The notes under the pieces are model-generated. The model did no database searches. It was not told where the DNA came from and saw nothing but the letters and a program-made list of their open reading frames with translations. This document shows positions 1-64,000 of a stretch of 64,000 nucleotides of DNA, one piece after another; within the stretch, counting starts at the first letter, position 1; every line of letters begins with the position of its first letter. The position numbers and the translations under genes are program-made. Where the stretch lies: assembly GCA_964471165.1 (NCBI GenBank), contig CAYYEX010000004.1:22378-86377 (forward strand), given 5' to 3'. This stretch comes from an uncultured Candidatus Saccharibacteria bacterium. Lineage in GTDB: Bacteria; Patescibacteriota; Minisyncoccia; Phycocordibacterales; UBA2100.

Positions 1-541
1 GCCGTTGTCGAGCACAATACCGAGATCGTTACAAAACTCTCGGAAAAACTCAAAATCGTCTTTCGTATACACTCTGCCCGACTTTGCATATCCGAGCGAT
101 AGTGCCCCGAGCGCTTTACCGCGGGCGAAAATTGGAATAATCATGAGCGACTGCAGTCCGAGCCGTTGCATCGCTTCAAGATGTTCCGGCGAGCGAGCCC
201 CCTGACGAATTGTTTCATCAGTCACAACAGGCACGAGCTGCGCCTCCCCTGTTCGGATTACGGCATATAAGTCACTGGAGTTTTTCTCGGTTGTCGGAAA
301 GCGCTTTTCGAACTCAAACAAGTAATCGGTCATCACCTGGTCGTGGTGAATAACCGCAATGCGCTCAAGTTCACCGTGTGCGTTGAGCACATCTATGGCA
401 CACCAATCCGCAAGTGTGGGCACCGTCAGCTTTGCTTTCTCAAGGAGCCATGTACGAAAATCGACTTTCATCGAAAGTATCTTGGTTGAGGCAAGCATGA
501 ACCGGAGCTTGTCGTTTCCGGACGAACTCATAGGAACCTCG
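1..541 (-). CDS. GAF domain-containing protein (3' end runs off the window start; partial)
   Basis: Manual minus-strand translation from the ATG at 541: MSSSGNDKLRFMLASTKILS...DLYAVIRTGEAQLVPVVTDE...LQSLMIIPIFARGKALGALSLGYA. This is a GAF-like fold signature. A GAGG sits 6 nt upstream of the ATG. The ORF is open to position 1, which is probably why the ORF track does not list it. Confidence 0.5.
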
Positions 542-739
542 CTGTGCGCGAGGGTTGCGACTTTGTTTGAATAGGGGGGTTTTTCATATCGCGGTTCGGT
601 CTGGACTGGATTGTCTGGACCACCGCGGATTAAGGTGAGTAAGCACAGGAGCTACCGACTTAACTGGTGCAGTATGCAACTCCCAACATGAAGGAGAGAT
701 GAATATCACCGATTCTGTCTATGATATCCTAGATTTTCT

Positions 740-1093
740 ATGGCACGCGACCCCAAACTCCCAACACAAGTACCCGAAGCGGGATACTACTACCACTACA
801 AGCACAAAGCGGATGGTGCCGTAAACAACTACGCCTACTATATATACGGCATCGGCCTCCACACCGAGGATGACTGCCGACCACAAGACCAGTTCATGCT
901 AGTGTATCGCCCGCTCTACGAGGCGTACGTGTATATGAATGGAAAAATGTTCGACGTGCGCCCGCTCGACATGTTTTACGAGCCAGCAATGCTCGACGGC
1001 GTGTCGGTCCCCCGATTCGTAAAAATCGAGGATGCTTCTGTTATAGCCGAACTGAAAGTTATCCGACAGCGGATGTACCCCTCGGAAAACTAG
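740..1093 (+). CDS. DUF1653-like small protein
   Basis: GYYYHYKHK...YYIYGIGLHTEDD...LVYRPLY...RPLDMFYEP...VPRF resembles the DUF1653 pattern (YRHYKG..Y.V...A.HTE....VVYRPLY...W.RP...F...V.RF). Confidence 0.45.
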   Translation: MARDPKLPTQVPEAGYYYHYKHKADGAVNNYAYYIYGIGLHTEDDCRPQDQFMLVYRPLYEAYVYMNGKMFDVRPLDMFYEPAMLDGVSVPRFVKIEDASVIAELKVIRQRMYPSEN

Positions 1094-1173
1094 GGGCTAT
1101 ACTCAAAGAAGACACCTCCTCCCAGACTTAGTAGCGCTCGCCTTGAGCGCTACGATTTTTTGTATGCAGCACA

Positions 1174-2898
1174 TTACTGATTGCTGCCAAATCGCTGCGT
1201 CCACGCATCGACTTCTTCACGAAGTTGTTTACGCTCTTCGCTTGTATCCTCTTTTCGTATCATAACCGCGCACCACATGAGTATCCGTTCCTCTCCAATG
1301 GGTACCTGAGATTTCTTTTCGATAGTAAAGTAACGTCGCAAGAACGGTGACTCAAGCGTAGCCTCATCAACGGGAAAAATACGTGCTTTCCCGCCGGGCT
1401 TCAGCACGCGAGCAACCTCTCGATATGCTTGATACTCGCCGTCAGTCGAGCGATTAAACTTATCGAACACCCAACTCGAGAGCACTTGGTCAAATGACCT
1501 ATCTTTGTACGGCAGCATCTGCGCTGCCGCGCCCACAAGATTAAGCTTCGCCGTCCATTCTTTATCCAGATTGTGCCATCCCTTAAAACGGTCAATTGCT
1601 GAGGCGGACTCCCCTGTATAGAGCAAGTCGGTGCCAATCAATGTTATGTCGTCGTTAATGTCCCCTATTGTATTGAGAAGTGAGTCCGGTTGTTTATAGG
1701 TGTTGCCTGGGCCGATTTCAAGCCACGTCTCTTTGTCACGCTCGGCAATATCAACGATGAAATCGATAAAGCTTTCCTTGTCCGGATACAGCAAGTGATA
1801 GTAGTCTGCGAGAGTTCTATCAGTTGTCGATATCACATTGTCGGCCTCCGCTGTTCTATAGGTGTCTTTCAGATGACTCTGTTTGAACAAGTCATCAAGA
1901 ATACTCATCATATTTTTAAAATCTCCTTTCTCCTGCATGGGACTGTACCCGCTCGAGTCTGTGATTCCTCGCTGATATCGCGTAAGTTTCGGAAACATCT
2001 TAAGCACTTCTCCACGTTTATCTTCCGAAATATGCACCATTGAAAGCGCGAGGTACGCGGGCTGTAATTCGTGGCGAGTCAACATATCATTAATGAACCT
2101 GCGTCTGAGCTCTCTGTTCGAAGCAAGAAAACGGGATACTCCTCGGAACCCGTTTCTGATACCTTCCAAGTCCTCGGGACTGAGGTCGCGGCGATTTTTT
2201 GATAGCGCTTCCGACCGCTTTACAAAGGCCTCAAGGACCCGCTCGTATTCCGAATCCGTGCGTTCCACGCGGCGCGCTTTGACCTCGGCACGTGTCGGCT
2301 TTTTTCTGCGTGGCCGTCGGGGTCCTTTTATTTTCTTCTCTACAACGAACTCCGGGAGAGCTTCTGTCTCAATCGCCGGCACCTCGGCAGAGGCGGGAAA
2401 CTCTGTTTCCGTCGCTATTTCTGCCTCCCCCATCGTTTCGGCTTCATCGCCTTCCTCATACCGAAAAATATCAAACGTTGCTGAATACGAGGAACACCGC
2501 TTGTTCTTGAGCCATTGTTCAATGGGCATCGTTTGTCCGCGCGGACGGAATCCCGAACGCGACCTGCCCGCCGGTGGACGCGGCATCCCGAAAAGCGAGA
2601 CGGTTACGCCTTCGTTATCTTCCATGGTTGTGCGACCAGCGCTGTCGCTTACGACAAAGTGACCCACCTGTCGCTCAGTGCCCCCCTCATACGCATACAC
2701 AACTATTTTCTCGAGTCTCCAGCGCCGCATCCATGGGACAAGGTTCTTCTTTAAATCACCGACAGATTCAAATGAAATACCGCTCTCAGCATTCGGAATG
2801 GCTTCCTTGTCCGAACCGTTTTCACCGCCATGCGGAGCGCGGGGTATAAATTTCTCTGCGGCCATTGCCGTATATTCTATACTGCGCGGGCGACGCAA
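1174..2898 (-). CDS. hypothetical protein with a C-terminal class I SAM-dependent methyltransferase domain and a basic, K/R-rich N-terminal region
   Basis: The C-terminal third has LEIGPGNT (motif I) and VLKPGGKARIF (post-II motif). A basic low-complexity stretch KKIKGPRRPRRKKPTRAEVKARR lies upstream of it. Confidence 0.55.
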   Translation of the reverse strand: MRRPRSIEYTAMAAEKFIPRAPHGGENGSDKEAIPNAESGISFESVGDLKKNLVPWMRRWRLEKIVVYAYEGGTERQVGHFVVSDSAGRTTMEDNEGVTVSLFGMPRPPAGRSRSGFRPRGQTMPIEQWLKNKRCSSYSATFDIFRYEEGDEAETMGEAEIATETEFPASAEVPAIETEALPEFVVEKKIKGPRRPRRKKPTRAEVKARRVERTDSEYERVLEAFVKRSEALSKNRRDLSPEDLEGIRNGFRGVSRFLASNRELRRRFINDMLTRHELQPAYLALSMVHISEDKRGEVLKMFPKLTRYQRGITDSSGYSPMQEKGDFKNMMSILDDLFKQSHLKDTYRTAEADNVISTTDRTLADYYHLLYPDKESFIDFIVDIAERDKETWLEIGPGNTYKQPDSLLNTIGDINDDITLIGTDLLYTGESASAIDRFKGWHNLDKEWTAKLNLVGAAAQMLPYKDRSFDQVLSSWVFDKFNRSTDGEYQAYREVARVLKPGGKARIFPVDEATLESPFLRRYFTIEKKSQVPIGEERILMWCAVMIRKEDTSEERKQLREEVDAWTQRFGSNQ

Positions 2899-2901
2899 TG
2901 T

Positions 2902-3765
2902 TTACACGTGCGTCGGCACCACCTCTGGTTTAGGAACTTGGGAATCATTCACGATTACGAGAATCATAAGGAGAAGCGTATACACGAGCGGCGGAAGTCC
3001 GGGCCCCAACAAATCGAACGCAGCGGAAAGAATGGTGACCGGAATACTCGCAAAGAGCGCAACCGTGTACGCGCTACGATACGACTCGTCTTTGGAGCGC
3101 ATTTTGAAATACACGAACACGAGAGCTGCGGCTATCAGTATGTAGATGAGGTGGAACACAAGCATGCCAAGGCCTCCGAAAAAGACGACGAGCGAAAACA
3201 GGATAGCTCCGCCGGCTATCGTAACAGGACGAACGTATGGTTTAACTTTTTCGGCGAAGGCCAGCACGTCTGCTTTTGCGAGCGTGCTCGTTGCCGTAGA
3301 GGTGCCGTAGTCGTACACACGAATATCGCCTCGCTGCATTTGTCCGTCGCGGTAATTGGCAGAATTGGCCCCGACAGCGAACTTTTGTTTAAAAAGAGCA
3401 ACTGTTTCGTACGAAGTAAACTCTTCGTTTGAAAACTGGTCACTCTTTGTGTCGAACACCGCGAGATTTTTTCCGAGTTCGGGGTAGAACGTGTTGGGTA
3501 TGAAATATGGCTCCTCTTGATTCGTGCTCATTACACCGTTTGCAACAGTGATTACGAGGCTCTCCGGATACACTGCAGCGACAGTATCGATGGTCTGCGG
3601 GCTGACCGTAAGCAGCAGCGCCCAAATTGGCGCCACAAAGGCAAACACAACTACGAACGAGACGACCGCATAGTACTTTGCCCCCTCTGTCCATGTGCGC
3701 TCACGCAGCCCGGTGTAGAACGCGGGGTCGTACACTGCCGATCGTATTACCTGAAAGATGCCCAT
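2902..3765 (-). CDS. DUF1189-like integral membrane protein
   Basis: Several predicted TM helices and overall similarity to the DUF1189/YpdA-like family. Confidence 0.45.
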   Translation of the reverse strand: MGIFQVIRSAVYDPAFYTGLRERTWTEGAKYYAVVSFVVVFAFVAPIWALLLTVSPQTIDTVAAVYPESLVITVANGVMSTNQEEPYFIPNTFYPELGKNLAVFDTKSDQFSNEEFTSYETVALFKQKFAVGANSANYRDGQMQRGDIRVYDYGTSTATSTLAKADVLAFAEKVKPYVRPVTIAGGAILFSLVVFFGGLGMLVFHLIYILIAAALVFVYFKMRSKDESYRSAYTVALFASIPVTILSAAFDLLGPGLPPLVYTLLLMILVIVNDSQVPKPEVVPTHV

Positions 3766-3768
3766 ATT

Positions 3769-4464
3769 TTATTTGCGATTGAACTTTACCTCCGGCATGC
3801 CAGCAGCATATGAAACAACTTGATACGCTTGGAAGATGAACGTTACATTCTGTGGGGTTACGATAAAGGTAGAGTAGTTTTCCACTTTCGGGCCGGCCCC
3901 CTCGGGCGCAATGATTGAATCACCGTATCCCTGTTTCAACTGTGCGAGCGACTGCGTTGCCACCTCTGCAAGCGAGAGTCCGGTAAGCGAGAGCGCGCGC
4001 TCGAGCGTTATGGTCTCCCCTGTTTTTGCGTCGTAGTTGAGCGAAAGCACAATCGGCATTCCGTGTGCACCACCCATATCTTGATACAGATTGATTCGCT
4101 CGCTCACAATCGTGCCGCCGCTGTAGTAATCGGCGATGTCTCCCGAAAGGGTGTATGGCCGTGATTCTACGGTCGGGTCGAAGTTCGCGGCATCTTTTTT
4201 GAATGCGTCTACCGCTTTTTGTATTTCTGCTTCAACGTGCGCGTCTACCACAGGAATGCCAAATAGCTTGTAATCAACATCGATGGTGTAATTCGGCGCC
4301 TCTTCTTTAATCGTTTTTGTCTCGCTTGGGGTTGGGGTGGTCGCCCCTGATGTTTCAGGAACGCTATCCGGCATCGCTACCATCACCGGTTTCTGAGTGA
4401 GTGCAAAATAAATTACCCCACCGAGCGCTGCGAGGAAAATGACCGCAACAAGCAATTTGCTCAT
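3769..4464 (-). CDS. DUF3298/DUF4163 (RsiV-like) domain protein with an N-terminal signal anchor
   Basis: N-terminal TM/signal segment. YTIDVDYKLFGIPVVD...SGGTIVSERINLYQDMGGAH...FIFQAYQVVSYAAG is typical of DUF4163 + DUF3298. Confidence 0.45.
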   Translation of the reverse strand: MSKLLVAVIFLAALGGVIYFALTQKPVMVAMPDSVPETSGATTPTPSETKTIKEEAPNYTIDVDYKLFGIPVVDAHVEAEIQKAVDAFKKDAANFDPTVESRPYTLSGDIADYYSGGTIVSERINLYQDMGGAHGMPIVLSLNYDAKTGETITLERALSLTGLSLAEVATQSLAQLKQGYGDSIIAPEGAGPKVENYSTFIVTPQNVTFIFQAYQVVSYAAGMPEVKFNRK

Positions 4465-4481
4465 ACGTTTACACTATCACA

Positions 4482-5534
4482 TCACCGAAAAACAGAGCCC
4501 GTATGCTGCCAGAGGACTTCAAGGATATGCCGCAGACGACCGCCGAACGTCAGCCGACGTTGGTCGTTCGAGCTCGTCGAAAAAACAATCGTTTGGTTGG
4601 TTTGCTGATTGAACGTGGTTGTCTGTATCTCAGGCGCAGGAACCGGAACAGAGGCGGTGGTCGGCTGGTTATAGACCTGCACGGCCGGTTGATAGATTTG
4701 TGCGGTATTGCCAGGGTTTGGAATCATAGTGTTGCTGTTGAATTGCTGTGATGCCCCCGCACTGTAGCTCGCTGGTGATGTGGCTGGTGTAACCGAGGGT
4801 GCGCTTTGCTGTTGCTGCATCATAATCTGACGAAGTGCCCCGAGTGGGTCTTGCGACGTAACCTGCGTGATTGGTGGCACATATGTGCTCGGCGAGCCAC
4901 CAGGCTGGGTCAACGGCGATAGCAGCGGATTATCGGGAAGCGGTGTGCCTGGAGTCGCTGATGGAACCGTTACCGCAGGCTGCCCCAAGCCGGCGCGCGC
5001 GAGCGCCGCAATCGCGTCCCCCGTACCGGAGGCGCCCGGTAAGTTCGAGTGATTCGTGCCGAACTGTGTACTGCTGTAACTCTTCACTTCAACGTTCGGA
5101 TTAACCGACTTGATGCGCTGCACCGCCTGATTAAACCCTGCATAGCTCGCCTCAAGCGATACGACACTCTTAATATTCTTAAGCTGTGTCTCACTCATGG
5201 CATTCACGAGTTGTAGGAACCCTTGGTGTCCTGCACTGTATGCGACAAGTACCGTGCGCTGTGACCCAATCTGGCCTATGACCTGCTGCACACCTGCCTG
5301 ATTCTCGAATTTTCCAGAAACAACGGGTGCGTTGATGAGCTGTGCGTCTTTCGGAAGTTTCGGTGCAATCGAAGCGCTCGCCTGCTCTTGTGCCCGGCAC
5401 GCCTGCGGCGAGTTACAGAGTCCGCTAAAAAAAACGACAATCAAACGCTCCGCAGCATATGCATTCGAAAAGCTCATCAGGAGGATACCGACAACCAGTA
5501 ATGAAAAAAGAGGGTTGGCACGAAGCCGGTACAT
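4482..5534 (-). CDS. secreted hypothetical protein (possible esterase-like AYSAG motif) with a Q/P/T-rich low-complexity C-terminus
   Basis: Signal peptide; VLVAYSAGHQG (GxSxG-like); a long Q/P/S/T-rich tail. Confidence 0.4.
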   Translation of the reverse strand: MYRLRANPLFSLLVVGILLMSFSNAYAAERLIVVFFSGLCNSPQACRAQEQASASIAPKLPKDAQLINAPVVSGKFENQAGVQQVIGQIGSQRTVLVAYSAGHQGFLQLVNAMSETQLKNIKSVVSLEASYAGFNQAVQRIKSVNPNVEVKSYSSTQFGTNHSNLPGASGTGDAIAALARAGLGQPAVTVPSATPGTPLPDNPLLSPLTQPGGSPSTYVPPITQVTSQDPLGALRQIMMQQQQSAPSVTPATSPASYSAGASQQFNSNTMIPNPGNTAQIYQPAVQVYNQPTTASVPVPAPEIQTTTFNQQTNQTIVFSTSSNDQRRLTFGGRLRHILEVLWQHTGSVFR

Positions 5535-5571
5535 GAAAAAATCGTAGCATGGAAAGCATTGGGTAAACGTG

Positions 5572-6879
5572 TCAGTTCACCTCGCCAAGCGTGGGCACGT
5601 TCAGTCGCCTTCGAACAGTTTCACCCCTGAAGAGCACCTCGACTCGGGTGGGGGTCTCACCACGTTCCCCCATGTGCGCACTGTGCGTCATCGCGTGGAA
5701 ACTCGACGCGAGAAAGATTGAATGCTTGCCGTACTTTGCAGAAATCTCATCGACGCTTTCATACACACTTTTCATCGCTTCAGTTTTCAAAACAGAGCCA
5801 AACAAATCGAGCTGAGTTTTATTGGCGTCCTGTAATTGCATGAGGGCGATACCCGTTGCTCGGTAAAGCGTTCCCCGCTTGAACACACGGGGAAACTGCA
5901 CGCGCACGGCGGCAAGAATGTCTTCGGGGACGCAAGTTGCATGCGAGAGTTTTATTTCGCAGCCGTGGTATTTAAATTCCTGTGTTTTCAAAAAGAAGAA
6001 AACGACCGGTGAGGCGAGGCCCCACCGCCGCGCCTTAATGCAGGCGTTCTCTATGTTTTTTGAAAGCTGCGAGGCAATGAACTTGGGGTCGCGCGAGGGT
6101 GGTGTAAATGTTTTGGTTTTACTGATTGACTGATACGTTTCGCGCCCTGCCACATCGAGCTCAAATGCGACTTCCCCGTTGAGCTCTTTCCATATCTCGA
6201 ATATCGGCTTGGTAACGGTCTGCTTTACCCACGCCTCGTCGCGAACGGCAAAGTCGTAGGCGGTACGCACACCAAATTTTTGTAGATATGCGCTCGTGTT
6301 GGGCCCGATGCCCCACACACTCCCTGCGGGGGTCTTTTGCAAAAAGTCTCGGGCGTCCTTGAGTGGTATCGGTGTGAACCCATCGGGCTTTTTCCACTTT
6401 GAGCCGATTTTTGAGAGCACCTTGGTGGCGGAGAGTCCGATGGAGAACGTCATACCGAGTTCACGCTCCAAATCACGCCGTATCGTTTCGGCCATTGTTT
6501 CGTACGACATGCGTAGCGACCGGCGCAAGCCCGTTAAGTCGGCAAAGCATTCGTCGATTGAATATTCTTCGACAGCCGGTGTGTAGCGACGCACGATTTC
6601 GTACATGCGATTCGAAAACAAACTATATGTTTCGTAGTCCGACGGGAGCACAATCGCGTCCGGGCAGGCTTTGAGTGCCTCGGGAATCGATACACCGCGT
6701 TTTACGCCGCGAGCCTTTGCTTCGTATGTGCACGCGGAAACAATGCCCCGCTCCTTACCTGTGATTACCGGCTTACCCCGCAATGATGGATTCTTTGCCA
6801 CTTCGCATGCCGCAAAAAAAGAGTCCCCGTCGATGTGGAGTATGGCGCGCGGATAACTTCTCGGAGAACCCCATGTCAT
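5572..6879 (-). CDS. dinB: Y-family DNA polymerase (DinB / Pol IV-like)
   Basis: ILHIDGDSFFAACE...SIDECFADLTG...SIGLSATKVLSKIGS is the IMS/UmuC signature. ATG at 6879. Confidence 0.85.
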   Translation of the reverse strand: MTWGSPRSYPRAILHIDGDSFFAACEVAKNPSLRGKPVITGKERGIVSACTYEAKARGVKRGVSIPEALKACPDAIVLPSDYETYSLFSNRMYEIVRRYTPAVEEYSIDECFADLTGLRRSLRMSYETMAETIRRDLERELGMTFSIGLSATKVLSKIGSKWKKPDGFTPIPLKDARDFLQKTPAGSVWGIGPNTSAYLQKFGVRTAYDFAVRDEAWVKQTVTKPIFEIWKELNGEVAFELDVAGRETYQSISKTKTFTPPSRDPKFIASQLSKNIENACIKARRWGLASPVVFFFLKTQEFKYHGCEIKLSHATCVPEDILAAVRVQFPRVFKRGTLYRATGIALMQLQDANKTQLDLFGSVLKTEAMKSVYESVDEISAKYGKHSIFLASSFHAMTHSAHMGERGETPTRVEVLFRGETVRRRLNVPTLGEVN

Positions 6880-6974
6880 AAATGCAGGTTATAGGGAGCA
6901 GGTGATAGGGATGAGTAAATGCGGGTGCAGAAGATTGAGTCTACTGTTCCCTACAACCTATAACCTATTCCCTT

Positions 6975-7604
6975 TTATCTAATTACCCGGTCACCTTCTG
7001 AATATTCCGGTTTGCGTGCTCGAAAGTATTCTTGGGTCCGGTCTGTGTGTAGTAACTTGTCGATCGCACGAGGCAGTTCTTTGCGTTTCCTGCGTGCGCC
7101 CCACTGCATGAACTGCCAGAGTGCATGAGCGTCATCAAACGCCCGGTGACGCGACTCACAGGTGAGCTTGTGGCGCCGAATGACTGCGGAGAGATTGTGG
7201 TGCCGAGCGCGCGGACTAAGCAATCGCGACAACCGCACAGTGCACAGGCACGAGGCTTCGAAAAAACGATCAACACTGGCAAACTCGTTTTTGATAAACG
7301 CGTAGTCAAACGCCACATTGTGCGCCACGAAAATCGCACCTTGGAGTAACCTATGCACCTGCTCGGCTACGTCGGCAAAAAGTGGAGCGTGCTCCAAGTC
7401 GCTGTCCGTGATGCCGGTGAGCTTGGTAATCCATGGCGAGAGTTCGCGCTCGGGATTGAGAAATGTTTTATACGTTTCGACGCACTGTCCGTTCTCAATG
7501 CGGAGGATTCCGATTTCGATAACACGGTCACTTCGTCCGGTGCCCGATGTTTCCACGTCGACAATGGCAAACGTTTTTCCTTTTAAACTATCTACACGTT
7601 CCAT
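6975..7604 (-). CDS. DnaQ-like 3'-5' exonuclease (DEDDh, Pol III epsilon-like)
   Basis: FAIVDVETSG...FVAHNVAFDYAFI...HRAFDDAHA: Exo I/II/III motifs. ATG at 7604. Confidence 0.8.
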   Translation of the reverse strand: MERVDSLKGKTFAIVDVETSGTGRSDRVIEIGILRIENGQCVETYKTFLNPERELSPWITKLTGITDSDLEHAPLFADVAEQVHRLLQGAIFVAHNVAFDYAFIKNEFASVDRFFEASCLCTVRLSRLLSPRARHHNLSAVIRRHKLTCESRHRAFDDAHALWQFMQWGARRKRKELPRAIDKLLHTDRTQEYFRARKPEYSEGDRVIR

Positions 7605-7955
7605 ACCTCGTAGCGCGTCGGCACGTAGAGATGTGCGCGGAAGAGGCGGCGGATAAAGACGGCAAATCGCGGCGTGAGTGTGATTGAGATTCTCATGGTG
7701 GTTGAATTAAATAATTAAATTAAATAATTGTAATGCGAGGCACAAGGAATCGACGACTTGCACTGCGAAGCTTTCGCGAAGCAGTGGCTTTGCGGCTTGA
7801 GTGGTTCGACCTCACTCTCCCCCAGACTTCTACATTCCCTTCGGTGTTGGTAACGGTGGATAACGGTGTAAGCGATGCTTCTATAACGTATCTTTGGATT
7901 GAGAGCCAGTTGTCTATTTTTTTCATATCGATGTTGGTTGTTGGTTGCTGGTTGT

Positions 7956-8531
7956 TCAATATTTTCTGACGACTGCCGTTACCACCGCCTCTATCCGAAA
8001 GCTCTCTTTCGGATAGATGGGTTTGTATCGTTCGTTGGCTGGCTCTAAATACACCTTGTCTCCGTTTTTGCGGTAGTACTTCATGGTGTATTCGCCATCA
8101 ACGCTCGCGATGACGATTTGCCCCACCTTGTACGACGCGCGGCGCTCCACGATAACCATGTCGCCCTCCCGGATACCGGCGTCAATCATGGAATCTCCTT
8201 TCACTTTTAGTATGTAACTCGATTCTTTGTTGGGGGTGAGATATTCGTCGAAACTCAGCACATCAAGCAGCTCTTCTTCGGCCGGAGATGGGAAGCCTGC
8301 TTCGATGAGCCCGAGGAGCTTGAGCCCCTCTTCTTCGAGCTTGTGCGGGAGGAGCCGCCCTGTTTTGTCTTTGCGCACCAATCCCGCGTCTATCATCTGC
8401 TCGAGCTTGTAGTTGACCGCACTCTTGGTTTTGTAGCCCCACAACTTCTGGAGTTCAGAAAACGAAGGCATACGCTTGTGCTCGCGGTAGAACCTGGCCA
8501 TTTCGTCTCGGTACTGAGCAAAGTCGTCCAT
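7956..8531 (-). CDS. lexA: LexA repressor (S24 peptidase)
   Basis: Winged-HTH N-terminus, then VKGDSMIDAGIREGDMVIVERR...KYYRKNGDKVYLEPANE (Ser-Lys dyad region). Confidence 0.9.
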   Translation of the reverse strand: MDDFAQYRDEMARFYREHKRMPSFSELQKLWGYKTKSAVNYKLEQMIDAGLVRKDKTGRLLPHKLEEEGLKLLGLIEAGFPSPAEEELLDVLSFDEYLTPNKESSYILKVKGDSMIDAGIREGDMVIVERRASYKVGQIVIASVDGEYTMKYYRKNGDKVYLEPANERYKPIYPKESFRIEAVVTAVVRKY

Positions 8532-8545
8532 ATCAGAAGTATATT

Positions 8546-8559
8546 AGAACGAACGTTCT
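8546..8559. promoter_or_regulatory. Putative LexA (Cheo-type) operator AGAACGAACGTTCT (GAAC-N4-GTTC) in the lexA / thermonuclease divergent intergenic region
   Basis: Perfect inverted repeat GAAC-gaac-GTTC, 15-28 nt upstream of the lexA ATG (8531) and 45 nt upstream of the divergent nuclease ATG (8604). Confidence 0.6.
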
Positions 8560-8603
8560 GTGGCAAGTCTTTGGGTGTGGATAGCCCGTTGAGGTGCAAT
8601 ACT

Positions 8604-9197
8604 ATGGCTATGCCAAAGGGAATAAATAGACAGGTACGCCTCGTAATTGCGTTTCTGCTCGTGGTCGCTGCCGCATACATTGCAGGTGTTCCCCTGCCGT
8701 CACCATTTTCCGATGCAACCAAGGAAGCCCCTGCCAGCATCGATTCAAATATGTGGTATCCGTTGGTCCGTGTTTCCGATGGCGACACAATCGTCATTAA
8801 TATAGACGGTGCCAATGTGCCAGTGCGACTCATCGGCATCGACTCTCCGGAACTTGATTCGTCGTATACAAAAGAACAATGCTTCGGCAAAGAATCCTCT
8901 GCGGAGGCTAAAAAGATTCTGGGAGTCGGACAGGTTCGACTTGAAACTGATTCGTCGCAAGATATGTACGATCAATATGACCGTCTCCTCACATACGTAT
9001 ACGTGCCGGCAAACGTGCAGCCGGAAGGCATCATGCTGAACGCATATATGGTGAGCGAAGGATTTGCACGCGAGTACACGTACAAAAAACCGTACGCACA
9101 CCAGGCATCGTTCAAAGCACACGAAGAACAGGCGCGCGAACAAAAGAAAGGATTATGGGGTACGTGTCTGCCTGCGCAGGCAGGTTCATCTCAATAG
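8604..9197 (+). CDS. secreted thermonuclease (SNase / micrococcal nuclease family)
   Basis: From the ATG at 8604 (GAGGTG 8 nt upstream): signal anchor, then VSDGDTIVI...VRLIGIDSPE...YDRLLTYVY...NAYMVSEGFARE. The 8343 start in the ORF track is an extension that overlaps lexA. Confidence 0.75.
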   Translation: MAMPKGINRQVRLVIAFLLVVAAAYIAGVPLPSPFSDATKEAPASIDSNMWYPLVRVSDGDTIVINIDGANVPVRLIGIDSPELDSSYTKEQCFGKESSAEAKKILGVGQVRLETDSSQDMYDQYDRLLTYVYVPANVQPEGIMLNAYMVSEGFAREYTYKKPYAHQASFKAHEEQAREQKKGLWGTCLPAQAGSSQ

Positions 9198-9249
9198 TCT
9201 CCACAGGAGTCAAACACACAATCAATGTTCCTCTGTATACTGAGGTGAT

Positions 9250-10605
9250 ATGCAGCGTCTTCGTGCGGGTATCACTTTTGTATTACTCGCCGCATCAATC
9301 ACTTCCCCTTTTATTGCAAACGCCCAAGTAGGTGCTCAGACGAGTCTCAGTCAGTTTGGGAGCGGGTGTCACCCGATAACCGCGGAGGAAACTGCCGGAC
9401 TCAAAGCAATGGGCGCAACGATTCCGGCCAACGGTCAGTTCTGCGATAAAGACAAACCACTCCTCAACGGTGGCTGCGACGAAAACCCGTACCCGTATCT
9501 GCAGACAAAAAATAAAACCGGTCGTCCGGATGCTGTGAGCGGCCTCAACTCGGACTTCGCGTGCCGCATGTCCAAATTCTTCAAGGCAGCTACGGCCGAA
9601 GGGATGAATATCTCAATCGGTTCCGGTTATCGATCTATCGCACATCAAACAAGTCTCTATAATGCATATATTGCGTGCGGAAAGTGCGGTGCCCCCGTTG
9701 CACCACCTGGCCGCTCGAAGCACAACTTCGGACTCGCTATTGACCTGAGTTTTAACGGCAGACCGCTTCCTCGCACGTTAGCTATTTGTTCTGGTATTCC
9801 GGAGTGTAAATGGGCTCATTCGAATGAGGCAAAGTTTGGTCTCCGCTATCCGATGGACTACGAGCCGTGGCACATAGAACCAAGTGGTACCGTCAATGGG
9901 AAACAGCAACCCCTTCCTGAAGGCGGTTGGAATGGAGACCAGAATCAGACGCCGTACACAAACAACGGTACGCCCTACAACCCGAATATGTGGCAGCCAC
10001 AAACTCCTCCGCCACAGCCACAGCAATTCTCTCCACTCGGTGGTAGTGGAAACACTGGAGCTTCGACTCCCACACAAACGACCTCTGGAAACCAATATCT
10101 CCCAACGAACTACGACGGAACTCCTGTGCCCATCGACACATATGTTCCAACCTCAAGCGGAACGTCCACGGCGACTTCTACAGTTACTACAAAAATAAAC
10201 AATGGTCCGTCTGCCGCAGAACAAATTGATTTAATGACCGGGGGCTCAAACTCGTACAATGGTTCACAAAGCTCCCCTACATCGACTTCGGCACCAACTC
10301 GACTCAACGACGATTTGAACGACATCGGCAGCACAAACACCGGCGGTGCAAATATTTCAGATGACTTGGTGGACGGTAGGCTCGCGGAGAACTCTGTGGC
10401 CTTGAATCCGATTCATGTAACCCAAACATTCTCCGGTAATGAACCTACGGTCGTGCAGGCTACATCGGGGGCAAATGCCGCAGCCAACAAATCACTTATT
10501 GTAGCGCTGCTTACGACTCTGCGAGACCTCCTTGTGTCGTTTGTGAATGTATTGAAGTCCCAGAACTCTTACGGCTTTGAAGGAGCGTGGCGGGCTCACC
10601 GCTAA
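9250..10605 (+). CDS. secreted M15-family peptidase (VanY / D-Ala-D-Ala carboxypeptidase-like) with a long P/T/S/Q-rich tail
   Basis: Signal peptide; SGYRSIAHQTSLY...SKHNFGLAIDL...YEPWHIE zinc-peptidase M15 motifs; low-complexity C-terminal half. Confidence 0.7.
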   Translation: MQRLRAGITFVLLAASITSPFIANAQVGAQTSLSQFGSGCHPITAEETAGLKAMGATIPANGQFCDKDKPLLNGGCDENPYPYLQTKNKTGRPDAVSGLNSDFACRMSKFFKAATAEGMNISIGSGYRSIAHQTSLYNAYIACGKCGAPVAPPGRSKHNFGLAIDLSFNGRPLPRTLAICSGIPECKWAHSNEAKFGLRYPMDYEPWHIEPSGTVNGKQQPLPEGGWNGDQNQTPYTNNGTPYNPNMWQPQTPPPQPQQFSPLGGSGNTGASTPTQTTSGNQYLPTNYDGTPVPIDTYVPTSSGTSTATSTVTTKINNGPSAAEQIDLMTGGSNSYNGSQSSPTSTSAPTRLNDDLNDIGSTNTGGANISDDLVDGRLAENSVALNPIHVTQTFSGNEPTVVQATSGANAAANKSLIVALLTTLRDLLVSFVNVLKSQNSYGFEGAWRAHR

Positions 10606-10729
10606 TCGACTGCTGGAGCTACGATTTACCCCATCTCACTGATTGCCGCCCTTGCTGTTTCTTGATATAGTCCTGCGACCAATGGGCTTTACGAAATACA
10701 CATCACAGGCGGAGAAAGAGCGCGTTCGA

Positions 10730-11317
10730 ATGAACGAAGGCATCCGCGCTAAAGAGGTTCGCGTACTCGGACCCGAAGGTGAAAACTTCGGAGTCCTCTC
10801 CATTGCTGATGCGCTGGCTAAAGCCAAGGAACTCGGGCTTGATTTGATTGAGGTATCCCCCAACGCCAATCCGCCAGTGTGCAAAGTGACCGATTACGGC
10901 AAGCACAAGTACGACCAGAAGAAGAAAGACAAAGATATTAAGTCTAAAGCCAAGGTAACTGAGACCAAGGAGGCTCAGGTGAAGATTGGCACCTCGACCA
11001 ACGACATGAATATCAAGGCCTCAAAAATCGGGGCCTGGCTACGGGAAGGCCACCGCGTCAAGGTGGACCTGTTCCTCTGGGGTCGCTACAAATACATGGA
11101 ATTCGACTTCCTAAAGGACCGTTTAGAGCGCTTTCTTGCAATAATCCCAGAATCGTATAAAATCGCAGACGAGATCAAGAAGAGCCCCAAAGGCCTCTCG
11201 GTCGTGCTGGAGCGAGACGTCTCAGGCAAAAAGCCCCCTAAAACACCGTCTGGAGCTGTAAAATCCAAGGATTTGGATGCAGTTCAAGGCGCGGAGGAAG
11301 TGGATTCGGAGACGTAG
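10730..11317 (+). CDS. infC: translation initiation factor IF-3 (true start may be an upstream non-ATG codon), with a C-terminal basic extension
   Basis: NEGIRAKEVRVLGPEGENFGVLSIADALAKAKELGLDLIEVSPNANPPVCKVTDYGK. IF-3 genes often start at AUU/AUA. The ORF track's 10643 start is a TTG. Confidence 0.85.
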   Translation: MNEGIRAKEVRVLGPEGENFGVLSIADALAKAKELGLDLIEVSPNANPPVCKVTDYGKHKYDQKKKDKDIKSKAKVTETKEAQVKIGTSTNDMNIKASKIGAWLREGHRVKVDLFLWGRYKYMEFDFLKDRLERFLAIIPESYKIADEIKKSPKGLSVVLERDVSGKKPPKTPSGAVKSKDLDAVQGAEEVDSET

Positions 11318-11387
11318 TTAGACCTACGACGACGAATACACGGAGGCTCCGCAACGAATAAATGCGCCAAATCCTTGGATTTCAAAC

Positions 11388-11582
11388 ATGAAAACAAACA
11401 AATCATTCTCAAAGCGCCTACGCGTAACCCGCAAGGGTAAAATTGTTGCCCGAGCCCCGGGTAATAACCATTTCAATGCAAAGCGCTCAAGCAATATCCG
11501 CCTCCAGAAGGGCCGTCCAGTGGACATGCAGATGACCAACGTGCTCCGCTCTCGCTTCCTCCCTGGCACACCCAACACATAA
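11388..11582 (+). CDS. rpmI: 50S ribosomal protein L35
   Basis: MKTNKSFSKRLRVTRKGKIVARAPG...H. Confidence 0.9.
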   Translation: MKTNKSFSKRLRVTRKGKIVARAPGNNHFNAKRSSNIRLQKGRPVDMQMTNVLRSRFLPGTPNT

Positions 11583-11585
11583 TTT

Positions 11586-11936
11586 ATGGCACGCGTAAAA
11601 CGAGGAGTAACGGCTAACAAGCGCCGTAAAAATACACTTAAGATGGTCAAGGGCTATCGCTTTGGACGCTCCACAAAGGAGCGTATGGCGAAAGACGCTA
11701 TCTTCCACGCCGGTACCCACGCATTCCGCGACCGACGCACCAAGAAGCGCGTATACCGCAACCTCTTTACGCTCCGCATCAATGCAGCAGCTCGCGAGGC
11801 AGGCTGGTCGTACTCAAAGTTCATCGGTGCCATCAAGGCAGCCGGAATTACGCTCGACCGCAAGTCGCTCGCAGGACTCGCCAAGGACCACCCCGAAGCA
11901 TTCACCCGCTTCGCAGCTACCCTCAAAAAGGACTAA
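11586..11936 (+). CDS. rplT: 50S ribosomal protein L20
   Basis: MARVKRGVTANKRRKNTLKMVKGYRFGRS...RDRRTKKR. Confidence 0.95.
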   Translation: MARVKRGVTANKRRKNTLKMVKGYRFGRSTKERMAKDAIFHAGTHAFRDRRTKKRVYRNLFTLRINAAAREAGWSYSKFIGAIKAAGITLDRKSLAGLAKDHPEAFTRFAATLKKD

Positions 11937-11941
11937 CAAAA

Positions 11942-11967
11942 ACGACTCCGAAAGGGGTCGTTTTTTG
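11942..11967 (+). terminator. Rho-independent terminator after rplT
   Basis: ACGACTCC-GAAA-GGGGTCGT hairpin followed by TTTTTT, 6 nt after the rplT stop. Confidence 0.6.
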
Positions 11968-11981
11968 TTGAGGTCTATGAT

Positions 11982-12698
11982 TTAGAGAATGACGTCGGCG
12001 TTCTTGCCGGTAGCAGACCAGCCGTCATGATTGTTGAACACCAGGTTTGTCCCCTCTTTCATCTTCATCACTTTCTCAATCAGTTTTTCCACGAGCGCCT
12101 TCGGGTCAGAATCAAACACGATATTGGTATTTGGGCGGTGTGCAGCATCAATAATGAGTTCCAAAAGTTCGTCGGTATCAGACGCACTACGAAGCACGCC
12201 TATCGGGCGGTGGTCTTCAAACGCGACGGCAAACTCATTGATGGTTCCAATACGGCCTGGGCCGATAATCATTGCATCGGACGAGCGCACAAACAACAAG
12301 TCGCGGCCGGAATAGCCGAAACCGGTGTACATAACCACGTCCATGTAGTCGAGCGGGAGCTGGTAGGTTTCCACGTGCTCACGCTCGGTGGCTGCTGGGG
12401 AAAATCCGATTGAAAACCCGCACTCATCTTTTGCCCCCATTGCCGCATAGAGTGGAAAGCCTGTTGTTGCTCCCGTGGTAATGATTGCGCCGTGTCGCGC
12501 AATCTCGCGACCGATTTCCTTTGCCTTCTCAAATGCATCGAGTCCGGCATACGTGGTGTCGGCCGCGCCAGAGACACCTATTTTCACAACACCATAACCG
12601 TCAGGAAGCCGACAGAAGTTCTGCGGTACTGCAGTGTGATTCGGATGGAGTAACTTCTTCATCATCGTCAAAATAGTATACCACTTCTGCGTATACAA
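11982..12698 (-). CDS. TIGR00725 / SLOG-LOG-like Rossmann-fold nucleotide-binding protein
   Basis: IGVSGAADTTYAGLD...AIITTGATTGFPLYAAMGAKD...MIIGPGRIGTINEF fits the LOG/TIGR00725 pattern. Confidence 0.55.
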   Translation of the reverse strand: MYTQKWYTILTMMKKLLHPNHTAVPQNFCRLPDGYGVVKIGVSGAADTTYAGLDAFEKAKEIGREIARHGAIITTGATTGFPLYAAMGAKDECGFSIGFSPAATEREHVETYQLPLDYMDVVMYTGFGYSGRDLLFVRSSDAMIIGPGRIGTINEFAVAFEDHRPIGVLRSASDTDELLELIIDAAHRPNTNIVFDSDPKALVEKLIEKVMKMKEGTNLVFNNHDGWSATGKNADVIL

Positions 12699-12699
12699 A

Positions 12700-14079
12700 T
12701 CAGAAATTAATTTCTTGAACCTCTGCTTTCTTTGGCACGACCGCCTCTACACCAAGAAAATCCTTGATTCTTTGCCCAAGAAACAGCGAGGCCTTTGTTT
12801 CCCCCATCGTTACAAATACTTTTTCGAGCGATTCACCCGCATTTTCTACGAAGTTCATCAGCTGGTCGCGGTCGGCGTGTCCGGAATAACCGGTAAGGCT
12901 CCCAATTTGGGCGTGAACGCGAATGTGCTCGCCGTCGACGGAAACGTTCGGCGCGCCATCCTGCAATCTTCTACCCAATGTTCCAGGTGCCTGGTAACCC
13001 ACAAAAAGCACGCTCGCCTTTTTATCGCCAAGATAGTACTGCTCGTGCGAACGAATGCGACCGCCCGCCGACATTCCTGCTCCCGCAATAATTACTTTTG
13101 GATTTTCTTCTTTATGAATTGCTTCGGAGTCGTGCTTATTTTTAGTGATACTGAGCCCTTTGAACGTAAACAAATCATCCCCAGCCTGAATGCGCGCAGA
13201 TGCCTCTTTGTTAAACCACTCTGCATAGGCCCGAAACACCGGCGTAATTCGATTTGCGAGCGGCGAATCAAGATAGATAGGGATTGGACGCATGGAACCA
13301 TCCTCAACCATGTTGTTTATCTCATAGAGCAGCACTTGGGTGCGCTCAACGGAAAACGATGGAATCAGCAGCACACCGTTCTTGGCACGCGTCTCCTCAA
13401 TTGCGCTGCGTAGGCTTTCGGTGCGCGCCGCACGCTCTTCGTGCAGCCGGTCTCCGTATACGCTCTCCATCACGAGATAGTTTGCACCTGCTGGCGACTC
13501 GGTATCGCGCAGAAGCGGTTCCGGTGTGTTGCCGAGGTCGCCGGTAAAAATTATAGTTCGTCCGTCGCGAGTAAGGCGCACGAGCGCAGAGCCCAGGATG
13601 TGCCCAGCGTCTTGAAACTCCACACCGACATCTTTGATGGTAAATGGCTCGTGATATCCGCGTGATTGCCACTGCGTAATTGCTTGTTCCGCATCTCGCT
13701 GCTCGTAGAGCACGTCGCAGCCGTGTTTCTCGGCCTCCACCTGCATAATCCCGAGGGCATCCCGAAACATAATTTCTGCAATATCACGCGTAGCTCCCGT
13801 GGAGTAAATGGGCCCACGGAATCCTTCGCGAACAAGACGCGGAATGCGTCCGATGTGGTCGGCATGCGCGTGCGTGATTATGAGCGCGTCTGCATGAATA
13901 ACATTCTGGGCGAATGTTTCAAAGTTGACGGTATCGCACACCATTTCCTGCGCGACAGTTCCGCAGTCGACGACAATCTTTGCACCGGCTTGCCCTGAGC
14001 TTGTCGAAAGAGTGTCCAGTAAAAAGTTAGCGCCCGTCACCGAGCCTGCTCCCCCATAAAAAGTGATGGTCGATTTCAT
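12700..14079 (-). CDS. MBL-fold beta-CASP ribonuclease (RNase J / CPSF-like)
   Basis: ITFYGGAGSVTG...ALIITHAHADHIG...FQDAGHILGSA; a C-terminal RMMBL-like region. I chose the MKSTITFYGG start to avoid overlap with the next gene; the ORF-track start is 14112. Confidence 0.75.
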   Translation of the reverse strand: MKSTITFYGGAGSVTGANFLLDTLSTSSGQAGAKIVVDCGTVAQEMVCDTVNFETFAQNVIHADALIITHAHADHIGRIPRLVREGFRGPIYSTGATRDIAEIMFRDALGIMQVEAEKHGCDVLYEQRDAEQAITQWQSRGYHEPFTIKDVGVEFQDAGHILGSALVRLTRDGRTIIFTGDLGNTPEPLLRDTESPAGANYLVMESVYGDRLHEERAARTESLRSAIEETRAKNGVLLIPSFSVERTQVLLYEINNMVEDGSMRPIPIYLDSPLANRITPVFRAYAEWFNKEASARIQAGDDLFTFKGLSITKNKHDSEAIHKEENPKVIIAGAGMSAGGRIRSHEQYYLGDKKASVLFVGYQAPGTLGRRLQDGAPNVSVDGEHIRVHAQIGSLTGYSGHADRDQLMNFVENAGESLEKVFVTMGETKASLFLGQRIKDFLGVEAVVPKKAEVQEINF

Positions 14080-14438
14080 ATCGATTTTCTTGCCATGCGC
14101 CATGCAACCCATCCGCCGATTGCATCAACAACCATGTCTTTCGTTGTATCGAGCGTGCGACTCATGTGTGAGGAAATACCCCACCCGAGGGCATATTCAA
14201 CTACCTCAACGAGTGCCCCGAGAATCAGCGCCCCGAGAATCGCATGCACGAGCGAAGCACGATGTATCAGTGCAAGCGCCCACCACAAACCGATTAATCC
14301 GGCGAGCACCCCACCGAGAAGATGATCCACATTGTCGGTCCACCAGAATTGCGTCGACAGCCCATACCAGATGTCGATGAACAGGATTCCAGCAGTGAGG
14401 ATAAAAACGTACACACCCCACATAAATATTCTTCGCAT
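14076..14438 (-). CDS. small integral membrane protein (3-4 TM), family unknown
   Basis: Hydrophobic throughout, with W-rich helices. A hairpin with a U-tract sits 22 nt upstream (see 14461-14486). Confidence 0.4.
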   Translation of the reverse strand: MRRIFMWGVYVFILTAGILFIDIWYGLSTQFWWTDNVDHLLGGVLAGLIGLWWALALIHRASLVHAILGALILGALVEVVEYALGWGISSHMSRTLDTTKDMVVDAIGGWVAWRMARKSI

Positions 14439-14460
14439 AGTGCGCGCATTTTACCACTCA

Positions 14461-14486
14461 AAAACCCGCCTTTCGGCGGGATTTTA
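14461..14486. terminator. Symmetric hairpin AAAACCCGCC-TTTC-GGCGGGATTTT. On the minus strand it is followed by a U-tract, so it is either a terminator for the ndk / hypothetical pair or an attenuator-like element just upstream of the membrane-protein gene
   Basis: Perfect 6-bp GC stem with a TTTC loop, flanked by A4 and T4. Confidence 0.4.
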
Positions 14487-14681
14487 AGTTGCGACAGATA
14501 CAGTAAAGCCCGGCTCTGAAGTCCAGGTGGGAACCCGCACCGATTTCGTTTGAAATTCCCTATCATAGGACTGGGACTCTCAGTGGAATATCGAGTATAG
14601 AAGGCTACCCTAATCTTTACTAAGCAGGTTTTAGTACCTGCCGCTGTGTGGAGTATACTCCTGCAAAAGTTTTTGCAAACT

Positions 14682-15035
14682 CTACAATCGTTGTTTCAGT
14701 TCGAAAATTTTGCTGTGGGATGGATGGTTTATGGTTGTTTCTATCTTGTCACCCTTCACATGGAACATTGCGTGCGGGGATGAGCCATCTGGATGATGGT
14801 CGGTTGAATACGCCTTTCCCCCGCGAATCGCGAATATCGGCTTGGTAGTGTCTACCTTGCCGTCCTTAATGTCATAAATGTGCCCCTTGCTCCTATCCAT
14901 AGCCATAATCGGTTTTGCCGTGTGGAAACCGCCGGCGTGTCCGTAGGTGGACTGGTGTAGATATTCCATGCCGATATTGTACACCCGCATTTCTGTATGC
15001 AAACGGCGTGCCCCAGGCACGCCGTTTGTACACAC
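14682..15035 (-). CDS. hypothetical protein (start uncertain)
   Basis: ORF only. It lies downstream of ndk on the same strand. I see no recognisable motifs. Confidence 0.3.
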   Translation of the reverse strand: MCTNGVPGARRLHTEMRVYNIGMEYLHQSTYGHAGGFHTAKPIMAMDRSKGHIYDIKDGKVDTTKPIFAIRGGKAYSTDHHPDGSSPHAMFHVKGDKIETTINHPSHSKIFELKQRL

Positions 15036-15045
15036 ATCCCCGAGC

Positions 15046-15666
15046 TTATTCGAAAATGTTTTCGAGCTCTTTGGCGTAGATGATTTCTTCGTGACTCACC
15101 TTGTAGTCGATGAGTTCCTCCTTGGAGAACCAGTGCGGAATTTCCATGTTTGCTTCTGCAACGGAACCAGAGCCATGAATGAGGTTTCGTACCGCCCGGT
15201 CGTCGTTGTCAGACATAACATATGAGTCAACAACGAAGTCTCCGCGGATGGTGCCTACCTGCGCTCCGCGCGGCTCGGTGCCGCCCGTTACTTTGCGCAC
15301 CAACTCAACAGCGTGAGCACCCTGCCACACCATAGCAATTACCGGTCCTGCAGTGAGGTACTTCTTGAGATTTTTGAGGATTTTTGCAGTAATTTCAAGC
15401 GGGTCTTCAGACGGTGGCGTGAGACCACGGTCTTTGTAACCCTTAATCGTCTTTTCCCCGGTAACACGGCGCCACTCCGGATCGAGTGTGTAGTGCCCTT
15501 CTACCTGTTCCTGGGTCGGGACCATGAGCTTCATGCCCACGAGCTTGAGGCCAAGGCGTTCGTAGCGACTGAGGATTTCTCCTACGAGTGCGCGCTGAAT
15601 GCCGTCTGGCTTGATAATAACGAGCGTGCGCTCGCGAGAAGGATGCGATGAATCTGTTTTTGTCAT
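15046..15666 (-). CDS. ndk: nucleoside diphosphate kinase (longer than usual, with an insertion)
   Basis: TLVIIKPDGIQRALVGEILSRYERLGLKLVGMK...NLIHGSGSVAEANMEIPHWF; catalytic His context NxxHGSD. Confidence 0.9.
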   Translation of the reverse strand: MTKTDSSHPSRERTLVIIKPDGIQRALVGEILSRYERLGLKLVGMKLMVPTQEQVEGHYTLDPEWRRVTGEKTIKGYKDRGLTPPSEDPLEITAKILKNLKKYLTAGPVIAMVWQGAHAVELVRKVTGGTEPRGAQVGTIRGDFVVDSYVMSDNDDRAVRNLIHGSGSVAEANMEIPHWFSKEELIDYKVSHEEIIYAKELENIFE

Positions 15667-15739
15667 GGGCGGAAATATAACACAAAGCAGCCGTCCTTTC
15701 TAGGACGGCTGCCGAGACTGATTCAAACTACGTTTCGTA

Positions 15740-17071
15740 TCAACCTTTTCCCTGCCCCGGATCGACGGTAAAGAGTACTGTCCCCTGCGCAGTGTTTATC
15801 GAAGTCACGTCGATGATTAAGCTCCCTGTCGAAGAGAGTGCGTCCGAAATACCGCCTCCTTGTGTGAGCGGCATGCCTGCGCGCGCATTGTAGTAGCTTG
15901 GCGCATACCCCGCAGGCGAAAGCATCACACTCGCTGTCGTATATCCAAGCGAGTCCATAGCGATTGCCTGGAGAGTAAGTCGAATGCCATTTGCTCCGTC
16001 AGTCGCTGTTTGTCCCTCCACGAGGGTAAAGGTGGTGTGCGAATTCGGCGCAAAAGAAACATCTTGCGGTATCGCAGGTCGTACGTTTACGTACAACGTC
16101 TTACTCGCAGCCGGGCCATCTTTACCATTTCCAGGCTCATTTACGCACCAAAGTATGTAGCTGGTCGTTTCAGTTGGATGCACAACCTGCGTTCCTTGTG
16201 CAGGCATCCCACCGATTTCGGTTGTACCGAACTTAAGTACGCATCGGTTTGCATATACAGCATTCCACGAAAGCGTGACACCCTGTCCGGCATGAATATC
16301 CATCGGCGAGGTGGAAAAGCTGATTACGGGAGTTTGTTGCGGGGCAACGTACGTTGGTGTTTTCGTTACACCACTAATGAGTTCCTGAAGTGTATAGAGG
16401 CCGTCGGAGAACTGAAAGAGTTCGACGCTCACGATTGTATCGGTGTCGGCACGACACGCTACCGTATCGCGGAGTGTTAGTGAACCATTTACATTCCGAG
16501 TCGCGACAAAGTCGGAGCGCTTCCCGGTGTACGAGAGCGTGTCAGTTCCATCCCCGCCGTCGTAGTAATCATTGCCATTTCCGCAGGAAATGCTCACAGG
16601 CGCAGTGTGAGTCGTCGGTTCGAAAAATGCACCGCATGCACGGGTGATTGCTACACGCGTGAGAGAACCAACTATCCCGAGTGCAGGGAGACCATTTTCG
16701 CTTTGGAACTGCACAACGTAACGTTGCGTTGTTTTGCCAAAGAATCCGGAAACTGCCACGTCTTCATCGAGGTCATAGCGGTCGGCCAGAAACCGTTGGA
16801 GTTCGGTGACTTGCCCTCCAGTGCGAGCGTCTGTGGCACCGCGCTGGAAGGTGGTTCGGAGGCTTGGGCAGTAGTAGCTCACCCCCTCTCCAGTACCGTA
16901 GTCGTCCGGAAGCGCAGAAGCGGCACCGGCGGTAAGCGCGGCTTTTGTGGCAGTAATCTGAACAAGGAGGGCTTCGATATTCGCTTTTAGTTCTGCTGTT
17001 GTGAGCGCGGACGAGAACGATGGAGCGAGCAAGAGTGTGGAGAGTGCGATTGATATGGCAATTTTGCGCAT
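15740..17071 (-). CDS. secreted protein with a peptidoglycan-binding (PG_binding_1-like) domain
   Basis: Signal peptide. GATDARTGGQVTELQRFLADRY...SGFFGKTTQRYVVQFQSENGLP is typical of the PGBD; the C-terminal half is uncharacterised. Confidence 0.55.
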   Translation of the reverse strand: MRKIAISIALSTLLLAPSFSSALTTAELKANIEALLVQITATKAALTAGAASALPDDYGTGEGVSYYCPSLRTTFQRGATDARTGGQVTELQRFLADRYDLDEDVAVSGFFGKTTQRYVVQFQSENGLPALGIVGSLTRVAITRACGAFFEPTTHTAPVSISCGNGNDYYDGGDGTDTLSYTGKRSDFVATRNVNGSLTLRDTVACRADTDTIVSVELFQFSDGLYTLQELISGVTKTPTYVAPQQTPVISFSTSPMDIHAGQGVTLSWNAVYANRCVLKFGTTEIGGMPAQGTQVVHPTETTSYILWCVNEPGNGKDGPAASKTLYVNVRPAIPQDVSFAPNSHTTFTLVEGQTATDGANGIRLTLQAIAMDSLGYTTASVMLSPAGYAPSYYNARAGMPLTQGGGISDALSSTGSLIIDVTSINTAQGTVLFTVDPGQGKG

Positions 17072-17114
17072 AAAAAGTACGTATGATTAATACGTACACG
17101 ATAGCATGTGCGCT

Positions 17115-17504
17115 CTATTGGCGCGGGAGCACGATGATTGTTTGGTCGCAGGTTACTTTTGTGCCGTTCGGGCCAAAAAACGTGAAATGGTACACGCGCG
17201 CCTCTGGTGTGTTAAGCAGCATCTGCTGCTCACCGTTTTGAGAATAGGCATTTTGCGGGTCGGTGGAATACGATGGTTCTGCACCAAATGAGCCCCATGC
17301 AATCGTAAATGGCTCTCCTGCCATCACCGTGCTCTTTGTGGCCGTAACGGCACAGTTGATGGTTTTGTGAGCGAGAATCGCTTCGAGCGCCGCTATGCGC
17401 GAGAGCAGCTGCCCGAGTGTAGGTTGAATACCAAACGAATCCGCTGATGCGAGCGTCGGGGCGAGAAGTGCGACAAGGACTATGGACGCAAGGATTCTTT
17501 TCAT
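17115..17504 (-). CDS. small secreted protein (signal peptide), hypothetical
   Basis: MKRILASIVLVALLAPTLASA signal peptide, then a 100-aa domain with 2 Cys. Confidence 0.4.
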   Translation of the reverse strand: MKRILASIVLVALLAPTLASADSFGIQPTLGQLLSRIAALEAILAHKTINCAVTATKSTVMAGEPFTIAWGSFGAEPSYSTDPQNAYSQNGEQQMLLNTPEARVYHFTFFGPNGTKVTCDQTIIVLPRQ

Positions 17505-17550
17505 TCGGGCAGTATACCTCGCTGCAAAAGAAATCCCATGAAGCTGGTGG

Positions 17551-20355
17551 CTATTTCATTATGGAAGAGAGCGGACTTTTCACTGGTGTGCCGGCATCTC
17601 CCAGACCAAACTTACGTCGAATCATCGACTCCACTTCTTCTCTCGGCGTGCCGTAGCGTTTGTACGAGGCTTGTTTTATCGCCTCGGTCCTACTATGGTC
17701 AAAGTTTGGCAGGTTCTCTGTTTCAACAGTGAAGGGTCGTGCGGGGACGCCGTTTACCAGGAGCGATACGATACCGGTTCTGTTGGGCAAGTTCTCAATG
17801 TCTTTGGCAGTGAACTCCGGTGAGAATTGTTTCTCCAAAAACTCTGCGTCCGTCGTACCAATACGCATCGCAATTTTTGTTCCGACGTTACCGATAACCG
17901 CATCTCGGATGTCGTCCTCGAGCTGTGCCATAAACTGGTGCGCAACAGTGAGCGAGAGTTTGTATTTACGCGCCTCAGAGAGAATGGTGGAAATGGATGG
18001 TGTGGCAAAGTTCTGAAACTCGTCGATATACATATAGAACGGTGGCAAGACCGCGCGCGTGTCCGCGCGCGAAAACGCAGCCTGTAGGAACTTTGAAACC
18101 AACACTAGACCGAGCAGAGATGCGTTTCTGTCTCCCAGGCGACCTTTTGAGAGGTTGGCCAAGAATATTTTCTTATTGTCGAGAATGTCGCGGAAATTGA
18201 ATGCAGATTGCTCCTGCGCAACAATCGGACGCATGATGTCGTTGGCAAGAAAGACGTCGAACTTACTCGTAATGTACGGCGCGATGCTTTCGAGGCCAGC
18301 GTCACCCTCTGCCGCTTCTGCTATTTTGCGCCAAAACTGCACGACTATCGGATTGTTGCAGCGAGAGATTTTGAGGTCACGAAACGCTTTGTCTGCAAAA
18401 ACTCGCGGCAGTTCCAGGAATGTGTTGCCGGTTGCTGGGTCCTCGACCACAAGCTGCACAGCATTTCGGTAGTACTGTTCAAACATCGGACCGAACGCTT
18501 CCGGCACATCCGAATAGAGTTTGCGAAAGATTTCGTAGACCTCGTCGATGACGAAGGTCTTCATCTCGGGTTTGTTGTGGTCGTATTCGAGCATGTTGAG
18601 ACCCATCGGCATCGCGGTGTATGCGGGGTCAAAATAAATCACGTCATCGAGACGGTGCTCCGGTATTGCAGCCAAAATGTCTTCGATATCGTTGCCGTGT
18701 GGATCAATAAACGCGACCCCCTCCCCGTTTTCGATATCCTGCAGAATCATGTTCTTGATGAAGCCTGTTTTTCCGGTACCAGTCTGGCCGATGATGTAGC
18801 AGTGACGCAAGCGGTCCGCGACGGCGAAACGCACCTTTGTTTCGTCGGCTCCATAGCGGTTGATACCAAGGGAGATACCTTCGGTCGAAATTTCAACTGG
18901 CGCAGGAGCCTGTTTGCCCTGCGATTTTTTCAATTCACGCGATGTGGTCACACGCTCCGCAGTGAAGTGGAATATGGCGTTGATTTCGGCAAGTGAGAGC
19001 GGCATCGCTATCGAGGAGTCGAATGAGCGGTAGGTAAATTCATGCAGGAATCCCGTGAGACTCCAGCTCGACACCCGCTCAAATACAAAGTGATTTCCGT
19101 TGGGATTGTCGTATTGATGCAGAGCCGAGATTAGATTTGAAACCATCTCCTCGGCACGAGGCGCAACGTGGGCCGAAGCCACAAGCCGAATCGAAACCGG
19201 AGCGATTCTCGTGCGCACCTTGCGCGACATTTCATCGAGAGCAATCTTATCAACGGCATGCTTGTCCTCCGGCTTATTGCTTGAGCCCGAGAAAATGTGC
19301 TTTGAAACATCGCGAAATATTTCTCCCACTTCAGTTTCTGGGGCCTTGAGGGCTTGGTTTATCGGAACACCGTTTTCTACTTCTCGAATCATCTTCTGAT
19401 AGTGTTTGTTGTAACGATCACCTTCGGAGCCTACAGTGAGTTGGAGTGCGGCGCCTTCACCATGTTTGGCGATTTTCGAAAAAGCAGCCAGGAGAATGTT
19501 CATCGGGTCATGCTCAAATGCATCAGGCGTCTTTATCGGGAACGCCGGATGCTTTGCGAGCTTGCCGTAGGCCGCAGCATGCGAGCCTTCATAATCAAAA
19601 ATGTTGTAGTCGCCACGGCTCTCGGAGATTGTTGCGTTCGGGAAGACCGACGATATGAGGCGCTCCGCAAGAGTTTTCTTTGCTCGTGGTACCGCGAGAT
19701 AGAGGGTTGCGCTCTCGGAGCCCTGCGGCACGGCGATTTCAAGAGAAAATCCTTCGTCGTGGTCAATCAAGGACAAGAGCCCGGCATAGAGCTGCTCAGA
19801 TGGCGCGAGCATCTGCTCAAGCTTCACTGCACCCTGTTCTTTTGCCCCACTTTCAGCATGAGCCTGCGGGCGCACCTCGAAGAGCACGAGATGAAGCGCT
19901 CGTTTGACCTTTTCGGCAACAGAGGAACCTTTATCGGGCAAACCCTCGGCAATATAGCGCACGAGCACGCGGTGAAAGTCGTCTTCGAGATGCGGATTCT
20001 TGAGCCGCGCTGCGACCGAAAGCGCATTCCTGATTCCCTGTGTCTCGATAATACTCAGTAGTCCGTCGAGCTGTTTATCATGCGCCTCTGGTTCAAGCTT
20101 CATAATCTGCCGCATTGTTTCGTGCTCAGGCATCACAACTGTTTCGTGCAGGATTGTTGCTGTGGGAATATCGGAGTATTCAACAATTTCGCGCTTAGCG
20201 ATACGCTCTGATTCAAACTTTCCTGGCTGCAGCGATAGTTCGCGCTCTTTCTGCGCGACCTGCTCACGTAGGTATGCGAGTTCTTCCTCGGCGGATTTTA
20301 ACTTTTCAGAATTGGCACGCGGCGTAATACGCTCGCTCAATATGCGCGGCTCCAT
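17551..20355 (-). CDS. 934-aa P-loop ATPase with a C-terminal TraD/TraG/VirD4-like (type IV coupling protein-like, FtsK-HerA superfamily) domain
   Basis: Walker A IIGQTGTGKTGF, Walker B MYIDEFQNF, and a TraG-family HQ..QL motif (AHQFMAQL). The N-terminal ~470 aa are uncharacterised. Confidence 0.6.
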   Translation of the reverse strand: MEPRILSERITPRANSEKLKSAEEELAYLREQVAQKERELSLQPGKFESERIAKREIVEYSDIPTATILHETVVMPEHETMRQIMKLEPEAHDKQLDGLLSIIETQGIRNALSVAARLKNPHLEDDFHRVLVRYIAEGLPDKGSSVAEKVKRALHLVLFEVRPQAHAESGAKEQGAVKLEQMLAPSEQLYAGLLSLIDHDEGFSLEIAVPQGSESATLYLAVPRAKKTLAERLISSVFPNATISESRGDYNIFDYEGSHAAAYGKLAKHPAFPIKTPDAFEHDPMNILLAAFSKIAKHGEGAALQLTVGSEGDRYNKHYQKMIREVENGVPINQALKAPETEVGEIFRDVSKHIFSGSSNKPEDKHAVDKIALDEMSRKVRTRIAPVSIRLVASAHVAPRAEEMVSNLISALHQYDNPNGNHFVFERVSSWSLTGFLHEFTYRSFDSSIAMPLSLAEINAIFHFTAERVTTSRELKKSQGKQAPAPVEISTEGISLGINRYGADETKVRFAVADRLRHCYIIGQTGTGKTGFIKNMILQDIENGEGVAFIDPHGNDIEDILAAIPEHRLDDVIYFDPAYTAMPMGLNMLEYDHNKPEMKTFVIDEVYEIFRKLYSDVPEAFGPMFEQYYRNAVQLVVEDPATGNTFLELPRVFADKAFRDLKISRCNNPIVVQFWRKIAEAAEGDAGLESIAPYITSKFDVFLANDIMRPIVAQEQSAFNFRDILDNKKIFLANLSKGRLGDRNASLLGLVLVSKFLQAAFSRADTRAVLPPFYMYIDEFQNFATPSISTILSEARKYKLSLTVAHQFMAQLEDDIRDAVIGNVGTKIAMRIGTTDAEFLEKQFSPEFTAKDIENLPNRTGIVSLLVNGVPARPFTVETENLPNFDHSRTEAIKQASYKRYGTPREEVESMIRRKFGLGDAGTPVKSPLSSIMK

Positions 20356-20470
20356 ATCAAAAGTATACCTCGTGAGATATGCAGTCTGATTTGCATGGCG
20401 CGGTATAGCGGGGGTATCTCATGGGGTATAACCTACCCCAAATCGAGGAGTGCGCGGGCGCGGGTATACG

Positions 20471-21772
20471 TTACTTCCGCAAAGGAGACGGTAGTATCGA
20501 CTTACTGCCAATGTCGCGTCGGAAATACTTACCTTCGAACGCAATTTTTTCTACTGCCTGATAAGCAAGGTCGCGCGCTCGCTCTATCGGCGAGCCAATA
20601 GCGGAAACACTGAGCACGCGCCCACCGTTGGTGCGCAGCGCATCAGTGCGCTTTGTGCCCCCGTGAAATACAACCACGTTGTCCACCTTCCCCGCCTCGA
20701 TAAGGCCTCCGATGGTGTAACCAACGGTGTAATCGTCTGGATAACCCTTGGATGTCAGCACGATGTTAATTGCACCTTCGGTACCCCAGAGTGGCACATG
20801 CGTCCCAATTCCACCGTCTACACATTCGTTGAGCAGGTCGAGGAGGTCGCTCTCGAGCAATCGCATATACACCTGAGTTTCTGGGTCTCCGAAACAAACA
20901 TTCCACTCAATAACCTTCGGCCCTGTTGGGGTCAACATAATCGCGGGAAACAACATGCCCTGAAATGGGGTTCCCTTTTCTCCAAGAACGCGAATCATCG
21001 GTTTGATAACCATGTTTTCTACATCCAACATCATTTGCGACGTGACCCAGGGCACCGCAGCTATCGTGCCCATACCCCCAGTATTTTTTCCGGTGTCACC
21101 CTCGCCAACGCGTTTATGGTCTTGCGAAGATGGACAGAGGGCGTAGTTCACACCATCGGTAAACGCATGTACCGAGATTTCATCCCCCGTTATAAACTCT
21201 TCAATTACAACTGTTGTACCAGCCTCACCCAGAGTCTTTTTGACCATCAGGTCATCGATTGCAGAGTGTGCAGCCTCCTTGGTTTCGCAGATGCATACGC
21301 CTTTACCGTCGGCGAGTCCGCTTGCTTTCACCACGAGTGGCAACGTACTGGCCTCGGCATACACGTGTGCCTCTGCCACCTCAGTGAACGAGCGATATAC
21401 GGCGGTCGGTATCCCCGCCTCTTCCATGAGTTTTTTTGCGAACGCTTTTGATGTTTCGATTTTTGCTGCGGCTTTTGTTGGGCCGAAAATTCGCAGGCCC
21501 GCGTGTTTGAACTGGTCGACGATTCCCGAAGCAATCGCATCTTCTGGCCCAACAACCGTGAGCCCGACATGGGCAGAGAGAGCAAACTTGAGAAGCTCTG
21601 TTACATTGTCTGCTTTGATTTCGACGTTTTTGCAAAACGACTCTGTTCCACCATTTCCCGGCGCAACGTAGATGGTGCCCACGCGCGACGACTGCGACAG
21701 CTTCCACGCAAGCGCATGCTCGCGCGAGCCACTTCCAATTATCAAAATATCGGTCTTTTCAGCATCGGGCAT
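20471..21772 (-). CDS. purD: phosphoribosylamine-glycine ligase
   Basis: ILIIGSGSREHALAWKL...ATP-grasp body...VFHGGTK. Confidence 0.9.
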   Translation of the reverse strand: MPDAEKTDILIIGSGSREHALAWKLSQSSRVGTIYVAPGNGGTESFCKNVEIKADNVTELLKFALSAHVGLTVVGPEDAIASGIVDQFKHAGLRIFGPTKAAAKIETSKAFAKKLMEEAGIPTAVYRSFTEVAEAHVYAEASTLPLVVKASGLADGKGVCICETKEAAHSAIDDLMVKKTLGEAGTTVVIEEFITGDEISVHAFTDGVNYALCPSSQDHKRVGEGDTGKNTGGMGTIAAVPWVTSQMMLDVENMVIKPMIRVLGEKGTPFQGMLFPAIMLTPTGPKVIEWNVCFGDPETQVYMRLLESDLLDLLNECVDGGIGTHVPLWGTEGAINIVLTSKGYPDDYTVGYTIGGLIEAGKVDNVVVFHGGTKRTDALRTNGGRVLSVSAIGSPIERARDLAYQAVEKIAFEGKYFRRDIGSKSILPSPLRK

Positions 21773-21798
21773 TATGACCTACTATACACCGCTCTTGT

Positions 21799-22569
21799 TT
21801 ACTCTTTCGTCAGAATTTCGGGACCGTCTGCGGTAATCATGACCGTGTGTTCTGAATGTGCGGCACGCGAGCCATCTTTTGTGCGATAGGAGTGACCATC
21901 ATCGTCGACAAACAAATCGCCCTTACCGAGCGTAAACATTGGCTCAATGGCAATCACCAAGCCCTCCACGAGCTTGTCTCCGGAACCAGGCGCGCCGAAA
22001 TTCGGAACATACGGCTCCTCGTGCACCTTGGTGCCTACCCCGTGCCCAGAAAGATTCTTTGGGTATCCAAACTTGTTTGCTTTGGCAAAGCGTTCCACCG
22101 CATAGCCAATGTCTCCTGTCATCTTTCCCAGCTGCGCTTCAGCAATGCCGAGCAGCAGCGCCTCGTGGGTTCCGCGCACCAAGCGAAGGTCTTCGGGATT
22201 GTGTTTCTTTCCTGCAATTACAGTATGCGCATGGTCGGTAAAAAGGCCGCGGTGTTTGATACCAAAGTCGATACACACCACGTCACCCTCTTCGATAAGC
22301 ATGTTGTTCACTGCCGCAGGGCTATGCACAATCACGTCGTTGACTGACACACAAAGTGCCGATGGGTATGGATGCTCGTCTTTCTTCCCCTTGTAGCCTA
22401 AAAATGCAGGCGTGTCTCCATCCTTCTCCACCATTGCGCGAGCTTTTTCTTCGAGCTCTGCCGAGGTAATGCCGGGTACAACCATTTCTGAGAGGATTCG
22501 TACGTGTCGGGCCAACCGACGCCCGCCTTCGCGCAAAATCTCTATCTCTTCTTTAGTCTTGGCAATCAT
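21799..22569 (-). CDS. map: methionine aminopeptidase type I
   Basis: MIAKTKEEIEILREGGRRLA...pita-bread fold metal ligands (D..D..H..E..E). Confidence 0.9.
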   Translation of the reverse strand: MIAKTKEEIEILREGGRRLARHVRILSEMVVPGITSAELEEKARAMVEKDGDTPAFLGYKGKKDEHPYPSALCVSVNDVIVHSPAAVNNMLIEEGDVVCIDFGIKHRGLFTDHAHTVIAGKKHNPEDLRLVRGTHEALLLGIAEAQLGKMTGDIGYAVERFAKANKFGYPKNLSGHGVGTKVHEEPYVPNFGAPGSGDKLVEGLVIAIEPMFTLGKGDLFVDDDGHSYRTKDGSRAAHSEHTVMITADGPEILTKE

Positions 22570-23156
22570 GAAAGTCTGAGGGCTGCGAGGATGTTTTTGT
22601 GAATGGTATCGGTATCTGGCTCGCCGTCAATCTCGTGAATGACACGTCCCCGTTTCTGCAGGAGCTCGAGTTGCGGCATCACATCGGTCTTCGTCCAGGC
22701 AAGACGGCGGCGAATAGCTTCTTCGGTGTCGTCGTTGCGACCACGCGCAAGTAAGCGCTTTACCGCCGTGTCGTCGTTGATAACAAGATTGATGACCTGA
22801 AAGTTTGTGTCGCGGCCATAGAACTGCATCATGTCGTCGAACCCTCGAGTCTGATCTTCTCCACGAGCAAGACCGTCTGCGATGATGTGCTCCTGCCCGG
22901 TAAAGTTGTCGGCTACCTTTTTCGTTTGCAGGTAAATTGCCATGAAGTCGAAAATGCGGATGCCATTGTCGATAATGTTGCCGGTGAGCTTGCCGGTGTG
23001 CGTGCCGGTGTCACGCAGATTGCGCAACTCCTGACCCATGTCGATGCGGATAATGCCCCGCTCAGATCCCTTTGCGAGGTGGTCAATAAGCATCTGCACT
23101 TGCGTGCCTTTGCCGGCTCCCTGTGAGCCGAAGAATAGTACGGTAACTGGTTCCAT
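22566..23156 (-). CDS. adk: adenylate kinase (short form)
   Basis: FFGSQGAGKGTQ P-loop; gene order secY...adk-map. Confidence 0.9.
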   Translation of the reverse strand: MEPVTVLFFGSQGAGKGTQVQMLIDHLAKGSERGIIRIDMGQELRNLRDTGTHTGKLTGNIIDNGIRIFDFMAIYLQTKKVADNFTGQEHIIADGLARGEDQTRGFDDMMQFYGRDTNFQVINLVINDDTAVKRLLARGRNDDTEEAIRRRLAWTKTDVMPQLELLQKRGRVIHEIDGEPDTDTIHKNILAALRLS

Positions 23157-23158
23157 AA

Positions 23159-23734
23159 TTATTCGAGAGTATAGCCCTCTTTCTTCAAAATCTCCACGAT
23201 TTCAACTATTGCCTCATCGAGCTTCCCTTGGCGATTCACAACCTTGTAGTCGTAGATGTCTTCGTGTTTGAGCCACTCTTTTGTGTACTCCATGCGCTCT
23301 TGAATGTATTCCTCGGATACCCCATCGCGAGAACGAATGCGCTGTGCAAGAACCTCAAGCGAATCGGCCATAATAAAAATTGAGCGAATCTCTGGAAACA
23401 ACTTCTTTGCAGTTATCACACCCTGATACTCAATTTTCCACGTGCCAATGCCAGGAAGTGCATTTACTCGCTCGAGCTCTGCCTTTGTTACGCCGTAGAG
23501 ATTTCCGTTGTACTGCTTGGCCCACTCAATCATGTCGCCATTTGCAATCTTTTCCTCGAATGCCTCCTTGGATATGTAGTAGTACGAGGCGCCCTCGACT
23601 TCTCCTGGCCGCATTGCCCGGGTCGTTGATGTGACAGCGCGGTTCACAGTCGTGTACTTGCGCAGTCCCTCGATAATCGAGTCCTCGCCTGCTCCTGACG
23701 GGCCGGAGATAATAACAACGTTATCCAACTTCAT
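23159..23734 (-). CDS. gmk: guanylate kinase
   Basis: IISGPSGAGEDS...TTRAMRPGEVEGASYYYISKE. Confidence 0.85.
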   Translation of the reverse strand: MKLDNVVIISGPSGAGEDSIIEGLRKYTTVNRAVTSTTRAMRPGEVEGASYYYISKEAFEEKIANGDMIEWAKQYNGNLYGVTKAELERVNALPGIGTWKIEYQGVITAKKLFPEIRSIFIMADSLEVLAQRIRSRDGVSEEYIQERMEYTKEWLKHEDIYDYKVVNRQGKLDEAIVEIVEILKKEGYTLE

Positions 23735-23801
23735 GTCGAGAGATTAGCACAAAACAACCAAAAAACCCCACCTTTCAGCAGGATTTTTTGCATCTGCATA
23801 T

Positions 23802-24941
23802 TTATGCAGCTTTCTTTTCTTCACCCTCCGGCAGCATCATGCGCGCCGTCTCGAGTGTCTCCTCATTCAGTTCCATTAGGCCCACCTTACGACCGTCCGG
23901 GAGTGTGACCGAGGCATTCTGCACAACCTCCAAGAAATTACCTCCCCACGTGTTGCCGTGAATCTTGCCGCCGATTTCCGATATCGCTTTTTTCGCCGTC
24001 GACTCAGATATCGGAAACTCCTGTCCCTTTATAGTTATTGTGACAGTGACCGGTGCGCGCTCTTTCTCCAATTCCGTGAGCTTAATCAGCTCGACTTTCG
24101 GGGAAATATGCATGTATCCGGCCTCATTGCGGTTGTAAATTGAATCGCCGTAGTTGTCGCTCTGACGGAAGAGAAATGGCGCCCGCACAATATCATCGCT
24201 ACCACGCATGAGCTCGGCGAATTCCGGGCTCACGACCGTATAGTTATATTCAGGCTTTTTGATGTATTCTAATCCCCCATCCTCTTCCTTGAAATGAATC
24301 TCTGAGCGCATCAAATACTCGGCGCCTTTCGCTTGCGCCTCCGCCACTGCAGCATCACGCGCCATGCCGGGTCGGCTGCGGTAAAAAGTCTTTTTGGTCT
24401 CGATGGGCGCCGCGCCAGGACCAAAACCGATTCTTGTTCCTGCAGGTACCAGCACCGCCGCAATTTCTGATTCAATTTGGCTTTGGATTGAGCGTTCCCT
24501 GCCGTTCTCACGAGACGCATAGAACGAGTACTCCGGTAACAAGTCCCCGCCATCAATCGCATCCTCAAGACGTTCGACATCTTTGATGAAAGTTTCGATT
24601 GGGCAGGGGGCCGCTTCTATCCCTTGCGCCGCGGCAACAACTTTCAACTTTTCCGTGTATTCATTGTATGCGGCTGCAATATATTCCGCTTCAGAAATAA
24701 TGTCCTCTCGAAATTTGCCGTATACCGCATCAAGATTCAGTGCGTTACTCTCGGCTGTCATCTGTCGCTCTGTCTGCCCACGGAACCCGATACGCTGGAT
24801 AAGCACCTTCTCTATGGCCTCTTTGTCAGCAGCGGCAGTTTCTAACTTTGACTCGGCCATTGCCGCCGTGAGGTCCTCCGAGGTTCTTTTGTTCTTAAAA
24901 GCATCAAATTTTTCCATATATGAGAACGGTAGCACACGCAA
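23802..24941 (-). CDS. hypothetical protein inserted between secY and gmk (the track start is TTG; an internal ATG at 24917 is also possible)
   Basis: ORF only; acidic, probably alpha-helical, no recognisable motif. Confidence 0.35.
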   Translation of the reverse strand: MRVLPFSYMEKFDAFKNKRTSEDLTAAMAESKLETAAADKEAIEKVLIQRIGFRGQTERQMTAESNALNLDAVYGKFREDIISEAEYIAAAYNEYTEKLKVVAAAQGIEAAPCPIETFIKDVERLEDAIDGGDLLPEYSFYASRENGRERSIQSQIESEIAAVLVPAGTRIGFGPGAAPIETKKTFYRSRPGMARDAAVAEAQAKGAEYLMRSEIHFKEEDGGLEYIKKPEYNYTVVSPEFAELMRGSDDIVRAPFLFRQSDNYGDSIYNRNEAGYMHISPKVELIKLTELEKERAPVTVTITIKGQEFPISESTAKKAISEIGGKIHGNTWGGNFLEVVQNASVTLPDGRKVGLMELNEETLETARMMLPEGEEKKAA

Positions 24942-24943
24942 AA

Positions 24944-24964
24944 CCCCACCTTTGTGGGGTGGGG
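24944..24964 (-). terminator. hairpin CCCCACC...GGTGGGG followed by a T-tract on the minus strand, downstream of secY
   Basis: 7-bp GC-rich stem with TTTTG following in the minus-strand reading. Confidence 0.45.
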
Positions 24965-24991
24965 ATAAGCGATTCTAGGCTCAGTTGAGCG

Positions 24992-26266
24992 CTAGTACTC
25001 TCTAATCGACGTTTGAGCGTCAATCTTTTTGACGAGATCAAGTACTACGGATACGGCGATGAGGAGCGCTGTACCGCCAATGGTAACTGCGGTGATGCCC
25101 GTGATTCCCTGGAGGATGATTGGAAGCACTGCGAGCGAGCCCAAGAAGAGTGCCCCCACGAGCGTAATGCGCGTGATGATGTTGCCGAGGTAATCCGCAG
25201 TGGTGTTGCCCGGACGAACGCCTGGGATGAACGCGCCGTTCTTCTGCAAGTTCTTCGCAATCTGGTGCGGTTCAAACGTGATTGCCGTATAGAAGTACGT
25301 GAACATAACAACGAAGAAGAAGTAGAGTCCGCCGTATACCCACTGATTCGCAAGACCGGTAACCACTGCGTGCGCGCCTGCTGCAATCCACGAAATGGAT
25401 ACTCGCTCGAGGAACGTAGCAATCATCTGCGGAAACAACAGGAACGAGAGTGCGAAGATTATCGGAATCACGCCCGCCTGGTTCACGCGAAGCGGCAAGT
25501 ATGTGGAGACACCGCCGAGCACCTTTGCGCCACGCACGCGTCGTGCGTAGGTAACCGGAATTGGTCGCTCTGCTTCGGTGATGTACACCACCCCAGCCAT
25601 GATGGCGATACCAGCGGCGATGAAGCCGAGGTACGCAGGGAGCTGTGATGGGTCAAAGGCAAAGAGCGTCTGAGCCACCGCGCTCGGTACCGATGAAACG
25701 ATACCCGCGAAGATGATGAGCGACACACCGTTACCTACCCCAAACTCAGAGATGAGTTCTCCAATCCACATGAGGAAGATTGAACCTGCTGCGATAACAA
25801 TTACGTTGGTGGCAAGTCCGATGGCGGAGAGCGCTGGAACAATGCCGTTCTGCTGCAACAGGAGTAGGAACGCGAATGCCTGGAGGAATGCGAGCGGGAT
25901 AGAGAGGTAGCGCGAGTACTGCGAGAAGCGCTGACGACCCGCATCTCCTTCTTCCTGATACATCTCCTTGAGGCGCGGCACGAGGATGGTCATCAGCTGC
26001 ATTACGATAGAGGCCGTGATGTACGGACCAACACCAAGCATGACGATGGAAAGGTTTGAAAATCCACCTCCCGAGAAGATGTTGAGGAGTCCGAAGAACT
26101 GATTGTTCGAAAGGAATGCCTCGAGCTGTATTGCATCGATACCTGGTACCGGAATAGCCGCCAAAAAGCGGAATACCACGAGTGCCCCGAGAACGAAGAG
26201 GATGCGGCTGCGCAACCCCTCGTCTTCGAACACAAGCTTTGTCTTTCGAAGGAAGGATTCAAACAT
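24992..26266 (-). CDS. secY: preprotein translocase subunit SecY
   Basis: 10-TM protein with a conserved SecY signature; it follows rplO. Confidence 0.95.
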   Translation of the reverse strand: MFESFLRKTKLVFEDEGLRSRILFVLGALVVFRFLAAIPVPGIDAIQLEAFLSNNQFFGLLNIFSGGGFSNLSIVMLGVGPYITASIVMQLMTILVPRLKEMYQEEGDAGRQRFSQYSRYLSIPLAFLQAFAFLLLLQQNGIVPALSAIGLATNVIVIAAGSIFLMWIGELISEFGVGNGVSLIIFAGIVSSVPSAVAQTLFAFDPSQLPAYLGFIAAGIAIMAGVVYITEAERPIPVTYARRVRGAKVLGGVSTYLPLRVNQAGVIPIIFALSFLLFPQMIATFLERVSISWIAAGAHAVVTGLANQWVYGGLYFFFVVMFTYFYTAITFEPHQIAKNLQKNGAFIPGVRPGNTTADYLGNIITRITLVGALFLGSLAVLPIILQGITGITAVTIGGTALLIAVSVVLDLVKKIDAQTSIREY

Positions 26267-26272
26267 ATTGCT

Positions 26273-26710
26273 TTATTTAGTTGCTACCGAGCCACCTGCT
26301 TTTTCAACTGTTGCTCGGGCAGGGCCCGTAACACGGACACCCTTGAACGAGTACTTCTTTGAGGTTTCGCCGGCAACGATGGTGATTGGCTGACTCTTTC
26401 GTGCGAGGTTCAAATCGAGAATCATCTGGCGTGTTACCTCTCCTGCTGCAAAGATTGCATCAATCTTGGTGAGCGAGATAGCGCGCGCACCCTGCCCAGG
26501 GATAACAGTTCGGCCTCGGTTTTTACCGTAGCCACGGCGCTTTGGAAGCTTCTTGATGATGTCGCGCATTTCTGGGCGCACCTTGTGGCCCGCACGTGCG
26601 GTCTGGCCCTTACCTCCTCGTCCTGACTGCTTACCGCGGGTAGAACCCTGACCGCGTCCGACGCGACGATATGGTCGCTTTCCTGTGCGTGTGAGTGTGT
26701 TGAGTTCCAT
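26273..26710 (-). CDS. rplO: 50S ribosomal protein L15
   Basis: MELNTLTRTGKRPYRRVGRGQGS... Confidence 0.95.
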   Translation of the reverse strand: MELNTLTRTGKRPYRRVGRGQGSTRGKQSGRGGKGQTARAGHKVRPEMRDIIKKLPKRRGYGKNRGRTVIPGQGARAISLTKIDAIFAAGEVTRQMILDLNLARKSQPITIVAGETSKKYSFKGVRVTGPARATVEKAGGSVATK

Positions 26711-26711
26711 A

Positions 26712-27317
26712 TTATTTCATTGAGACCGATGCGAGTGCCTGAAGCGCTGCGCGTGCGTTGTTGATTGGGTTCTTTGAGCGTGAGAGCAACTTTGCAGTTA
26801 CATCGGAAACACCTGCCATTTCGAGCACAGAGCGAACCGATGAACCAGCTACGAGACCGCGTCCCGGAGATGGTCGGATTTCAACAACCGATGCGCAGAA
26901 CTTTGCCTCGACGTTGTGCTTGATTGAGCGATTCTTGGTGAGGTTGAGCGTAATCATGTGACGCTTTGCGTGGCGTGTAGCCTTTTCGATTGCGAGCTGT
27001 GTGTCTGCAGCCTTGCCAACACCCACACCGACGCGACCCTTCTTGTCACCGATAACGATTGCGACAGAGAAATTGAAGCGACGACCGCCTGCCATAACAC
27101 GGGCAACACGACGGATGCCAATCATTTTCTGAGCGAACTCGGAGCGTTCACGTTCCGGGCGGTTTCCCCCACGGCGTGGACCACGAGCTCCTGGGCCACC
27201 ACGACGGTCACGGTTGTCGTTGCGACCACCGGTTCGAGCTGGGCGTTCAGCAACCGCTGCTGGAGCAGCCGCGTTTGTCTGAGTTGCCTCCGTGTTCTGT
27301 TGTGTTTCGTCAGCCAT
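26712..27317 (-). CDS. rpsE: 30S ribosomal protein S5 with an R/G-rich N-terminal extension
   Basis: IGIRRVARVMAGGRRFNFSVAIVIGDKKGRVGVGVGKA. It directly abuts rplO, with no rpmD between them. Confidence 0.95.
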   Translation of the reverse strand: MADETQQNTEATQTNAAAPAAVAERPARTGGRNDNRDRRGGPGARGPRRGGNRPERERSEFAQKMIGIRRVARVMAGGRRFNFSVAIVIGDKKGRVGVGVGKAADTQLAIEKATRHAKRHMITLNLTKNRSIKHNVEAKFCASVVEIRPSPGRGLVAGSSVRSVLEMAGVSDVTAKLLSRSKNPINNARAALQALASVSMK

Positions 27318-27326
27318 AATAATTGT

Positions 27327-27671
27327 TTAAAATTCTAATCCTGCACCTCGTGCTGCATCTGCAAAAGCTTTGATAGTACCGACATACTGGAAGCCGCCGC
27401 GGTCAAATACAACTGCCTTGATTCCCTTTGCAACAGCTGCCTTGGCAATCGTTGCCGCTGCCTGTTCCGCACGTTCCTTTGGAGTCTTACCCTTTTCATC
27501 AGCCGAAGATACAGCTGCGAGCGTAACACCCTTGGTGTCGTCGATGATTTGTGCGGTAAGGCGCGTGTTCGACTTGTAAATCGAAAGACGCGGTCGTGAT
27601 TCCGTTCCAGAAACACCTGCGCGTACGCGTCGGTGTCGTCGTTCTCGTTGTTCTCGTTTTGTGAGTGCCAT
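27327..27671 (-). CDS. rplR: 50S ribosomal protein L18
   Basis: [25 protein letters not shown]...[21 protein letters not shown]. Confidence 0.95.
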
Positions 27672-27682
27672 ATATAGATTTA

Positions 27683-28219
27683 TTAGCCAGCAACCTTCTT
27701 ACCCTGCTTCTGGCGTACAACTTCACCCTCGTATCGAATGCCCTTGCCCTTGTATGGCTCTGGCTTCTTGATTGCGCGGACGGTTGCTGCGAACTCGCCT
27801 ACAACTTCTTTGTCTGCGCCTGATACTGAGATGATGTTCTTTTCTACTACAACGGTAAGTCCCTGCGGAATTGCCTTGATTACCGGGTGCGAAAAGCCAA
27901 GCGCCATTTTGAGATTGGTTCCCTGCATTTCTGCCTTGTAACCAATACCTTCGAGCTGCAATTTTTTGATGAACGGTGTGTTGACGCCGGAAATCATGTT
28001 GCGAACGTGCGCAGCATAGGTTCCCCACAATGCCTTTGCGAGGCGTGAGTTGTTGGCAGGATTAACCGTAACGTTCTGACCGTCGACTTTGATTTCGATT
28101 GCAGGGTGCACCATTTTCTTGAGGGTGCCGCCCTTACCTTTTACAATCAATTCCATCGAAACAACCGAGACTTCGGTGCCTGCGGGGATGATTATTTCTT
28201 TTTTACCTACTCGTGACAT
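27683..28219 (-). CDS. rplF: 50S ribosomal protein L6
   Basis: [19 protein letters not shown]... Confidence 0.95.
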
Positions 28220-28232
28220 ATATCAATTGAAA

Positions 28233-28628
28233 TTACCAAATCTCGAACAGAGCTTCGCCGCCGATTTTCTCTTTGCGCGCTTCTTTGTCGGTCTTGATTC
28301 CCTGTGGAGTTGAGAGGATGAGTGCACCGTGTCCGTAACGAACGCGAACGATTTCTCCTGCGCGCTTGTACATGCGGCGTCCTGGCTTGGAAATGCGCTT
28401 AACACCCTGGATGATGTGCTTGCCTTCGGAATCGTACTTGAGGGTAACGTCGAGGGTCTTCTTGACCTTCTTGCCCTTCTTTTCGATTGCTGCGATGAAA
28501 CCAGCCTCCTTGAGCTTCTCAGCGATTGCTGCCTTGAAGTTCGAGTATGGCAAAGAAACAACAGCGTGCTTAACAGCACCGGCGTTGGTGAGTCGTGTGA
28601 TGAAATCTGCTACAGGATCGGTGACCAT
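28233..28628 (-). CDS. rpsH: 30S ribosomal protein S8
   Basis: MVTDPVADFITRLTNAG from the ATG at 28628. The longer 28796 ORF is an upstream extension overlapping rpsN. Confidence 0.9.
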   Translation of the reverse strand: MVTDPVADFITRLTNAGAVKHAVVSLPYSNFKAAIAEKLKEAGFIAAIEKKGKKVKKTLDVTLKYDSEGKHIIQGVKRISKPGRRMYKRAGEIVRVRYGHGALILSTPQGIKTDKEARKEKIGGEALFEIW

Positions 28629-28629
28629 A

Positions 28630-28815
28630 TTACCAAGATGACTTCTTAACGCCTGGGATATTACCTTCGAGGGCCTCTTCACGGAAGCAGATGCGGCAGA
28701 GGTTGAAATCACGCATAAAACCGCGTGGGCGACCACACTTGAAACAGCGGCGTACCGTGCGCGAAGAGAACTTCGGAACGCGGTTTGCCTTAACAATCAT
28801 TGATTTCTTTGCCAT
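28630..28815 (-). CDS. rpsZ: 30S ribosomal protein S14 type Z (zinc-binding)
   Basis: 61 aa with [20 protein letters not shown]. Confidence 0.9.
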
Positions 28816-28988
28816 GTAGTTTGTTTAGCCCGCTAAGTGCGGGATGCTCGTGAAGGAAAGCTTGGGAGGCCTGCACCCTGCCTTTCGGCCTGGGTTATGG
28901 ACACTCCGCGGCGTAGGTCCTAGATTCTTGCGATATCCCTGGAACCCAGGAATCAGGCCAAAAAACGGACCTCCTGCGAGGCCTGAGA

Positions 28989-29017
28989 AATATACTCGAA
29001 AGGTACCGTGAAGTCAA
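28989..29017 (-). promoter_or_regulatory. Candidate sigma70-like promoter (TTGACT-17-TATATT) driving rpsZ-rpsH-rplF... downstream of the island insertion
   Basis: Minus-strand reading: TTGACTtcacggtacctttcgagTATATT. The ~170-nt leader to the rpsZ ATG contains several GC hairpins. Confidence 0.4.
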
Positions 29018-29038
29018 ACAATCGCTCCCGCCAGGCCA

Positions 29039-29602
29039 TTGACGCGACTCTGGAAGCACTGCATTGTGCTTGCAGTCAGGCGAGCGATGGAGATTGCAAT
29101 GTCGAACGGCACAAAGACGAAGTACCCCATTACGCGACGCGTTGCGTACACCGGTCTGCGCCCGAAGAGTGGCGGATACGTCAACCTAATTGTCGCGCTC
29201 ACGCGACGGGAGCAGGGCGACGATTCCGGCGAAGCGGACAAAAGGCCGCTTCTCGAGATCTTCTTCGAGGTCGGCTCAAAGGATTCGGATCCGGTTCGCG
29301 TATCGACCGATACCGTCCTCGAGTGGAGTGAATTGCCGCCCGTGCATCGCTTCCCCCTACGGTGGCGAAACATTCGCAAGTACATCGACCAAGGTATTAT
29401 GCCGGACGATGCGTATCTGCAGTCTGCCGTTGAGTTCCTCGTAACTTCAGGGACCTGGCGATTCAGTGCAAATCACAATGGTGACAGCGACGAGGTTGAG
29501 TTCACTGTGATCCGCCTCACCCCGCAGGTCGCCGTTACAGGCAAGGAATTGCTCTCGAAGCTGCCTGAATCCGCCGTCGAAATGGTCGATGAGGAGGAGT
29601 AA
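29039..29602 (+). CDS. hypothetical protein (start uncertain), convergent with the ribosomal protein genes
   Basis: ORF followed by a strong terminator hairpin; no motifs. Confidence 0.4.
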   Translation: MTRLWKHCIVLAVRRAMEIAMSNGTKTKYPITRRVAYTGLRPKSGGYVNLIVALTRREQGDDSGEADKRPLLEIFFEVGSKDSDPVRVSTDTVLEWSELPPVHRFPLRWRNIRKYIDQGIMPDDAYLQSAVEFLVTSGTWRFSANHNGDSDEVEFTVIRLTPQVAVTGKELLSKLPESAVEMVDEEE

Positions 29603-29619
29603 TCACCCTCATCGGGGCA

Positions 29620-29650
29620 CATCTTGCAACCGCGCGGACATCCGCGCGGC
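29620..29650 (+). terminator. Rho-independent terminator (CCGCGCGG-ACAT-CCGCGCGG then CTTTTGTTT)
   Basis: Self-complementary 8-bp GC stem plus a T-tract, 18 nt after the stop of 29039..29602. Confidence 0.5.
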
Positions 29651-29692
29651 TTTTGTTTACGCAGCATTTCTAAAAGAATAGGAAGATGGAAA

Positions 29693-29714
29693 ATATACCG
29701 ATATATCGGTATAT
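29693..29714 (-). terminator. Perfect palindrome ATACCGATAT|ATATCGGTAT followed by a T-rich run on the minus strand (terminator for the methyltransferase gene, or an operator)
   Basis: 10/10 inverted repeat, 35 nt downstream of the 29749 stop. Confidence 0.4.
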
Positions 29715-29748
29715 GTACGGTCTTGCTCAACATTTCCAACACTTGACC

Positions 29749-30531
29749 CTAGCTGAGTTTTTGCAGGTACATCGAGAAGGTGCGTCGTTTCCAGGCGCGT
29801 TCTTCCCCTATTTTGCCGCGGTTGATGTGCTTGTGAGATTTTACGACTTTGTGAATCTGGAAATACGGAGCAAAGAACTCTTTGGCGTCGTCTTCGGTCC
29901 ACACGTGTTCGTGTACGCCGATTTTCGGGTGTATGTATGCGCCGGGCTCGTCCGATGGATTTTCCTTGAGCAGGCGCTTGCTGTGCAAATCCTCGTCGGC
30001 AAGGAATGATTTGAAAAACAACCAGCCGTCGGGGCGCAGCACCCGCACGATTTCTTCGAGCAGCTTCTCGCGCTCTTCTTTGTGCAAGAAGTGCGAGGTC
30101 ATCATGTCGAGCGCGAGCGTTACCGAGCCGTCTTTTGCTGGGAGCGGGTCAGACATAGATTGCACCGAGAACTTAATCGGCAGGTCTTCTTTGTTGCGGT
30201 CGGCTTCCAAAATGGCCACTTCGGAGATATCAAAACCCTCTCCATGCATCCCGAAGTTGTTTGAAAGGTAGATGATATTGCGGCCGTTGCCGGTACCAAT
30301 GTCGAGCACTTTTGCGACCGGATTGAGGTACTTGCGGCCATGCTCGCGTTCAAGCCAGGTAATAAACTTTTCCAAGTCTTCGGACACATTCATAGAAAGC
30401 GCGAGGTGTTCGCTCGATTTGTACTCCTTGTTCCAGAAATCCTTGTGCTTTCCACCCCCCTGCTGCAGGCGAGTGGTCTGGCTTGGTTTTATCTTTTTTA
30501 CTTTTCTTCCCATATATTCAGATAGTAGCAA
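29749..30531 (-). CDS. class I SAM-dependent methyltransferase inserted between rplE and rpsZ
   Basis: VLDIGTGNGRN (motif I)...VLRPDGWLFF (post-II). Confidence 0.7.
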   Translation of the reverse strand: MLLSEYMGRKVKKIKPSQTTRLQQGGGKHKDFWNKEYKSSEHLALSMNVSEDLEKFITWLEREHGRKYLNPVAKVLDIGTGNGRNIIYLSNNFGMHGEGFDISEVAILEADRNKEDLPIKFSVQSMSDPLPAKDGSVTLALDMMTSHFLHKEEREKLLEEIVRVLRPDGWLFFKSFLADEDLHSKRLLKENPSDEPGAYIHPKIGVHEHVWTEDDAKEFFAPYFQIHKVVKSHKHINRGKIGEERAWKRRTFSMYLQKLS

Positions 30532-30567
30532 ACGAGCGCCTTTCGGCGCTCGTTTGTTTGCTTTTGT

Positions 30568-31098
30568 TTATTTCTGCAATGGCACTCCCAAATGTCGCAA
30601 GAACGCTTCTGCCTCTTTCTTGTTCTTGGCAGTGGTCGTAACTGTAACTGCAAGACCGAACACATCCTTTGCGTCTTCGTCGGAAGTTTCCGGGAAAACC
30701 GTGTGTTCCTTGAGACCGATGGTGATGTTGCCCATCTCGTCGATGGCGCTCACCTTGATACCACGGAAGTCTTTTACACGAGGGAGAACGATGTTCACAA
30801 GCTTGTCGAAAAACGACACCATGCGTGCGCCGCGAAGTGTTACCTGGAAACCAGAGAGGTCGCCGACACGTGTCTTGAAGTTCGCAATCGACTTCTTTGT
30901 GTTGCGCTTTACCGGAGCCTGGCCCGTGATTGTGGTGAGGCGGTCAAGAATAACTTCGAGCTTCTTCTTGTCTTTGATAGAACCAACACCAGTCGAGACG
31001 ATAAGCTTCTCGAGCTTTGGCGTCTGCATGATGTTCTTGTAGCCGAACTCACCCTTGAGGGCTGCGTGAGTATTTTTCTGAATAGTGTGTGCGTCCAT
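30568..31098 (-). CDS. rplE: 50S ribosomal protein L5
   Basis: YKNIMQTPKLEKLIVSTGVG... Confidence 0.95.
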   Translation of the reverse strand: MDAHTIQKNTHAALKGEFGYKNIMQTPKLEKLIVSTGVGSIKDKKKLEVILDRLTTITGQAPVKRNTKKSIANFKTRVGDLSGFQVTLRGARMVSFFDKLVNIVLPRVKDFRGIKVSAIDEMGNITIGLKEHTVFPETSDEDAKDVFGLAVTVTTTAKNKKEAEAFLRHLGVPLQK

Positions 31099-31102
31099 AT
31101 AT

Positions 31103-31414
31103 TTATTTGATGGCCTGGCCGCTCTTTACTGCGATTCGGCTGCGAACTCCCTTTTCGTCTCGCTTGATAGAAATACGAGATGGCTTGCCGGTCTTCGAGT
31201 CCACAATCATCACGTTTGATACGTGAATCGGCATCGGCTTGTCGATAATCTGGCCCGAGCGTGCCTGCTGTGTTGGCTTGCGGTGGCGCTTGCCCATGTT
31301 GACCCCGTCGATAATTACCTTATCGATTTTGGTGAACACCTGGGAAATCGCTCCGCTCTGACCCTTGGCCTTGCCGGCGATTACCATTACTTTGTCTCCT
31401 TTCTTGAGTTTCAT
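31103..31414 (-). CDS. rplX: 50S ribosomal protein L24
   Basis: MKLKKGDKVMVIAGKAKGQSG (KOW) from the ATG at 31414. The longer track ORF is an upstream extension. Confidence 0.9.
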   Translation of the reverse strand: MKLKKGDKVMVIAGKAKGQSGAISQVFTKIDKVIIDGVNMGKRHRKPTQQARSGQIIDKPMPIHVSNVMIVDSKTGKPSRISIKRDEKGVRSRIAVKSGQAIK

Positions 31415-31418
31415 ACAA

Positions 31419-31790
31419 TTACAGGATTTCTGGCGCGAGTGAGCCGATTTTCTGGTAGCCTCGTTCAATCACTTCGCGTGGGATTGGTCCGAATACGCGG
31501 TTTGCCTTTGGCTCCTTCTTGTCCTTTTCCACGAGCACAACTGCGTTTTCGTCGAAACGGATATACGAACCATCCTTGCGGCGGAATGCCTTCTTCTGGC
31601 GCACAACAACAGCGCGGTGAACGTCCTTCTTCTTTACAGCCTTACGAGGCTGTGCGCTCTGGATAGAAAGCACGACTTCGTCCCCGATTTCGGCATAGCG
31701 CTTCTTTGAGCCGCCGAGAATCTTGAACACACGTCCGATTTGTCCACCGGAGTTGTCTGCAATTTTTACGAGTGATCGGTCCTGCAACAT
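31419..31790 (-). CDS. rplN: 50S ribosomal protein L14
   Basis: MLQDRSLVKIADNSGGQ... Confidence 0.95.
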   Translation of the reverse strand: MLQDRSLVKIADNSGGQIGRVFKILGGSKKRYAEIGDEVVLSIQSAQPRKAVKKKDVHRAVVVRQKKAFRRKDGSYIRFDENAVVLVEKDKKEPKANRVFGPIPREVIERGYQKIGSLAPEIL

Positions 31791-31795
31791 ATAGC

Positions 31796-32053
31796 TTATT
31801 TAGTTTCGCCAGCACTTACGATGATGAAGCGCTTGAGCTTAGAAATCGGTCGAGTCTCCTTGATGGTTACCTTTGCACCCACCTCTACGGTGTTGCCTGG
31901 GTTGTGCACGAGGAACTTCTTGGAAAGGCGCATGTACTTCTTGTACTTCGGGTGCTTCACGTAGCGTTCAACCTGCACGGTTACCGTGTCTTTCATCGCC
32001 GCCTTTACGACAACGCCATCAAATGTCTTTCCTGTTGTGATTTTTGTTTCCAT
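31796..32053 (-). CDS. rpsQ: 30S ribosomal protein S17
   Basis: GKTFDGVVVKAAMKDTVTVQVERYVKHPKYKKY. Confidence 0.95.
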   Translation of the reverse strand: METKITTGKTFDGVVVKAAMKDTVTVQVERYVKHPKYKKYMRLSKKFLVHNPGNTVEVGAKVTIKETRPISKLKRFIIVSAGETK

Positions 32054-32057
32054 ACGC

Positions 32058-32258
32058 TTATTTGGTTTCGGTCTGGGCTACCTTACGTGAATTCATCTCT
32101 GTGAGCAACCGTGCGATTTCTTTTCGAAGTCCGCGGCCTTCGCGCACATTGCGTGTGCGAGTTCCAGCTTCACCGAAGCGGAACGTGCGAAGTGCCTCGC
32201 GCTTTGCTGCGATTTCCTTCTGCAAGTCTTCTATGCTCCATGATTTAAGTTCTGCCAT
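32058..32258 (-). CDS. rpmC: 50S ribosomal protein L29
   Basis: 66 aa; MAELKSWSIEDLQKEIAAKREAL. Confidence 0.9.
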   Translation of the reverse strand: MAELKSWSIEDLQKEIAAKREALRTFRFGEAGTRTRNVREGRGLRKEIARLLTEMNSRKVAQTETK

Positions 32259-32275
32259 ATATCTTTCCTATATTT

Positions 32276-32701
32276 TTACTGGGCTCGTGCAACGATTCGT
32301 ACCTTGAGCGGAAGTTTTGTGCCTGCCTTGCGGAGTGCCTCACGTGCCATTGCCTCTGGTGCACCATCGATTTCAAAAAGCACACGTCCCGGACGAACGT
32401 CGAACACGTATCCTGCCAAATCACCCTTACCAGAACCCATGCGTACTTCTGCTGGCTTCTTGGTGAATGGTCGGTCAGGGAAAATGCGAACCCAAATCTT
32501 GGCACTCTTGCCTGCTGCGCGCGAAAGTGCGCGGCGGGCTGCCTCAATCTGATTGCTCGTTACGCGGTGCTGGCTCATCGCCTTCAAACCGAATGAACCG
32601 AATGCCACGGTGATGCCGCGGGTATCCGGAGCAACACGACGGTCGCCTCGTCGGCGCGCGTTTTGCCACTTTCGGTGTTTAACTTTTTTAGGTGCCAACA
32701 T
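32276..32701 (-). CDS. rplP: 50S ribosomal protein L16
   Basis: MLAPKKVKHRKWQNARRRGDRR... Confidence 0.95.
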   Translation of the reverse strand: MLAPKKVKHRKWQNARRRGDRRVAPDTRGITVAFGSFGLKAMSQHRVTSNQIEAARRALSRAAGKSAKIWVRIFPDRPFTKKPAEVRMGSGKGDLAGYVFDVRPGRVLFEIDGAPEAMAREALRKAGTKLPLKVRIVARAQ

Positions 32702-32707
32702 ACAAAT

Positions 32708-33382
32708 TTATTGATCCTTCTTGTCGAAGATGTCGCCGCGGTAAATCCATACCTTGACCCCGATGACGCCGTATGGGAGATATGCCTTTTCCTTCGCAAA
32801 GTCGATGTCTGCGCGCAATGTCTGCAACGGTACACGACCGCGCTTAATTTCCTCTGAACGAGACATTTCTGCTCCCCCCAAGCGGCCAGAGATACCGATG
32901 CGCACACCCTGTACGTCGCGGTTTGCCATTACCTTTTCTACCGTCTGCTTGAGCACGCGGCGGAACGTCTGGCGCTTCTCCAAGCCCTCGGCAACCATGT
33001 ATGCAACAACCGGTGCCTGTGACTCTGGTGAGCGAACTTCCTCGATGTCGATACGTACGAGCGACTTGCCCTTTGGTGCACCCTTTACGGTTCCAACAAC
33101 TTTTTCGACTTCTTTGACGAGCTTCTGGCTCCCCTCTCCTCCACGACCGATAACGAGACCCGGGCGAGATGTCTTGATGAGAATGCGGATGGTGTTCTGT
33201 GCGCGTTCGATTTCAACAGACGTTACGAACATGCCGCGAAGACGCTTCGTGAGGAAGCGGCGGATGGTCGTGTCAATCATCACGTTGGTGCGGTATTCGA
33301 GCGGCGACTTAGCAAACCAGCGCGACTTCCAGTCACGAATGATGCCGAGGCGATGTGCGTATGGATGTACTGTGTGTGTCAT
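32708..33382 (-). CDS. rpsC: 30S ribosomal protein S3
   Basis: MTHTVHPYAHRLGIIRDWKSRWFA...KH domain. Confidence 0.95.
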   Translation of the reverse strand: MTHTVHPYAHRLGIIRDWKSRWFAKSPLEYRTNVMIDTTIRRFLTKRLRGMFVTSVEIERAQNTIRILIKTSRPGLVIGRGGEGSQKLVKEVEKVVGTVKGAPKGKSLVRIDIEEVRSPESQAPVVAYMVAEGLEKRQTFRRVLKQTVEKVMANRDVQGVRIGISGRLGGAEMSRSEEIKRGRVPLQTLRADIDFAKEKAYLPYGVIGVKVWIYRGDIFDKKDQ

Positions 33383-33388
33383 AAAAAA

Positions 33389-33844
33389 TTATTCGCTCTT
33401 TGCTGCTGCTTTCTTTGCTACCTTCTTTGCTGCACTCTTCTTTGCTGCCTTCGGCTTTTCCTCACCAGTTACTTCAGCAACCTTTTTTGCCTTCTTCGCA
33501 GGTACAGCAGGCGCTGCATTGTGTGAACCAAGCTCGAGGGTGACGATAGAAAAGGTCTTTGCGTAGCGTGCTGCGCGACCACGTGCCTTTGGCATAAAGC
33601 GGCGCATTACCTGACCCTTATTGACTGCGATTGCCTTCACAAAAAGACTCTCAACCTCCTGACCGTTGTTCTGTACTGCGTTTGAAACGGCAGAGTTGAG
33701 GAGCTTCAACATAGTTGGTGAAGACTTCTTTGGGAGATATGCGAGCGCCTGACGAGCTGCATCAATAGACTTACCGCGAATCAAGTCCGCAACGAGGCGC
33801 ACTTTGCGCGGTGATTGATTGTAGTTTTTAAGAAGCGCTTTCAT
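33389..33844 (-). CDS. rplV: 50S ribosomal protein L22 with a K/A-rich C-terminal extension
   Basis: MKALLKNYNQSPRKVRLVADLIRGK... Confidence 0.95.
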   Translation of the reverse strand: MKALLKNYNQSPRKVRLVADLIRGKSIDAARQALAYLPKKSSPTMLKLLNSAVSNAVQNNGQEVESLFVKAIAVNKGQVMRRFMPKARGRAARYAKTFSIVTLELGSHNAAPAVPAKKAKKVAEVTGEEKPKAAKKSAAKKVAKKAAAKSE

Positions 33845-33853
33845 ACGAGAGTT

Positions 33854-34192
33854 TTATTTCTTTGCTGCACCTGTTGCGGCCTTTGCAGCCTGTGCAGTAG
33901 CGATTTCCTGCTGTTTAGCAGCCTGTTCTGCCTCCTTCTGCATCTTGCCTCCGTGTCGTACGAATCGGGTCGTCGGAGCAAATTCACCGAGCTTGTGGCC
34001 AACCATGTCTTCGGAAACGAATACGGAATCGAAGTTCTTCCCCGTGTGCACCAAGAAGGTATAGCCCACAAATTCAGGAGCAATGGAGCTTGCGCGCGCC
34101 CACGTCTTAATACCACCGTCATTCGGCTTGCGAGCAGACACCTTTTTGAGGAGTTTCTCGTCTACGTATGGGCCCTTTTTTGCGCTTCGCAT
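33854..34192 (-). CDS. rpsS: 30S ribosomal protein S19 with an A/K/Q-rich C-terminal extension
   Basis: [18 protein letters not shown]...[13 protein letters not shown]. Confidence 0.95.
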
Positions 34193-34234
34193 ATACTTTT
34201 TATTTGGTCAATTGAAAACCCGCGTCTTGCGGGA

Positions 34235-34271
34235 GTCCGTGCAATTTATACGAAGTACTCTCTAATGTCAA
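34235..34271 (-). promoter_or_regulatory. Candidate promoter for rpsS and downstream genes (TTGACA-15/16-TATAAAT), created by or retained at the island junction
   Basis: Minus-strand reading: cagTTGACAttagagagtacttcgTATAAAttg. A small hairpin CCCGC-GTCTT-GCGGG lies in the leader at 34209-34224. Confidence 0.45.
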
Positions 34272-34290
34272 CTGTTTTCGGCCTAAAACG

Positions 34291-34327
34291 GAGGTCCTGT
34301 TGCAGAGTTATATATTTGTGGTATAAT
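34291..34327 (+). promoter_or_regulatory. Candidate divergent promoter (TTGCAG-16-TGgTATAAT, extended -10) for the island genes
   Basis: TTGCAGagttatatatttgtggTATAAT about 30 nt upstream of the ATG at 34358. Confidence 0.45.
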
Positions 34328-34357
34328 GGAACCCGTTTAACCCCAACGAGGCACCCC

Positions 34358-34780
34358 ATGCGCATCGGTATTCTAGGGCTTTTTCTGGTCCTTTTAGGTC
34401 TCTCGCCAGTTCAGGCGCAGCAGGCCTATATGCACAACGGCAGCACGATGACGGTCACCGTATCGGGCAAGTCCGTCGAAATCAGCTACCTCTCCCCTCG
34501 GGCCGGTTTGCCTGTTCAATCAGGCACCCGCTTGTTCGAGGGAGGAGTCAACGAATACAGCCGCAAAATCGAAGGCACGGCGTGGATTTTCCACAGCCGA
34601 TGCAACCGGGCCTACTCGTACTGGGTGGTCGGCGACTTCGAAAACGGCGACGCACAGCTCCACCTGGTAGGTGCAGCACCGGTCGTAGACCCGCGCACCT
34701 GTCTCGTCGTCGGACACTCGCGGGAAAGCGCGAATGCGCATCTCTTGTTCCACAACGACTGCGAAACCATCGTCGAATAA
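34358..34780 (+). CDS. small secreted protein (signal peptide), hypothetical
   Basis: MRIGILGLFLVLLGLSPVQAQQ signal peptide, supported by the promoter upstream. The 33815 track start is an antisense extension over rpsS. Confidence 0.5.
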   Translation: MRIGILGLFLVLLGLSPVQAQQAYMHNGSTMTVTVSGKSVEISYLSPRAGLPVQSGTRLFEGGVNEYSRKIEGTAWIFHSRCNRAYSYWVVGDFENGDAQLHLVGAAPVVDPRTCLVVGHSRESANAHLLFHNDCETIVE

Positions 34781-34954
34781 TCGATGCAGGGGTTCGCTCA
34801 GAAACTCAAAAGCCTCGGTACGTCCCGGGGTTTTTTGTTTTAAACAAATGCCCGGCACGAGTGCCGAGGGCTTTTGTTCATTGCTTCTGTCTTTTTTGCG
34901 TCCTCGTGTTAGATTCACGAATAGCTGATGGCAGCTTGTGAGGGAGACGAAACA

Positions 34955-35305
34955 ATGCCGAGCTCTGCTTTGGATGTGGCACTTCTGAACGCCGACGGAC
35001 TCACGGCACGAATCCACCGTTACGTTCTGTTCTGCGTGAAGGACGGCAACGGAAGTGTTCGGTACATCGTACGTACCGCACCGCGCGAAGAGCCCTGTGG
35101 CGCGATTATTCAGCGCCTTGGTGACGAGATTCCCTGCATGGACATTACGCCGCTTGGCGGCGGCGAGTTCTCCTACCGCCCACATGATTGCAATATCATT
35201 CTGTTCGGCGGGACAAGCCCCGACATTGAGCGCGAGGACGACCGGGCCGCATCCGCCGCCATTTTCCAGCGCGCGCTCGGATTCCACACCTGCACCCTGC
35301 CGTAA
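34955..35305 (+). CDS. hypothetical protein (116 aa)
   Basis: GAGGGAG 9 nt upstream of the ATG at 34955; followed by a terminator hairpin. Confidence 0.4.
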   Translation: MPSSALDVALLNADGLTARIHRYVLFCVKDGNGSVRYIVRTAPREEPCGAIIQRLGDEIPCMDITPLGGGEFSYRPHDCNIILFGGTSPDIEREDDRAASAAIFQRALGFHTCTLP

Positions 35306-35337
35306 CCTGCTCCCCTCGCACTCGCGAGCGCACGAAC

Positions 35338-35372
35338 ATGAAGACCCGCTTGCACGGGTCTTCACGCTTTTA
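35338..35372 (+). terminator. Rho-independent terminator (GAAGACCCG-CTTGCA-CGGGTCTTC then ACGCTTTT)
   Basis: Perfect 9-bp stem followed by a T-tract. Confidence 0.5.
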
Positions 35373-35489
35373 TGAATTGTACCTGCCGCTTCCGGTACGT
35401 ACCGGGACTTGTGGCGTCCCTGGAATGATGGTGCTATGGTCTCGTAAGGGGAAATATAGAGAAACGGGGCTACAGAAAGGGTCCGAACC

Positions 35490-36533
35490 ATGCGTTTCAA
35501 TCACGCAGCATCATTTTTCGCCGCGGTCCTGGGTGCACAACTCTACAGCCGCAAAGCGAACAAGCGCCTCTCGGACAAGCTCTCGCTTGAGTTAGACCGA
35601 CGTCAGGCGCGCGACGAACTGCCACCGCGCGAGGTGGACCTCCAGCTCTTGCACAACAAGTTCATGCGGTTCAGGCCGCGACTCATCGGTGCAGTGGGAG
35701 CGTACTGCCTCCTGAGCGGACAACATCATCCAGATGTCGTTCAAAACGGGGGGTTGGATTTGTTCCGCACCATGTGGTACCTCGGTGCAACACAGGACGA
35801 CCTTATCGACGAAATTCCCTCGCAAAACGGCATCGAGCGCAGGCACGTCGAGCTCAGAATCCGCGACGCGATGTTTGGTACGGACCGTACCATCTATCGC
35901 GCGGCGTTGCGCGTGTTCTCGGACGACCTGTCACGGAGTGACTTCCCGCCCGAAGCCCAGCAGTATCTGCGACGCAAAGTGCGTGACTGGTACCGGTTCC
36001 TCGTCGAGCAGGAGGCAAAGGTACTCACGATGCACTCGTCGGAACTCGGTTACTGGGAGTGTCGCCGATACCGCGAGGAGCAGAACATGCGCGTGGCGAA
36101 ATTGCTCACCGCATGCCTCAATGGCCGGCGTTGTCACGAACCGGAGATGCAGGTGCTCGAGACGCTGGTACCTATGCTCTCGTTCCGGACGCAAATCATC
36201 GACGACGTCGCCGACGTCTTCGAAGACCTCGCAATGGGTCGCCCGAGTTTTTGCATGGGCGCACTCAACGACAATCCGCACGAACTGCACAACGTTCGGG
36301 AGTTCGCACGAAAGAATCCGCGCGTGAAGAAGATGCAGGTGCAGCTTTTTCGAAAGCTCGCACCAAAAAGTGCATCCCTCATCGAGTCGACCTACGACCA
36401 GTACGGCGCGGATCTGCGGACACGCAGCGAACCGTTTGTGCTGCTCGCGACAGTCGGCGACATGTTGTACCGCTGGTTCCCGACGTTTCGAGATGCCATC
36501 TACCGTCTCCAGCCGCGTTGGGCAAACTTCTAG
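35490..36533 (+). CDS. isoprenoid synthase-fold protein, squalene/phytoene synthase-like
   Basis: Two Asp-rich motifs about 130 aa apart: YLGATQDDLIDE and IIDDVADVFEDLAMGRPSF. Compare CrtB/SQS DDxxD and DV.ED...GR.Y.P. GC-rich gene. Confidence 0.5.
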   Translation: MRFNHAASFFAAVLGAQLYSRKANKRLSDKLSLELDRRQARDELPPREVDLQLLHNKFMRFRPRLIGAVGAYCLLSGQHHPDVVQNGGLDLFRTMWYLGATQDDLIDEIPSQNGIERRHVELRIRDAMFGTDRTIYRAALRVFSDDLSRSDFPPEAQQYLRRKVRDWYRFLVEQEAKVLTMHSSELGYWECRRYREEQNMRVAKLLTACLNGRRCHEPEMQVLETLVPMLSFRTQIIDDVADVFEDLAMGRPSFCMGALNDNPHELHNVREFARKNPRVKKMQVQLFRKLAPKSASLIESTYDQYGADLRTRSEPFVLLATVGDMLYRWFPTFRDAIYRLQPRWANF

Positions 36534-37324
36534 CCTCGCAGAAATGCGAGTATGGGGGCAAGGAACGCTGACGGCTGCTCTATGTGCACAAGATGACCCG
36601 CATCCGGTATGACAACGAGTGTCGAGCCGGCAATGCGCAACTGAATACGCGACCCGATACTCACTGCAGTAATCGGGTCGCTTTTTCCATATATGAGTAG
36701 TGTTTTTGCCTTCACTCTCGAGAAAATGGTGTCATCGCCTTTCTGGTGCGTGCGCATGTATACGGCCAGCATTCGCTTTCCGTGTTCACGTTCGACTCGT
36801 GCGTTATCGGCAAACTCCCGCGGGGTGAGAAATGTTTTATGCATATAGAAAAGAAATCCTGGCATAAGCCTGCCTACCGTGTGAATGATTGCCGTATTGA
36901 GTTTTCGAAACCAACCGACTCGATTCCAGTCACCCATTGATACAAGAAGAAGTTTTGGAGCGCCAAATGTAGCAGCATACGAGAGCGCCACGCGCGCACC
37001 AAACGAGTGTCCGAGTACCGCGTAGGGAGACAGCGAGAGCGCTTCACAAAACGAATGTACGAACTGCGCGTATTCTTCAATCGACCAGGCACTCGGCGGT
37101 GCTTCGCTCATCCCGAAGCCTGGCATATCAAGCGCATATACCGTGTATTCTTGCGCAAGATTGGATATCACCCCGCGCCATGTCACTGCACTCTGTGCCC
37201 ACCCATGCACGAGGATGAGCGCCGGACCTGTGCCAACAGAAAGGTACCTGGTAGTGAGTCCCCCTATGACGACTGTTCGGTATGAAGGGGTCTCTTGCAT
37301 GTATATCAAAATATGATGCCTCAA
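36530..37324 (-). CDS. alpha/beta-fold hydrolase
   Basis: ILVHGWAQS...AVLGHSFGARVAL (GxSxG nucleophile elbow)...PDAGHLVHIEQP. Confidence 0.75.
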   Translation of the reverse strand: MRHHILIYMQETPSYRTVVIGGLTTRYLSVGTGPALILVHGWAQSAVTWRGVISNLAQEYTVYALDMPGFGMSEAPPSAWSIEEYAQFVHSFCEALSLSPYAVLGHSFGARVALSYAATFGAPKLLLVSMGDWNRVGWFRKLNTAIIHTVGRLMPGFLFYMHKTFLTPREFADNARVEREHGKRMLAVYMRTHQKGDDTIFSRVKAKTLLIYGKSDPITAVSIGSRIQLRIAGSTLVVIPDAGHLVHIEQPSAFLAPILAFLRG

Positions 37325-37340
37325 GGACTTTATGTCGAGG

Positions 37341-37378
37341 CCAAAAAGAACGGTCCGCCTGTGGCGGACCGTTCTTTT
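37341..37378 (-). terminator. Strong bidirectional terminator immediately downstream of rplB (AAGAACGGTCCGCC-TGT-GGCGGACCGTTCTT flanked by A5/T5)
   Basis: 14-bp perfect stem, 7 nt after the rplB stop. It separates rplB from rpsS, which are normally co-transcribed. Confidence 0.6.
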
Positions 37379-37384
37379 TGTTGA

Positions 37385-38227
37385 TTATTTTCGTTTGCCG
37401 ACTTTTCGACGAGTGACAACGAAGACGTTTGAGTACTTCTTTGGTCGGCGAGTCTTTTGACCCTTGCCGGACGGCTTACCCCACATCGTTCGCTGTCGTC
37501 GGTGACCGCGACCCTGCTTACCTTCACCTCCACCGTGTGGGTGGTCAACTGGGTTCATAACCGTTCCTCGAACTGTCGGGCGAATGCCCATCCAGCGAGA
37601 GCGACCTGCTTTTCCGATTACCACGAGGCGATGTTCGTCGTTGGATACTTCGCCCACACATGCCCATGCGGTTGAGATAACACGGCGCACTTCGGTGCTT
37701 GGCATTTTGAGGTGCGTGTAACCTGCGTCTTGCGCAACAACTTCTGCGTAGTTACCTGCAGAACGTGCAATTGATGCCTTAACTCCTGGCTGGATTGATA
37801 CGTTGTAAACAAATGTACCAACCGGCATGTTGCCGAGTGGAAGACGGTTTGCTGTCTTCATTGGTGCAGTTTCAGAAACGATGAATGTATCGCCGACTTT
37901 CACTTTCTTTGGGAGCACAACGTAGCGCTTTTCACCGTCCTTGTAGACTGCAAGACCGATGAATGCAGAGCGGTTCGGGTCGTACTCGATGGTCGCAATT
38001 TTTGCCTCGATGTTCTTCTTGTCGAACACAAAGTCAACATTTCGGTATTTGCGCTTGTGTCCACCGCCATGATGACGGGTCGTGATGCGACCGAATGAGT
38101 TGCGGCCTCCTGTTGAGCGCTTGCCCTTCAAGAGCGACTTCGTTGGCTTATCGCCGGAGAGAAGCTTGCTATATTCGATGCGCGTCATGCCGCGCGTACC
38201 TGGTGTGACTGGTTTAAGGTGTTTCAT
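37385..38227 (-). CDS. rplB: 50S ribosomal protein L2
   Basis: MKHLKPVTPGTRGM...GGGHKRKYR...HPHGGGEGK. Confidence 0.95.
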   Translation of the reverse strand: MKHLKPVTPGTRGMTRIEYSKLLSGDKPTKSLLKGKRSTGGRNSFGRITTRHHGGGHKRKYRNVDFVFDKKNIEAKIATIEYDPNRSAFIGLAVYKDGEKRYVVLPKKVKVGDTFIVSETAPMKTANRLPLGNMPVGTFVYNVSIQPGVKASIARSAGNYAEVVAQDAGYTHLKMPSTEVRRVISTAWACVGEVSNDEHRLVVIGKAGRSRWMGIRPTVRGTVMNPVDHPHGGGEGKQGRGHRRQRTMWGKPSGKGQKTRRPKKYSNVFVVTRRKVGKRK

Positions 38228-38228
38228 A

Positions 38229-38594
38229 TTATGAGATGGTGATGCTGTCTCCGCTCTTGAGGTAGACGTATGCCTTCTTGCCGCCGCCCTTCATGCCGGT
38301 CTTTCCAGTGCGCGCGTGACGAACGGACTTCATCGGGATGGTAACCGTGCGAATCATTCGCGGCGTTACCTTGTAGAGCTGGTGAACCGCACGAATGATG
38401 TCGCGCTTGGTTGCACGCTCAGAGATGTTGAAAGTGTAGACCTTTGCATCTGAGTGCATCGTTGCCTTCTCTGTGATGCGTGCGTGAGAGAGGATGTGCG
38501 AGAGGTCGCGCTGAGCACCAGATACTTTTTCAGTCGTCGCGACTGCATCCGCTTTCTTGGTCGTCTTTTTTGTTTTGCTTGAGAAGAGTGCCAT
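38229..38594 (-). CDS. rplW: 50S ribosomal protein L23 (N-terminal basic extension; start uncertain)
   Basis: ILSHARITEKATMHSDAKVYTFNISERATKRDIIRAVHQLYKV. Confidence 0.9.
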   Translation of the reverse strand: MALFSSKTKKTTKKADAVATTEKVSGAQRDLSHILSHARITEKATMHSDAKVYTFNISERATKRDIIRAVHQLYKVTPRMIRTVTIPMKSVRHARTGKTGMKGGGKKAYVYLKSGDSITIS

Positions 38595-38606
38595 ATAGAT
38601 TTCGGT

Positions 38607-39305
38607 TTATTTCGCCTGGGTTGCCTTTTCGAGCTTTGCCTTTGATGCGCGCTTTGAAATTGCACTCACTGATTCAGTTGGGTTTTCAATCACGATGTAC
38701 TTGTATTTGAGCACGTTTACCGGGTTGAGGTTTGAGACGTTCTCGAATGTTACAGAGCCGATGTTGCGGAAGCTCTTCACCGATGCGTCTGACTTATCCG
38801 TAGATGCAATGAGTGCAAGATTCTGTTTCTTTGTTCCCGAGAGCTTCTCGAAACCCTTCACGCTCGAGAGTGCGATGAGTGCCTTCTTTGCTTCTGCTGT
38901 CTTTGGAGCCTTGAAGCCGAACGAATCGACGAACAAGAGTTCACCGTCGCGCATTTTCTGAGAGAGTGCAACAAAGAGAGCCTTTGCGCGCATCTTCTTC
39001 GGGATTTCGCGACCGAAAACCTTTTCGTTGCGAGGGCCGTGCGTTACACCGCCTCCCTTCCAAATCGGAGAACGAGATGAGCCGTGACGAGCGCGGCCGG
39101 TTCCCTTCTGCTGCCATGGCTTCTTACCGCCTCCGCGAACTTCGCCGCGACCCTTGGTGTGAGCAACATTGGTGCGGGCATTTGCCTGCATCGATACAAC
39201 TACCTGGTGAATGAGTGCTGCATTCCACGGAAGGTCGAATACGTTCTCAGGGAGCGTCACTTCGCCTGCCTTTTTACCCTTGATGTCGAAAATATCTGTT
39301 TTCAT
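38607..39305 (-). CDS. rplD: 50S ribosomal protein L4
   Basis: PWNAALIHQVVVSMQANAR...GGGKKPWQQKGTGRARHGS. Confidence 0.95.
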   Translation of the reverse strand: MKTDIFDIKGKKAGEVTLPENVFDLPWNAALIHQVVVSMQANARTNVAHTKGRGEVRGGGKKPWQQKGTGRARHGSSRSPIWKGGGVTHGPRNEKVFGREIPKKMRAKALFVALSQKMRDGELLFVDSFGFKAPKTAEAKKALIALSSVKGFEKLSGTKKQNLALIASTDKSDASVKSFRNIGSVTFENVSNLNPVNVLKYKYIVIENPTESVSAISKRASKAKLEKATQAK

Positions 39306-39314
39306 AGTATTGAA

Positions 39315-39932
39315 TTAGCCGCGAATCTCGATGAGTGTACCAGGGCGACCTGGCAATGCACCTGAAATGAGAATCTGATTGTTTGCGGCATCTACCTGGA
39401 GTACACGAAGGTTCGTGACCGTAACACGGTCGTTACCCATGCGTCCTGCCATGCGCATCCCCTTTACCACGCGGCCACCTGCGCGACCACCGCCACCGAT
39501 GCTTCCTGGAGCGCGCTCCTTGTTTTTCTGACCGTGTGAGCGAGGACCGCCGGAAAATCCGTGTCGCTTTACGACACCCTGGAAGCCCTTACCCTTGGAG
39601 ATTGCAGAAACCTGCACAACATCTCCAGGAACAAAAATTGAAATATCGATGGTATCTCCGCGCTTGAGTTCTCCTGCTTCCTGTCGGTTTTCGCGGATGA
39701 ATCGTGCGCTTGGGAGGTCCTTTAGGTGGCCCATAACGGCCTTACCGAGATTCTTTGCGGCGCGGGTGCCCATGCCGAGTTGCACTGCATCGTAGCCGTC
39801 CTTTTCCTTACCCTTTACCTGGGTAACGGTGAGCGGACCAGCAGAAACGATAGTTGCAGCAGAAACAACACCCTTCTCGTCGAAGACCTGTGTCATTTTG
39901 CCCTTGGTTCCGAGCATGAATTTGCCTGCCAT
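39315..39932 (-). CDS. rplC: 50S ribosomal protein L3
   Basis: MAGKFMLGTKGKMTQVFDEKG from the ATG at 39932. There is no rpsJ upstream within this window. Confidence 0.9.
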   Translation of the reverse strand: MAGKFMLGTKGKMTQVFDEKGVVSAATIVSAGPLTVTQVKGKEKDGYDAVQLGMGTRAAKNLGKAVMGHLKDLPSARFIRENRQEAGELKRGDTIDISIFVPGDVVQVSAISKGKGFQGVVKRHGFSGGPRSHGQKNKERAPGSIGGGGRAGGRVVKGMRMAGRMGNDRVTVTNLRVLQVDAANNQILISGALPGRPGTLIEIRG

Positions 39933-40104
39933 AATATCTATTGTTTGTTTTGCAAAAAAATTGACCCGCATAGCGAGCCGTGCCTTCGAGGATTCGAAGA
40001 TAAGTTCGCCAGTGGTCCCCGACCGGTATGCCGGAGGGACTTGGGTTGAGGCAGTATACGGAACTATGAGAAATATGCAAATCCGGCCTTAGTTGGGCGG
40101 TAGC

Positions 40105-40563
40105 TCAGGAGTGCGTATGAATAGACTCAATAGTCGGGGGAACGATACCGTGTTTATGGTGGCGGTGCAGCATGGCGCTGATGAACAATATAAGGAGTGC
40201 CGAAGTCACTCCGAGCCCTACAGGAATCGTGTAGTCATTGCCCCCGAAGCCAAATATAGCGTTTATCGAACAAAGAAACCCACACTCCCCGGAGCTCGAG
40301 CCAGTCGTTGCCTCGGCAGGTTGCCAAGTGATGTCGGATGCGGTTACCCCCTGCTGTGATGCCGCCTGTGCGAGGGATGCAACCATCGCATCCACCTGTG
40401 CGCTCGGGATACTGGCGGAGCGTGGGTCTTTCATTATTTCGGCGCGGATTGCCTCGGAGAGACCTGCGGACTGCGCACCCACAAGCAGTGGGAGTGAAAG
40501 AATAGCGGCTGCACACAATGCCCCGAACTTAAATGTGTCTTTCATAAAAATATTAGTTACCAA
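40105..40563 (-). CDS. small secreted / membrane-anchored protein (signal peptide, C-terminal TM, His-rich end)
   Basis: FKFGALCAAAILSLPLLVGAQSA signal; C-terminal hydrophobic helix, then HRHHKHG. Confidence 0.4.
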   Translation of the reverse strand: MVTNIFMKDTFKFGALCAAAILSLPLLVGAQSAGLSEAIRAEIMKDPRSASIPSAQVDAMVASLAQAASQQGVTASDITWQPAEATTGSSSGECGFLCSINAIFGFGGNDYTIPVGLGVTSALLILFISAMLHRHHKHGIVPPTIESIHTHS

Positions 40564-41434
40564 ACTGACCCGCTGGCTGGTACCACGTCGGAATTACGTT
40601 CACGCTCTTTGTTTCAGTGATTGTGCTTGGAGTGCCTCCGACAAGTGCGCGACAGAAGAGGGTGTAATCGGTTCGGCTTGTAATTGGGCTGGTGGTCATT
40701 CCAGTAGCACCTGAACCGAGCATGTTCCACTCCCCAGTAATACTCCCGGCTGCTCCGTCGCCGTTGGAACCGCGAACGGTGCAATCGCGTACATTTGATA
40801 CGTTCCAGAACACATAAGTCACGTCGCCCGCGCGAACGATTCCCGGCTGCACCTGCAAATGTCCGGATGCGTTGAATCCTCTTGTAGTCGCGAATCCTAT
40901 GAAATGCGGATTACCGTCAGGTGGAACGCATGTGTTACCCACTTTTGTGTATCCAGTAGGACAAGCCGGACAATTACCCGTAGTTGGATTTGGGGTAGAA
41001 CCATCCCAACACGAGTTCGGGGCATATGTTCCAGTGTATGAACCAGTGCCCGGGGTGTATGAGCCGGTGCCTGTCGGATACGAGCCGGTGCCCGGAGTGT
41101 ATGAGCCGGTGCCCGGAGTGTATGAGCCGGTGGTTGGGTCGTATGAACCCGTGGTTGGGTCGTATGAACCCGTGGTTGGGTCGTATGAACCGGTAACAGG
41201 AACGTATGAACCGGTAACAGGAACGTATGAAGCAGTGACTGTGCCGCCAGAGGCGGGAACCATTTGAAGTCCCGACGGGCTTTCGTCGGAAAACTGTGTT
41301 TCGACCGACAGCTCAACAGTGCGAGCAGACGAGTAGTTGAATAAGAGATATGCTGCGGCAAAAATCGCAAAGGCACTCACAATAAATCGACTATAGTCGC
41401 TGATGCGTAACGACTTCTTCGCATGTCGGGACAT
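40553..41434 (-). CDS. membrane-anchored protein with tandem heptapeptide (TGSYxP-type) repeats and a Cys-containing C-terminal domain
   Basis: TGSYVPV x2, TGSYDPT x3, TGSYTPG x3 and further variants; N-terminal TM anchor. Confidence 0.55.
   Translation of the reverse strand: MSRHAKKSLRISDYSRFIVSAFAIFAAAYLLFNYSSARTVELSVETQFSDESPSGLQMVPASGGTVTASYVPVTGSYVPVTGSYDPTTGSYDPTTGSYDPTTGSYTPGTGSYTPGTGSYPTGTGSYTPGTGSYTGTYAPNSCWDGSTPNPTTGNCPACPTGYTKVGNTCVPPDGNPHFIGFATTRGFNASGHLQVQPGIVRAGDVTYVFWNVSNVRDCTVRGSNGDGAAGSITGEWNMLGSGATGMTTSPITSRTDYTLFCRALVGGTPSTITETKSVNVIPTWYQPAGQFGN
41029..41240. repeat. About ten 21-bp tandem repeats encoding the heptapeptide array
   Basis: Directly visible: ccggtgcccggagtgtatgag x2, cccgtggttgggtcgtatgaa x3, ccggtaacaggaacgtatgaa x2 and further units. 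Confidence 0.8.
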
Positions 41435-41495
41435 ATTTATCTATTATTGTACTTCATCTCTACTCGAATTGATTCCGCACTGTGTATAGCTGAGC

Positions 41496-42740
41496 TTACG
41501 ATTCCCCCTCTAGACAAAGCGAGCGATATTGTTCGGGAATCAACGCGCAACGCTCAGAGCGCGATTGACCCCTCGGGATATACCTCGATATGCTTACCGC
41601 AAGATCATGGAAACAGAAATCTTGAGATTTTGAGTCGCGTAAGAGCGAACAGAAACGTGCAGAAACGGAAGGTTCGGCATCACCCCCCCAGAAAAATGTA
41701 GATAGTGCATACGATTTGCATACAAGCGCGTCCGCTTCGTCACTCGCGTGGTTGCAAAGATTTTCCACTGCACGAAGCTGCTCATCTGTATACAATCCCT
41801 CGTCGAGCTTTCTTACATCATGGCCACCGACATTGTGTGGAAAGTCCTTTCCGAAGGCACCAGCGCACGCGCTTCGGTTTGCGCCGTGTGGCAAGAGTGC
41901 ACAAACAGCCATCCCCCGACTCAACTGTGTGTCGGTGAATGTTTGCATATTCGCACCAGCATATTCCATAAAGTGCGGACTCATGTATACGTAGCAGCTC
42001 GCTTTTGCGCTTTCAGGAATGAGTGCAGTGTCGCAAGGGGCAAGAGGGTTTTTAGGGTCAAAGTATTTTCTATTGGCTTTCACCCACAGCTCGACATCGT
42101 GCCCTCCGCCGCCGACAAGCTCCATCACTGCCCCACCAATACACTCCTTCGACTGAACGAAATCGTACTCCTTGGTACCGGTTTTTTCGCAGAATGCGAC
42201 GGTTTGCGGGAAACTGAAACCATAGTATGCGAAAACCCCATGACCGAGTCCGTGGTAACACATTGAATACGCACTGCCTCCACCGGGCGCAGAATGACAC
42301 GCATCGTCTATGAGTTTGCGCACACTATCCCCGTCGCCCAGTTCTTGCATCGTCTCTATTACAATCGAATGCGAACATCCATTGCGAAATTCCTGTGTAC
42401 ACACAGACATACCCTCGATTCCCTGTTGCGCATAGAGCTCGTGTCCGATTGCATGCGCAATGAGATGAATGTCGGTATCCAGTGGCAATATCGCTTCTCG
42501 CAGTACCGCAAAAGAATATTCGGCACCTTTTACTTGTGCAAGTTCACCAAATCGTTTTGAAAGTTCATTAAGCGACGGCGTGCCACTTCCAATTGTTGCG
42601 ACCTCAGGATAGTTGGCTACCGTGCTCACCTTTGACTCCCGCACCATTACGAGTCCTGCACACACCGTGAGCACAGCAAGTGCTGCAAGAAGTTTTTTTG
42701 TTGAAATGCCCGACACCATCGAAATAAGTATAGCCGACAC
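41496..42740 (-). CDS. Cys/His-rich secreted protein, paralog family member 1 of 3
   Basis: Signal anchor. Shares ordered motifs with 53186..54412 and 62558..63622: H.IGH ... C....C..GC.H(S/G)(I/V) ... C(Y/V)HG(L/V)GH ... C..G.(F/V)ME. Confidence 0.55.
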   Translation of the reverse strand: MSAILISMVSGISTKKLLAALAVLTVCAGLVMVRESKVSTVANYPEVATIGSGTPSLNELSKRFGELAQVKGAEYSFAVLREAILPLDTDIHLIAHAIGHELYAQQGIEGMSVCTQEFRNGCSHSIVIETMQELGDGDSVRKLIDDACHSAPGGGSAYSMCYHGLGHGVFAYYGFSFPQTVAFCEKTGTKEYDFVQSKECIGGAVMELVGGGGHDVELWVKANRKYFDPKNPLAPCDTALIPESAKASCYVYMSPHFMEYAGANMQTFTDTQLSRGMAVCALLPHGANRSACAGAFGKDFPHNVGGHDVRKLDEGLYTDEQLRAVENLCNHASDEADALVCKSYALSTFFWGGDAEPSVSARFCSLLRDSKSQDFCFHDLAVSISRYIPRGQSRSERCALIPEQYRSLCLEGES

Positions 42741-42753
42741 GATGTCTCATTGT

Positions 42754-43560
42754 TTAATGTGGACGCGCTTCAAGCGCGGCATCAATCTTCTGACGGTTCT
42801 CATAAATCGCGTTGCGCAGCGTCTCGAGTCCGACTTTGGCCGCGCGTGGCGCGTTACCCGGATAGGCATTGTGCCAATCTTGTTCACTGAGTGCGTCAAC
42901 ACCGAGAGATGCCAATCGCGCTGCCTCCGCCGCCTCACGAAGACGTCCCAGTTCGTAGAGTGTGGTTGCACGCACACTCAGGAGCCAAGGATTTTCCGGA
43001 TGCAGGACAAGTCCGGAATCGATATTGAGCAGCGCCTCGTCAAAGCGACGCACTTTTACCAATGCCCACGCGTAGTCGGTGCGGCCCTCCCACCCTTCTG
43101 GATGCATTGATACATATATACCGTAATCGCGCGCTGATTCCTCGGACATGCCGAGATACCCCTCAATCAAACCTCGCAGGTAGTATGGCGCGGACTGTTC
43201 TGCTTGTGCTTGTTGCTGTATTTCCACATTCACCTCTGCAAGCGCCTGTTCGTAATCACCATTCAAGAAATGAATGCGCGCAAGCTGATGGTGCGCCATC
43301 GGGTAGTTCGGTTCGAGGCGCAGTGCCGTTTTAAAGTAGCTCTCGGCTCTCGCAAGGTCGTACGCCCGCCCCGGAACATTAATGTGGCCAATGCCATATG
43401 AGTACGCCCGCTCAGCAGAAGGAAAGAGCGCAAATGTAATGCGCTGAAAATTGAGCACGAAAAGTGCCACGACGACGCAAATAACTACAACTCCTGCACG
43501 CATGTACGAGAAACTTTGCATCTCAGCTATTGTACCGTGACGACCATTTTTGGCTCTCAT
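42754..43560 (-). CDS. membrane-anchored TPR-repeat protein (tandem paralog A)
   Basis: N-terminal TM, then TPR-like helices. It aligns throughout with 43557..44366 (e.g. YYLRGLIEGYLGMS vs YYVKGLIEGFMGSY; HPENPWLLS vs HPKNPWLLN). Confidence 0.6.
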   Translation of the reverse strand: MRAKNGRHGTIAEMQSFSYMRAGVVVICVVVALFVLNFQRITFALFPSAERAYSYGIGHINVPGRAYDLARAESYFKTALRLEPNYPMAHHQLARIHFLNGDYEQALAEVNVEIQQQAQAEQSAPYYLRGLIEGYLGMSEESARDYGIYVSMHPEGWEGRTDYAWALVKVRRFDEALLNIDSGLVLHPENPWLLSVRATTLYELGRLREAAEAARLASLGVDALSEQDWHNAYPGNAPRAAKVGLETLRNAIYENRQKIDAALEARPH

Positions 43561-44366
43561 TCGTGTGAACTCGACGCGATGTAGATTTCGATTTTTTCAA
43601 AGTTAAATCTCGCAGCGTTTTGAAGTGTCAGAATTCCTGCCGCAGTAGTGTTTGGGTCGTTACCGGGATACGCCGCCCACCACGTTTCCTCATTCATCTT
43701 GAGCGACTCCTCTTTTGCAAGCGCAGCAACCTCAAGTGCCTCGGGGTAACGCTTCAGCTCAAACAACGCCGTTGTCTTACTGTTGAGAAGCCAAGGGTTC
43801 TTAGGATGCGTTTCAAGTGCGCGATTCAATACAGTGAGTGCCTCGTGCGGACGGTTTCCTCGAAGGAGGACCCAAGCATAGTCGTTCAAGCCCGCCCAAT
43901 TATTAGGATCGGATTTCAGAAACTGCTCGTAACTCAACGCCGCGTTCTGATACGAGCCCATAAACCCCTCTATCAACCCTTTTACATAGTACGAAGACGG
44001 CATTGGTTCCGCTGTTATGAGGAGTTCGGTATTGATGTGCGAGAGCGCCTGTTCGAATTGTCCGCGCAAGAAATAGAGACGGGCGAGATGGTGGTGTATG
44101 TGCGGATACACAGTATCAATTTGCTGCGTCTTATCGAGATACTTCCCCGCCCGACGTATGTCGTATTCCTCTGGAGAGCGAGCATCAAGGTGCTTGATTG
44201 CGATTGTGTACGCGTGTTCTGCTGTGGGATTTACAGCAAAACGAATATCCTCGTACGCATATCCTGCATATCGTGGGATGCTATTTATGCCCACAGCAAA
44301 AAGCGTAAGAACAAAAACTCCGGTCAGGATCCACTCTCGTTTTATTCCAGACGTTCTGCGCGTCAT
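43557..44366 (-). CDS. membrane-anchored TPR-repeat protein (tandem paralog B)
   Basis: See the previous entry; 4-nt overlap (translational coupling). Confidence 0.6.
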   Translation of the reverse strand: MTRRTSGIKREWILTGVFVLTLFAVGINSIPRYAGYAYEDIRFAVNPTAEHAYTIAIKHLDARSPEEYDIRRAGKYLDKTQQIDTVYPHIHHHLARLYFLRGQFEQALSHINTELLITAEPMPSSYYVKGLIEGFMGSYQNAALSYEQFLKSDPNNWAGLNDYAWVLLRGNRPHEALTVLNRALETHPKNPWLLNSKTTALFELKRYPEALEVAALAKEESLKMNEETWWAAYPGNDPNTTAAGILTLQNAARFNFEKIEIYIASSSHE

Positions 44367-44378
44367 GTGACGAACAGT

Positions 44379-45545
44379 TTACTGCGTCTTCAGGTCGGGA
44401 ATCGCAAGTGCGAGCTCAATCGCTGCCTTAAAATCAGGAGAAACATTCATGACTTTCGTAAACGTTTTCCATGTCCCCTTCGTAGGGGCATTCTTTTCTT
44501 CGTTCCGGGCAACACGTATAAATGAAGATGTAAGCGGATTCTTTAGCGCACCCAACTCCTTTGCAAGCTGATCCGCCTGCTTCTTTGCAGCTACTGTGTC
44601 TTTATCGTACTTCAACAAATAGTGTGCATAGTACAATCGATCGAAGAATACATTGTTCATCGTTGATTCCGTGTTGGCCTCGAGTGCAATACGAATAGCC
44701 TCTTCGTGTGCCTCCTTGTAACGGGAGAGGTACTCCTTGTCCCCGCGAGCAGCGAGCCATGCAATCGCATGCGCATTCCAAAAATGATACTCGCTGTACA
44801 TTGGATCTTTCTTATAGTCACCTACCGCATTCTGTATCTCCTTCTCCATAAGGCTCTCGCCGAGCGCTACGTACTTACGCGCTGTAGCTCCATACTCCTC
44901 TCGACGTTCTGCGGAAAGTGAGTTATCGATTGCGTATTGCTGAGCATACCAACGCGCCACTCGCACCGCTGCAAAAGCCGTCGGCTTGACACTATATGAC
45001 CACTCGGCGAGATTTCGAGCGGACGCATCCGGATCACCGGGAGCTAGGTAGCTCGAAAAAGGCGCATCTTTATAGAGTTCAGCAAAAGCAAGTGGATCAC
45101 GGCCGGATGAACAATATGCGAACGCGAGCTTATTGAGTGCAAGTACACGCACAGTAAGATCAAGATTCGGGTCCAAAAAGACCTTCTTGAGCTCCTGTAT
45201 TGAAACAAGGATATCTTTCACGTCACCGCTCAACTTGAAGTTGACCTTAGTAGACCCGATGATTGCTAGTGCTTTCTCATTTGGAACGGCGTTCTCGTCG
45301 TTGAGAATCAAATCACGCTGCTCTCGTGCGGCCTGCCAGTCATTTTTGTTTTGGCTTTCGTAGAGCGCCAATGGCGCAAGATCACTAATGCCGCCCTTGG
45401 AGAGCGACTGGTTCAATCCAGTGTATACGGCATATAACGCCGCCAGAGCGATAAGTATTGCGACAGCTGTGCCAATATAGACCAGCTTCATGGGATGAGC
45501 TTCCTTCTGCGGAGTAGGATTTATAGGTGTAGTTTTATTTTCCAT
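44379..45545 (-). CDS. membrane-anchored hypothetical protein (388 aa)
   Basis: N-terminal TM (LVYIGTAVAILIALAALYAVY), then a large helical extracytoplasmic domain; no motif. Confidence 0.4.
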   Translation of the reverse strand: MENKTTPINPTPQKEAHPMKLVYIGTAVAILIALAALYAVYTGLNQSLSKGGISDLAPLALYESQNKNDWQAAREQRDLILNDENAVPNEKALAIIGSTKVNFKLSGDVKDILVSIQELKKVFLDPNLDLTVRVLALNKLAFAYCSSGRDPLAFAELYKDAPFSSYLAPGDPDASARNLAEWSYSVKPTAFAAVRVARWYAQQYAIDNSLSAERREEYGATARKYVALGESLMEKEIQNAVGDYKKDPMYSEYHFWNAHAIAWLAARGDKEYLSRYKEAHEEAIRIALEANTESTMNNVFFDRLYYAHYLLKYDKDTVAAKKQADQLAKELGALKNPLTSSFIRVARNEEKNAPTKGTWKTFTKVMNVSPDFKAAIELALAIPDLKTQ

Positions 45546-45557
45546 AGGAAAAATGTT

Positions 45558-45785
45558 TCAGCAACCGCCGTCGTCACCACAGCCGCAGGCTTCGGCGGAT
45601 GTGCTGTCACCAGCGCACGCCGGAGCATCCGCATGTGCAACACCGTCCAGCGGTGTTGCGCTCGATTGAGGATTTCCTTTCGAATTAATTCGAGAAGCGC
45701 CAAGCAATACTATTGCCATACCACCAACGATTAGCGCTGCATTTCTAATCTTCGCAAGCAGACTGTTCCGGCCAGATGAATCCAT
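45558..45785 (-). CDS. small protein with a Cys/Gly/Ser-rich C-terminus (PACAGDSTSAEACGCGDDGGC); candidate RiPP precursor divergent from the YcaO gene
   Basis: 75-aa ORF 36 nt from the YcaO start on the opposite strand. The C-terminal 25 aa are rich in azole-forming residues (5 Cys, Ser, Thr, Gly). However, an N-terminal hydrophobic helix and the lack of an SD sequence reduce confidence. Confidence 0.3.
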   Translation of the reverse strand: MDSSGRNSLLAKIRNAALIVGGMAIVLLGASRINSKGNPQSSATPLDGVAHADAPACAGDSTSAEACGCGDDGGC

Positions 45786-45821
45786 TTCGTTTATAGTAAC
45801 GCGGGTCTGGAAAAATCCACA

Positions 45822-47333
45822 ATGGTACGTGTGGATACGGGCAAAAACAACGGCCCCGAGCGCGTGACCCTGTGTGATATTATCGCGAACATGATAATAG
45901 ACGGTGAGCTGCTCTCGGATTCCGCCAGAAAGACCATGTCCCCGGGAGAATCCGCAGTGAGCGCCTTCATTTCATTCATTGAGAGAAGGCTAAACGTCAC
46001 GGTCGTACGCGAGCTGCGCAAATACACTTGGGGAAATCCGCGTCTAGCCTCGGCAGCCGAACTCGCAGTTCTTTTGCAAGATAGACACATCGCACAGTCA
46101 TTTCAAAGAATGTCCCAGCGCGCAGATGAACCACGCCTTCTGCGCTGGAATGCGGTAGGCTTTGGAGAGTCGGAACATCGTTCAGGCGGGGCTTCATTTT
46201 CCATCGAAGAGAACGCACTCTATGCATGCGTTGCAGAGTCTCTCGAACGGTATCTCTGGTCGGAGAAGTCCGATTATTTCCGAAAGCCGATGCACGGAAC
46301 CGAGCGTGAGGTGGGTTCACGCACCCCTATCATTCCAGTCGCACGATTCGCAGGATTTTCCTGCGAACAACGTGCACAAAACCCGAAACTCTTTATCTCA
46401 CCAGAGACATCTTTCCTGTGGATTGAGGCGGTCTCGGTTATAACCGGACAGAATGTCCACGTGCCAGCCCAAGTAGTCAGCGGCTACAACGATGCGCAGC
46501 GCACAGGTGTGCCTGCCGAGCCGAGCATCCGACCGCGGATAACAACAGGCCTCGCCACTTGGCGAGATGTTTTGGGAGCACGTCTGCGCGGTGCGCTCGA
46601 GGTGATTGAGCGCGACGCATACATGATTATGTGGCTCAATCAGCTCGTACTTCCGCGCATCAATCTCAAAGATATCTCGGCGAGAAATGCGGAAGTACTT
46701 CGCCAAATACAAAGTTGTGAACGCTATGGATTACGTGTTCATGCGATTCGTATGATTACCGACGCCCCCACATATGCAATATGTGTTGTTGTCGAAGATA
46801 CATATACTTCTTCGCCAAAATATTCGGTGGGTCTGAAAACTGGGCACTCAATCGCCGATGCTATTCTCGGGGCATTGTCCGAGGCACTTCGCGCACGTTG
46901 GAGCACTCGCCACAAAGTAGAACAAGGAACCTTGTGGGATGAAGCGCGCCCCGTTTCCGAAATTGGCCACACGGAGCGACTCGTGTTCTGGGCAGATGCC
47001 GGGCGTTCCCACAAACTTGATTTTTTGATTGCTGGACAAGAGACACGTTTTACTCCTGAGGAGTGGGAGTCTGACAGCGACGCGACTCATCTGAAACGCC
47101 TTGTCTCGTGGTGTAAAAAGACGGGCTACGAAATGATTTCTGTGGGACTCGACACTCCCAGCAACAATCCGCTGCCATGGCACGTGGAAATGACCATCAT
47201 TCCCGAATTACAGCCCATGTATTTGCACGAATCGAAACATGTTCTCGGAGGAACTCGAATCTCGACTATCCCGAGTATGTTCGGATACCCCGCGCGAGCT
47301 CCTTACCTCGATACCCCGCATCCATTCGCCTAA
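45822..47333 (+). CDS. YcaO-domain protein (azoline-forming cyclodehydratase family)
   Basis: SFSIEENALYACVAESLERY and ALEVIERDAYMIMWLNQ match the YcaO ATP-binding signatures (S...E..ERY, E.IERD). ATG at 45822. Confidence 0.7.
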   Translation: MVRVDTGKNNGPERVTLCDIIANMIIDGELLSDSARKTMSPGESAVSAFISFIERRLNVTVVRELRKYTWGNPRLASAAELAVLLQDRHIAQSFQRMSQRADEPRLLRWNAVGFGESEHRSGGASFSIEENALYACVAESLERYLWSEKSDYFRKPMHGTEREVGSRTPIIPVARFAGFSCEQRAQNPKLFISPETSFLWIEAVSVITGQNVHVPAQVVSGYNDAQRTGVPAEPSIRPRITTGLATWRDVLGARLRGALEVIERDAYMIMWLNQLVLPRINLKDISARNAEVLRQIQSCERYGLRVHAIRMITDAPTYAICVVVEDTYTSSPKYSVGLKTGHSIADAILGALSEALRARWSTRHKVEQGTLWDEARPVSEIGHTERLVFWADAGRSHKLDFLIAGQETRFTPEEWESDSDATHLKRLVSWCKKTGYEMISVGLDTPSNNPLPWHVEMTIIPELQPMYLHESKHVLGGTRISTIPSMFGYPARAPYLDTPHPFA

Positions 47334-47337
47334 ACAT

Positions 47338-48066
47338 ATGACTCGCTTCATTTCTCATCTTCACTCTGACTTGCGTCACGCACGCACCACGCGGCGAGGT
47401 GCTACAAAGGCTGCGTCAGAGGTGCCGCTTGGACTTCATAAAAAGTATCCGCGCATGAAGCGCATACCGCTGCCAGATGTGACACTTCCTGACGCAACAA
47501 TCACTGAGGTCCTCCGTACTCGTCGTTGCGCCGAGTACGGTGAAATTGCGTTCGATATTACATTCAAAGATTATGCCGCACTCTTCAGCATGACGCTCAA
47601 GCAGCATGAAAATACAAACCACCGTCCCTACCCTTCCGGAGGTGGACTCTATCCCATTGAGACATATCTGCTGACTCCTGTATTTGATAGCCAACCGGGT
47701 GGCGTATTCCACTACAATCCAAGCGAACACGCACTTGAATACCTGTGGCCACTAAAGGACAGTGCCGGTTTTAGGAAGCTTTTGCCTCGTGCAGAACCTC
47801 TTGAATTCAGCGCGCTGCTCGTTTTCACTTCGGTCTGGGACCGCTCCTCTGCCAAGTACGGCGATTATACTTATCCGTTCGGACTTCTCGAGGCCGGGCA
47901 CATGTCGCAAAATATTTTGCTCGCAGCCACAGCGCTCGGAATCGCAGCTCGGCCAATGGCCGGCTTCAACGATGGGGCGCTCATCGATAATCTAGATGTC
48001 GACCCCGACTACGAACAGCCTATTCATACCGTTACCCTATCGAAAACGCGCGAAAAACGCTCGTAA
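47338..48066 (+). CDS. SagB-type dehydrogenase (nitroreductase superfamily; azoline oxidase-like)
   Basis: RPYPSGGGLYPIETYL is the TIGR03605 hallmark (R.YPSAG..YP.E.Y). The ATG lies 4 nt after the YcaO stop. Confidence 0.65.
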   Translation: MTRFISHLHSDLRHARTTRRGATKAASEVPLGLHKKYPRMKRIPLPDVTLPDATITEVLRTRRCAEYGEIAFDITFKDYAALFSMTLKQHENTNHRPYPSGGGLYPIETYLLTPVFDSQPGGVFHYNPSEHALEYLWPLKDSAGFRKLLPRAEPLEFSALLVFTSVWDRSSAKYGDYTYPFGLLEAGHMSQNILLAATALGIAARPMAGFNDGALIDNLDVDPDYEQPIHTVTLSKTREKRS

Positions 48067-48101
48067 TTGAATATACGTGGCGACAGAGTATCCTGTCTCT
48101 C

Positions 48102-49490
48102 ATGCCGCTACTTTCGAAGAACTTTCCTCACCTCTCTCGTATCGTCTTCGAGATGCGTCGCGTCTATCGAAAACTGTTTTCCGTCCAGGAGATTGAGTCC
48201 TCTTCACAGCTCCAATGGATGCTCGGAGCATCACTCCTCTACCTATTTTTCACTTTCAACAACTGGGCGGGCAACACAAGTGTAACGGTCGAGGCGGCAC
48301 AACAGGGGCGAGCCGTCTGTTGGCCGTATTTTCAACATTGTTCGGATTACTTCTTCCTTCACATGTTGCCGTACGGGTATTCGCAGACAATTTTTTACAT
48401 GGTGCTCTACGGCGTGATGATGCTCATCGTCTGGGCCATGTGGCGACAGAAATGGACCACTGCACATGCACTGTACGCACTTTTGATTCTATGGGAGATG
48501 GCGGTCGTGTACGTCTTTTCTTTTCAGTCGGCAGCACCATACCACTACTATCACATCATTCTCGGATTGATGTTGATATTCGCGTCACACAAAGAGTTTT
48601 TCCTGAAACTTTCGTTCGTGCTAATGTACTTCCTTTCCGCCACAACGAAGATTGATTCCACTTGGATACTCGGTTCGTACTTTACGTCGCTCGAAAATGG
48701 ACTGCCGATTTTTCCCGGATGGTCTACACCGCTGCTTACCAACGCGGTGATGTTTATGCAGATGATAGGTAGCTGGTTTTTGATTTCAAAACGGGCTGCG
48801 CTGCGTCATATCGCGTTCGTGTACTTCATGTTCTTCCACTTCTATTCAGGTGTATTTGTGTTGTATGAATATCCAACGGTAACACTCCCGACCCTCGCAG
48901 TACTTTTTGGCCCCATGTATCGCTATACGCCGATTCCCTTTGGGAGAAAAACAATTGTCGGCTGGGTAATACTCGTGATTGTGTGTGCCGTGCAAGCATT
49001 GGGATTCATAGCACCCGGAGACAGACGCATTACGATGGAGGGAAACAAGTTCGGCATGTTTATGTTTGAGGCAAATCATCAGTGCGCCGTAACGATAACA
49101 AGCTACACGGACACAAAAGTTTCTTCATCGACTCCTGGATTTGCACCGGACGGTTGTTCGGGGCAATACTGCCACACGCGATCAACTTCAAAACGAACAG
49201 CTGGGATTCTCGCTCGAACTGATGTCTACGAAAGTGGCAGCTCATGGAACCGCTGCTATCCGTATATCTGGTGGTCGAAACTTCATCTACAGTGTGGGCT
49301 GCGCCCCGGTCTCACGCGCGTCGCATTGCGCATCGACCACTCAATCAACGGCGGCCCCTTCTACAGAATTGTCGATGAGCCCGACGTATGCTCCCTTTCG
49401 TATCTCCCATTCGGACCAAATTCTTGGATTAAAAGTCCACCAGAAGCCCCCGCGATAGGCTTACCGGTACGCAATGCGTATCACTACTAA
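48102..49490 (+). CDS. polytopic integral membrane protein (8 or more TM); possibly HTTM/VKGC-like, a family often seen next to RiPP clusters
   Basis: The N-terminal 300 aa are very hydrophobic and W/F/Y-rich; the C-terminal ~150 aa are soluble and Cys-containing. I cannot verify the HTTM assignment by eye. Confidence 0.5.
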   Translation: MPLLSKNFPHLSRIVFEMRRVYRKLFSVQEIESSSQLQWMLGASLLYLFFTFNNWAGNTSVTVEAAQQGRAVCWPYFQHCSDYFFLHMLPYGYSQTIFYMVLYGVMMLIVWAMWRQKWTTAHALYALLILWEMAVVYVFSFQSAAPYHYYHIILGLMLIFASHKEFFLKLSFVLMYFLSATTKIDSTWILGSYFTSLENGLPIFPGWSTPLLTNAVMFMQMIGSWFLISKRAALRHIAFVYFMFFHFYSGVFVLYEYPTVTLPTLAVLFGPMYRYTPIPFGRKTIVGWVILVIVCAVQALGFIAPGDRRITMEGNKFGMFMFEANHQCAVTITSYTDTKVSSSTPGFAPDGCSGQYCHTRSTSKRTAGILARTDVYESGSSWNRCYPYIWWSKLHLQCGLRPGLTRVALRIDHSINGGPFYRIVDEPDVCSLSYLPFGPNSWIKSPPEAPAIGLPVRNAYHY

Positions 49491-49688
49491 ATATGGAAGC
49501 AACTACTACGTATATTGTTCTGCGCGAGCTCGCCGGTAATTCGCCCAACTCGCTCAATGCCGTGCAGATGTTACTCGAGCCGCATATCGACCTCTTGGTG
49601 ATGCTCTGGCGTGTGGCATGGATATGCACCGCAGTGACCGTAATCGCAATTTACGCGCAGGCATATCGCAGACATCGAATGAATCGAT

Positions 49689-51326
49689 ATGAGTGACCGC
49701 GCCCGACTGCGCGAGGCGATTGCAGGAGCGTTTAAGTACCGCGACCGGGATGGCGCAGTTATCATCGATCAATCGGGGTCCCAATCGAGGTGGATTGCTG
49801 ACTTCCGCTCGATTGTTCTTCGTTCAGAATGGCTCAACCTATATGCAAAACTTTTTTGGGAGACTTACGGAAATCGCTATCCATTTCAGGTTGCTGGTAT
49901 GGAAACCGTTGGTATCGCGCTCGTCGCAGCAATTGTGATGAAAGGGGCTGAGATTGGGAAACCGGTCAATGGTTTCTTTATCCGAAAGTCTCGAAAAAAA
50001 GATGGTCTCATGAGAGCTATCGAAGGAACCTTAACCAAGGAGCCCGTGATTCTTGTCGACGACCTCATCAACTCCGGAAACACATTCGACAAACAACTCT
50101 TACTGCTCGACGGAATGGGTTTGAGCGTGACTGATATCTTTGCAGCCCTCCGATTCCGCCCAACTGAAGCATATACATTCGCTCAAGAGCGCAACATCGC
50201 GGTCACGGCACTTTTTAGTCTCAAGGACTTCGGTCTGCCGCTACGACCTGTGAGTGAGCCCGTGGTTCCACATTCCTCATTTTCGAAACTGTGGCACTAT
50301 CAGGCACCACATCCGTCACTCCAAGTTGTTGCAGAAAAATCCGCTCCTACCCTTTTTGAGAATCTAGTCCTCTTTGGATGTGATGACGGTGTTCTTCGCG
50401 CACTTGATACTGAAAGTGGCACCCTCGTCTGGGAGTTTACAATCGGACGACATCGCGGTGGTAAAGGGATTCTTTCGAGTCCTGCCGTACACGATGATGT
50501 TGTCTACTTCGGTGGATACGATGGAAACGTTTATGCGCTTGATGCGCGTACAGGGAAGAAAAAATGGTCCTATGAAGAGGCAGATTGGGTGGGCTCGTCG
50601 CCGGCAATCGACATAGCACGAGGGCGCCTCTATATCGGTCTGGAATTTGGCCTCTTCGGGAAAAAGGGCGGTATCGTTGCACTCAAACTCGCAGACGGCA
50701 GCGAGATTTGGCGCGACACAACCGTCGCATTCACACACGGCTCCCCCCTCTACATTCCCGAAGAGGATATGGTGGTTATCGGTAGCAATGACCATATCGT
50801 GTACGCCTACGACGCTGGGAACGGTGCTCGTTTGTGGACATTTGCAACAGACGGAGACATCAAATCCAAACCCGCATACGACACAAAACGCCGCCATATC
50901 GTGGTGAACTCCATGGATGGTTCCTGCTATGTATTGAGAGCGCGCGATGGAGAACCGCTGTTTGCAAAAGAAGCCGAGTTTGGATTTTACTCATCTCCGC
51001 TCATACACGGTGACACTATATATTCAGCATCGCTCGACAAGACACTCTACGCGTTCAATGCAGAAACATATGCAGACGAGTGGGTGTTTGAAACGCAGGG
51101 TCGAATATTTTCCTCTCCTACTCTATTCGATGACTCACTGTGGGTGGGTTCAAATGATGGTCGGCTCTACGAGCTGAATCCGCAGACAGGTGCACTTAAA
51201 AACTTCTTTCAAGCAACTGAGCGGATTGTGAATGCGCCCGTGTATGAAGTCTCGTCACAACGCATTTTCGTGCCAACACAGGCAAACGAAATCTACTGCA
51301 TCAAAAAAGAGTTCGTTCAACATTAA
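49689..51326 (+). CDS. fusion protein: N-terminal type-I phosphoribosyltransferase (OPRT-like) domain plus a C-terminal PQQ-repeat beta-propeller
   Basis: PVILVDDLINSGNT (PRPP-binding loop) in the first 200 aa; then 6-8 repeats of the ..DG.(L/V)YALDA.TG...W.. type. Confidence 0.6.
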   Translation: MSDRARLREAIAGAFKYRDRDGAVIIDQSGSQSRWIADFRSIVLRSEWLNLYAKLFWETYGNRYPFQVAGMETVGIALVAAIVMKGAEIGKPVNGFFIRKSRKKDGLMRAIEGTLTKEPVILVDDLINSGNTFDKQLLLLDGMGLSVTDIFAALRFRPTEAYTFAQERNIAVTALFSLKDFGLPLRPVSEPVVPHSSFSKLWHYQAPHPSLQVVAEKSAPTLFENLVLFGCDDGVLRALDTESGTLVWEFTIGRHRGGKGILSSPAVHDDVVYFGGYDGNVYALDARTGKKKWSYEEADWVGSSPAIDIARGRLYIGLEFGLFGKKGGIVALKLADGSEIWRDTTVAFTHGSPLYIPEEDMVVIGSNDHIVYAYDAGNGARLWTFATDGDIKSKPAYDTKRRHIVVNSMDGSCYVLRARDGEPLFAKEAEFGFYSSPLIHGDTIYSASLDKTLYAFNAETYADEWVFETQGRIFSSPTLFDDSLWVGSNDGRLYELNPQTGALKNFFQATERIVNAPVYEVSSQRIFVPTQANEIYCIKKEFVQH

Positions 51327-51330
51327 GAAA

Positions 51331-51362
51331 ATCCGGATGACGTGGCCATCCGGACTTTTTCT
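51331..51362. terminator. bidirectional terminator hairpin (TCCGGATG-ACGTGGC-CATCCGGA flanked by AAAA/CTTTTTC)
   Basis: Lies between the convergent genes ending at 51326 (+) and 51391 (-). Confidence 0.5.
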
Positions 51363-51390
51363 TGATGACAGGTACAGTCCCGTCAGATAT

Positions 51391-51636
51391 TCAGCCGGCG
51401 CGACGCGGCTTGCCGCTCACCGGGGTTGCAGCGGGCTGCTTGTTCAGCTTCGCGTTCTCGCACGATGCGTTGGCGCGACTGGGCGAGAGGCGCGGATTCT
51501 TGTTCATCTTGCACTGCGAGCACTGCATCATCGGCATCTTCGCGCACTGCGCGAAGGCGACGGTGGGCGCGCCGATTGATGACGCTGCGTAGACAACTGC
51601 TCCAGCGAGCAGGCCGAGGAACGATTTTCTCATAGT
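51391..51636 (-). CDS. small secreted Cys-containing peptide (81 aa precursor, about 50 aa mature)
   Basis: GGGAGGA 8 nt upstream of the ATG at 51636. Signal peptide MRKSFLGLLAGAVVYAASSIGAPTVAFA, then QCAKMPMMQCSQCKMNKNPRLSPSRANASCENAK... The track start at 51750 is an extension. Confidence 0.45.
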   Translation of the reverse strand, partial: TMRKSFLGLLAGAVVYAASSIGAPTVAFAQCAKMPMMQCSQCKMNKNPRLSPSRANASCENAKLNKQPAATPVSGKPRRAG

Positions 51637-51777
51637 GGAATCCTCCCTGGTCGGACGCGATGGATATCCATCGACACATCTCCGATACCGATTTACACGG
51701 TACCCCGCTTGACGATATGTGTCAAGAGCGTCCAAGCACCGATTTGGCATTGGGGCGTATCATGCGAAGATTGCCCC

Positions 51778-52557
51778 ATGAACGTTTTTGAATCTGTACC
51801 TGAGTTTGTAAATCTTGATAATCGCGTGTCACGCACATTCAGTCCCATTTCAGCCGAGCAAATGCTACACAAGCACGAAAGCCTGCTCCCCCGCGAGCTC
51901 GTCGAAGGAAAAACAGTGCTCGATCTCGGATGTGGCATCGGTGCGACCGGCCATTGGTGCCTCAGCAACGGTGCGGCGCACTACACCGGCGTCGAGCCGC
52001 AGCAAACGTACATGGAAACGGCCGATTCGTTGTTGAAAAAATATTATCCCGGTCGTGCTGATATCGTTCACACTTCGCTTGAACAGTACCTACGTGAGCA
52101 CAACACCCAATTTGACGTTGTCACCGTACTGGCCGTATTGCATGCATCGGTCGATATATGTAGTCGGCTCGAACAGATTACGACTCGTACCCGCGAAGTC
52201 GTGGCAATCGAAGAACTGCTTCCCCGTCTCAATGCAAAGGACCCATCGTTCAATGGTGTCGAGTTTTCACAAACCGAAGGAATAAACTTGGCTGACACGA
52301 ACGCATCGCTCTCGGGGCGGGGCGCTCGCATTTCACCCCTCGGCCTCGCATTTCTTATGGAGGGTTTCGGTTTCGAATCATCGGGGGTACTCCCGATACG
52401 CCCTATTTCTGATACTGTTGACAACTTCAACGCCCCTCAGAAGCCCAGTAATGCTCGCTACGTAATGAGATTTCGCCGAACCGGTACTATGCGCGGGAGC
52501 GTCTCGGAAAATATGCTCACCGGAAACAGGAGCGCCATTAAACCATGGCTGGTATGA
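51778..52557 (+). CDS. class I SAM-dependent methyltransferase, CmoB-like (carboxymethyl-transferase-like)
   Basis: [28 protein letters not shown] vs E. coli CmoB [40 protein letters not shown] vs FDTVFSMGVLYH. Confidence 0.5.
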   Translation: [259 protein letters not shown]

Positions 52558-53198
52558 CAGATCGTTGGGAGTTCGACGAGTCAGTTGCGAAACGCTTCGA
52601 CGAAGAGGCCCGCAAGCACATCCCTCATTACGAGGAAGTCATCCAAGCGTCGCTCTCGATTGCACTCGATGTTTTTCCAGACAAAAAGGCACGGGTACTC
52701 GATGTCGGTTCCGCTCTCGGGCACACACTCGAAGTATTTCGGGCGGCGGGATTTGAAGATGTGCATGGCGTCGATAACTCAGCGGCGATGCTCGCTCACT
52801 CGCGAGTCCGCGATAACCTGATACTTTCTGACTCGTTTCCAAGCGATGCCGGGATGTTCGATGTTGTAACTGCAAACTGGACACTCCACTTTATTCGTGA
52901 CGCATCCCTGCGCGCACTCTACATCCACGACATTTCTAAAAGTTTATCCGCGGAAGGTGTGTTCATACTGACCGACAAGATGGAAGCAACGCAAGACGAA
53001 TACGATGGCTATCACAACTTCAAACGCACGATGGGTCTCTCTGATACTGAGATTAATGAAAAGGCTCGTGCTCTTGAGGGAGTGCTGATTCCCTTCCCGG
53101 TGCAATGGTACGAAGAGATTCTCAGTCAGACAGGTTTCCGGTCAGTTGAAGTAATCGATTCGCAATGGTGTTTCAATACCTTCGTATGTCGAAGATAA
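52545..53198 (+). CDS. CmoA-like methyltransferase-fold protein (carboxy-S-adenosyl-L-methionine synthase-like)
   Basis: WEFDESVAKRF / IPHY / DVGSALG / VDNSAAMLAHSR / VVTANWTLHF / HNFKRTMGLSDTEI / SQWCFNTFVC line up with CmoA WTFDERVAEVF / VPGY / DLGCSLG / IDNSPAMIERCR / VVLNFTLQF / HDFKRANGYSELEI / FQCFNFGSLVA. It overlaps the CmoB-like gene by 13 nt. Confidence 0.6.
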   Translation: MAGMTDRWEFDESVAKRFDEEARKHIPHYEEVIQASLSIALDVFPDKKARVLDVGSALGHTLEVFRAAGFEDVHGVDNSAAMLAHSRVRDNLILSDSFPSDAGMFDVVTANWTLHFIRDASLRALYIHDISKSLSAEGVFILTDKMEATQDEYDGYHNFKRTMGLSDTEINEKARALEGVLIPFPVQWYEEILSQTGFRSVEVIDSQWCFNTFVCRR

Positions 53199-54412
53199 AT
53201 ACACTGTTAGTCGCCGCAGGAATCATAGCCGTGTTTTCAGTATTTTTGGGATACATATTCACTCAAACCAATGTACGAGGAACGCAGAGTGTGGAACACG
53301 CTCTGGATTCTCTTTCCCCCTGCTTCACTGCGCGCAACCCCGAAGATAAAGCTGACCTTGCGTGTCTCGAGCGCGAAGTGAACGAACTCCTCTCCAAGTT
53401 CCCGACCCACGCTGTAATGAGCAAGATTAGTGCGAGCACATCTCCACTGGTGGTAGTGAGAAATTGTCATCTTATCGGGCACATGATTGGGCACAAAACA
53501 TTTCAGAGGACACCCTCGCTCGAGGATGCATACGAGCAGTGCACCGCGAGTTGCAAAAACTCGTGTGTTCACGGCGTCACAACCGAAGCAATATCTCAAG
53601 AATTGGGCGAGTCGTACGTGGCAGAGGATTTGTCACACGCTGACGGCGAGACCCTCGCAACGATTGGTAAACGGTACTGTGACCGACAAAAGGTGCTCTG
53701 TCACTCAGTGGGTCATCTATTACGCATTGCGCTCAAGTCGTATCAAGCCGCGCTTCCTATATGCGAACAGATGGGTACTAATAAAATCGATTGTTATAAG
53801 GGAGTATTCATGGAAGATGCGGCGTCTATCGAGCTCACAACGCGAGGACTGCCCGATCAAACAATTGCTCAAGAAAATTACGTGTCCCCATGCGCATCGG
53901 TACCAACGAAGTATGGACGGCAATGTTTCTGGTACCTCCATCTTTATCAGTCGAGCCTGTTCGAAAAGAACGGCATCTCCACAACGGCAGAACAATTGCG
54001 GATATTCCGCAATGCATGTGATTCTTTACCCGATCAACAGCGTGCATGGTGTTACTACGGCATGGGAGGAAATGCATACCGAGATCGTGACGAAGACGGA
54101 TCTCCTGTCGACATAGTGACATTTTGCGACCCGATTATTCGCTCAGTAGATAGGACACAGTGTACGGTGGGCATTGTGCGCTCGTATTTTACAACGGTCC
54201 TCCCGCGCCCTGACAGGGCACGGACATTTTGCGAGCAGCAGGCAAACGTTCAGTTGAAAAACACATGCTATGAGACAGTATTTACCCTCGAGAGTGAAAG
54301 TCTCGCAACGTCGTCGATAGAAGCTTTGTGTGGACCTGTTCCCTCGATAGCATGCACTGCCGCATTCAACACATACACACCCCCCCGCAACCCAATCGAG
54401 TCCGACGACTAA
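53186..54412 (+). CDS. Cys/His-rich secreted protein, paralog family member 2 of 3
   Basis: Signal anchor MSKINTLLVAAGIIAVFSVFLG; motifs as for 41496..42740. Confidence 0.55.
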   Translation: MSKINTLLVAAGIIAVFSVFLGYIFTQTNVRGTQSVEHALDSLSPCFTARNPEDKADLACLEREVNELLSKFPTHAVMSKISASTSPLVVVRNCHLIGHMIGHKTFQRTPSLEDAYEQCTASCKNSCVHGVTTEAISQELGESYVAEDLSHADGETLATIGKRYCDRQKVLCHSVGHLLRIALKSYQAALPICEQMGTNKIDCYKGVFMEDAASIELTTRGLPDQTIAQENYVSPCASVPTKYGRQCFWYLHLYQSSLFEKNGISTTAEQLRIFRNACDSLPDQQRAWCYYGMGGNAYRDRDEDGSPVDIVTFCDPIIRSVDRTQCTVGIVRSYFTTVLPRPDRARTFCEQQANVQLKNTCYETVFTLESESLATSSIEALCGPVPSIACTAAFNTYTPPRNPIESDD

Positions 54413-55521
54413 TGCATATGAATCGACTTATTTACTACAAATCCGGCGCTGTAACAACACCGGAGGCACGTCTTCTCCCCGGAATGGACCGTTTCGCATC
54501 GTTTTTTGAAATTACAAACGACACAGCAATGCCAGTCGATCGCACAGGAACCATACGTTTTCCCATTCGAACCCATTCTCTTTTTTCAATGCCGACACTG
54601 CGTCCCTATACAAAATCATATTCAGAAACATGTGACGAGCGGGCTGTCGAGATTCTCAAGCGCGCTACTGCATTGAATGTCGATGTGCGAGTAATGTGGT
54701 CTGGTGGAATTGATAGCACGGTTGCACTTGTCGCACTGCTTAAAAACGCAACAACCAAAGAGGAGCTGCAGCGCATCGTTGTATTACTCTCCGAGGAATC
54801 AATATCGGAAAATCCCCGCTTCTTTGAAGCACATATCCACGGAAAGATCCGGTACGACTCTGCAATCATGTTTCCATACCTTCTTGGCACGAAGCACATC
54901 CTTGTAAGCGGAACGCATAACGACCTGCTTTTTGGAAAAGATATTGTAGGATCGATCGTGAGTCGGTTCGGCATGTCGAAAGTTCTCAGTTTAATAGACC
55001 GAGATATTCTCCGTACTTTTTTAGCAGAAAAGACAGGTGCTGCCGATACTGCTGAATTTTATATTGAATTATTTGAAAAACTGCGCGCGATTGCTCCTCT
55101 GCCAATTGACTCAATCTACAATCTGTTCTGGTGGTTCGACTTCTGTACAAACTGGCAAAAAGTGTACACGTCAATTCTTCCGTTCACTGCAGAGCGAAAC
55201 ATACCACTTATTACGAGTGAATATGTGGATACGTACTACATGCCTTTTTTCAATACGGAAGATTTTCAACTGTGGAGCATGAACAATCTTGATAAACGAA
55301 TAAAGGACACGTGGGAGTCCCATAAGTGGCCGGCAAAAGACATGATTTACGATTTCACAAAAGACGCTGAGTATCGTGACACAAAGATAAAACGAAGTTC
55401 ACTCTACTTCCTCATCGTGCAACAAAAGTCTGTGAACTTTATTGATGAGTCGTTTCGATTTTTTGACGAAGCGACCAGTACCGATTACTACGACCCAAAG
55501 AACGATTTCAGAGACGAGTAA
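54412..55521 (+). CDS. PP-loop (SGGxDS) ATP-pyrophosphatase superfamily protein, paralog 1 of 3 (asparagine-synthetase-C-domain-like / adenine nucleotide alpha hydrolase)
   Basis: VRVMWSGGIDSTVALVALL at about residue 115. The start overlaps the previous stop (TAATG). C-terminal block FNTEDFQLWSMNN...KWPAKD..Y.FT.D..YR..K.KR.SL is conserved in all three copies. Confidence 0.6.
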   Translation: MHMNRLIYYKSGAVTTPEARLLPGMDRFASFFEITNDTAMPVDRTGTIRFPIRTHSLFSMPTLRPYTKSYSETCDERAVEILKRATALNVDVRVMWSGGIDSTVALVALLKNATTKEELQRIVVLLSEESISENPRFFEAHIHGKIRYDSAIMFPYLLGTKHILVSGTHNDLLFGKDIVGSIVSRFGMSKVLSLIDRDILRTFLAEKTGAADTAEFYIELFEKLRAIAPLPIDSIYNLFWWFDFCTNWQKVYTSILPFTAERNIPLITSEYVDTYYMPFFNTEDFQLWSMNNLDKRIKDTWESHKWPAKDMIYDFTKDAEYRDTKIKRSSLYFLIVQQKSVNFIDESFRFFDEATSTDYYDPKNDFRDE

Positions 55522-55559
55522 GTAGCGACGGACATGCGTTTGTACTAAGATATACCGAC

Positions 55560-56234
55560 ATGGACACGTGGTATGCATTGCTCGATATCGGAACAAAAGC
55601 GGTGCTGACGATAAGCCAACGACAAAGCGCCATGGTTTTTTTACGCGAGTGCACCATTGATACAGCACTTTCAAATGGCGTTAACACACCCCGGTATACT
55701 CACTCGTGGATACACAAGGAGCCTTTTTTTCTTGCTCGGTTGCGCCCGGAATTCTATCCTGAATGGACATGGGATGTACAATCGCGTTCATTCCGTAAAA
55801 CACTCCCTGAGCTGGTAACCCCCGCTCTGAGGGCGCGCTCCCGCCTTGCCACGGTAAAGGTCCGCACAATATCTCAGATGATGTCACAAGTCTCCATGAC
55901 GCGTCAGCATTTCCAATCCGGTGTTGATTTCCAAGAGACTGTCTATTTAACGAAGAAAGCCCAGGCCCAGCAATTCGTGCAAAATGGTTACGACGAATCC
56001 GATATTTTGAACATTCCCTACGTGCTTCAGTATGCCGACTTAAAAGGTCTTTCACTTCGTCAGGCAGCGGAGGATATACTTTTTCGTGCAAAACTCGACG
56101 ACGAACTACTTGCGCGTACCGAACTTCTGCGCCTAACGTATTTCGAAAAGGTGAAACAGGCAACAAACCCCGACGATCTGCCAAGAATACTGAGTGCTTT
56201 CCATACCGCAGCATTCAGATCGAGACCTGTATGA
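55560..56234 (+). CDS. conserved ~225-aa partner protein (paralog 1 of 2) preceding a PP-loop gene
   Basis: Aligns with 60721..61440 (e.g. YLTKKAQAQQF...IPYVLQYADL...AAEDILFRAKL...TELLRLTYFEKVKQ...DDLPRILSAFH.AAF). No known motif. Confidence 0.45.
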   Translation: MDTWYALLDIGTKAVLTISQRQSAMVFLRECTIDTALSNGVNTPRYTHSWIHKEPFFLARLRPEFYPEWTWDVQSRSFRKTLPELVTPALRARSRLATVKVRTISQMMSQVSMTRQHFQSGVDFQETVYLTKKAQAQQFVQNGYDESDILNIPYVLQYADLKGLSLRQAAEDILFRAKLDDELLARTELLRLTYFEKVKQATNPDDLPRILSAFHTAAFRSRPV

Positions 56235-57325
56235 AAAACCTCTTGCTAGCTCACGCGAGAACCGTCGTCTCCCCCGCAAACCAACACGTACCCGGGATAA
56301 AGACTCTCACTGCTTTTTTCGATATCTACCGTACGGGTGTAATCCCGATTGATCGGACAAACACATTTCGCACCCCCGTGCGCAGCACAATGCTTTTCCC
56401 TATGCCCACGTTTCGCATTCACAAAGGTACCTACGAAGATGCCTGCAATGCGCGAGCAACGGAAATCATTCAGCGAGCAGAGACGTTGGATTGTCCAATA
56501 TTTTCGTTCTGGTCGGGTGGAATCGATAGTACGTGCGTACTTGTCTCCCTCTTAAAGAACTCTACACAGCAACAGCGAGAACGCATCACTGTACTCATGT
56601 CAGAGGACTCAATTGCGGAAAACCCGAACTTTTATGCCGAGCATATTCACGGCAAAGTGCGGCATGACTCGGCGGGAATGTTTCCATACATGCTCGGGAG
56701 CGAGCGAATCTTTGTGAACGGTGAACACAATGACCAGTTGTTCGGTTCCGACATTGTCGCCGCCTTCATAAATCGATTCGGTGCCGCCATCATTCACCAG
56801 CCCTTCGCGCGAGACACAATACTCACGTTCTTCACTGAACGCACGAAAGACGTAGCAATGGCGGTCTTTTATCTTGAGCTGTTTGAGCGACTCAAGGCGG
56901 TAGCACCCGTACCAATTGAAACGAACTATGATTTCTTTTGGTGGATTAATTTCGCGACAAAGTGGCAGAGTGTGTACATGCGTACCCTTACATACACGGC
57001 ACCACGCAACCTGCACCTCATCAATAAAACGTATCTTGATAAATATTACGCACCATTCTTTAACACCGAGGAGTTTCAACTCTGGAGCATGAATAACCCG
57101 GACAAGAAAATTAAAGACACATGGAAAACATACAAGTGGGCTGCGAAGGAATTAATCTATGAATACACAAAGGATGCTGAGTATCGTGATAACAAAATAA
57201 AACGCGGCTCCCTCGTGATGCTCACAGACCAGCAAAAACCCTCCCCGTTCATCACCGACACGTTTCAGTTCCCCCAAACCCTTGCACCCGAAGAATATTG
57301 CGACCCGGAGAACGATTTTGTGTAA
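56231..57325 (+). CDS. PP-loop (SGGxDS) ATP-pyrophosphatase superfamily protein, paralog 2 of 3
   Basis: IFSFWSGGIDSTCVLVSLL; ATGA overlap with the partner gene. Confidence 0.6.
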   Translation: MKNLLLAHARTVVSPANQHVPGIKTLTAFFDIYRTGVIPIDRTNTFRTPVRSTMLFPMPTFRIHKGTYEDACNARATEIIQRAETLDCPIFSFWSGGIDSTCVLVSLLKNSTQQQRERITVLMSEDSIAENPNFYAEHIHGKVRHDSAGMFPYMLGSERIFVNGEHNDQLFGSDIVAAFINRFGAAIIHQPFARDTILTFFTERTKDVAMAVFYLELFERLKAVAPVPIETNYDFFWWINFATKWQSVYMRTLTYTAPRNLHLINKTYLDKYYAPFFNTEEFQLWSMNNPDKKIKDTWKTYKWAAKELIYEYTKDAEYRDNKIKRGSLVMLTDQQKPSPFITDTFQFPQTLAPEEYCDPENDFV

Positions 57326-57341
57326 TCTTGAAGTGAAACAA

Positions 57342-57372
57342 AAAACGCGCCGAGCCGCGGCGCGTTTTGTCG
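57342..57372. terminator. bidirectional terminator (CGCGCCG-AGC-CGGCGCG flanked by A6 / TTTTG) between convergent genes
   Basis: Lies between the 57325 (+) end and the 57389 (-) end. Confidence 0.5.
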
Positions 57373-57388
57373 TCTTCGAAAGAGCAGC

Positions 57389-57970
57389 TCAGTGCTCGTG
57401 CTTGTGGCCGTGATGGTGCCCATGCCCGTGGTCGTGACTGTGGTCGCTCGGATGCTTCATCCTGTCCGGCGCGTTCACGTCCTTGTGCGGATGCCCGAAA
57501 GCGATGATGACCAGCGGTTCCCGCGCGGTTTCCGGCGGACCGGTCACCGCATGCGGGTGTTCACCCGGGATGAACATGGTGTCACCTGGCCCGACAACCC
57601 GGTCCTCCCCGCTGATGTGGACAGACCCGACACCCGAGAGAAACAGCAAGACATGGTCGCCGACATGCTCGTGGAGCGCAAAGGCGCTCCCCGGCTGCAT
57701 CTCGATGCAATCCACACCGATGTCGGTTCCATCAACCTTCATGCCGACCGCGCCCATGCGTCCGCGAATGCCCTTGAGCGGCTTGCCGTCCGAATCATAC
57801 ATCTCGGACAAGTCGCCCTTCAATACATTTCGCAGATGCTGACCGTCAATCCACTTGCGTGCTGCTGCACGCATTGCCGCAACTTGAACCGATTCCACCG
57901 GCACCTCCATTGATTCGAAACCCAATCCGGTTTCCGTGCGCAGTATGCACAATATGACCTCATATTTCAA
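57389..57970 (-). CDS. cupin-domain protein with a His-rich C-terminal tail (HDHGHGHHHGHKHEH)
   Basis: Cupin motifs G(X)5HxH...(E)...G...P.G..H (HEHVGDHVLLFLSG...MFIPGEHPHAV); the His tail suggests metal binding. Start uncertain. Confidence 0.55.
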   Translation of the reverse strand: MKYEVILCILRTETGLGFESMEVPVESVQVAAMRAAARKWIDGQHLRNVLKGDLSEMYDSDGKPLKGIRGRMGAVGMKVDGTDIGVDCIEMQPGSAFALHEHVGDHVLLFLSGVGSVHISGEDRVVGPGDTMFIPGEHPHAVTGPPETAREPLVIIAFGHPHKDVNAPDRMKHPSDHSHDHGHGHHHGHKHEH

Positions 57971-57991
57971 TGAAAACAGTTCACGGGTAAT

Positions 57992-59275
57992 CTATCCACG
58001 AGCAGATGTTTCGTCGCTCATATCCAAAACAATTTTTGACTTTCCCCGAGGGGTTTTGGGCAAATCATCGACCGTCTCTACCGAAACTCTTACTGTGGGC
58101 CCAACGAGCTCCTGAATATTCAAAAGAATTTTTGAGCGTGCACCCTCCCCAAACGCGACACCCGGAATCAGGAGGACGGCGACTTCCTCTTCGGATTTTT
58201 TCACAACAAGATATCGCATAATCGCATTCATGAATGTCTCGAGCGCAGCGTCGAACTCCAGATGATTGATGCGTCGATTCTGGAATGTGAGGAACGCAGC
58301 ATAGCGACCCTCGAGCCACACACGCGGAGATTCCCTACCGCAAGAACATCTCGAGTGCGTCATCGTGCCGTGATCTCCCGTGTCATACCTGATGAACGGC
58401 ATCCCCGTGTTATAGAGGTCGGTGACAACGATTCGTCCATCGGTACCGTCGGGCACCGGCAGACCCGACTCGTCTACAATCTCCACAAACAGCGACTCAC
58501 AACTGGTATGCAATCCGTCATGTTTTTCGCATTCCATGCCGACAACCGCAAACTCCTCCATTCCGTAGCGGTTGTAAACTTCGCACCCGAGGACCGATTC
58601 GATATAACGACGTAACGCCGGCGTCATCTGTTCGCCGCCCGATATCACATAGCGCACCTGGAACGGGATATGCTTCTGTTCCACCAGCTGAGCCATCGAG
58701 TGAAGTATGGATGCGAAGGATTCAATAATGTCGGGTCGAAATGCAATGACACGATTGAGAACGTTCTCGGGTTCGAGCAAATAATCCGTGATTGTTACGA
58801 ACAACCGGTTTTTGCGCGGCTTCGCTTTTGTGAATATGCGAGCGATACGCGGCCAGGTGGGCATCTTCCAGGGATTTTCCCAATAGAACATTCTGTACAC
58901 GACCGAGTCTACATAAATATTTTTCTTGAAATGAGCGCGCGTCAGCATGGTGAGCGGCTCTCCACTCGTGCCCGACGTGGTCGCCCATCGTCCCACAAGC
59001 ATTGCGCTGTTATCCGTGTATTCGTCAGCGGGACGACCGAGAAACATCTTCTTGGAAACAATCGGGAGATTGTTCATGTCTGCAAATGACCGAATGTCCG
59101 GAGCAGAATCCCCTGGCTTACCATATAATTCGCCGTACATCGGAACATTTTTTGCCGCATGCGCAACGATTGTGCGCAATCGCCGAAGCTGCCACGCCTC
59201 GATAGCGACGCGCCCGCGCATGTGGAGCGTGTGGAATAGAACAAAATCGATACGATTTTTAAATTTCTTCCACAT
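57992..59275 (-). CDS. phenylacetate-CoA ligase-like (PaaK / coenzyme F390 synthetase family) adenylate-forming enzyme, paralog 1
   Basis: WATTSGTSGEPL (P-loop/A3)...VISGGEQMTP...YNRYGMEEF...IRYDTGDHG...PRGKSKIV. Started at the ATG at 59275 to avoid overlap with the paralog. Confidence 0.65.
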   Translation of the reverse strand: MWKKFKNRIDFVLFHTLHMRGRVAIEAWQLRRLRTIVAHAAKNVPMYGELYGKPGDSAPDIRSFADMNNLPIVSKKMFLGRPADEYTDNSAMLVGRWATTSGTSGEPLTMLTRAHFKKNIYVDSVVYRMFYWENPWKMPTWPRIARIFTKAKPRKNRLFVTITDYLLEPENVLNRVIAFRPDIIESFASILHSMAQLVEQKHIPFQVRYVISGGEQMTPALRRYIESVLGCEVYNRYGMEEFAVVGMECEKHDGLHTSCESLFVEIVDESGLPVPDGTDGRIVVTDLYNTGMPFIRYDTGDHGTMTHSRCSCGRESPRVWLEGRYAAFLTFQNRRINHLEFDAALETFMNAIMRYLVVKKSEEEVAVLLIPGVAFGEGARSKILLNIQELVGPTVRVSVETVDDLPKTPRGKSKIVLDMSDETSARG

Positions 59276-60638
59276 GTTTCGTGCTGGATTGTTTATACCC
59301 CACAAAATACAATGCTTTACCGCTCTTCGACGCCGGAATTTCTTCAACTATTTCCCACGTAATCACTGCCGCAGGGTGCAAAAGACGAATGAGCCGCAAT
59401 TCTAGGTCTTTTTTATCTCGTTCAAATCTTTCCCCAGCCATGACTCGTACAGAAAACGTGTATTGTTCCTGTTGAACAATCTGAAATTGCTTGACGCTCT
59501 CAGAATGCCAGTCGAATACCGACGCGAAGTCGAGCAGCGAAACAGTCCGCCCATCATCAAAATGAATAAATTCGATTTCGCGACCCGTCACCTGAATTGT
59601 GCGGAGTGTTCTACCGCATGCACACGGCTCATCGGATATCTTGCCCTTATCTCCATTGCGATAGCGAATCATAGGCATGATACGGCTATCGAAGACGGTC
59701 GCTACAACAAATCCTTCGGTACCAAATGGCGCAGGGTTTCCCTGCTCGTCCACAATTTCAACATACGCCCATTCCTCATTGAGATGCATAGCGCGCTCTT
59801 CACATTCGAAGCCAAGCCACCCGAGTTCGCGTGTCGCATACGTGGTGAAAAACTTTGTGTGTAAATCTTGTTCAATTGTCTTGCGCTCTGAAGAGCGAAT
59901 ACTCTCACCCGTGGCGATAATTGCACGGATTGGCAACAGCACGTTCGATTCGCGGGCACGTCGAGCCAGTTCAATACATGCCGATGGAAATCCGTAGAAT
60001 ACAACCTCTGATTTGAGTGACTTCACAAACTCCACAAGCGCCGGAAGTCGGAACTTCACGGTGTTGTAGTTCTTCATGAAAAAAAGATGCTGGTTATGAG
60101 TCAAAAAACCGAGCTTCTCACGTGCGCGAAGCGCAATCACGGGTGGGCGGGTGCCCCCTGCTGCAGTTGCCACCATACGTTCACATACTGCAAACGAACG
60201 TAATTCCCATGCACGATCGACATAGAAATCAAACGGGCGACCCGTTGAGCCTGATGTGTGGTCGGAGAAACCAGAGTGGAGCAAATCTGGGTCGGTCCAG
60301 TACGATATATTATCTTTTGGAAAGTTGCGTTTGGATGTAATCGGCATATTGACAAAGTTGCCCTCCAAGACGTGGTCAGGGTCGATATTGTTTTGGGCAT
60401 AGATATCGCGCCACAAAGCGACACGCTTTGCATATCGCATGAGATCGATGATGCGCTCACGCGTGTACGAGTCGAGCGTCTCACGCGACCAGTACTGGCT
60501 CACGAGAAGCGCACGTGTATCTGCCCACAGAGGGATACGGAGTGTCACCTTCCAATTAAGAGGTCCTCTTGTCCAGAGTAAATCGCTCCTCCACCCTCGC
60601 TTTAAAAGAGTATTCATAGCGAAACGCCCAGCTTTCAT
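59259..60638 (-). CDS. phenylacetate-CoA ligase-like adenylate-forming enzyme, paralog 2
   Basis: HTSGSTGRPF...IATGESI...YATRELGWLGFECE...IRYRNGDKG...SKSGKALY. Start taken at the ATG at 60638 (alternative 60617). Confidence 0.65.
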   Translation of the reverse strand: MKAGRFAMNTLLKRGWRSDLLWTRGPLNWKVTLRIPLWADTRALLVSQYWSRETLDSYTRERIIDLMRYAKRVALWRDIYAQNNIDPDHVLEGNFVNMPITSKRNFPKDNISYWTDPDLLHSGFSDHTSGSTGRPFDFYVDRAWELRSFAVCERMVATAAGGTRPPVIALRAREKLGFLTHNQHLFFMKNYNTVKFRLPALVEFVKSLKSEVVFYGFPSACIELARRARESNVLLPIRAIIATGESIRSSERKTIEQDLHTKFFTTYATRELGWLGFECEERAMHLNEEWAYVEIVDEQGNPAPFGTEGFVVATVFDSRIMPMIRYRNGDKGKISDEPCACGRTLRTIQVTGREIEFIHFDDGRTVSLLDFASVFDWHSESVKQFQIVQQEQYTFSVRVMAGERFERDKKDLELRLIRLLHPAAVITWEIVEEIPASKSGKALYFVGYKQSSTKHVEEI

Positions 60639-60720
60639 GGCATGGAGTATAGCAAAAGGCGCCCTGTTTTGAGACACATATCTTCCCGCAAAAAAACCTT
60701 GTGATATCGTTAGTCTGCAT

Positions 60721-61440
60721 ATGAAATTGTTCCTATCGAAGCTCTTCGGCACACACAAAAAAGCGAAGTCCTCCCCTCATGTTCGGCTCTCCGAACACAG
60801 CGCGCTTGTCGATGCTGCCACCCGAGTCGTCATTGCGGTGAGCAATCACCCTGCTGCAATTAGATTTTTGAATGAGTCTATGATGGACACGTACCACATG
60901 CTTAATGTCACCAGACCCAACTACAAATACGGACTTCCCTTTTCATCTCGCGAAGAATCACTCGCTCATTGGACATGGAATGATCGTTCGCGACATTTTG
61001 AGCCGACAAAGGCCGAAGTTCTCACGGAGCGCCTCGATGCGCAATCGCGTCTCGGTATCCGTAAACTCCGTGCGGTCAAAAAGATTATGCGCCGTATCTC
61101 GCTTGCACGCTCACGCACTGCGTTTGGTATCGACTTGCAGGCGAGCGTGTACCTCGCAAAGAAGATACAGGCCCAAGCATTTAAGGATGCGCAATACGAC
61201 GAAGCTCGAATCCTATCATTCCCGTATGTACTGCAATACGCGGAGTTTGCAAACATATCTTTTCGGGCGGCGGCTGACGACATCCTACTCAAAGCGAAGC
61301 TCTATGATGATTTTCTTGCAAAGACTGAACTCCTGCGACTTTCCTATTTCAAGCAACTCAAGGAAATATCGAACGCGGACGATATTCCGAATCTGCTCGA
61401 AGCCTTCCATCGAGAAGCATTCGGTAATGCAATGGTATAG
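60721..61440 (+). CDS. conserved ~239-aa partner protein (paralog 2 of 2) preceding a PP-loop gene
   Basis: See 55560..56234. Confidence 0.45.
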   Translation: MKLFLSKLFGTHKKAKSSPHVRLSEHSALVDAATRVVIAVSNHPAAIRFLNESMMDTYHMLNVTRPNYKYGLPFSSREESLAHWTWNDRSRHFEPTKAEVLTERLDAQSRLGIRKLRAVKKIMRRISLARSRTAFGIDLQASVYLAKKIQAQAFKDAQYDEARILSFPYVLQYAEFANISFRAAADDILLKAKLYDDFLAKTELLRLSYFKQLKEISNADDIPNLLEAFHREAFGNAMV

Positions 61441-61443
61441 CGC

Positions 61444-62556
61444 ATGAAGGAGCTCATCTTCTACAACACAAACGTGGTGACGCACGCTTCTAACGCAAAT
61501 CTCCCTGGAGTATCAGAGTTTAAGAAGTTCTTCGGCATCTATCCACAGAGCTCAGTCTTCATAGACCGTTCGGAAACAATCACGATTCCTGTGAAAGTCC
61601 GCTCATTGTATCCGATTCCCAAACTGCGCGCGCTGACCAATACATACGAGGATATATGCAATGAACGCGCACTGGAGTTACTTTCGCGAGCTCGGACAAT
61701 GGATGTACCGATTTATGTTGCTTGGTCCGGTGGCATAGACTCAACACTCATCCTGGTAACGCTTCTCACGCATGCGTCGGATGCTGATAAAAAACGTATC
61801 ACGGTGCTCCTATCGGAAGAATCGATTGCGGAATATCCGGCCTTCTACCAAGAACATATTCGTGGATCTCTTGCATGCGAATCTATGTCACTCTTTCCGT
61901 ATCTCCTTGGTACGCGCGCACTCATTATCGGTGGTGAAAACAATGACCAGGTCTTCGGGTCTGATGTAATTTCAAAACTAATCAATCATCAAGGGCCCGC
62001 AATAATTCATGAGCGATACCGTCGTGAGATATTCTTTTCGTTCTTTAACTCAACCCTCGCGAACGAAGCGGCAACAGGTTTCTGTCTTGATGTAATCGAA
62101 CGAGTTGCTGCATCCGCTCCGGTATCACTTATGACACATTTCGACTACCTCTGGTGGCTGAACTTCGCTGTTAAGTGGCAATTTGTTGCGACCCGAATGC
62201 TCCCGTATGTTGCCCCGTCGAATGTAGCGAACGTGCGCGAGGGGTACCTTGGCGTTCTCTTCGATCAGTTCTACAACACTGAAAAGTTTCAACTCTGGAG
62301 TATGAACAATATGGATCTGAAAATCAAAGATTCGTGGTCGACATATAAATGGCCGGCGAAAGACGTCATCTATAAATTCACTCGCGATGAGGATTACAGA
62401 CAAAACAAGCAGAAGCGCGGCTCACTCGGTGCCATGCTTCAACAACAACGCTCGTATAATTTTATCGACAGCTCGTTCAACTTTTACCGTACGCTCGATT
62501 CTTCCGAGTATTTTGAACCGAACAACGATTTCCTACCTGCGCGACACCAGGCGTAG
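61444..62556 (+). CDS. PP-loop (SGGxDS) ATP-pyrophosphatase superfamily protein, paralog 3 of 3
   Basis: PIYVAWSGGIDSTLILVTLL; conserved C-terminal block YNTEKFQLWSMNN... Confidence 0.6.
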   Translation: MKELIFYNTNVVTHASNANLPGVSEFKKFFGIYPQSSVFIDRSETITIPVKVRSLYPIPKLRALTNTYEDICNERALELLSRARTMDVPIYVAWSGGIDSTLILVTLLTHASDADKKRITVLLSEESIAEYPAFYQEHIRGSLACESMSLFPYLLGTRALIIGGENNDQVFGSDVISKLINHQGPAIIHERYRREIFFSFFNSTLANEAATGFCLDVIERVAASAPVSLMTHFDYLWWLNFAVKWQFVATRMLPYVAPSNVANVREGYLGVLFDQFYNTEKFQLWSMNNMDLKIKDSWSTYKWPAKDVIYKFTRDEDYRQNKQKRGSLGAMLQQQRSYNFIDSSFNFYRTLDSSEYFEPNNDFLPARHQA

Positions 62557-62557
62557 C

Positions 62558-63622
62558 CTACTCAACTGAAAGAGCCCGGTTTTCGTCGACCATATTGCGA
62601 CAACGAGTCCGGTACTTCTCGGCCATCTCATCGCACGCGACATAGGACCCGTCTCCAATATTGTTCGCCACCTTAAGTAGAGCCCCGTATTCACACCACG
62701 CACGCTGCTGTTGCATGGGAAGGACAGTACAAAGAAAGTCGAGTCCCGTGTCCGTCGCGAGCATAGGGGGCATAGTCATCGCAAATGCGATTCCCGCGAT
62801 GCACGCCCGCTGCTCTCTTTGCTCCAAGACTTCACACGCGTGTATTGCACTACGTGCGCTTCCCCATGCAAAAATAGAATGTTTGGCAATATAGCGATAG
62901 CAGTGCATGGGATAATTTGGATATGTATCGCATAGATGGAGCTCTTTCCTTCGGAGTTCGTCATATTTCGGCTCATAGGTGGAATACTCCATGAACACTC
63001 CGCCGGCGCATACCCTCCGGATATCCTCACGCTCAAACACATCGCAGGATTCGATAGCTTTTGGAAGATTATAGTCACTCACATACGCAAACACGTGGCC
63101 GAGCCCGTGCACGCAAAATGTACTTTGCACGACCGCCTCGACTTCCGGTCGTTGGCAAATCGTTTTTGCTTCGGCGCGCACGTGTGCTATGTATTCATCA
63201 CTATCTTCTTCATTTATGACGCCCCCGAGTGTGTCACTGTCGGTTGAAAACATGCCCATGAAAACACCGTGCACACATCCGTCATTACAGCCTTTGCCGC
63301 ATTGCGCGAGCGCGGCACTAAAGTTAAGTGTTTTTTTGTAGACAGCGCGCCCAACTGGATGGGCTTGTACATGACATTCAGAATTCTTATATTTGCTCTC
63401 GAGTGCCCCGAGCATCGTCGAAAGATCCATGCGCTCCAGATAATGTGTCGCAACTGTTTCTTGCTCGGATGGCTGCGCGTTCGTGTATTCAGTGAGAAAT
63501 TTGGAAACAACCGATTGTGTCTGTATAAAAAACCAGACTGTCGCAACCGTGCAAACGATGGCAATACTCACGCCAATGACCACTTTGAGACGCATCCCAT
63601 TCCCATCCCGGGTGAATCGCAT
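62558..63622 (-). CDS. Cys/His-rich secreted protein, paralog family member 3 of 3
   Basis: TM anchor; motifs CHVQAHPVG...CGKGCNDGCVHGV...CVHGLGHVFAY...CAGGVFME shared with the other two. Confidence 0.5.
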   Translation of the reverse strand: MRFTRDGNGMRLKVVIGVSIAIVCTVATVWFFIQTQSVVSKFLTEYTNAQPSEQETVATHYLERMDLSTMLGALESKYKNSECHVQAHPVGRAVYKKTLNFSAALAQCGKGCNDGCVHGVFMGMFSTDSDTLGGVINEEDSDEYIAHVRAEAKTICQRPEVEAVVQSTFCVHGLGHVFAYVSDYNLPKAIESCDVFEREDIRRVCAGGVFMEYSTYEPKYDELRRKELHLCDTYPNYPMHCYRYIAKHSIFAWGSARSAIHACEVLEQREQRACIAGIAFAMTMPPMLATDTGLDFLCTVLPMQQQRAWCEYGALLKVANNIGDGSYVACDEMAEKYRTRCRNMVDENRALSVE

Positions 63623-63629
63623 ACATCGT

Positions 63630-63977
63630 TTAGTCGGTCAAAAAATGCTTCGAGTGGCCTTCGAGTATCGCGATGGCAGATGCGACACTCATATCAACTA
63701 GTTTATTTTTCCCATTATGATATGCCAACATCCTGTGCTCAGCAGCATTTTTGAGTAGCCGCTCGCGCTCGAAACCATAGAGACTCGGCCTCGACGGGAT
63801 ATCTGGCCAAAATGTCTGATAGACCAGTCTCCTCAGCGCTATGTTATTCGATGAATTATCGAATACATGAGGGGTGCGTAGTGCAGCTTCCACCAAGGGG
63901 GTACGAAGAAACGAAAGTACGACTTCTGGTGTGCTCAGAAAAAAATATGGCTGGTGACGAACACTACCCATCTTCAT
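63630..63977 (-). CDS. hypothetical protein (115 aa)
   Basis: ORF only, near the window end. Confidence 0.3.
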   Translation of the reverse strand: MKMGSVRHQPYFFLSTPEVVLSFLRTPLVEAALRTPHVFDNSSNNIALRRLVYQTFWPDIPSRPSLYGFERERLLKNAAEHRMLAYHNGKNKLVDMSVASAIAILEGHSKHFLTD

Positions 63978-64000
63978 CCATTCAAACGGTGCAGCAAATG

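Follow-up and report, generated by a model that had tools for sequence, protein, structure and literature searches.

Two overlapping genes of a Candidate Phyla Radiation (CPR) bacterium, designated A1 and A2, look like components of an undescribed group-transfer pathway rather than of an ordinary tRNA modification system, with a chemistry that is putative. A1 encodes a short protein with the class I SAM-dependent methyltransferase fold, which is a candidate transferase, and A2 encodes a paralog on the CmoA branch, which is a candidate synthase of a SAM derivative. Their conserved pairing and their fusion in many loci are strong evidence that the two are functionally coupled, and the partners that recur beside them are a PP-loop asparagine-synthetase-like protein (A3) and a cupin. 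No description of the A1-A2 pair or of its fusion was found in literature searches. An initial examination of the DNA without database searches (the sequence-only reading) had described the genes as CmoB-like and CmoA-like and had suggested that they might employ carboxy-SAM (Cx-SAM) on a non-tRNA substrate, a proposal that is retained here in some parts and revised in others.

Gene Organization and Surroundings

The window, i.e., the whole 64-kb stretch of DNA that was analysed, carries A1 at 51778..52557 (+ strand; 259 aa) and A2 at 52545..53198 (+ strand; 217 aa). Both ORFs are real and overlap by 13 nt as originally described, with the ATG of A2 at 52545 and the TGA of A1 at 52555-52557. 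A Shine-Dalgarno-like AGGAG, read within the 3' end of A1 (52528..52532, + strand), lies 12 nt before the A2 start, and this element and the overlap are together consistent with translational coupling of the two genes. In relatives, the overlap is 4-22 nt or the genes are fused. The gene order is indeed opposite to the cmoA-cmoB order of E. coli, and A1 is shorter than CmoB (259 vs 323 aa). The identical locus was also found in a 298-kb contig of ENA and in Logan contigs. The nearest homologs place the window among the CPR/Patescibacteria.

The setting between a RiPP-like cluster and arrays of secreted-protein and ligase paralogs was likewise borne out. YcaO and nitroreductase genes lie upstream of the pair, while three PP-loop paralogs, two PaaK-like ligases and Cys-rich secreted paralogs lie downstream. 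Pfam and NCBIfam together assigned a family to none of A3, p224/p239, the Cys-rich proteins and a 462-aa membrane protein. PADLOC returned only a generic methyltransferase match (mad2), and thus gave no link to a defence system.

The pair is encoded on the same strand as the YcaO, nitroreductase, membrane protein and PRTase-PQQ fusion genes, 4.4 kb downstream of YcaO. Genes for YcaO, nitroreductase or PRTase-PQQ accompany the pair in two related CPR loci only, one with the pair, nitroreductase, membrane protein and PRTase-PQQ gene (L007) and the other with A2 in the absence of A1, together with YcaO, nitroreductase and PRTase-PQQ (L016), and they do so in 0/65 viral loci. The link to the YcaO cluster that the sequence-only reading had drawn is therefore not general. 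Adjacency within the CPR island is weak evidence, because the enzymes in the island vary widely around a core that stays constant. A syntenic CPR island contains an MbnB/TglH-family enzyme instead.

Relationship of A2 to CmoA

By sequence and predicted fold, A2 belongs to the CmoA branch, and the designation of the downstream gene as CmoA-like was sound. The alignment extends from end to end, with residues 6-215 of A2 matching positions 13-237 of the 239 in TIGR00740 (81.9 bits), and PDB 4gek is matched with an E of 1.8e-14. A profile of the A2 family scores 118.7 bits against CmoA structures and 45.7 bits against the next-best structure. The AF2 model of A2 (pLDDT 95.4) has 4gek as its top Foldseek match, with a TM of 0.83. 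Among phage protein groups, phrog_4752 matches A2 with 141 bits, and the PHROGs label for this group is 'tRNA methyltransferase'. The SAM-contacting residues Y39, D62, G64, D89, N132 and F137 are retained in A2, as are the lid helices, and K165, K185, R186 and K198 are conserved between A2 and CmoA.

A2 nevertheless falls far below the curated CmoA equivalog cut-offs of TIGR00740 (81.9 vs 193.3 bits) and PRK15451 (58.7 vs 285 bits). It is ~30 residues shorter than CmoA, and its family forms a separate clade beside CmoA that was monophyletic in 100/100 bootstraps. Compared with E. coli CmoA, the changes in A2 are H25 (E. coli S35), A57 (S66), H115 (Q136), A174 (R199), E178 (E203) and Y189 (H214). 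Across the A2 family, the Ser35 position is occupied by His or Asn, Ser66 by Ala and His214 by Tyr. Gln136, which lies in a TLQF motif, is invariant in sampled CmoA proteins except that of phage PaBG, and is present in the phage enzyme SpCmoA; in the A2 family, this position is His in 114/114 members. The substitution marks the divergence of A2, and loss of function does not follow from it.

In E. coli CmoA, Arg199 clamps the carboxylate of the S-carboxymethyl group (PMC3663124, PMC4482062). Absence of Arg199 was considered as a decisive test against Cx-SAM synthesis and dropped, since the validated SpCmoA, whose sequence is the same (100% identity) in S-B05 and S-B43, also lacks it and has an Arg one helical turn later, at position 203. 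With the criterion recast as an Arg at E. coli position 199 or 203, the residue is found in only 4/50 clusters and 5/64 viral copies of the A2 family, and the window A2 has A174 and E178 at these positions. The known solution for carboxylate binding is thus absent from A2, because it has no Arg at 199 or 203, His replaces Gln136, His or Asn replaces Ser35, and Ala replaces Ser66. These residues argue against the production of carboxy-SAM by A2 that had been proposed at the outset.

Relationship of A1 to CmoB

As far as profile comparisons indicate, CmoB is the nearest characterized relative of A1, weakly and over the catalytic core only. To that extent the label 'CmoB-like' can stand, but A1 scores far below the CmoB cut-offs (31.3 vs 209 and 27.1 vs 275) and just under that of PF08003 (23.5 vs 23.8), a family against which a phage fused homolog of A1 scores 31.2. 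In hhalign, only residues 34-126 of A1 align with CmoB, on its residues 112-204; the alignment begins at CmoB residue 112, and the CmoB-specific N-terminal domain of ~100 residues is missing from A1. The Gly loop and downstream blocks common to A1 and CmoB, on which the label had been based, correspond in these alignments to the generic class I methyltransferase core. A search of the PDB with the A1 family profile returned ToxA and MitM and not CmoB. The top matches of A1 include ToxA, MitM, ChlM, RebM and PEAMT, structural ranking did not set CmoB apart from other methyltransferases, and the resemblance of A1 to CmoB barely exceeds its resemblance to many small-molecule methyltransferases.

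The carboxylate of Cx-SAM is recognized in CmoB by Lys91, Tyr200 and Arg315 (PMC4482062). At the Tyr200 position, the window A1 has His122 and 11/15 relatives have Tyr; at the G197 position, the window A1 has Ala. Lys91 and Arg315 are outside the region that can be aligned with A1. The invariant A1 residues R16, R19 and R231 are candidates only for equivalents of the carboxylate-contacting residues of CmoB.

Conservation and Fusion of the Gene Pair

The A2/A1 family comprises at least ~110 clusters at 50% identity; these are for the most part A1-A2 fusion proteins and come mainly from uncultured phages. A1 was found within 8 kb of A2 in 15/24 genome or metagenome loci and in 58-59/65 viral loci, where the genes are nearly always adjacent. 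Apart from a few exceptions (L020, L041 and L064/L066), it immediately precedes A2. A single ORF with A1 as its N-terminal part is present in 36 viral loci, with a median length of 483 aa, and in 62 of the 147 library representatives. The coupling suggested by the overlap of the two genes is thus seen as adjacency that is kept, and as fusion, in many loci. In three loci, A2 is instead next to an ICMT/PEMT-type membrane methyltransferase that takes the place of A1, an arrangement that fits an enzyme supplying a donor to different transferases.

The contexts of the pair are heterogeneous and include phage replication modules, lipid genes and the CPR island; some alphaproteobacterial copies lie among housekeeping genes, with YbeY, EngB and MnmE nearby. 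A T4-like cyanophage origin of the viral loci was considered and rejected, as the viral loci are not of that type.

PP-Loop and Cupin Partners

Within 10 kb, the window contains three A3 paralogs and a cupin gene. The first A3 paralog (54412..55521, + strand) was recognized in the family alignment as a PP-loop (SGGIDS) protein with an asparagine-synthetase-like GxxNDxLFG motif, the second (56231..57325, + strand) is 51% identical to it, and the third (61444..62556, + strand) is 41-47% identical to the first two. Gene calling and Pfam Cupin_2 identified a metal-binding cupin of 169 aa with a His-rich tail (57389..57898, - strand). A3 had no match in Pfam and only weak matches in NCBIfam, to Asn-synthase-type amidotransferases, while a PDB profile search returned only the PP-loop of TilS (E 2.5). 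A3 has a GExNDQLFG motif as well as the PP-loop SGGIDS, is genetically linked to the pair, and is a candidate for an ATP-dependent carboxylate-activating or amide-forming enzyme of the A1/A2 pathway.

The A3 family has at least 492 clusters, mostly from CPR bacteria, and lies within 8 kb of A2 in 5/24 genome loci and 12/65 viral loci. It is ~10x more widespread than A1/A2 and therefore does not depend on them. Five giant proteins of 1028-1812 aa have the domain order A3-A1-A2, and a C-terminal Cupin_2 domain is present in 4/5 of these, detected in P0310 by phmmer only and not by Pfam; P0306 is without a cupin. One further fused protein has the order A2-A3. As domain architectures, the giant fusions are Rosetta-stone evidence for a pathway that would comprise A3, A1, A2 and the cupin. 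An alphaproteobacterial operon has the order A1-A2-A3-x-cupin, and its upstream region was found to contain no conserved small ORF that might encode a precursor peptide. The C-terminal domain of the giant fusions and the cupin of locus L019 are homologs. No direct sequence homology was detected between the window cupin and the cupin of L019 and the fusions, and the window protein is a possible local equivalent of the cupin found fused to, or in an operon with, A1, A2 and A3 in other loci.

Proposed Pathway and Alternative Explanations

The explanation preferred here, tentatively and with doubt slightly outweighing confidence, is that the pair constitutes a diverged module of the CmoA/CmoB type, a donor synthase plus a transferase, in which a SAM-derivative synthase and a transferase are followed by an amide ligase, as in phage CmoA/CmoX/CmoY. 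The pathway as proposed would further involve A3 and, in many cases, an oxygenase-type cupin or a 2OG enzyme. A2, with its closed-lid CmoA fold, would convert SAM to a modified sulfonium donor, for which carboxy-SAM is the default guess. A1, which has an open class I active site and is either co-translated with A2 or joined to it in one protein, would transfer the donor group to a nucleophile on the target. Enzymes of the A3 type would then adenylate the new carboxylate and form an amide, matching the sequence CmoA, CmoX, CmoY. An oxygenase, where present, may first supply the hydroxyl that accepts the group, in the manner of TrhO/TrhP in ho5U formation. On these comparisons, the target is not the canonical tRNA U34 system; isoelectric points gave no separation of nucleic-acid from small-molecule targets. 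Counted against this explanation are the sub-cut-off CmoA/CmoB scores, the missing Arg and Gln136 of A2, the barely CmoB-like character of A1, a similarity of A3 to SpCmoY that is not significant beyond motifs, and the far wider distribution of A3 than of A1/A2. CPR bacteria are also generally without aromatic amino-acid biosynthesis, so prephenate may be unavailable to them.

The main rival, which is rather unlikely, dispenses with a modified SAM: A1 and A2 would be two ordinary SAM-dependent methyltransferases acting successively on one small molecule or peptide, in a four-enzyme pathway with the PP-loop ligase and cupin. Two-domain precedents exist in the phosphoethanolamine and glycine/sarcosine N-methyltransferases, tandem methyltransferase fusions are known in PEAMT, and PEAMT is among the PDB matches of both A1 and A2. 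A2 is without the CmoA-specific Arg and Gln136, and its His115 corresponds to a His at the same position in such conventional relatives as MM_2633 and CysG/BelI, whose folds come almost as near to that of A2 (TM 0.80); A1, for its part, resembles the generic small-molecule methyltransferases listed above. The A2 profile is, however, far nearer to CmoA than to any true methyltransferase, and the cofactor-burying lid is kept. It is also improbable that the closed-lid, soluble A2 and the integral-membrane ICMT-like methyltransferase that partners it in three loci have one substrate in common, and an installed carboxyl group explains the recurrence of carboxylate-activating ligases more simply.

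A distinctly unlikely variant keeps the modified SAM but not carboxy-SAM. A2 would make another, undescribed SAM-derived donor, and oxygenase, A2, A1 and A3 would together equip a nucleic acid, peptide or metabolite with a new side chain and amidate it. In the A2 pocket, His/His/Tyr take the places of the Ser/Gln/His of CmoA, and a carboxylate-clamping Arg is missing. The four-enzyme set occurs in uncultured phages, CPR bacteria, Alphaproteobacteria and microbial eukaryotes, in the last as one protein of 1000-1800 aa.

It is very unlikely that the pair represents a lineage-specific pathway for cmo5U at the tRNA wobble uridine in CPR bacteria, some Alphaproteobacteria and their phages, possibly with an A3-amidated derivative. 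CmoA and CmoB are the closest characterized relatives, the proximity of some alphaproteobacterial copies to YbeY, EngB and MnmE would suit such a role, phages often carry tRNA-modifying genes, and the PHROGs label of the A2 group is that of a tRNA methyltransferase. Against this, A1 is without the domain found only in CmoB, both proteins are far below the equivalog cut-offs, the 64-kb window contains no tRNA genes, and the heterogeneous contexts and the fusion with cupin and PP-loop domains are unlike any known cmo5U locus. Little credence is given to the reading in which the pair, in this genome, tailors the peptide product of the neighboring YcaO/dehydrogenase (azole-forming, RiPP-like) cluster, much as TglE/TglF modify a peptide thiol (PMC10491745): the same-strand setting, the parts of the gene set in L007 and L016 and the MbnB/TglH-family enzyme of the syntenic island favor it, but YcaO and nitroreductase are missing from the other genome loci and from 65/65 viral loci, and no precursor peptide was identified for the YcaO cluster.

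Implications for SAM-Derived Cofactors

Carboxy-SAM was once regarded as rare and as belonging to tRNA modification in Gram-negative bacteria; it has since turned up in the biosynthesis of 3-thiaglutamate and of microcin C and, in 2025, in phage DNA hypermodification. If the preferred explanation is correct, the A1/A2 family would be a further, apparently large branch of this theme, with a transferase unlike the known ones and a synthase-like enzyme without the known carboxylate clamp. Should the pathway turn out to employ Cx-SAM in a new way or to make a new SAM derivative, the known chemistry of cofactors would be widened; plain methylation would instead reveal how a CmoA fold can go back to being a transferase, or how it descends from one. 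The gene fusions delimit a pathway of four enzymes, which lends itself to direct testing. For annotation, A1 and A2 genes should not be named cmoA, cmoB or 'tRNA (cmo5U34)-methyltransferase'.

Comparison With Known Systems

Among characterized proteins, CmoA (TIGR00740 / PRK15451; PDB 4gek, 1im8) is the best match to A2 by sequence, profile and structure, with the same fold, a cofactor-burying lid and full-length alignment; A2 differs in its own clade, its sub-cut-off scores and its ~30 fewer residues. SpCmoA of Synechococcus phage S-B43 is, like A2, without Arg199, but it has an Arg at 203 and Gln136, whereas the A2 family has neither (an Arg at 199/203 in only a few members). CmoB (TIGR00452 / PRK15068 / PF08003; PDB 4qnu, 4p7c) has an N-terminal domain that is missing in A1, and the A1 gene is upstream of its CmoA-like partner or fused N-terminally to it, unlike the E. 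coli order.

CmoA/CmoB-type pairs that act on non-tRNA substrates are TglE/TglF, which modify a peptide thiol in 3-thiaglutamate biosynthesis, and MccS with the C-terminal domain of MccB, which act on the peptidyl-cytidylate of Bacillus microcin C (PMC10491745). The window pair is likewise in a peptide-modification-like island. By published description, TglE/F closely resemble CmoA/B and conserve Lys91, while the window proteins are only remote relatives of CmoA/B; homologs of TglB, TglH and TglI were not found beside the pair in the window. The proposed use outside tRNA is thus upheld insofar as the pair is not a canonical cmoAB and has precedents in these systems and in phage CmoA/CmoX/CmoY (PMC10491745, PMC12783734), but not in its connection to the RiPP cluster.

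Phage CmoA/CmoX/CmoY carry out a DNA hypermodification that yields 5cxmC and its glycine amide, in which CmoY, an asparagine-synthetase homolog, amidates the carboxymethyl handle (PMC12783734). CmoX is a C5-cytosine methyltransferase, whereas A1 is a small class I methyltransferase. tblastn searches with SpCmoX, the PaBG C5 methyltransferase and the Staphylococcus phage HhaIM homolog matched only L094, a true CmoA carrier and not a member of the A2 family, and gave no match in the window; hhalign of A3 with SpCmoY gave a probability of 29%, with no significant similarity beyond the motifs. A1/A2 are also frequent in large phage genomes, sometimes in replication modules, and the two systems appear to share a three-part logic, in which an enzyme of the CmoA branch is combined with a SAM-fold transferase and an ATP-dependent PP-loop enzyme of the asparagine-synthetase type.

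The A1/A2 Locus

The two open reading frames that the sequence-only reading had proposed as a CmoB-like/CmoA-like pair, A1 (51778..52557, 259 aa) and A2 (52545..53198, 217 aa), were both found on the forward strand. Their 13-nt overlap was confirmed as well, with the A2 start codon (ATG, 52545) lying inside A1, which ends in TGA at 52555-52557; an AGGAG read from the sequence at 52528-52532 lies 12 nt 5' of the A2 start. The locus recurs on a 298-kb metagenome contig and in independent Logan assemblies and is therefore not an assembly artefact.

A2 and the CmoA Branch

The best-matching family for A2 is CmoA. TIGR00740 (CmoA) is its top NCBIfam match and aligns end to end, and the CmoA identity suggested earlier held at the level of the CmoA branch; the score of 81.9 bits is below the equivalog cut-off of 193.3, as is that for PRK15451 (58.7, cut-off 285). 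The closest solved structures are E. coli CmoA and Haemophilus influenzae YecO, on which a family profile built from 46 relatives scores 118.7 bits, the next structure reaching 45.7. The AlphaFold model of A2 (pLDDT 95.4) has 4gek as its best Foldseek match (TM 0.83), with the small-molecule O-methyltransferases CysG and BelI near behind (TM 0.80). A search of 5.8 billion proteins returned 50 clusters of 205-217 aa with 38-58% identity and E ≤ 1.6e-32, separated by a clear gap from true CmoA-type proteins, which start only at E 8.5e-15. In a neighbor-joining tree that also took in E. coli CmoA, phage CmoAs, and other CmoA-type proteins, the A2 family was monophyletic in 100/100 bootstraps. Judged from its sequence and fold, A2 is a CmoA-branch protein in a clade of its own.

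In published structures, Arg199 (E. coli numbering throughout) is the sole residue touching the carboxylate of carboxy-S-adenosyl-methionine (Cx-SAM; PMC3663124, PMC4482062). Members of the A2 family have Glu, Ala, Thr, or Gln at this position, which is A174 in the window protein. The absence of Arg199 alone is not decisive, because the Synechococcus phage S-B43 enzyme SpCmoA, whose Cx-SAM synthase activity is validated (kcat 2.33 s-1; PMC12783734), likewise lacks it and has Glu there. Two further phage CmoAs lack Arg199, one from a Staphylococcus SPbeta-like phage and one from a faecal phage; these and SpCmoA combine Glu, Ser, or Ala at position 199 with Arg at the Glu203 position, one helical turn further (L095 5022-5717, from S-B05 and identical to the S-B43 CmoA, with L096 and L099, versus L008 2703-3446). 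CmoA forms with Arg199 carry Glu203, and Arg and Glu thus seem to swap positions within bona fide CmoA. Arg203 of the SpCmoA-type proteins looks like a relocated carboxylate clamp, and annotation rules based on Arg199 would overlook validated Cx-SAM synthases.

Of the 50 A2 clusters only 4, and of 64 viral copies only 5, have Arg at position 199 or 203; the window protein has it at neither (A174 and E178, respectively). Gln136 is replaced by His in all 114 of 114 family members, Ser35 by His or Asn, Ser66 by Ala, and His214 by Tyr. The SAM-binding residues and lid are retained. A2 thus has a CmoA-like architecture with a differently lined pocket. Cx-SAM synthesis by A2 is possible, with no backing from the known determinants.

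A1 and CmoB

Pfam assigns only generic methyltransferase domains to A1, the CmoB family PF08003 scoring 23.5 against a threshold of 23.8, and NCBIfam gives nearly equal scores for UbiG (31.7) and CmoB (31.3; CmoB cut-off 209). Alignment with E. coli CmoB by hhalign is significant (94%) but joins only residues 34-126 to 112-204, which is the catalytic core. A PDB search with the A1 family profile returned ToxA and MitM and did not return CmoB. CmoB is the top Foldseek match of the A1 AlphaFold model (pLDDT 92.8), at a TM of 0.53 that is hardly above those of CypM, ToxA, and UbiG. The CmoB N-terminal domain is missing. At the position of CmoB Tyr200 the window protein has His, and 11 of 15 relatives have Tyr. 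The invariant A1 residues R16, R19, and R231 may correspond to CmoB Lys91 and Arg315. A1 is best classed as a short class I methyltransferase, for which the earlier term "CmoB-like" is defensible only in the sense of nearest characterized relative.

Pairing and Fusion of A1 and A2

A2 has relatives in 17 species-representative genomes, from groups that include Adlerbacteria, Parcubacteria, Saccharibacteria, Gracilibacteria, and several Alphaproteobacteria, and on 65 viral contigs in IMG/VR, the longest of 354 kb. A1 and A2 act together. Of 24 genome or metagenome loci, 15 have A1 at most 8 kb from A2, as do 58-59 of the 65 viral loci, and except in a few (L020, L041, L064/L066) A1 is the gene immediately 5' of A2. 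In 36 viral loci the two form a single continuous reading frame (median 483 aa), A1 being N-terminal and A2 C-terminal, and such fusions make up 62 of 147 among the best matches listed from a library of 1.84 billion representatives (150 listed minus three already in the set). The reversal of the cmoA-cmoB order, already apparent in the window, is thus fixed in this family.

Three loci that lack A1 have A2 beside an ICMT/PEMT-type integral-membrane methyltransferase of ~217 aa with a VRHPIHxG motif (L004 7314-7970, L013 4361-5125, L027 6940-7602); the adjacent genes in L027 also include one resembling fatty-acid desaturases and one for another PP-loop protein. One contig of the alphaproteobacterial assembly JAYRWY01 has an A1-A2-A3 operon; a second A1 paralog stands alone on another contig, flanked by RNase HII and a CcrM-like methyltransferase (L015, L010).

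A3, Cupin, and Associated Genes

The pair is genetically linked to a candidate carboxylate-activating PP-loop enzyme, A3, and to a cupin. A3 proteins (~365 aa) combine a PP-loop SGGIDS with an asparagine-synthetase-like GExNDQLFG motif, have no Pfam family, recur near the pair, and are present in Candidate Phyla Radiation (CPR) bacteria, Alphaproteobacteria, and phages. At least 492 A3 clusters exist, most of them from CPR (Kaiserbacteria, Paceibacteria, and others), and A3 is far commoner than the pair. The window encodes three forward-strand paralogs that are 41-51% identical (54412..55521, 56231..57325, 61444..62556). Two of these belong to a repeated two-gene unit whose first gene encodes a protein of 224 or 239 aa (55560..56234, 60721..61440); these two paralogous proteins are 44% identical and match phrog_8983 weakly.

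Three loci from Alphaproteobacteria have an A1-A2-A3-x-cupin operon, with detailed annotation for Rhodospirillales L019. Five metagenomic proteins of 1028-1812 aa (P0302, P0306, P0308, P0310, P0315) join A3-A1-A2 in one chain, and four of the five end in a cupin homologous to the alphaproteobacterial one; that of P0310 was detected by phmmer only, without a Pfam match, and P0306 has none. One more metagenomic protein is A2-A3. A giant A3-A1-A2 protein (L102 4676-7882) shares its contig with a GRIP-domain gene, and a cluster whose A2-like or CmoA-like domain is weaker includes MMETSP transcripts; together these suggest that microbial eukaryotes carry the pathway. Further PP-loop families and radical SAM enzymes are encoded in phage loci as well, and 19 loci have 2OG-Fe(II) oxygenases.

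The window cupin (57389..57898, reverse strand) has a His-rich C-terminal tail, HSHDHGHGHHHGHKHEH. Beside it are two PaaK-like adenylate-forming ligases (57992..60677, reverse strand) whose best match is the "DVU_1553 family"; the third-best NCBIfam match of A2 is the "DVU_1556 family methyltransferase," and these matches may echo a related Desulfovibrio gene neighborhood.

The Accessory Island

The accessory island (~24 kb; window region 37385..64000) starts immediately upstream of rplC (L3, 39315..39971), which, like the genes for L4 (38607..39305) and L2 (37385..38227), is on the reverse strand. Related CPR genomes have the same island type between rpsJ (S10) and rplC (L101 1-15060, L100, L007), so that the S10 ribosomal-protein operon appears to be interrupted by a hypervariable enzyme island. 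Upstream of the pair and on its strand lie YcaO (45822..47333), a nitroreductase-type dehydrogenase, a 462-aa membrane protein, and a 545-aa fusion (49689..51326) of an N-terminal phosphoribosyltransferase (PRTase; orotate/adenine type) to a PQQ-like beta-propeller. This fusion is kept in related CPR islands, whose constant core also includes TPR proteins and a protein of 190-240 aa that pairs with A3. The remaining enzymes differ between islands. The syntenic Kaiserbacteria-type island L101 has an MbnB/TglH/ChrH-family (PF05114) enzyme (4969-5853), a full AsnB, and a GT4 glycosyltransferase in place of YcaO and the methyltransferase pair, which hints at variable peptide-modifying chemistry in these islands.

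Two Cys-rich proteins (53234..54412, forward; 62558..63622, reverse) have an N-terminal signal or anchor, are distant relatives (24% identical), and matched no known family; such proteins also adjoin A2 in L007 and L014. A 934-aa TraG/VirD4-like type IV coupling protein (17551..20355, reverse) is encoded amid housekeeping genes (SecY, PurD, a DinB-type polymerase).

Proposed Pathway and Comparison With Known Systems

We tentatively prefer a model in which A2 would produce a modified SAM, A1 would transfer a group from it, and A3 enzymes would amidate the transferred group; optionally, an oxygenase may supply an acceptor hydroxyl beforehand. The model stays conditional because the A2 pocket differs from that of CmoA, and its main rival, a four-enzyme pathway in which A1 and A2 are both ordinary methyltransferases, is somewhat less likely. 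Modification of tRNA U34 is improbable, and the 64-kb window contains no tRNA genes; the name "tRNA methyltransferase" that A2-type proteins carry in PHROGs and JGI is unjustified on present evidence. The link to the RiPP-like YcaO cluster drawn in the sequence-only reading is not a general one. YcaO-cluster genes accompany the pair solely in two related CPR loci (L007, L016) and in 0 of 65 viral loci; since the island is hypervariable, their adjacency is weak evidence, and a YcaO peptide is a very doubtful substrate.

The literature searched contained no description of an A1/A2 pair or fusion, and only the production of a different SAM derivative by A2 would make the pair categorically new. 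The pair is not the published phage DNA hypermodification system, CmoA/CmoX/CmoY (PMC12783734), as CmoX is absent from every A1/A2 family locus. The A2/A1/A3 model is nonetheless preferred because that system is the nearest worked-out one with the same logic of donor synthase, transferase, and amidating enzyme, the last of these, CmoY, being homologous to asparagine synthetase and converting the carboxymethyl handle to an amide.
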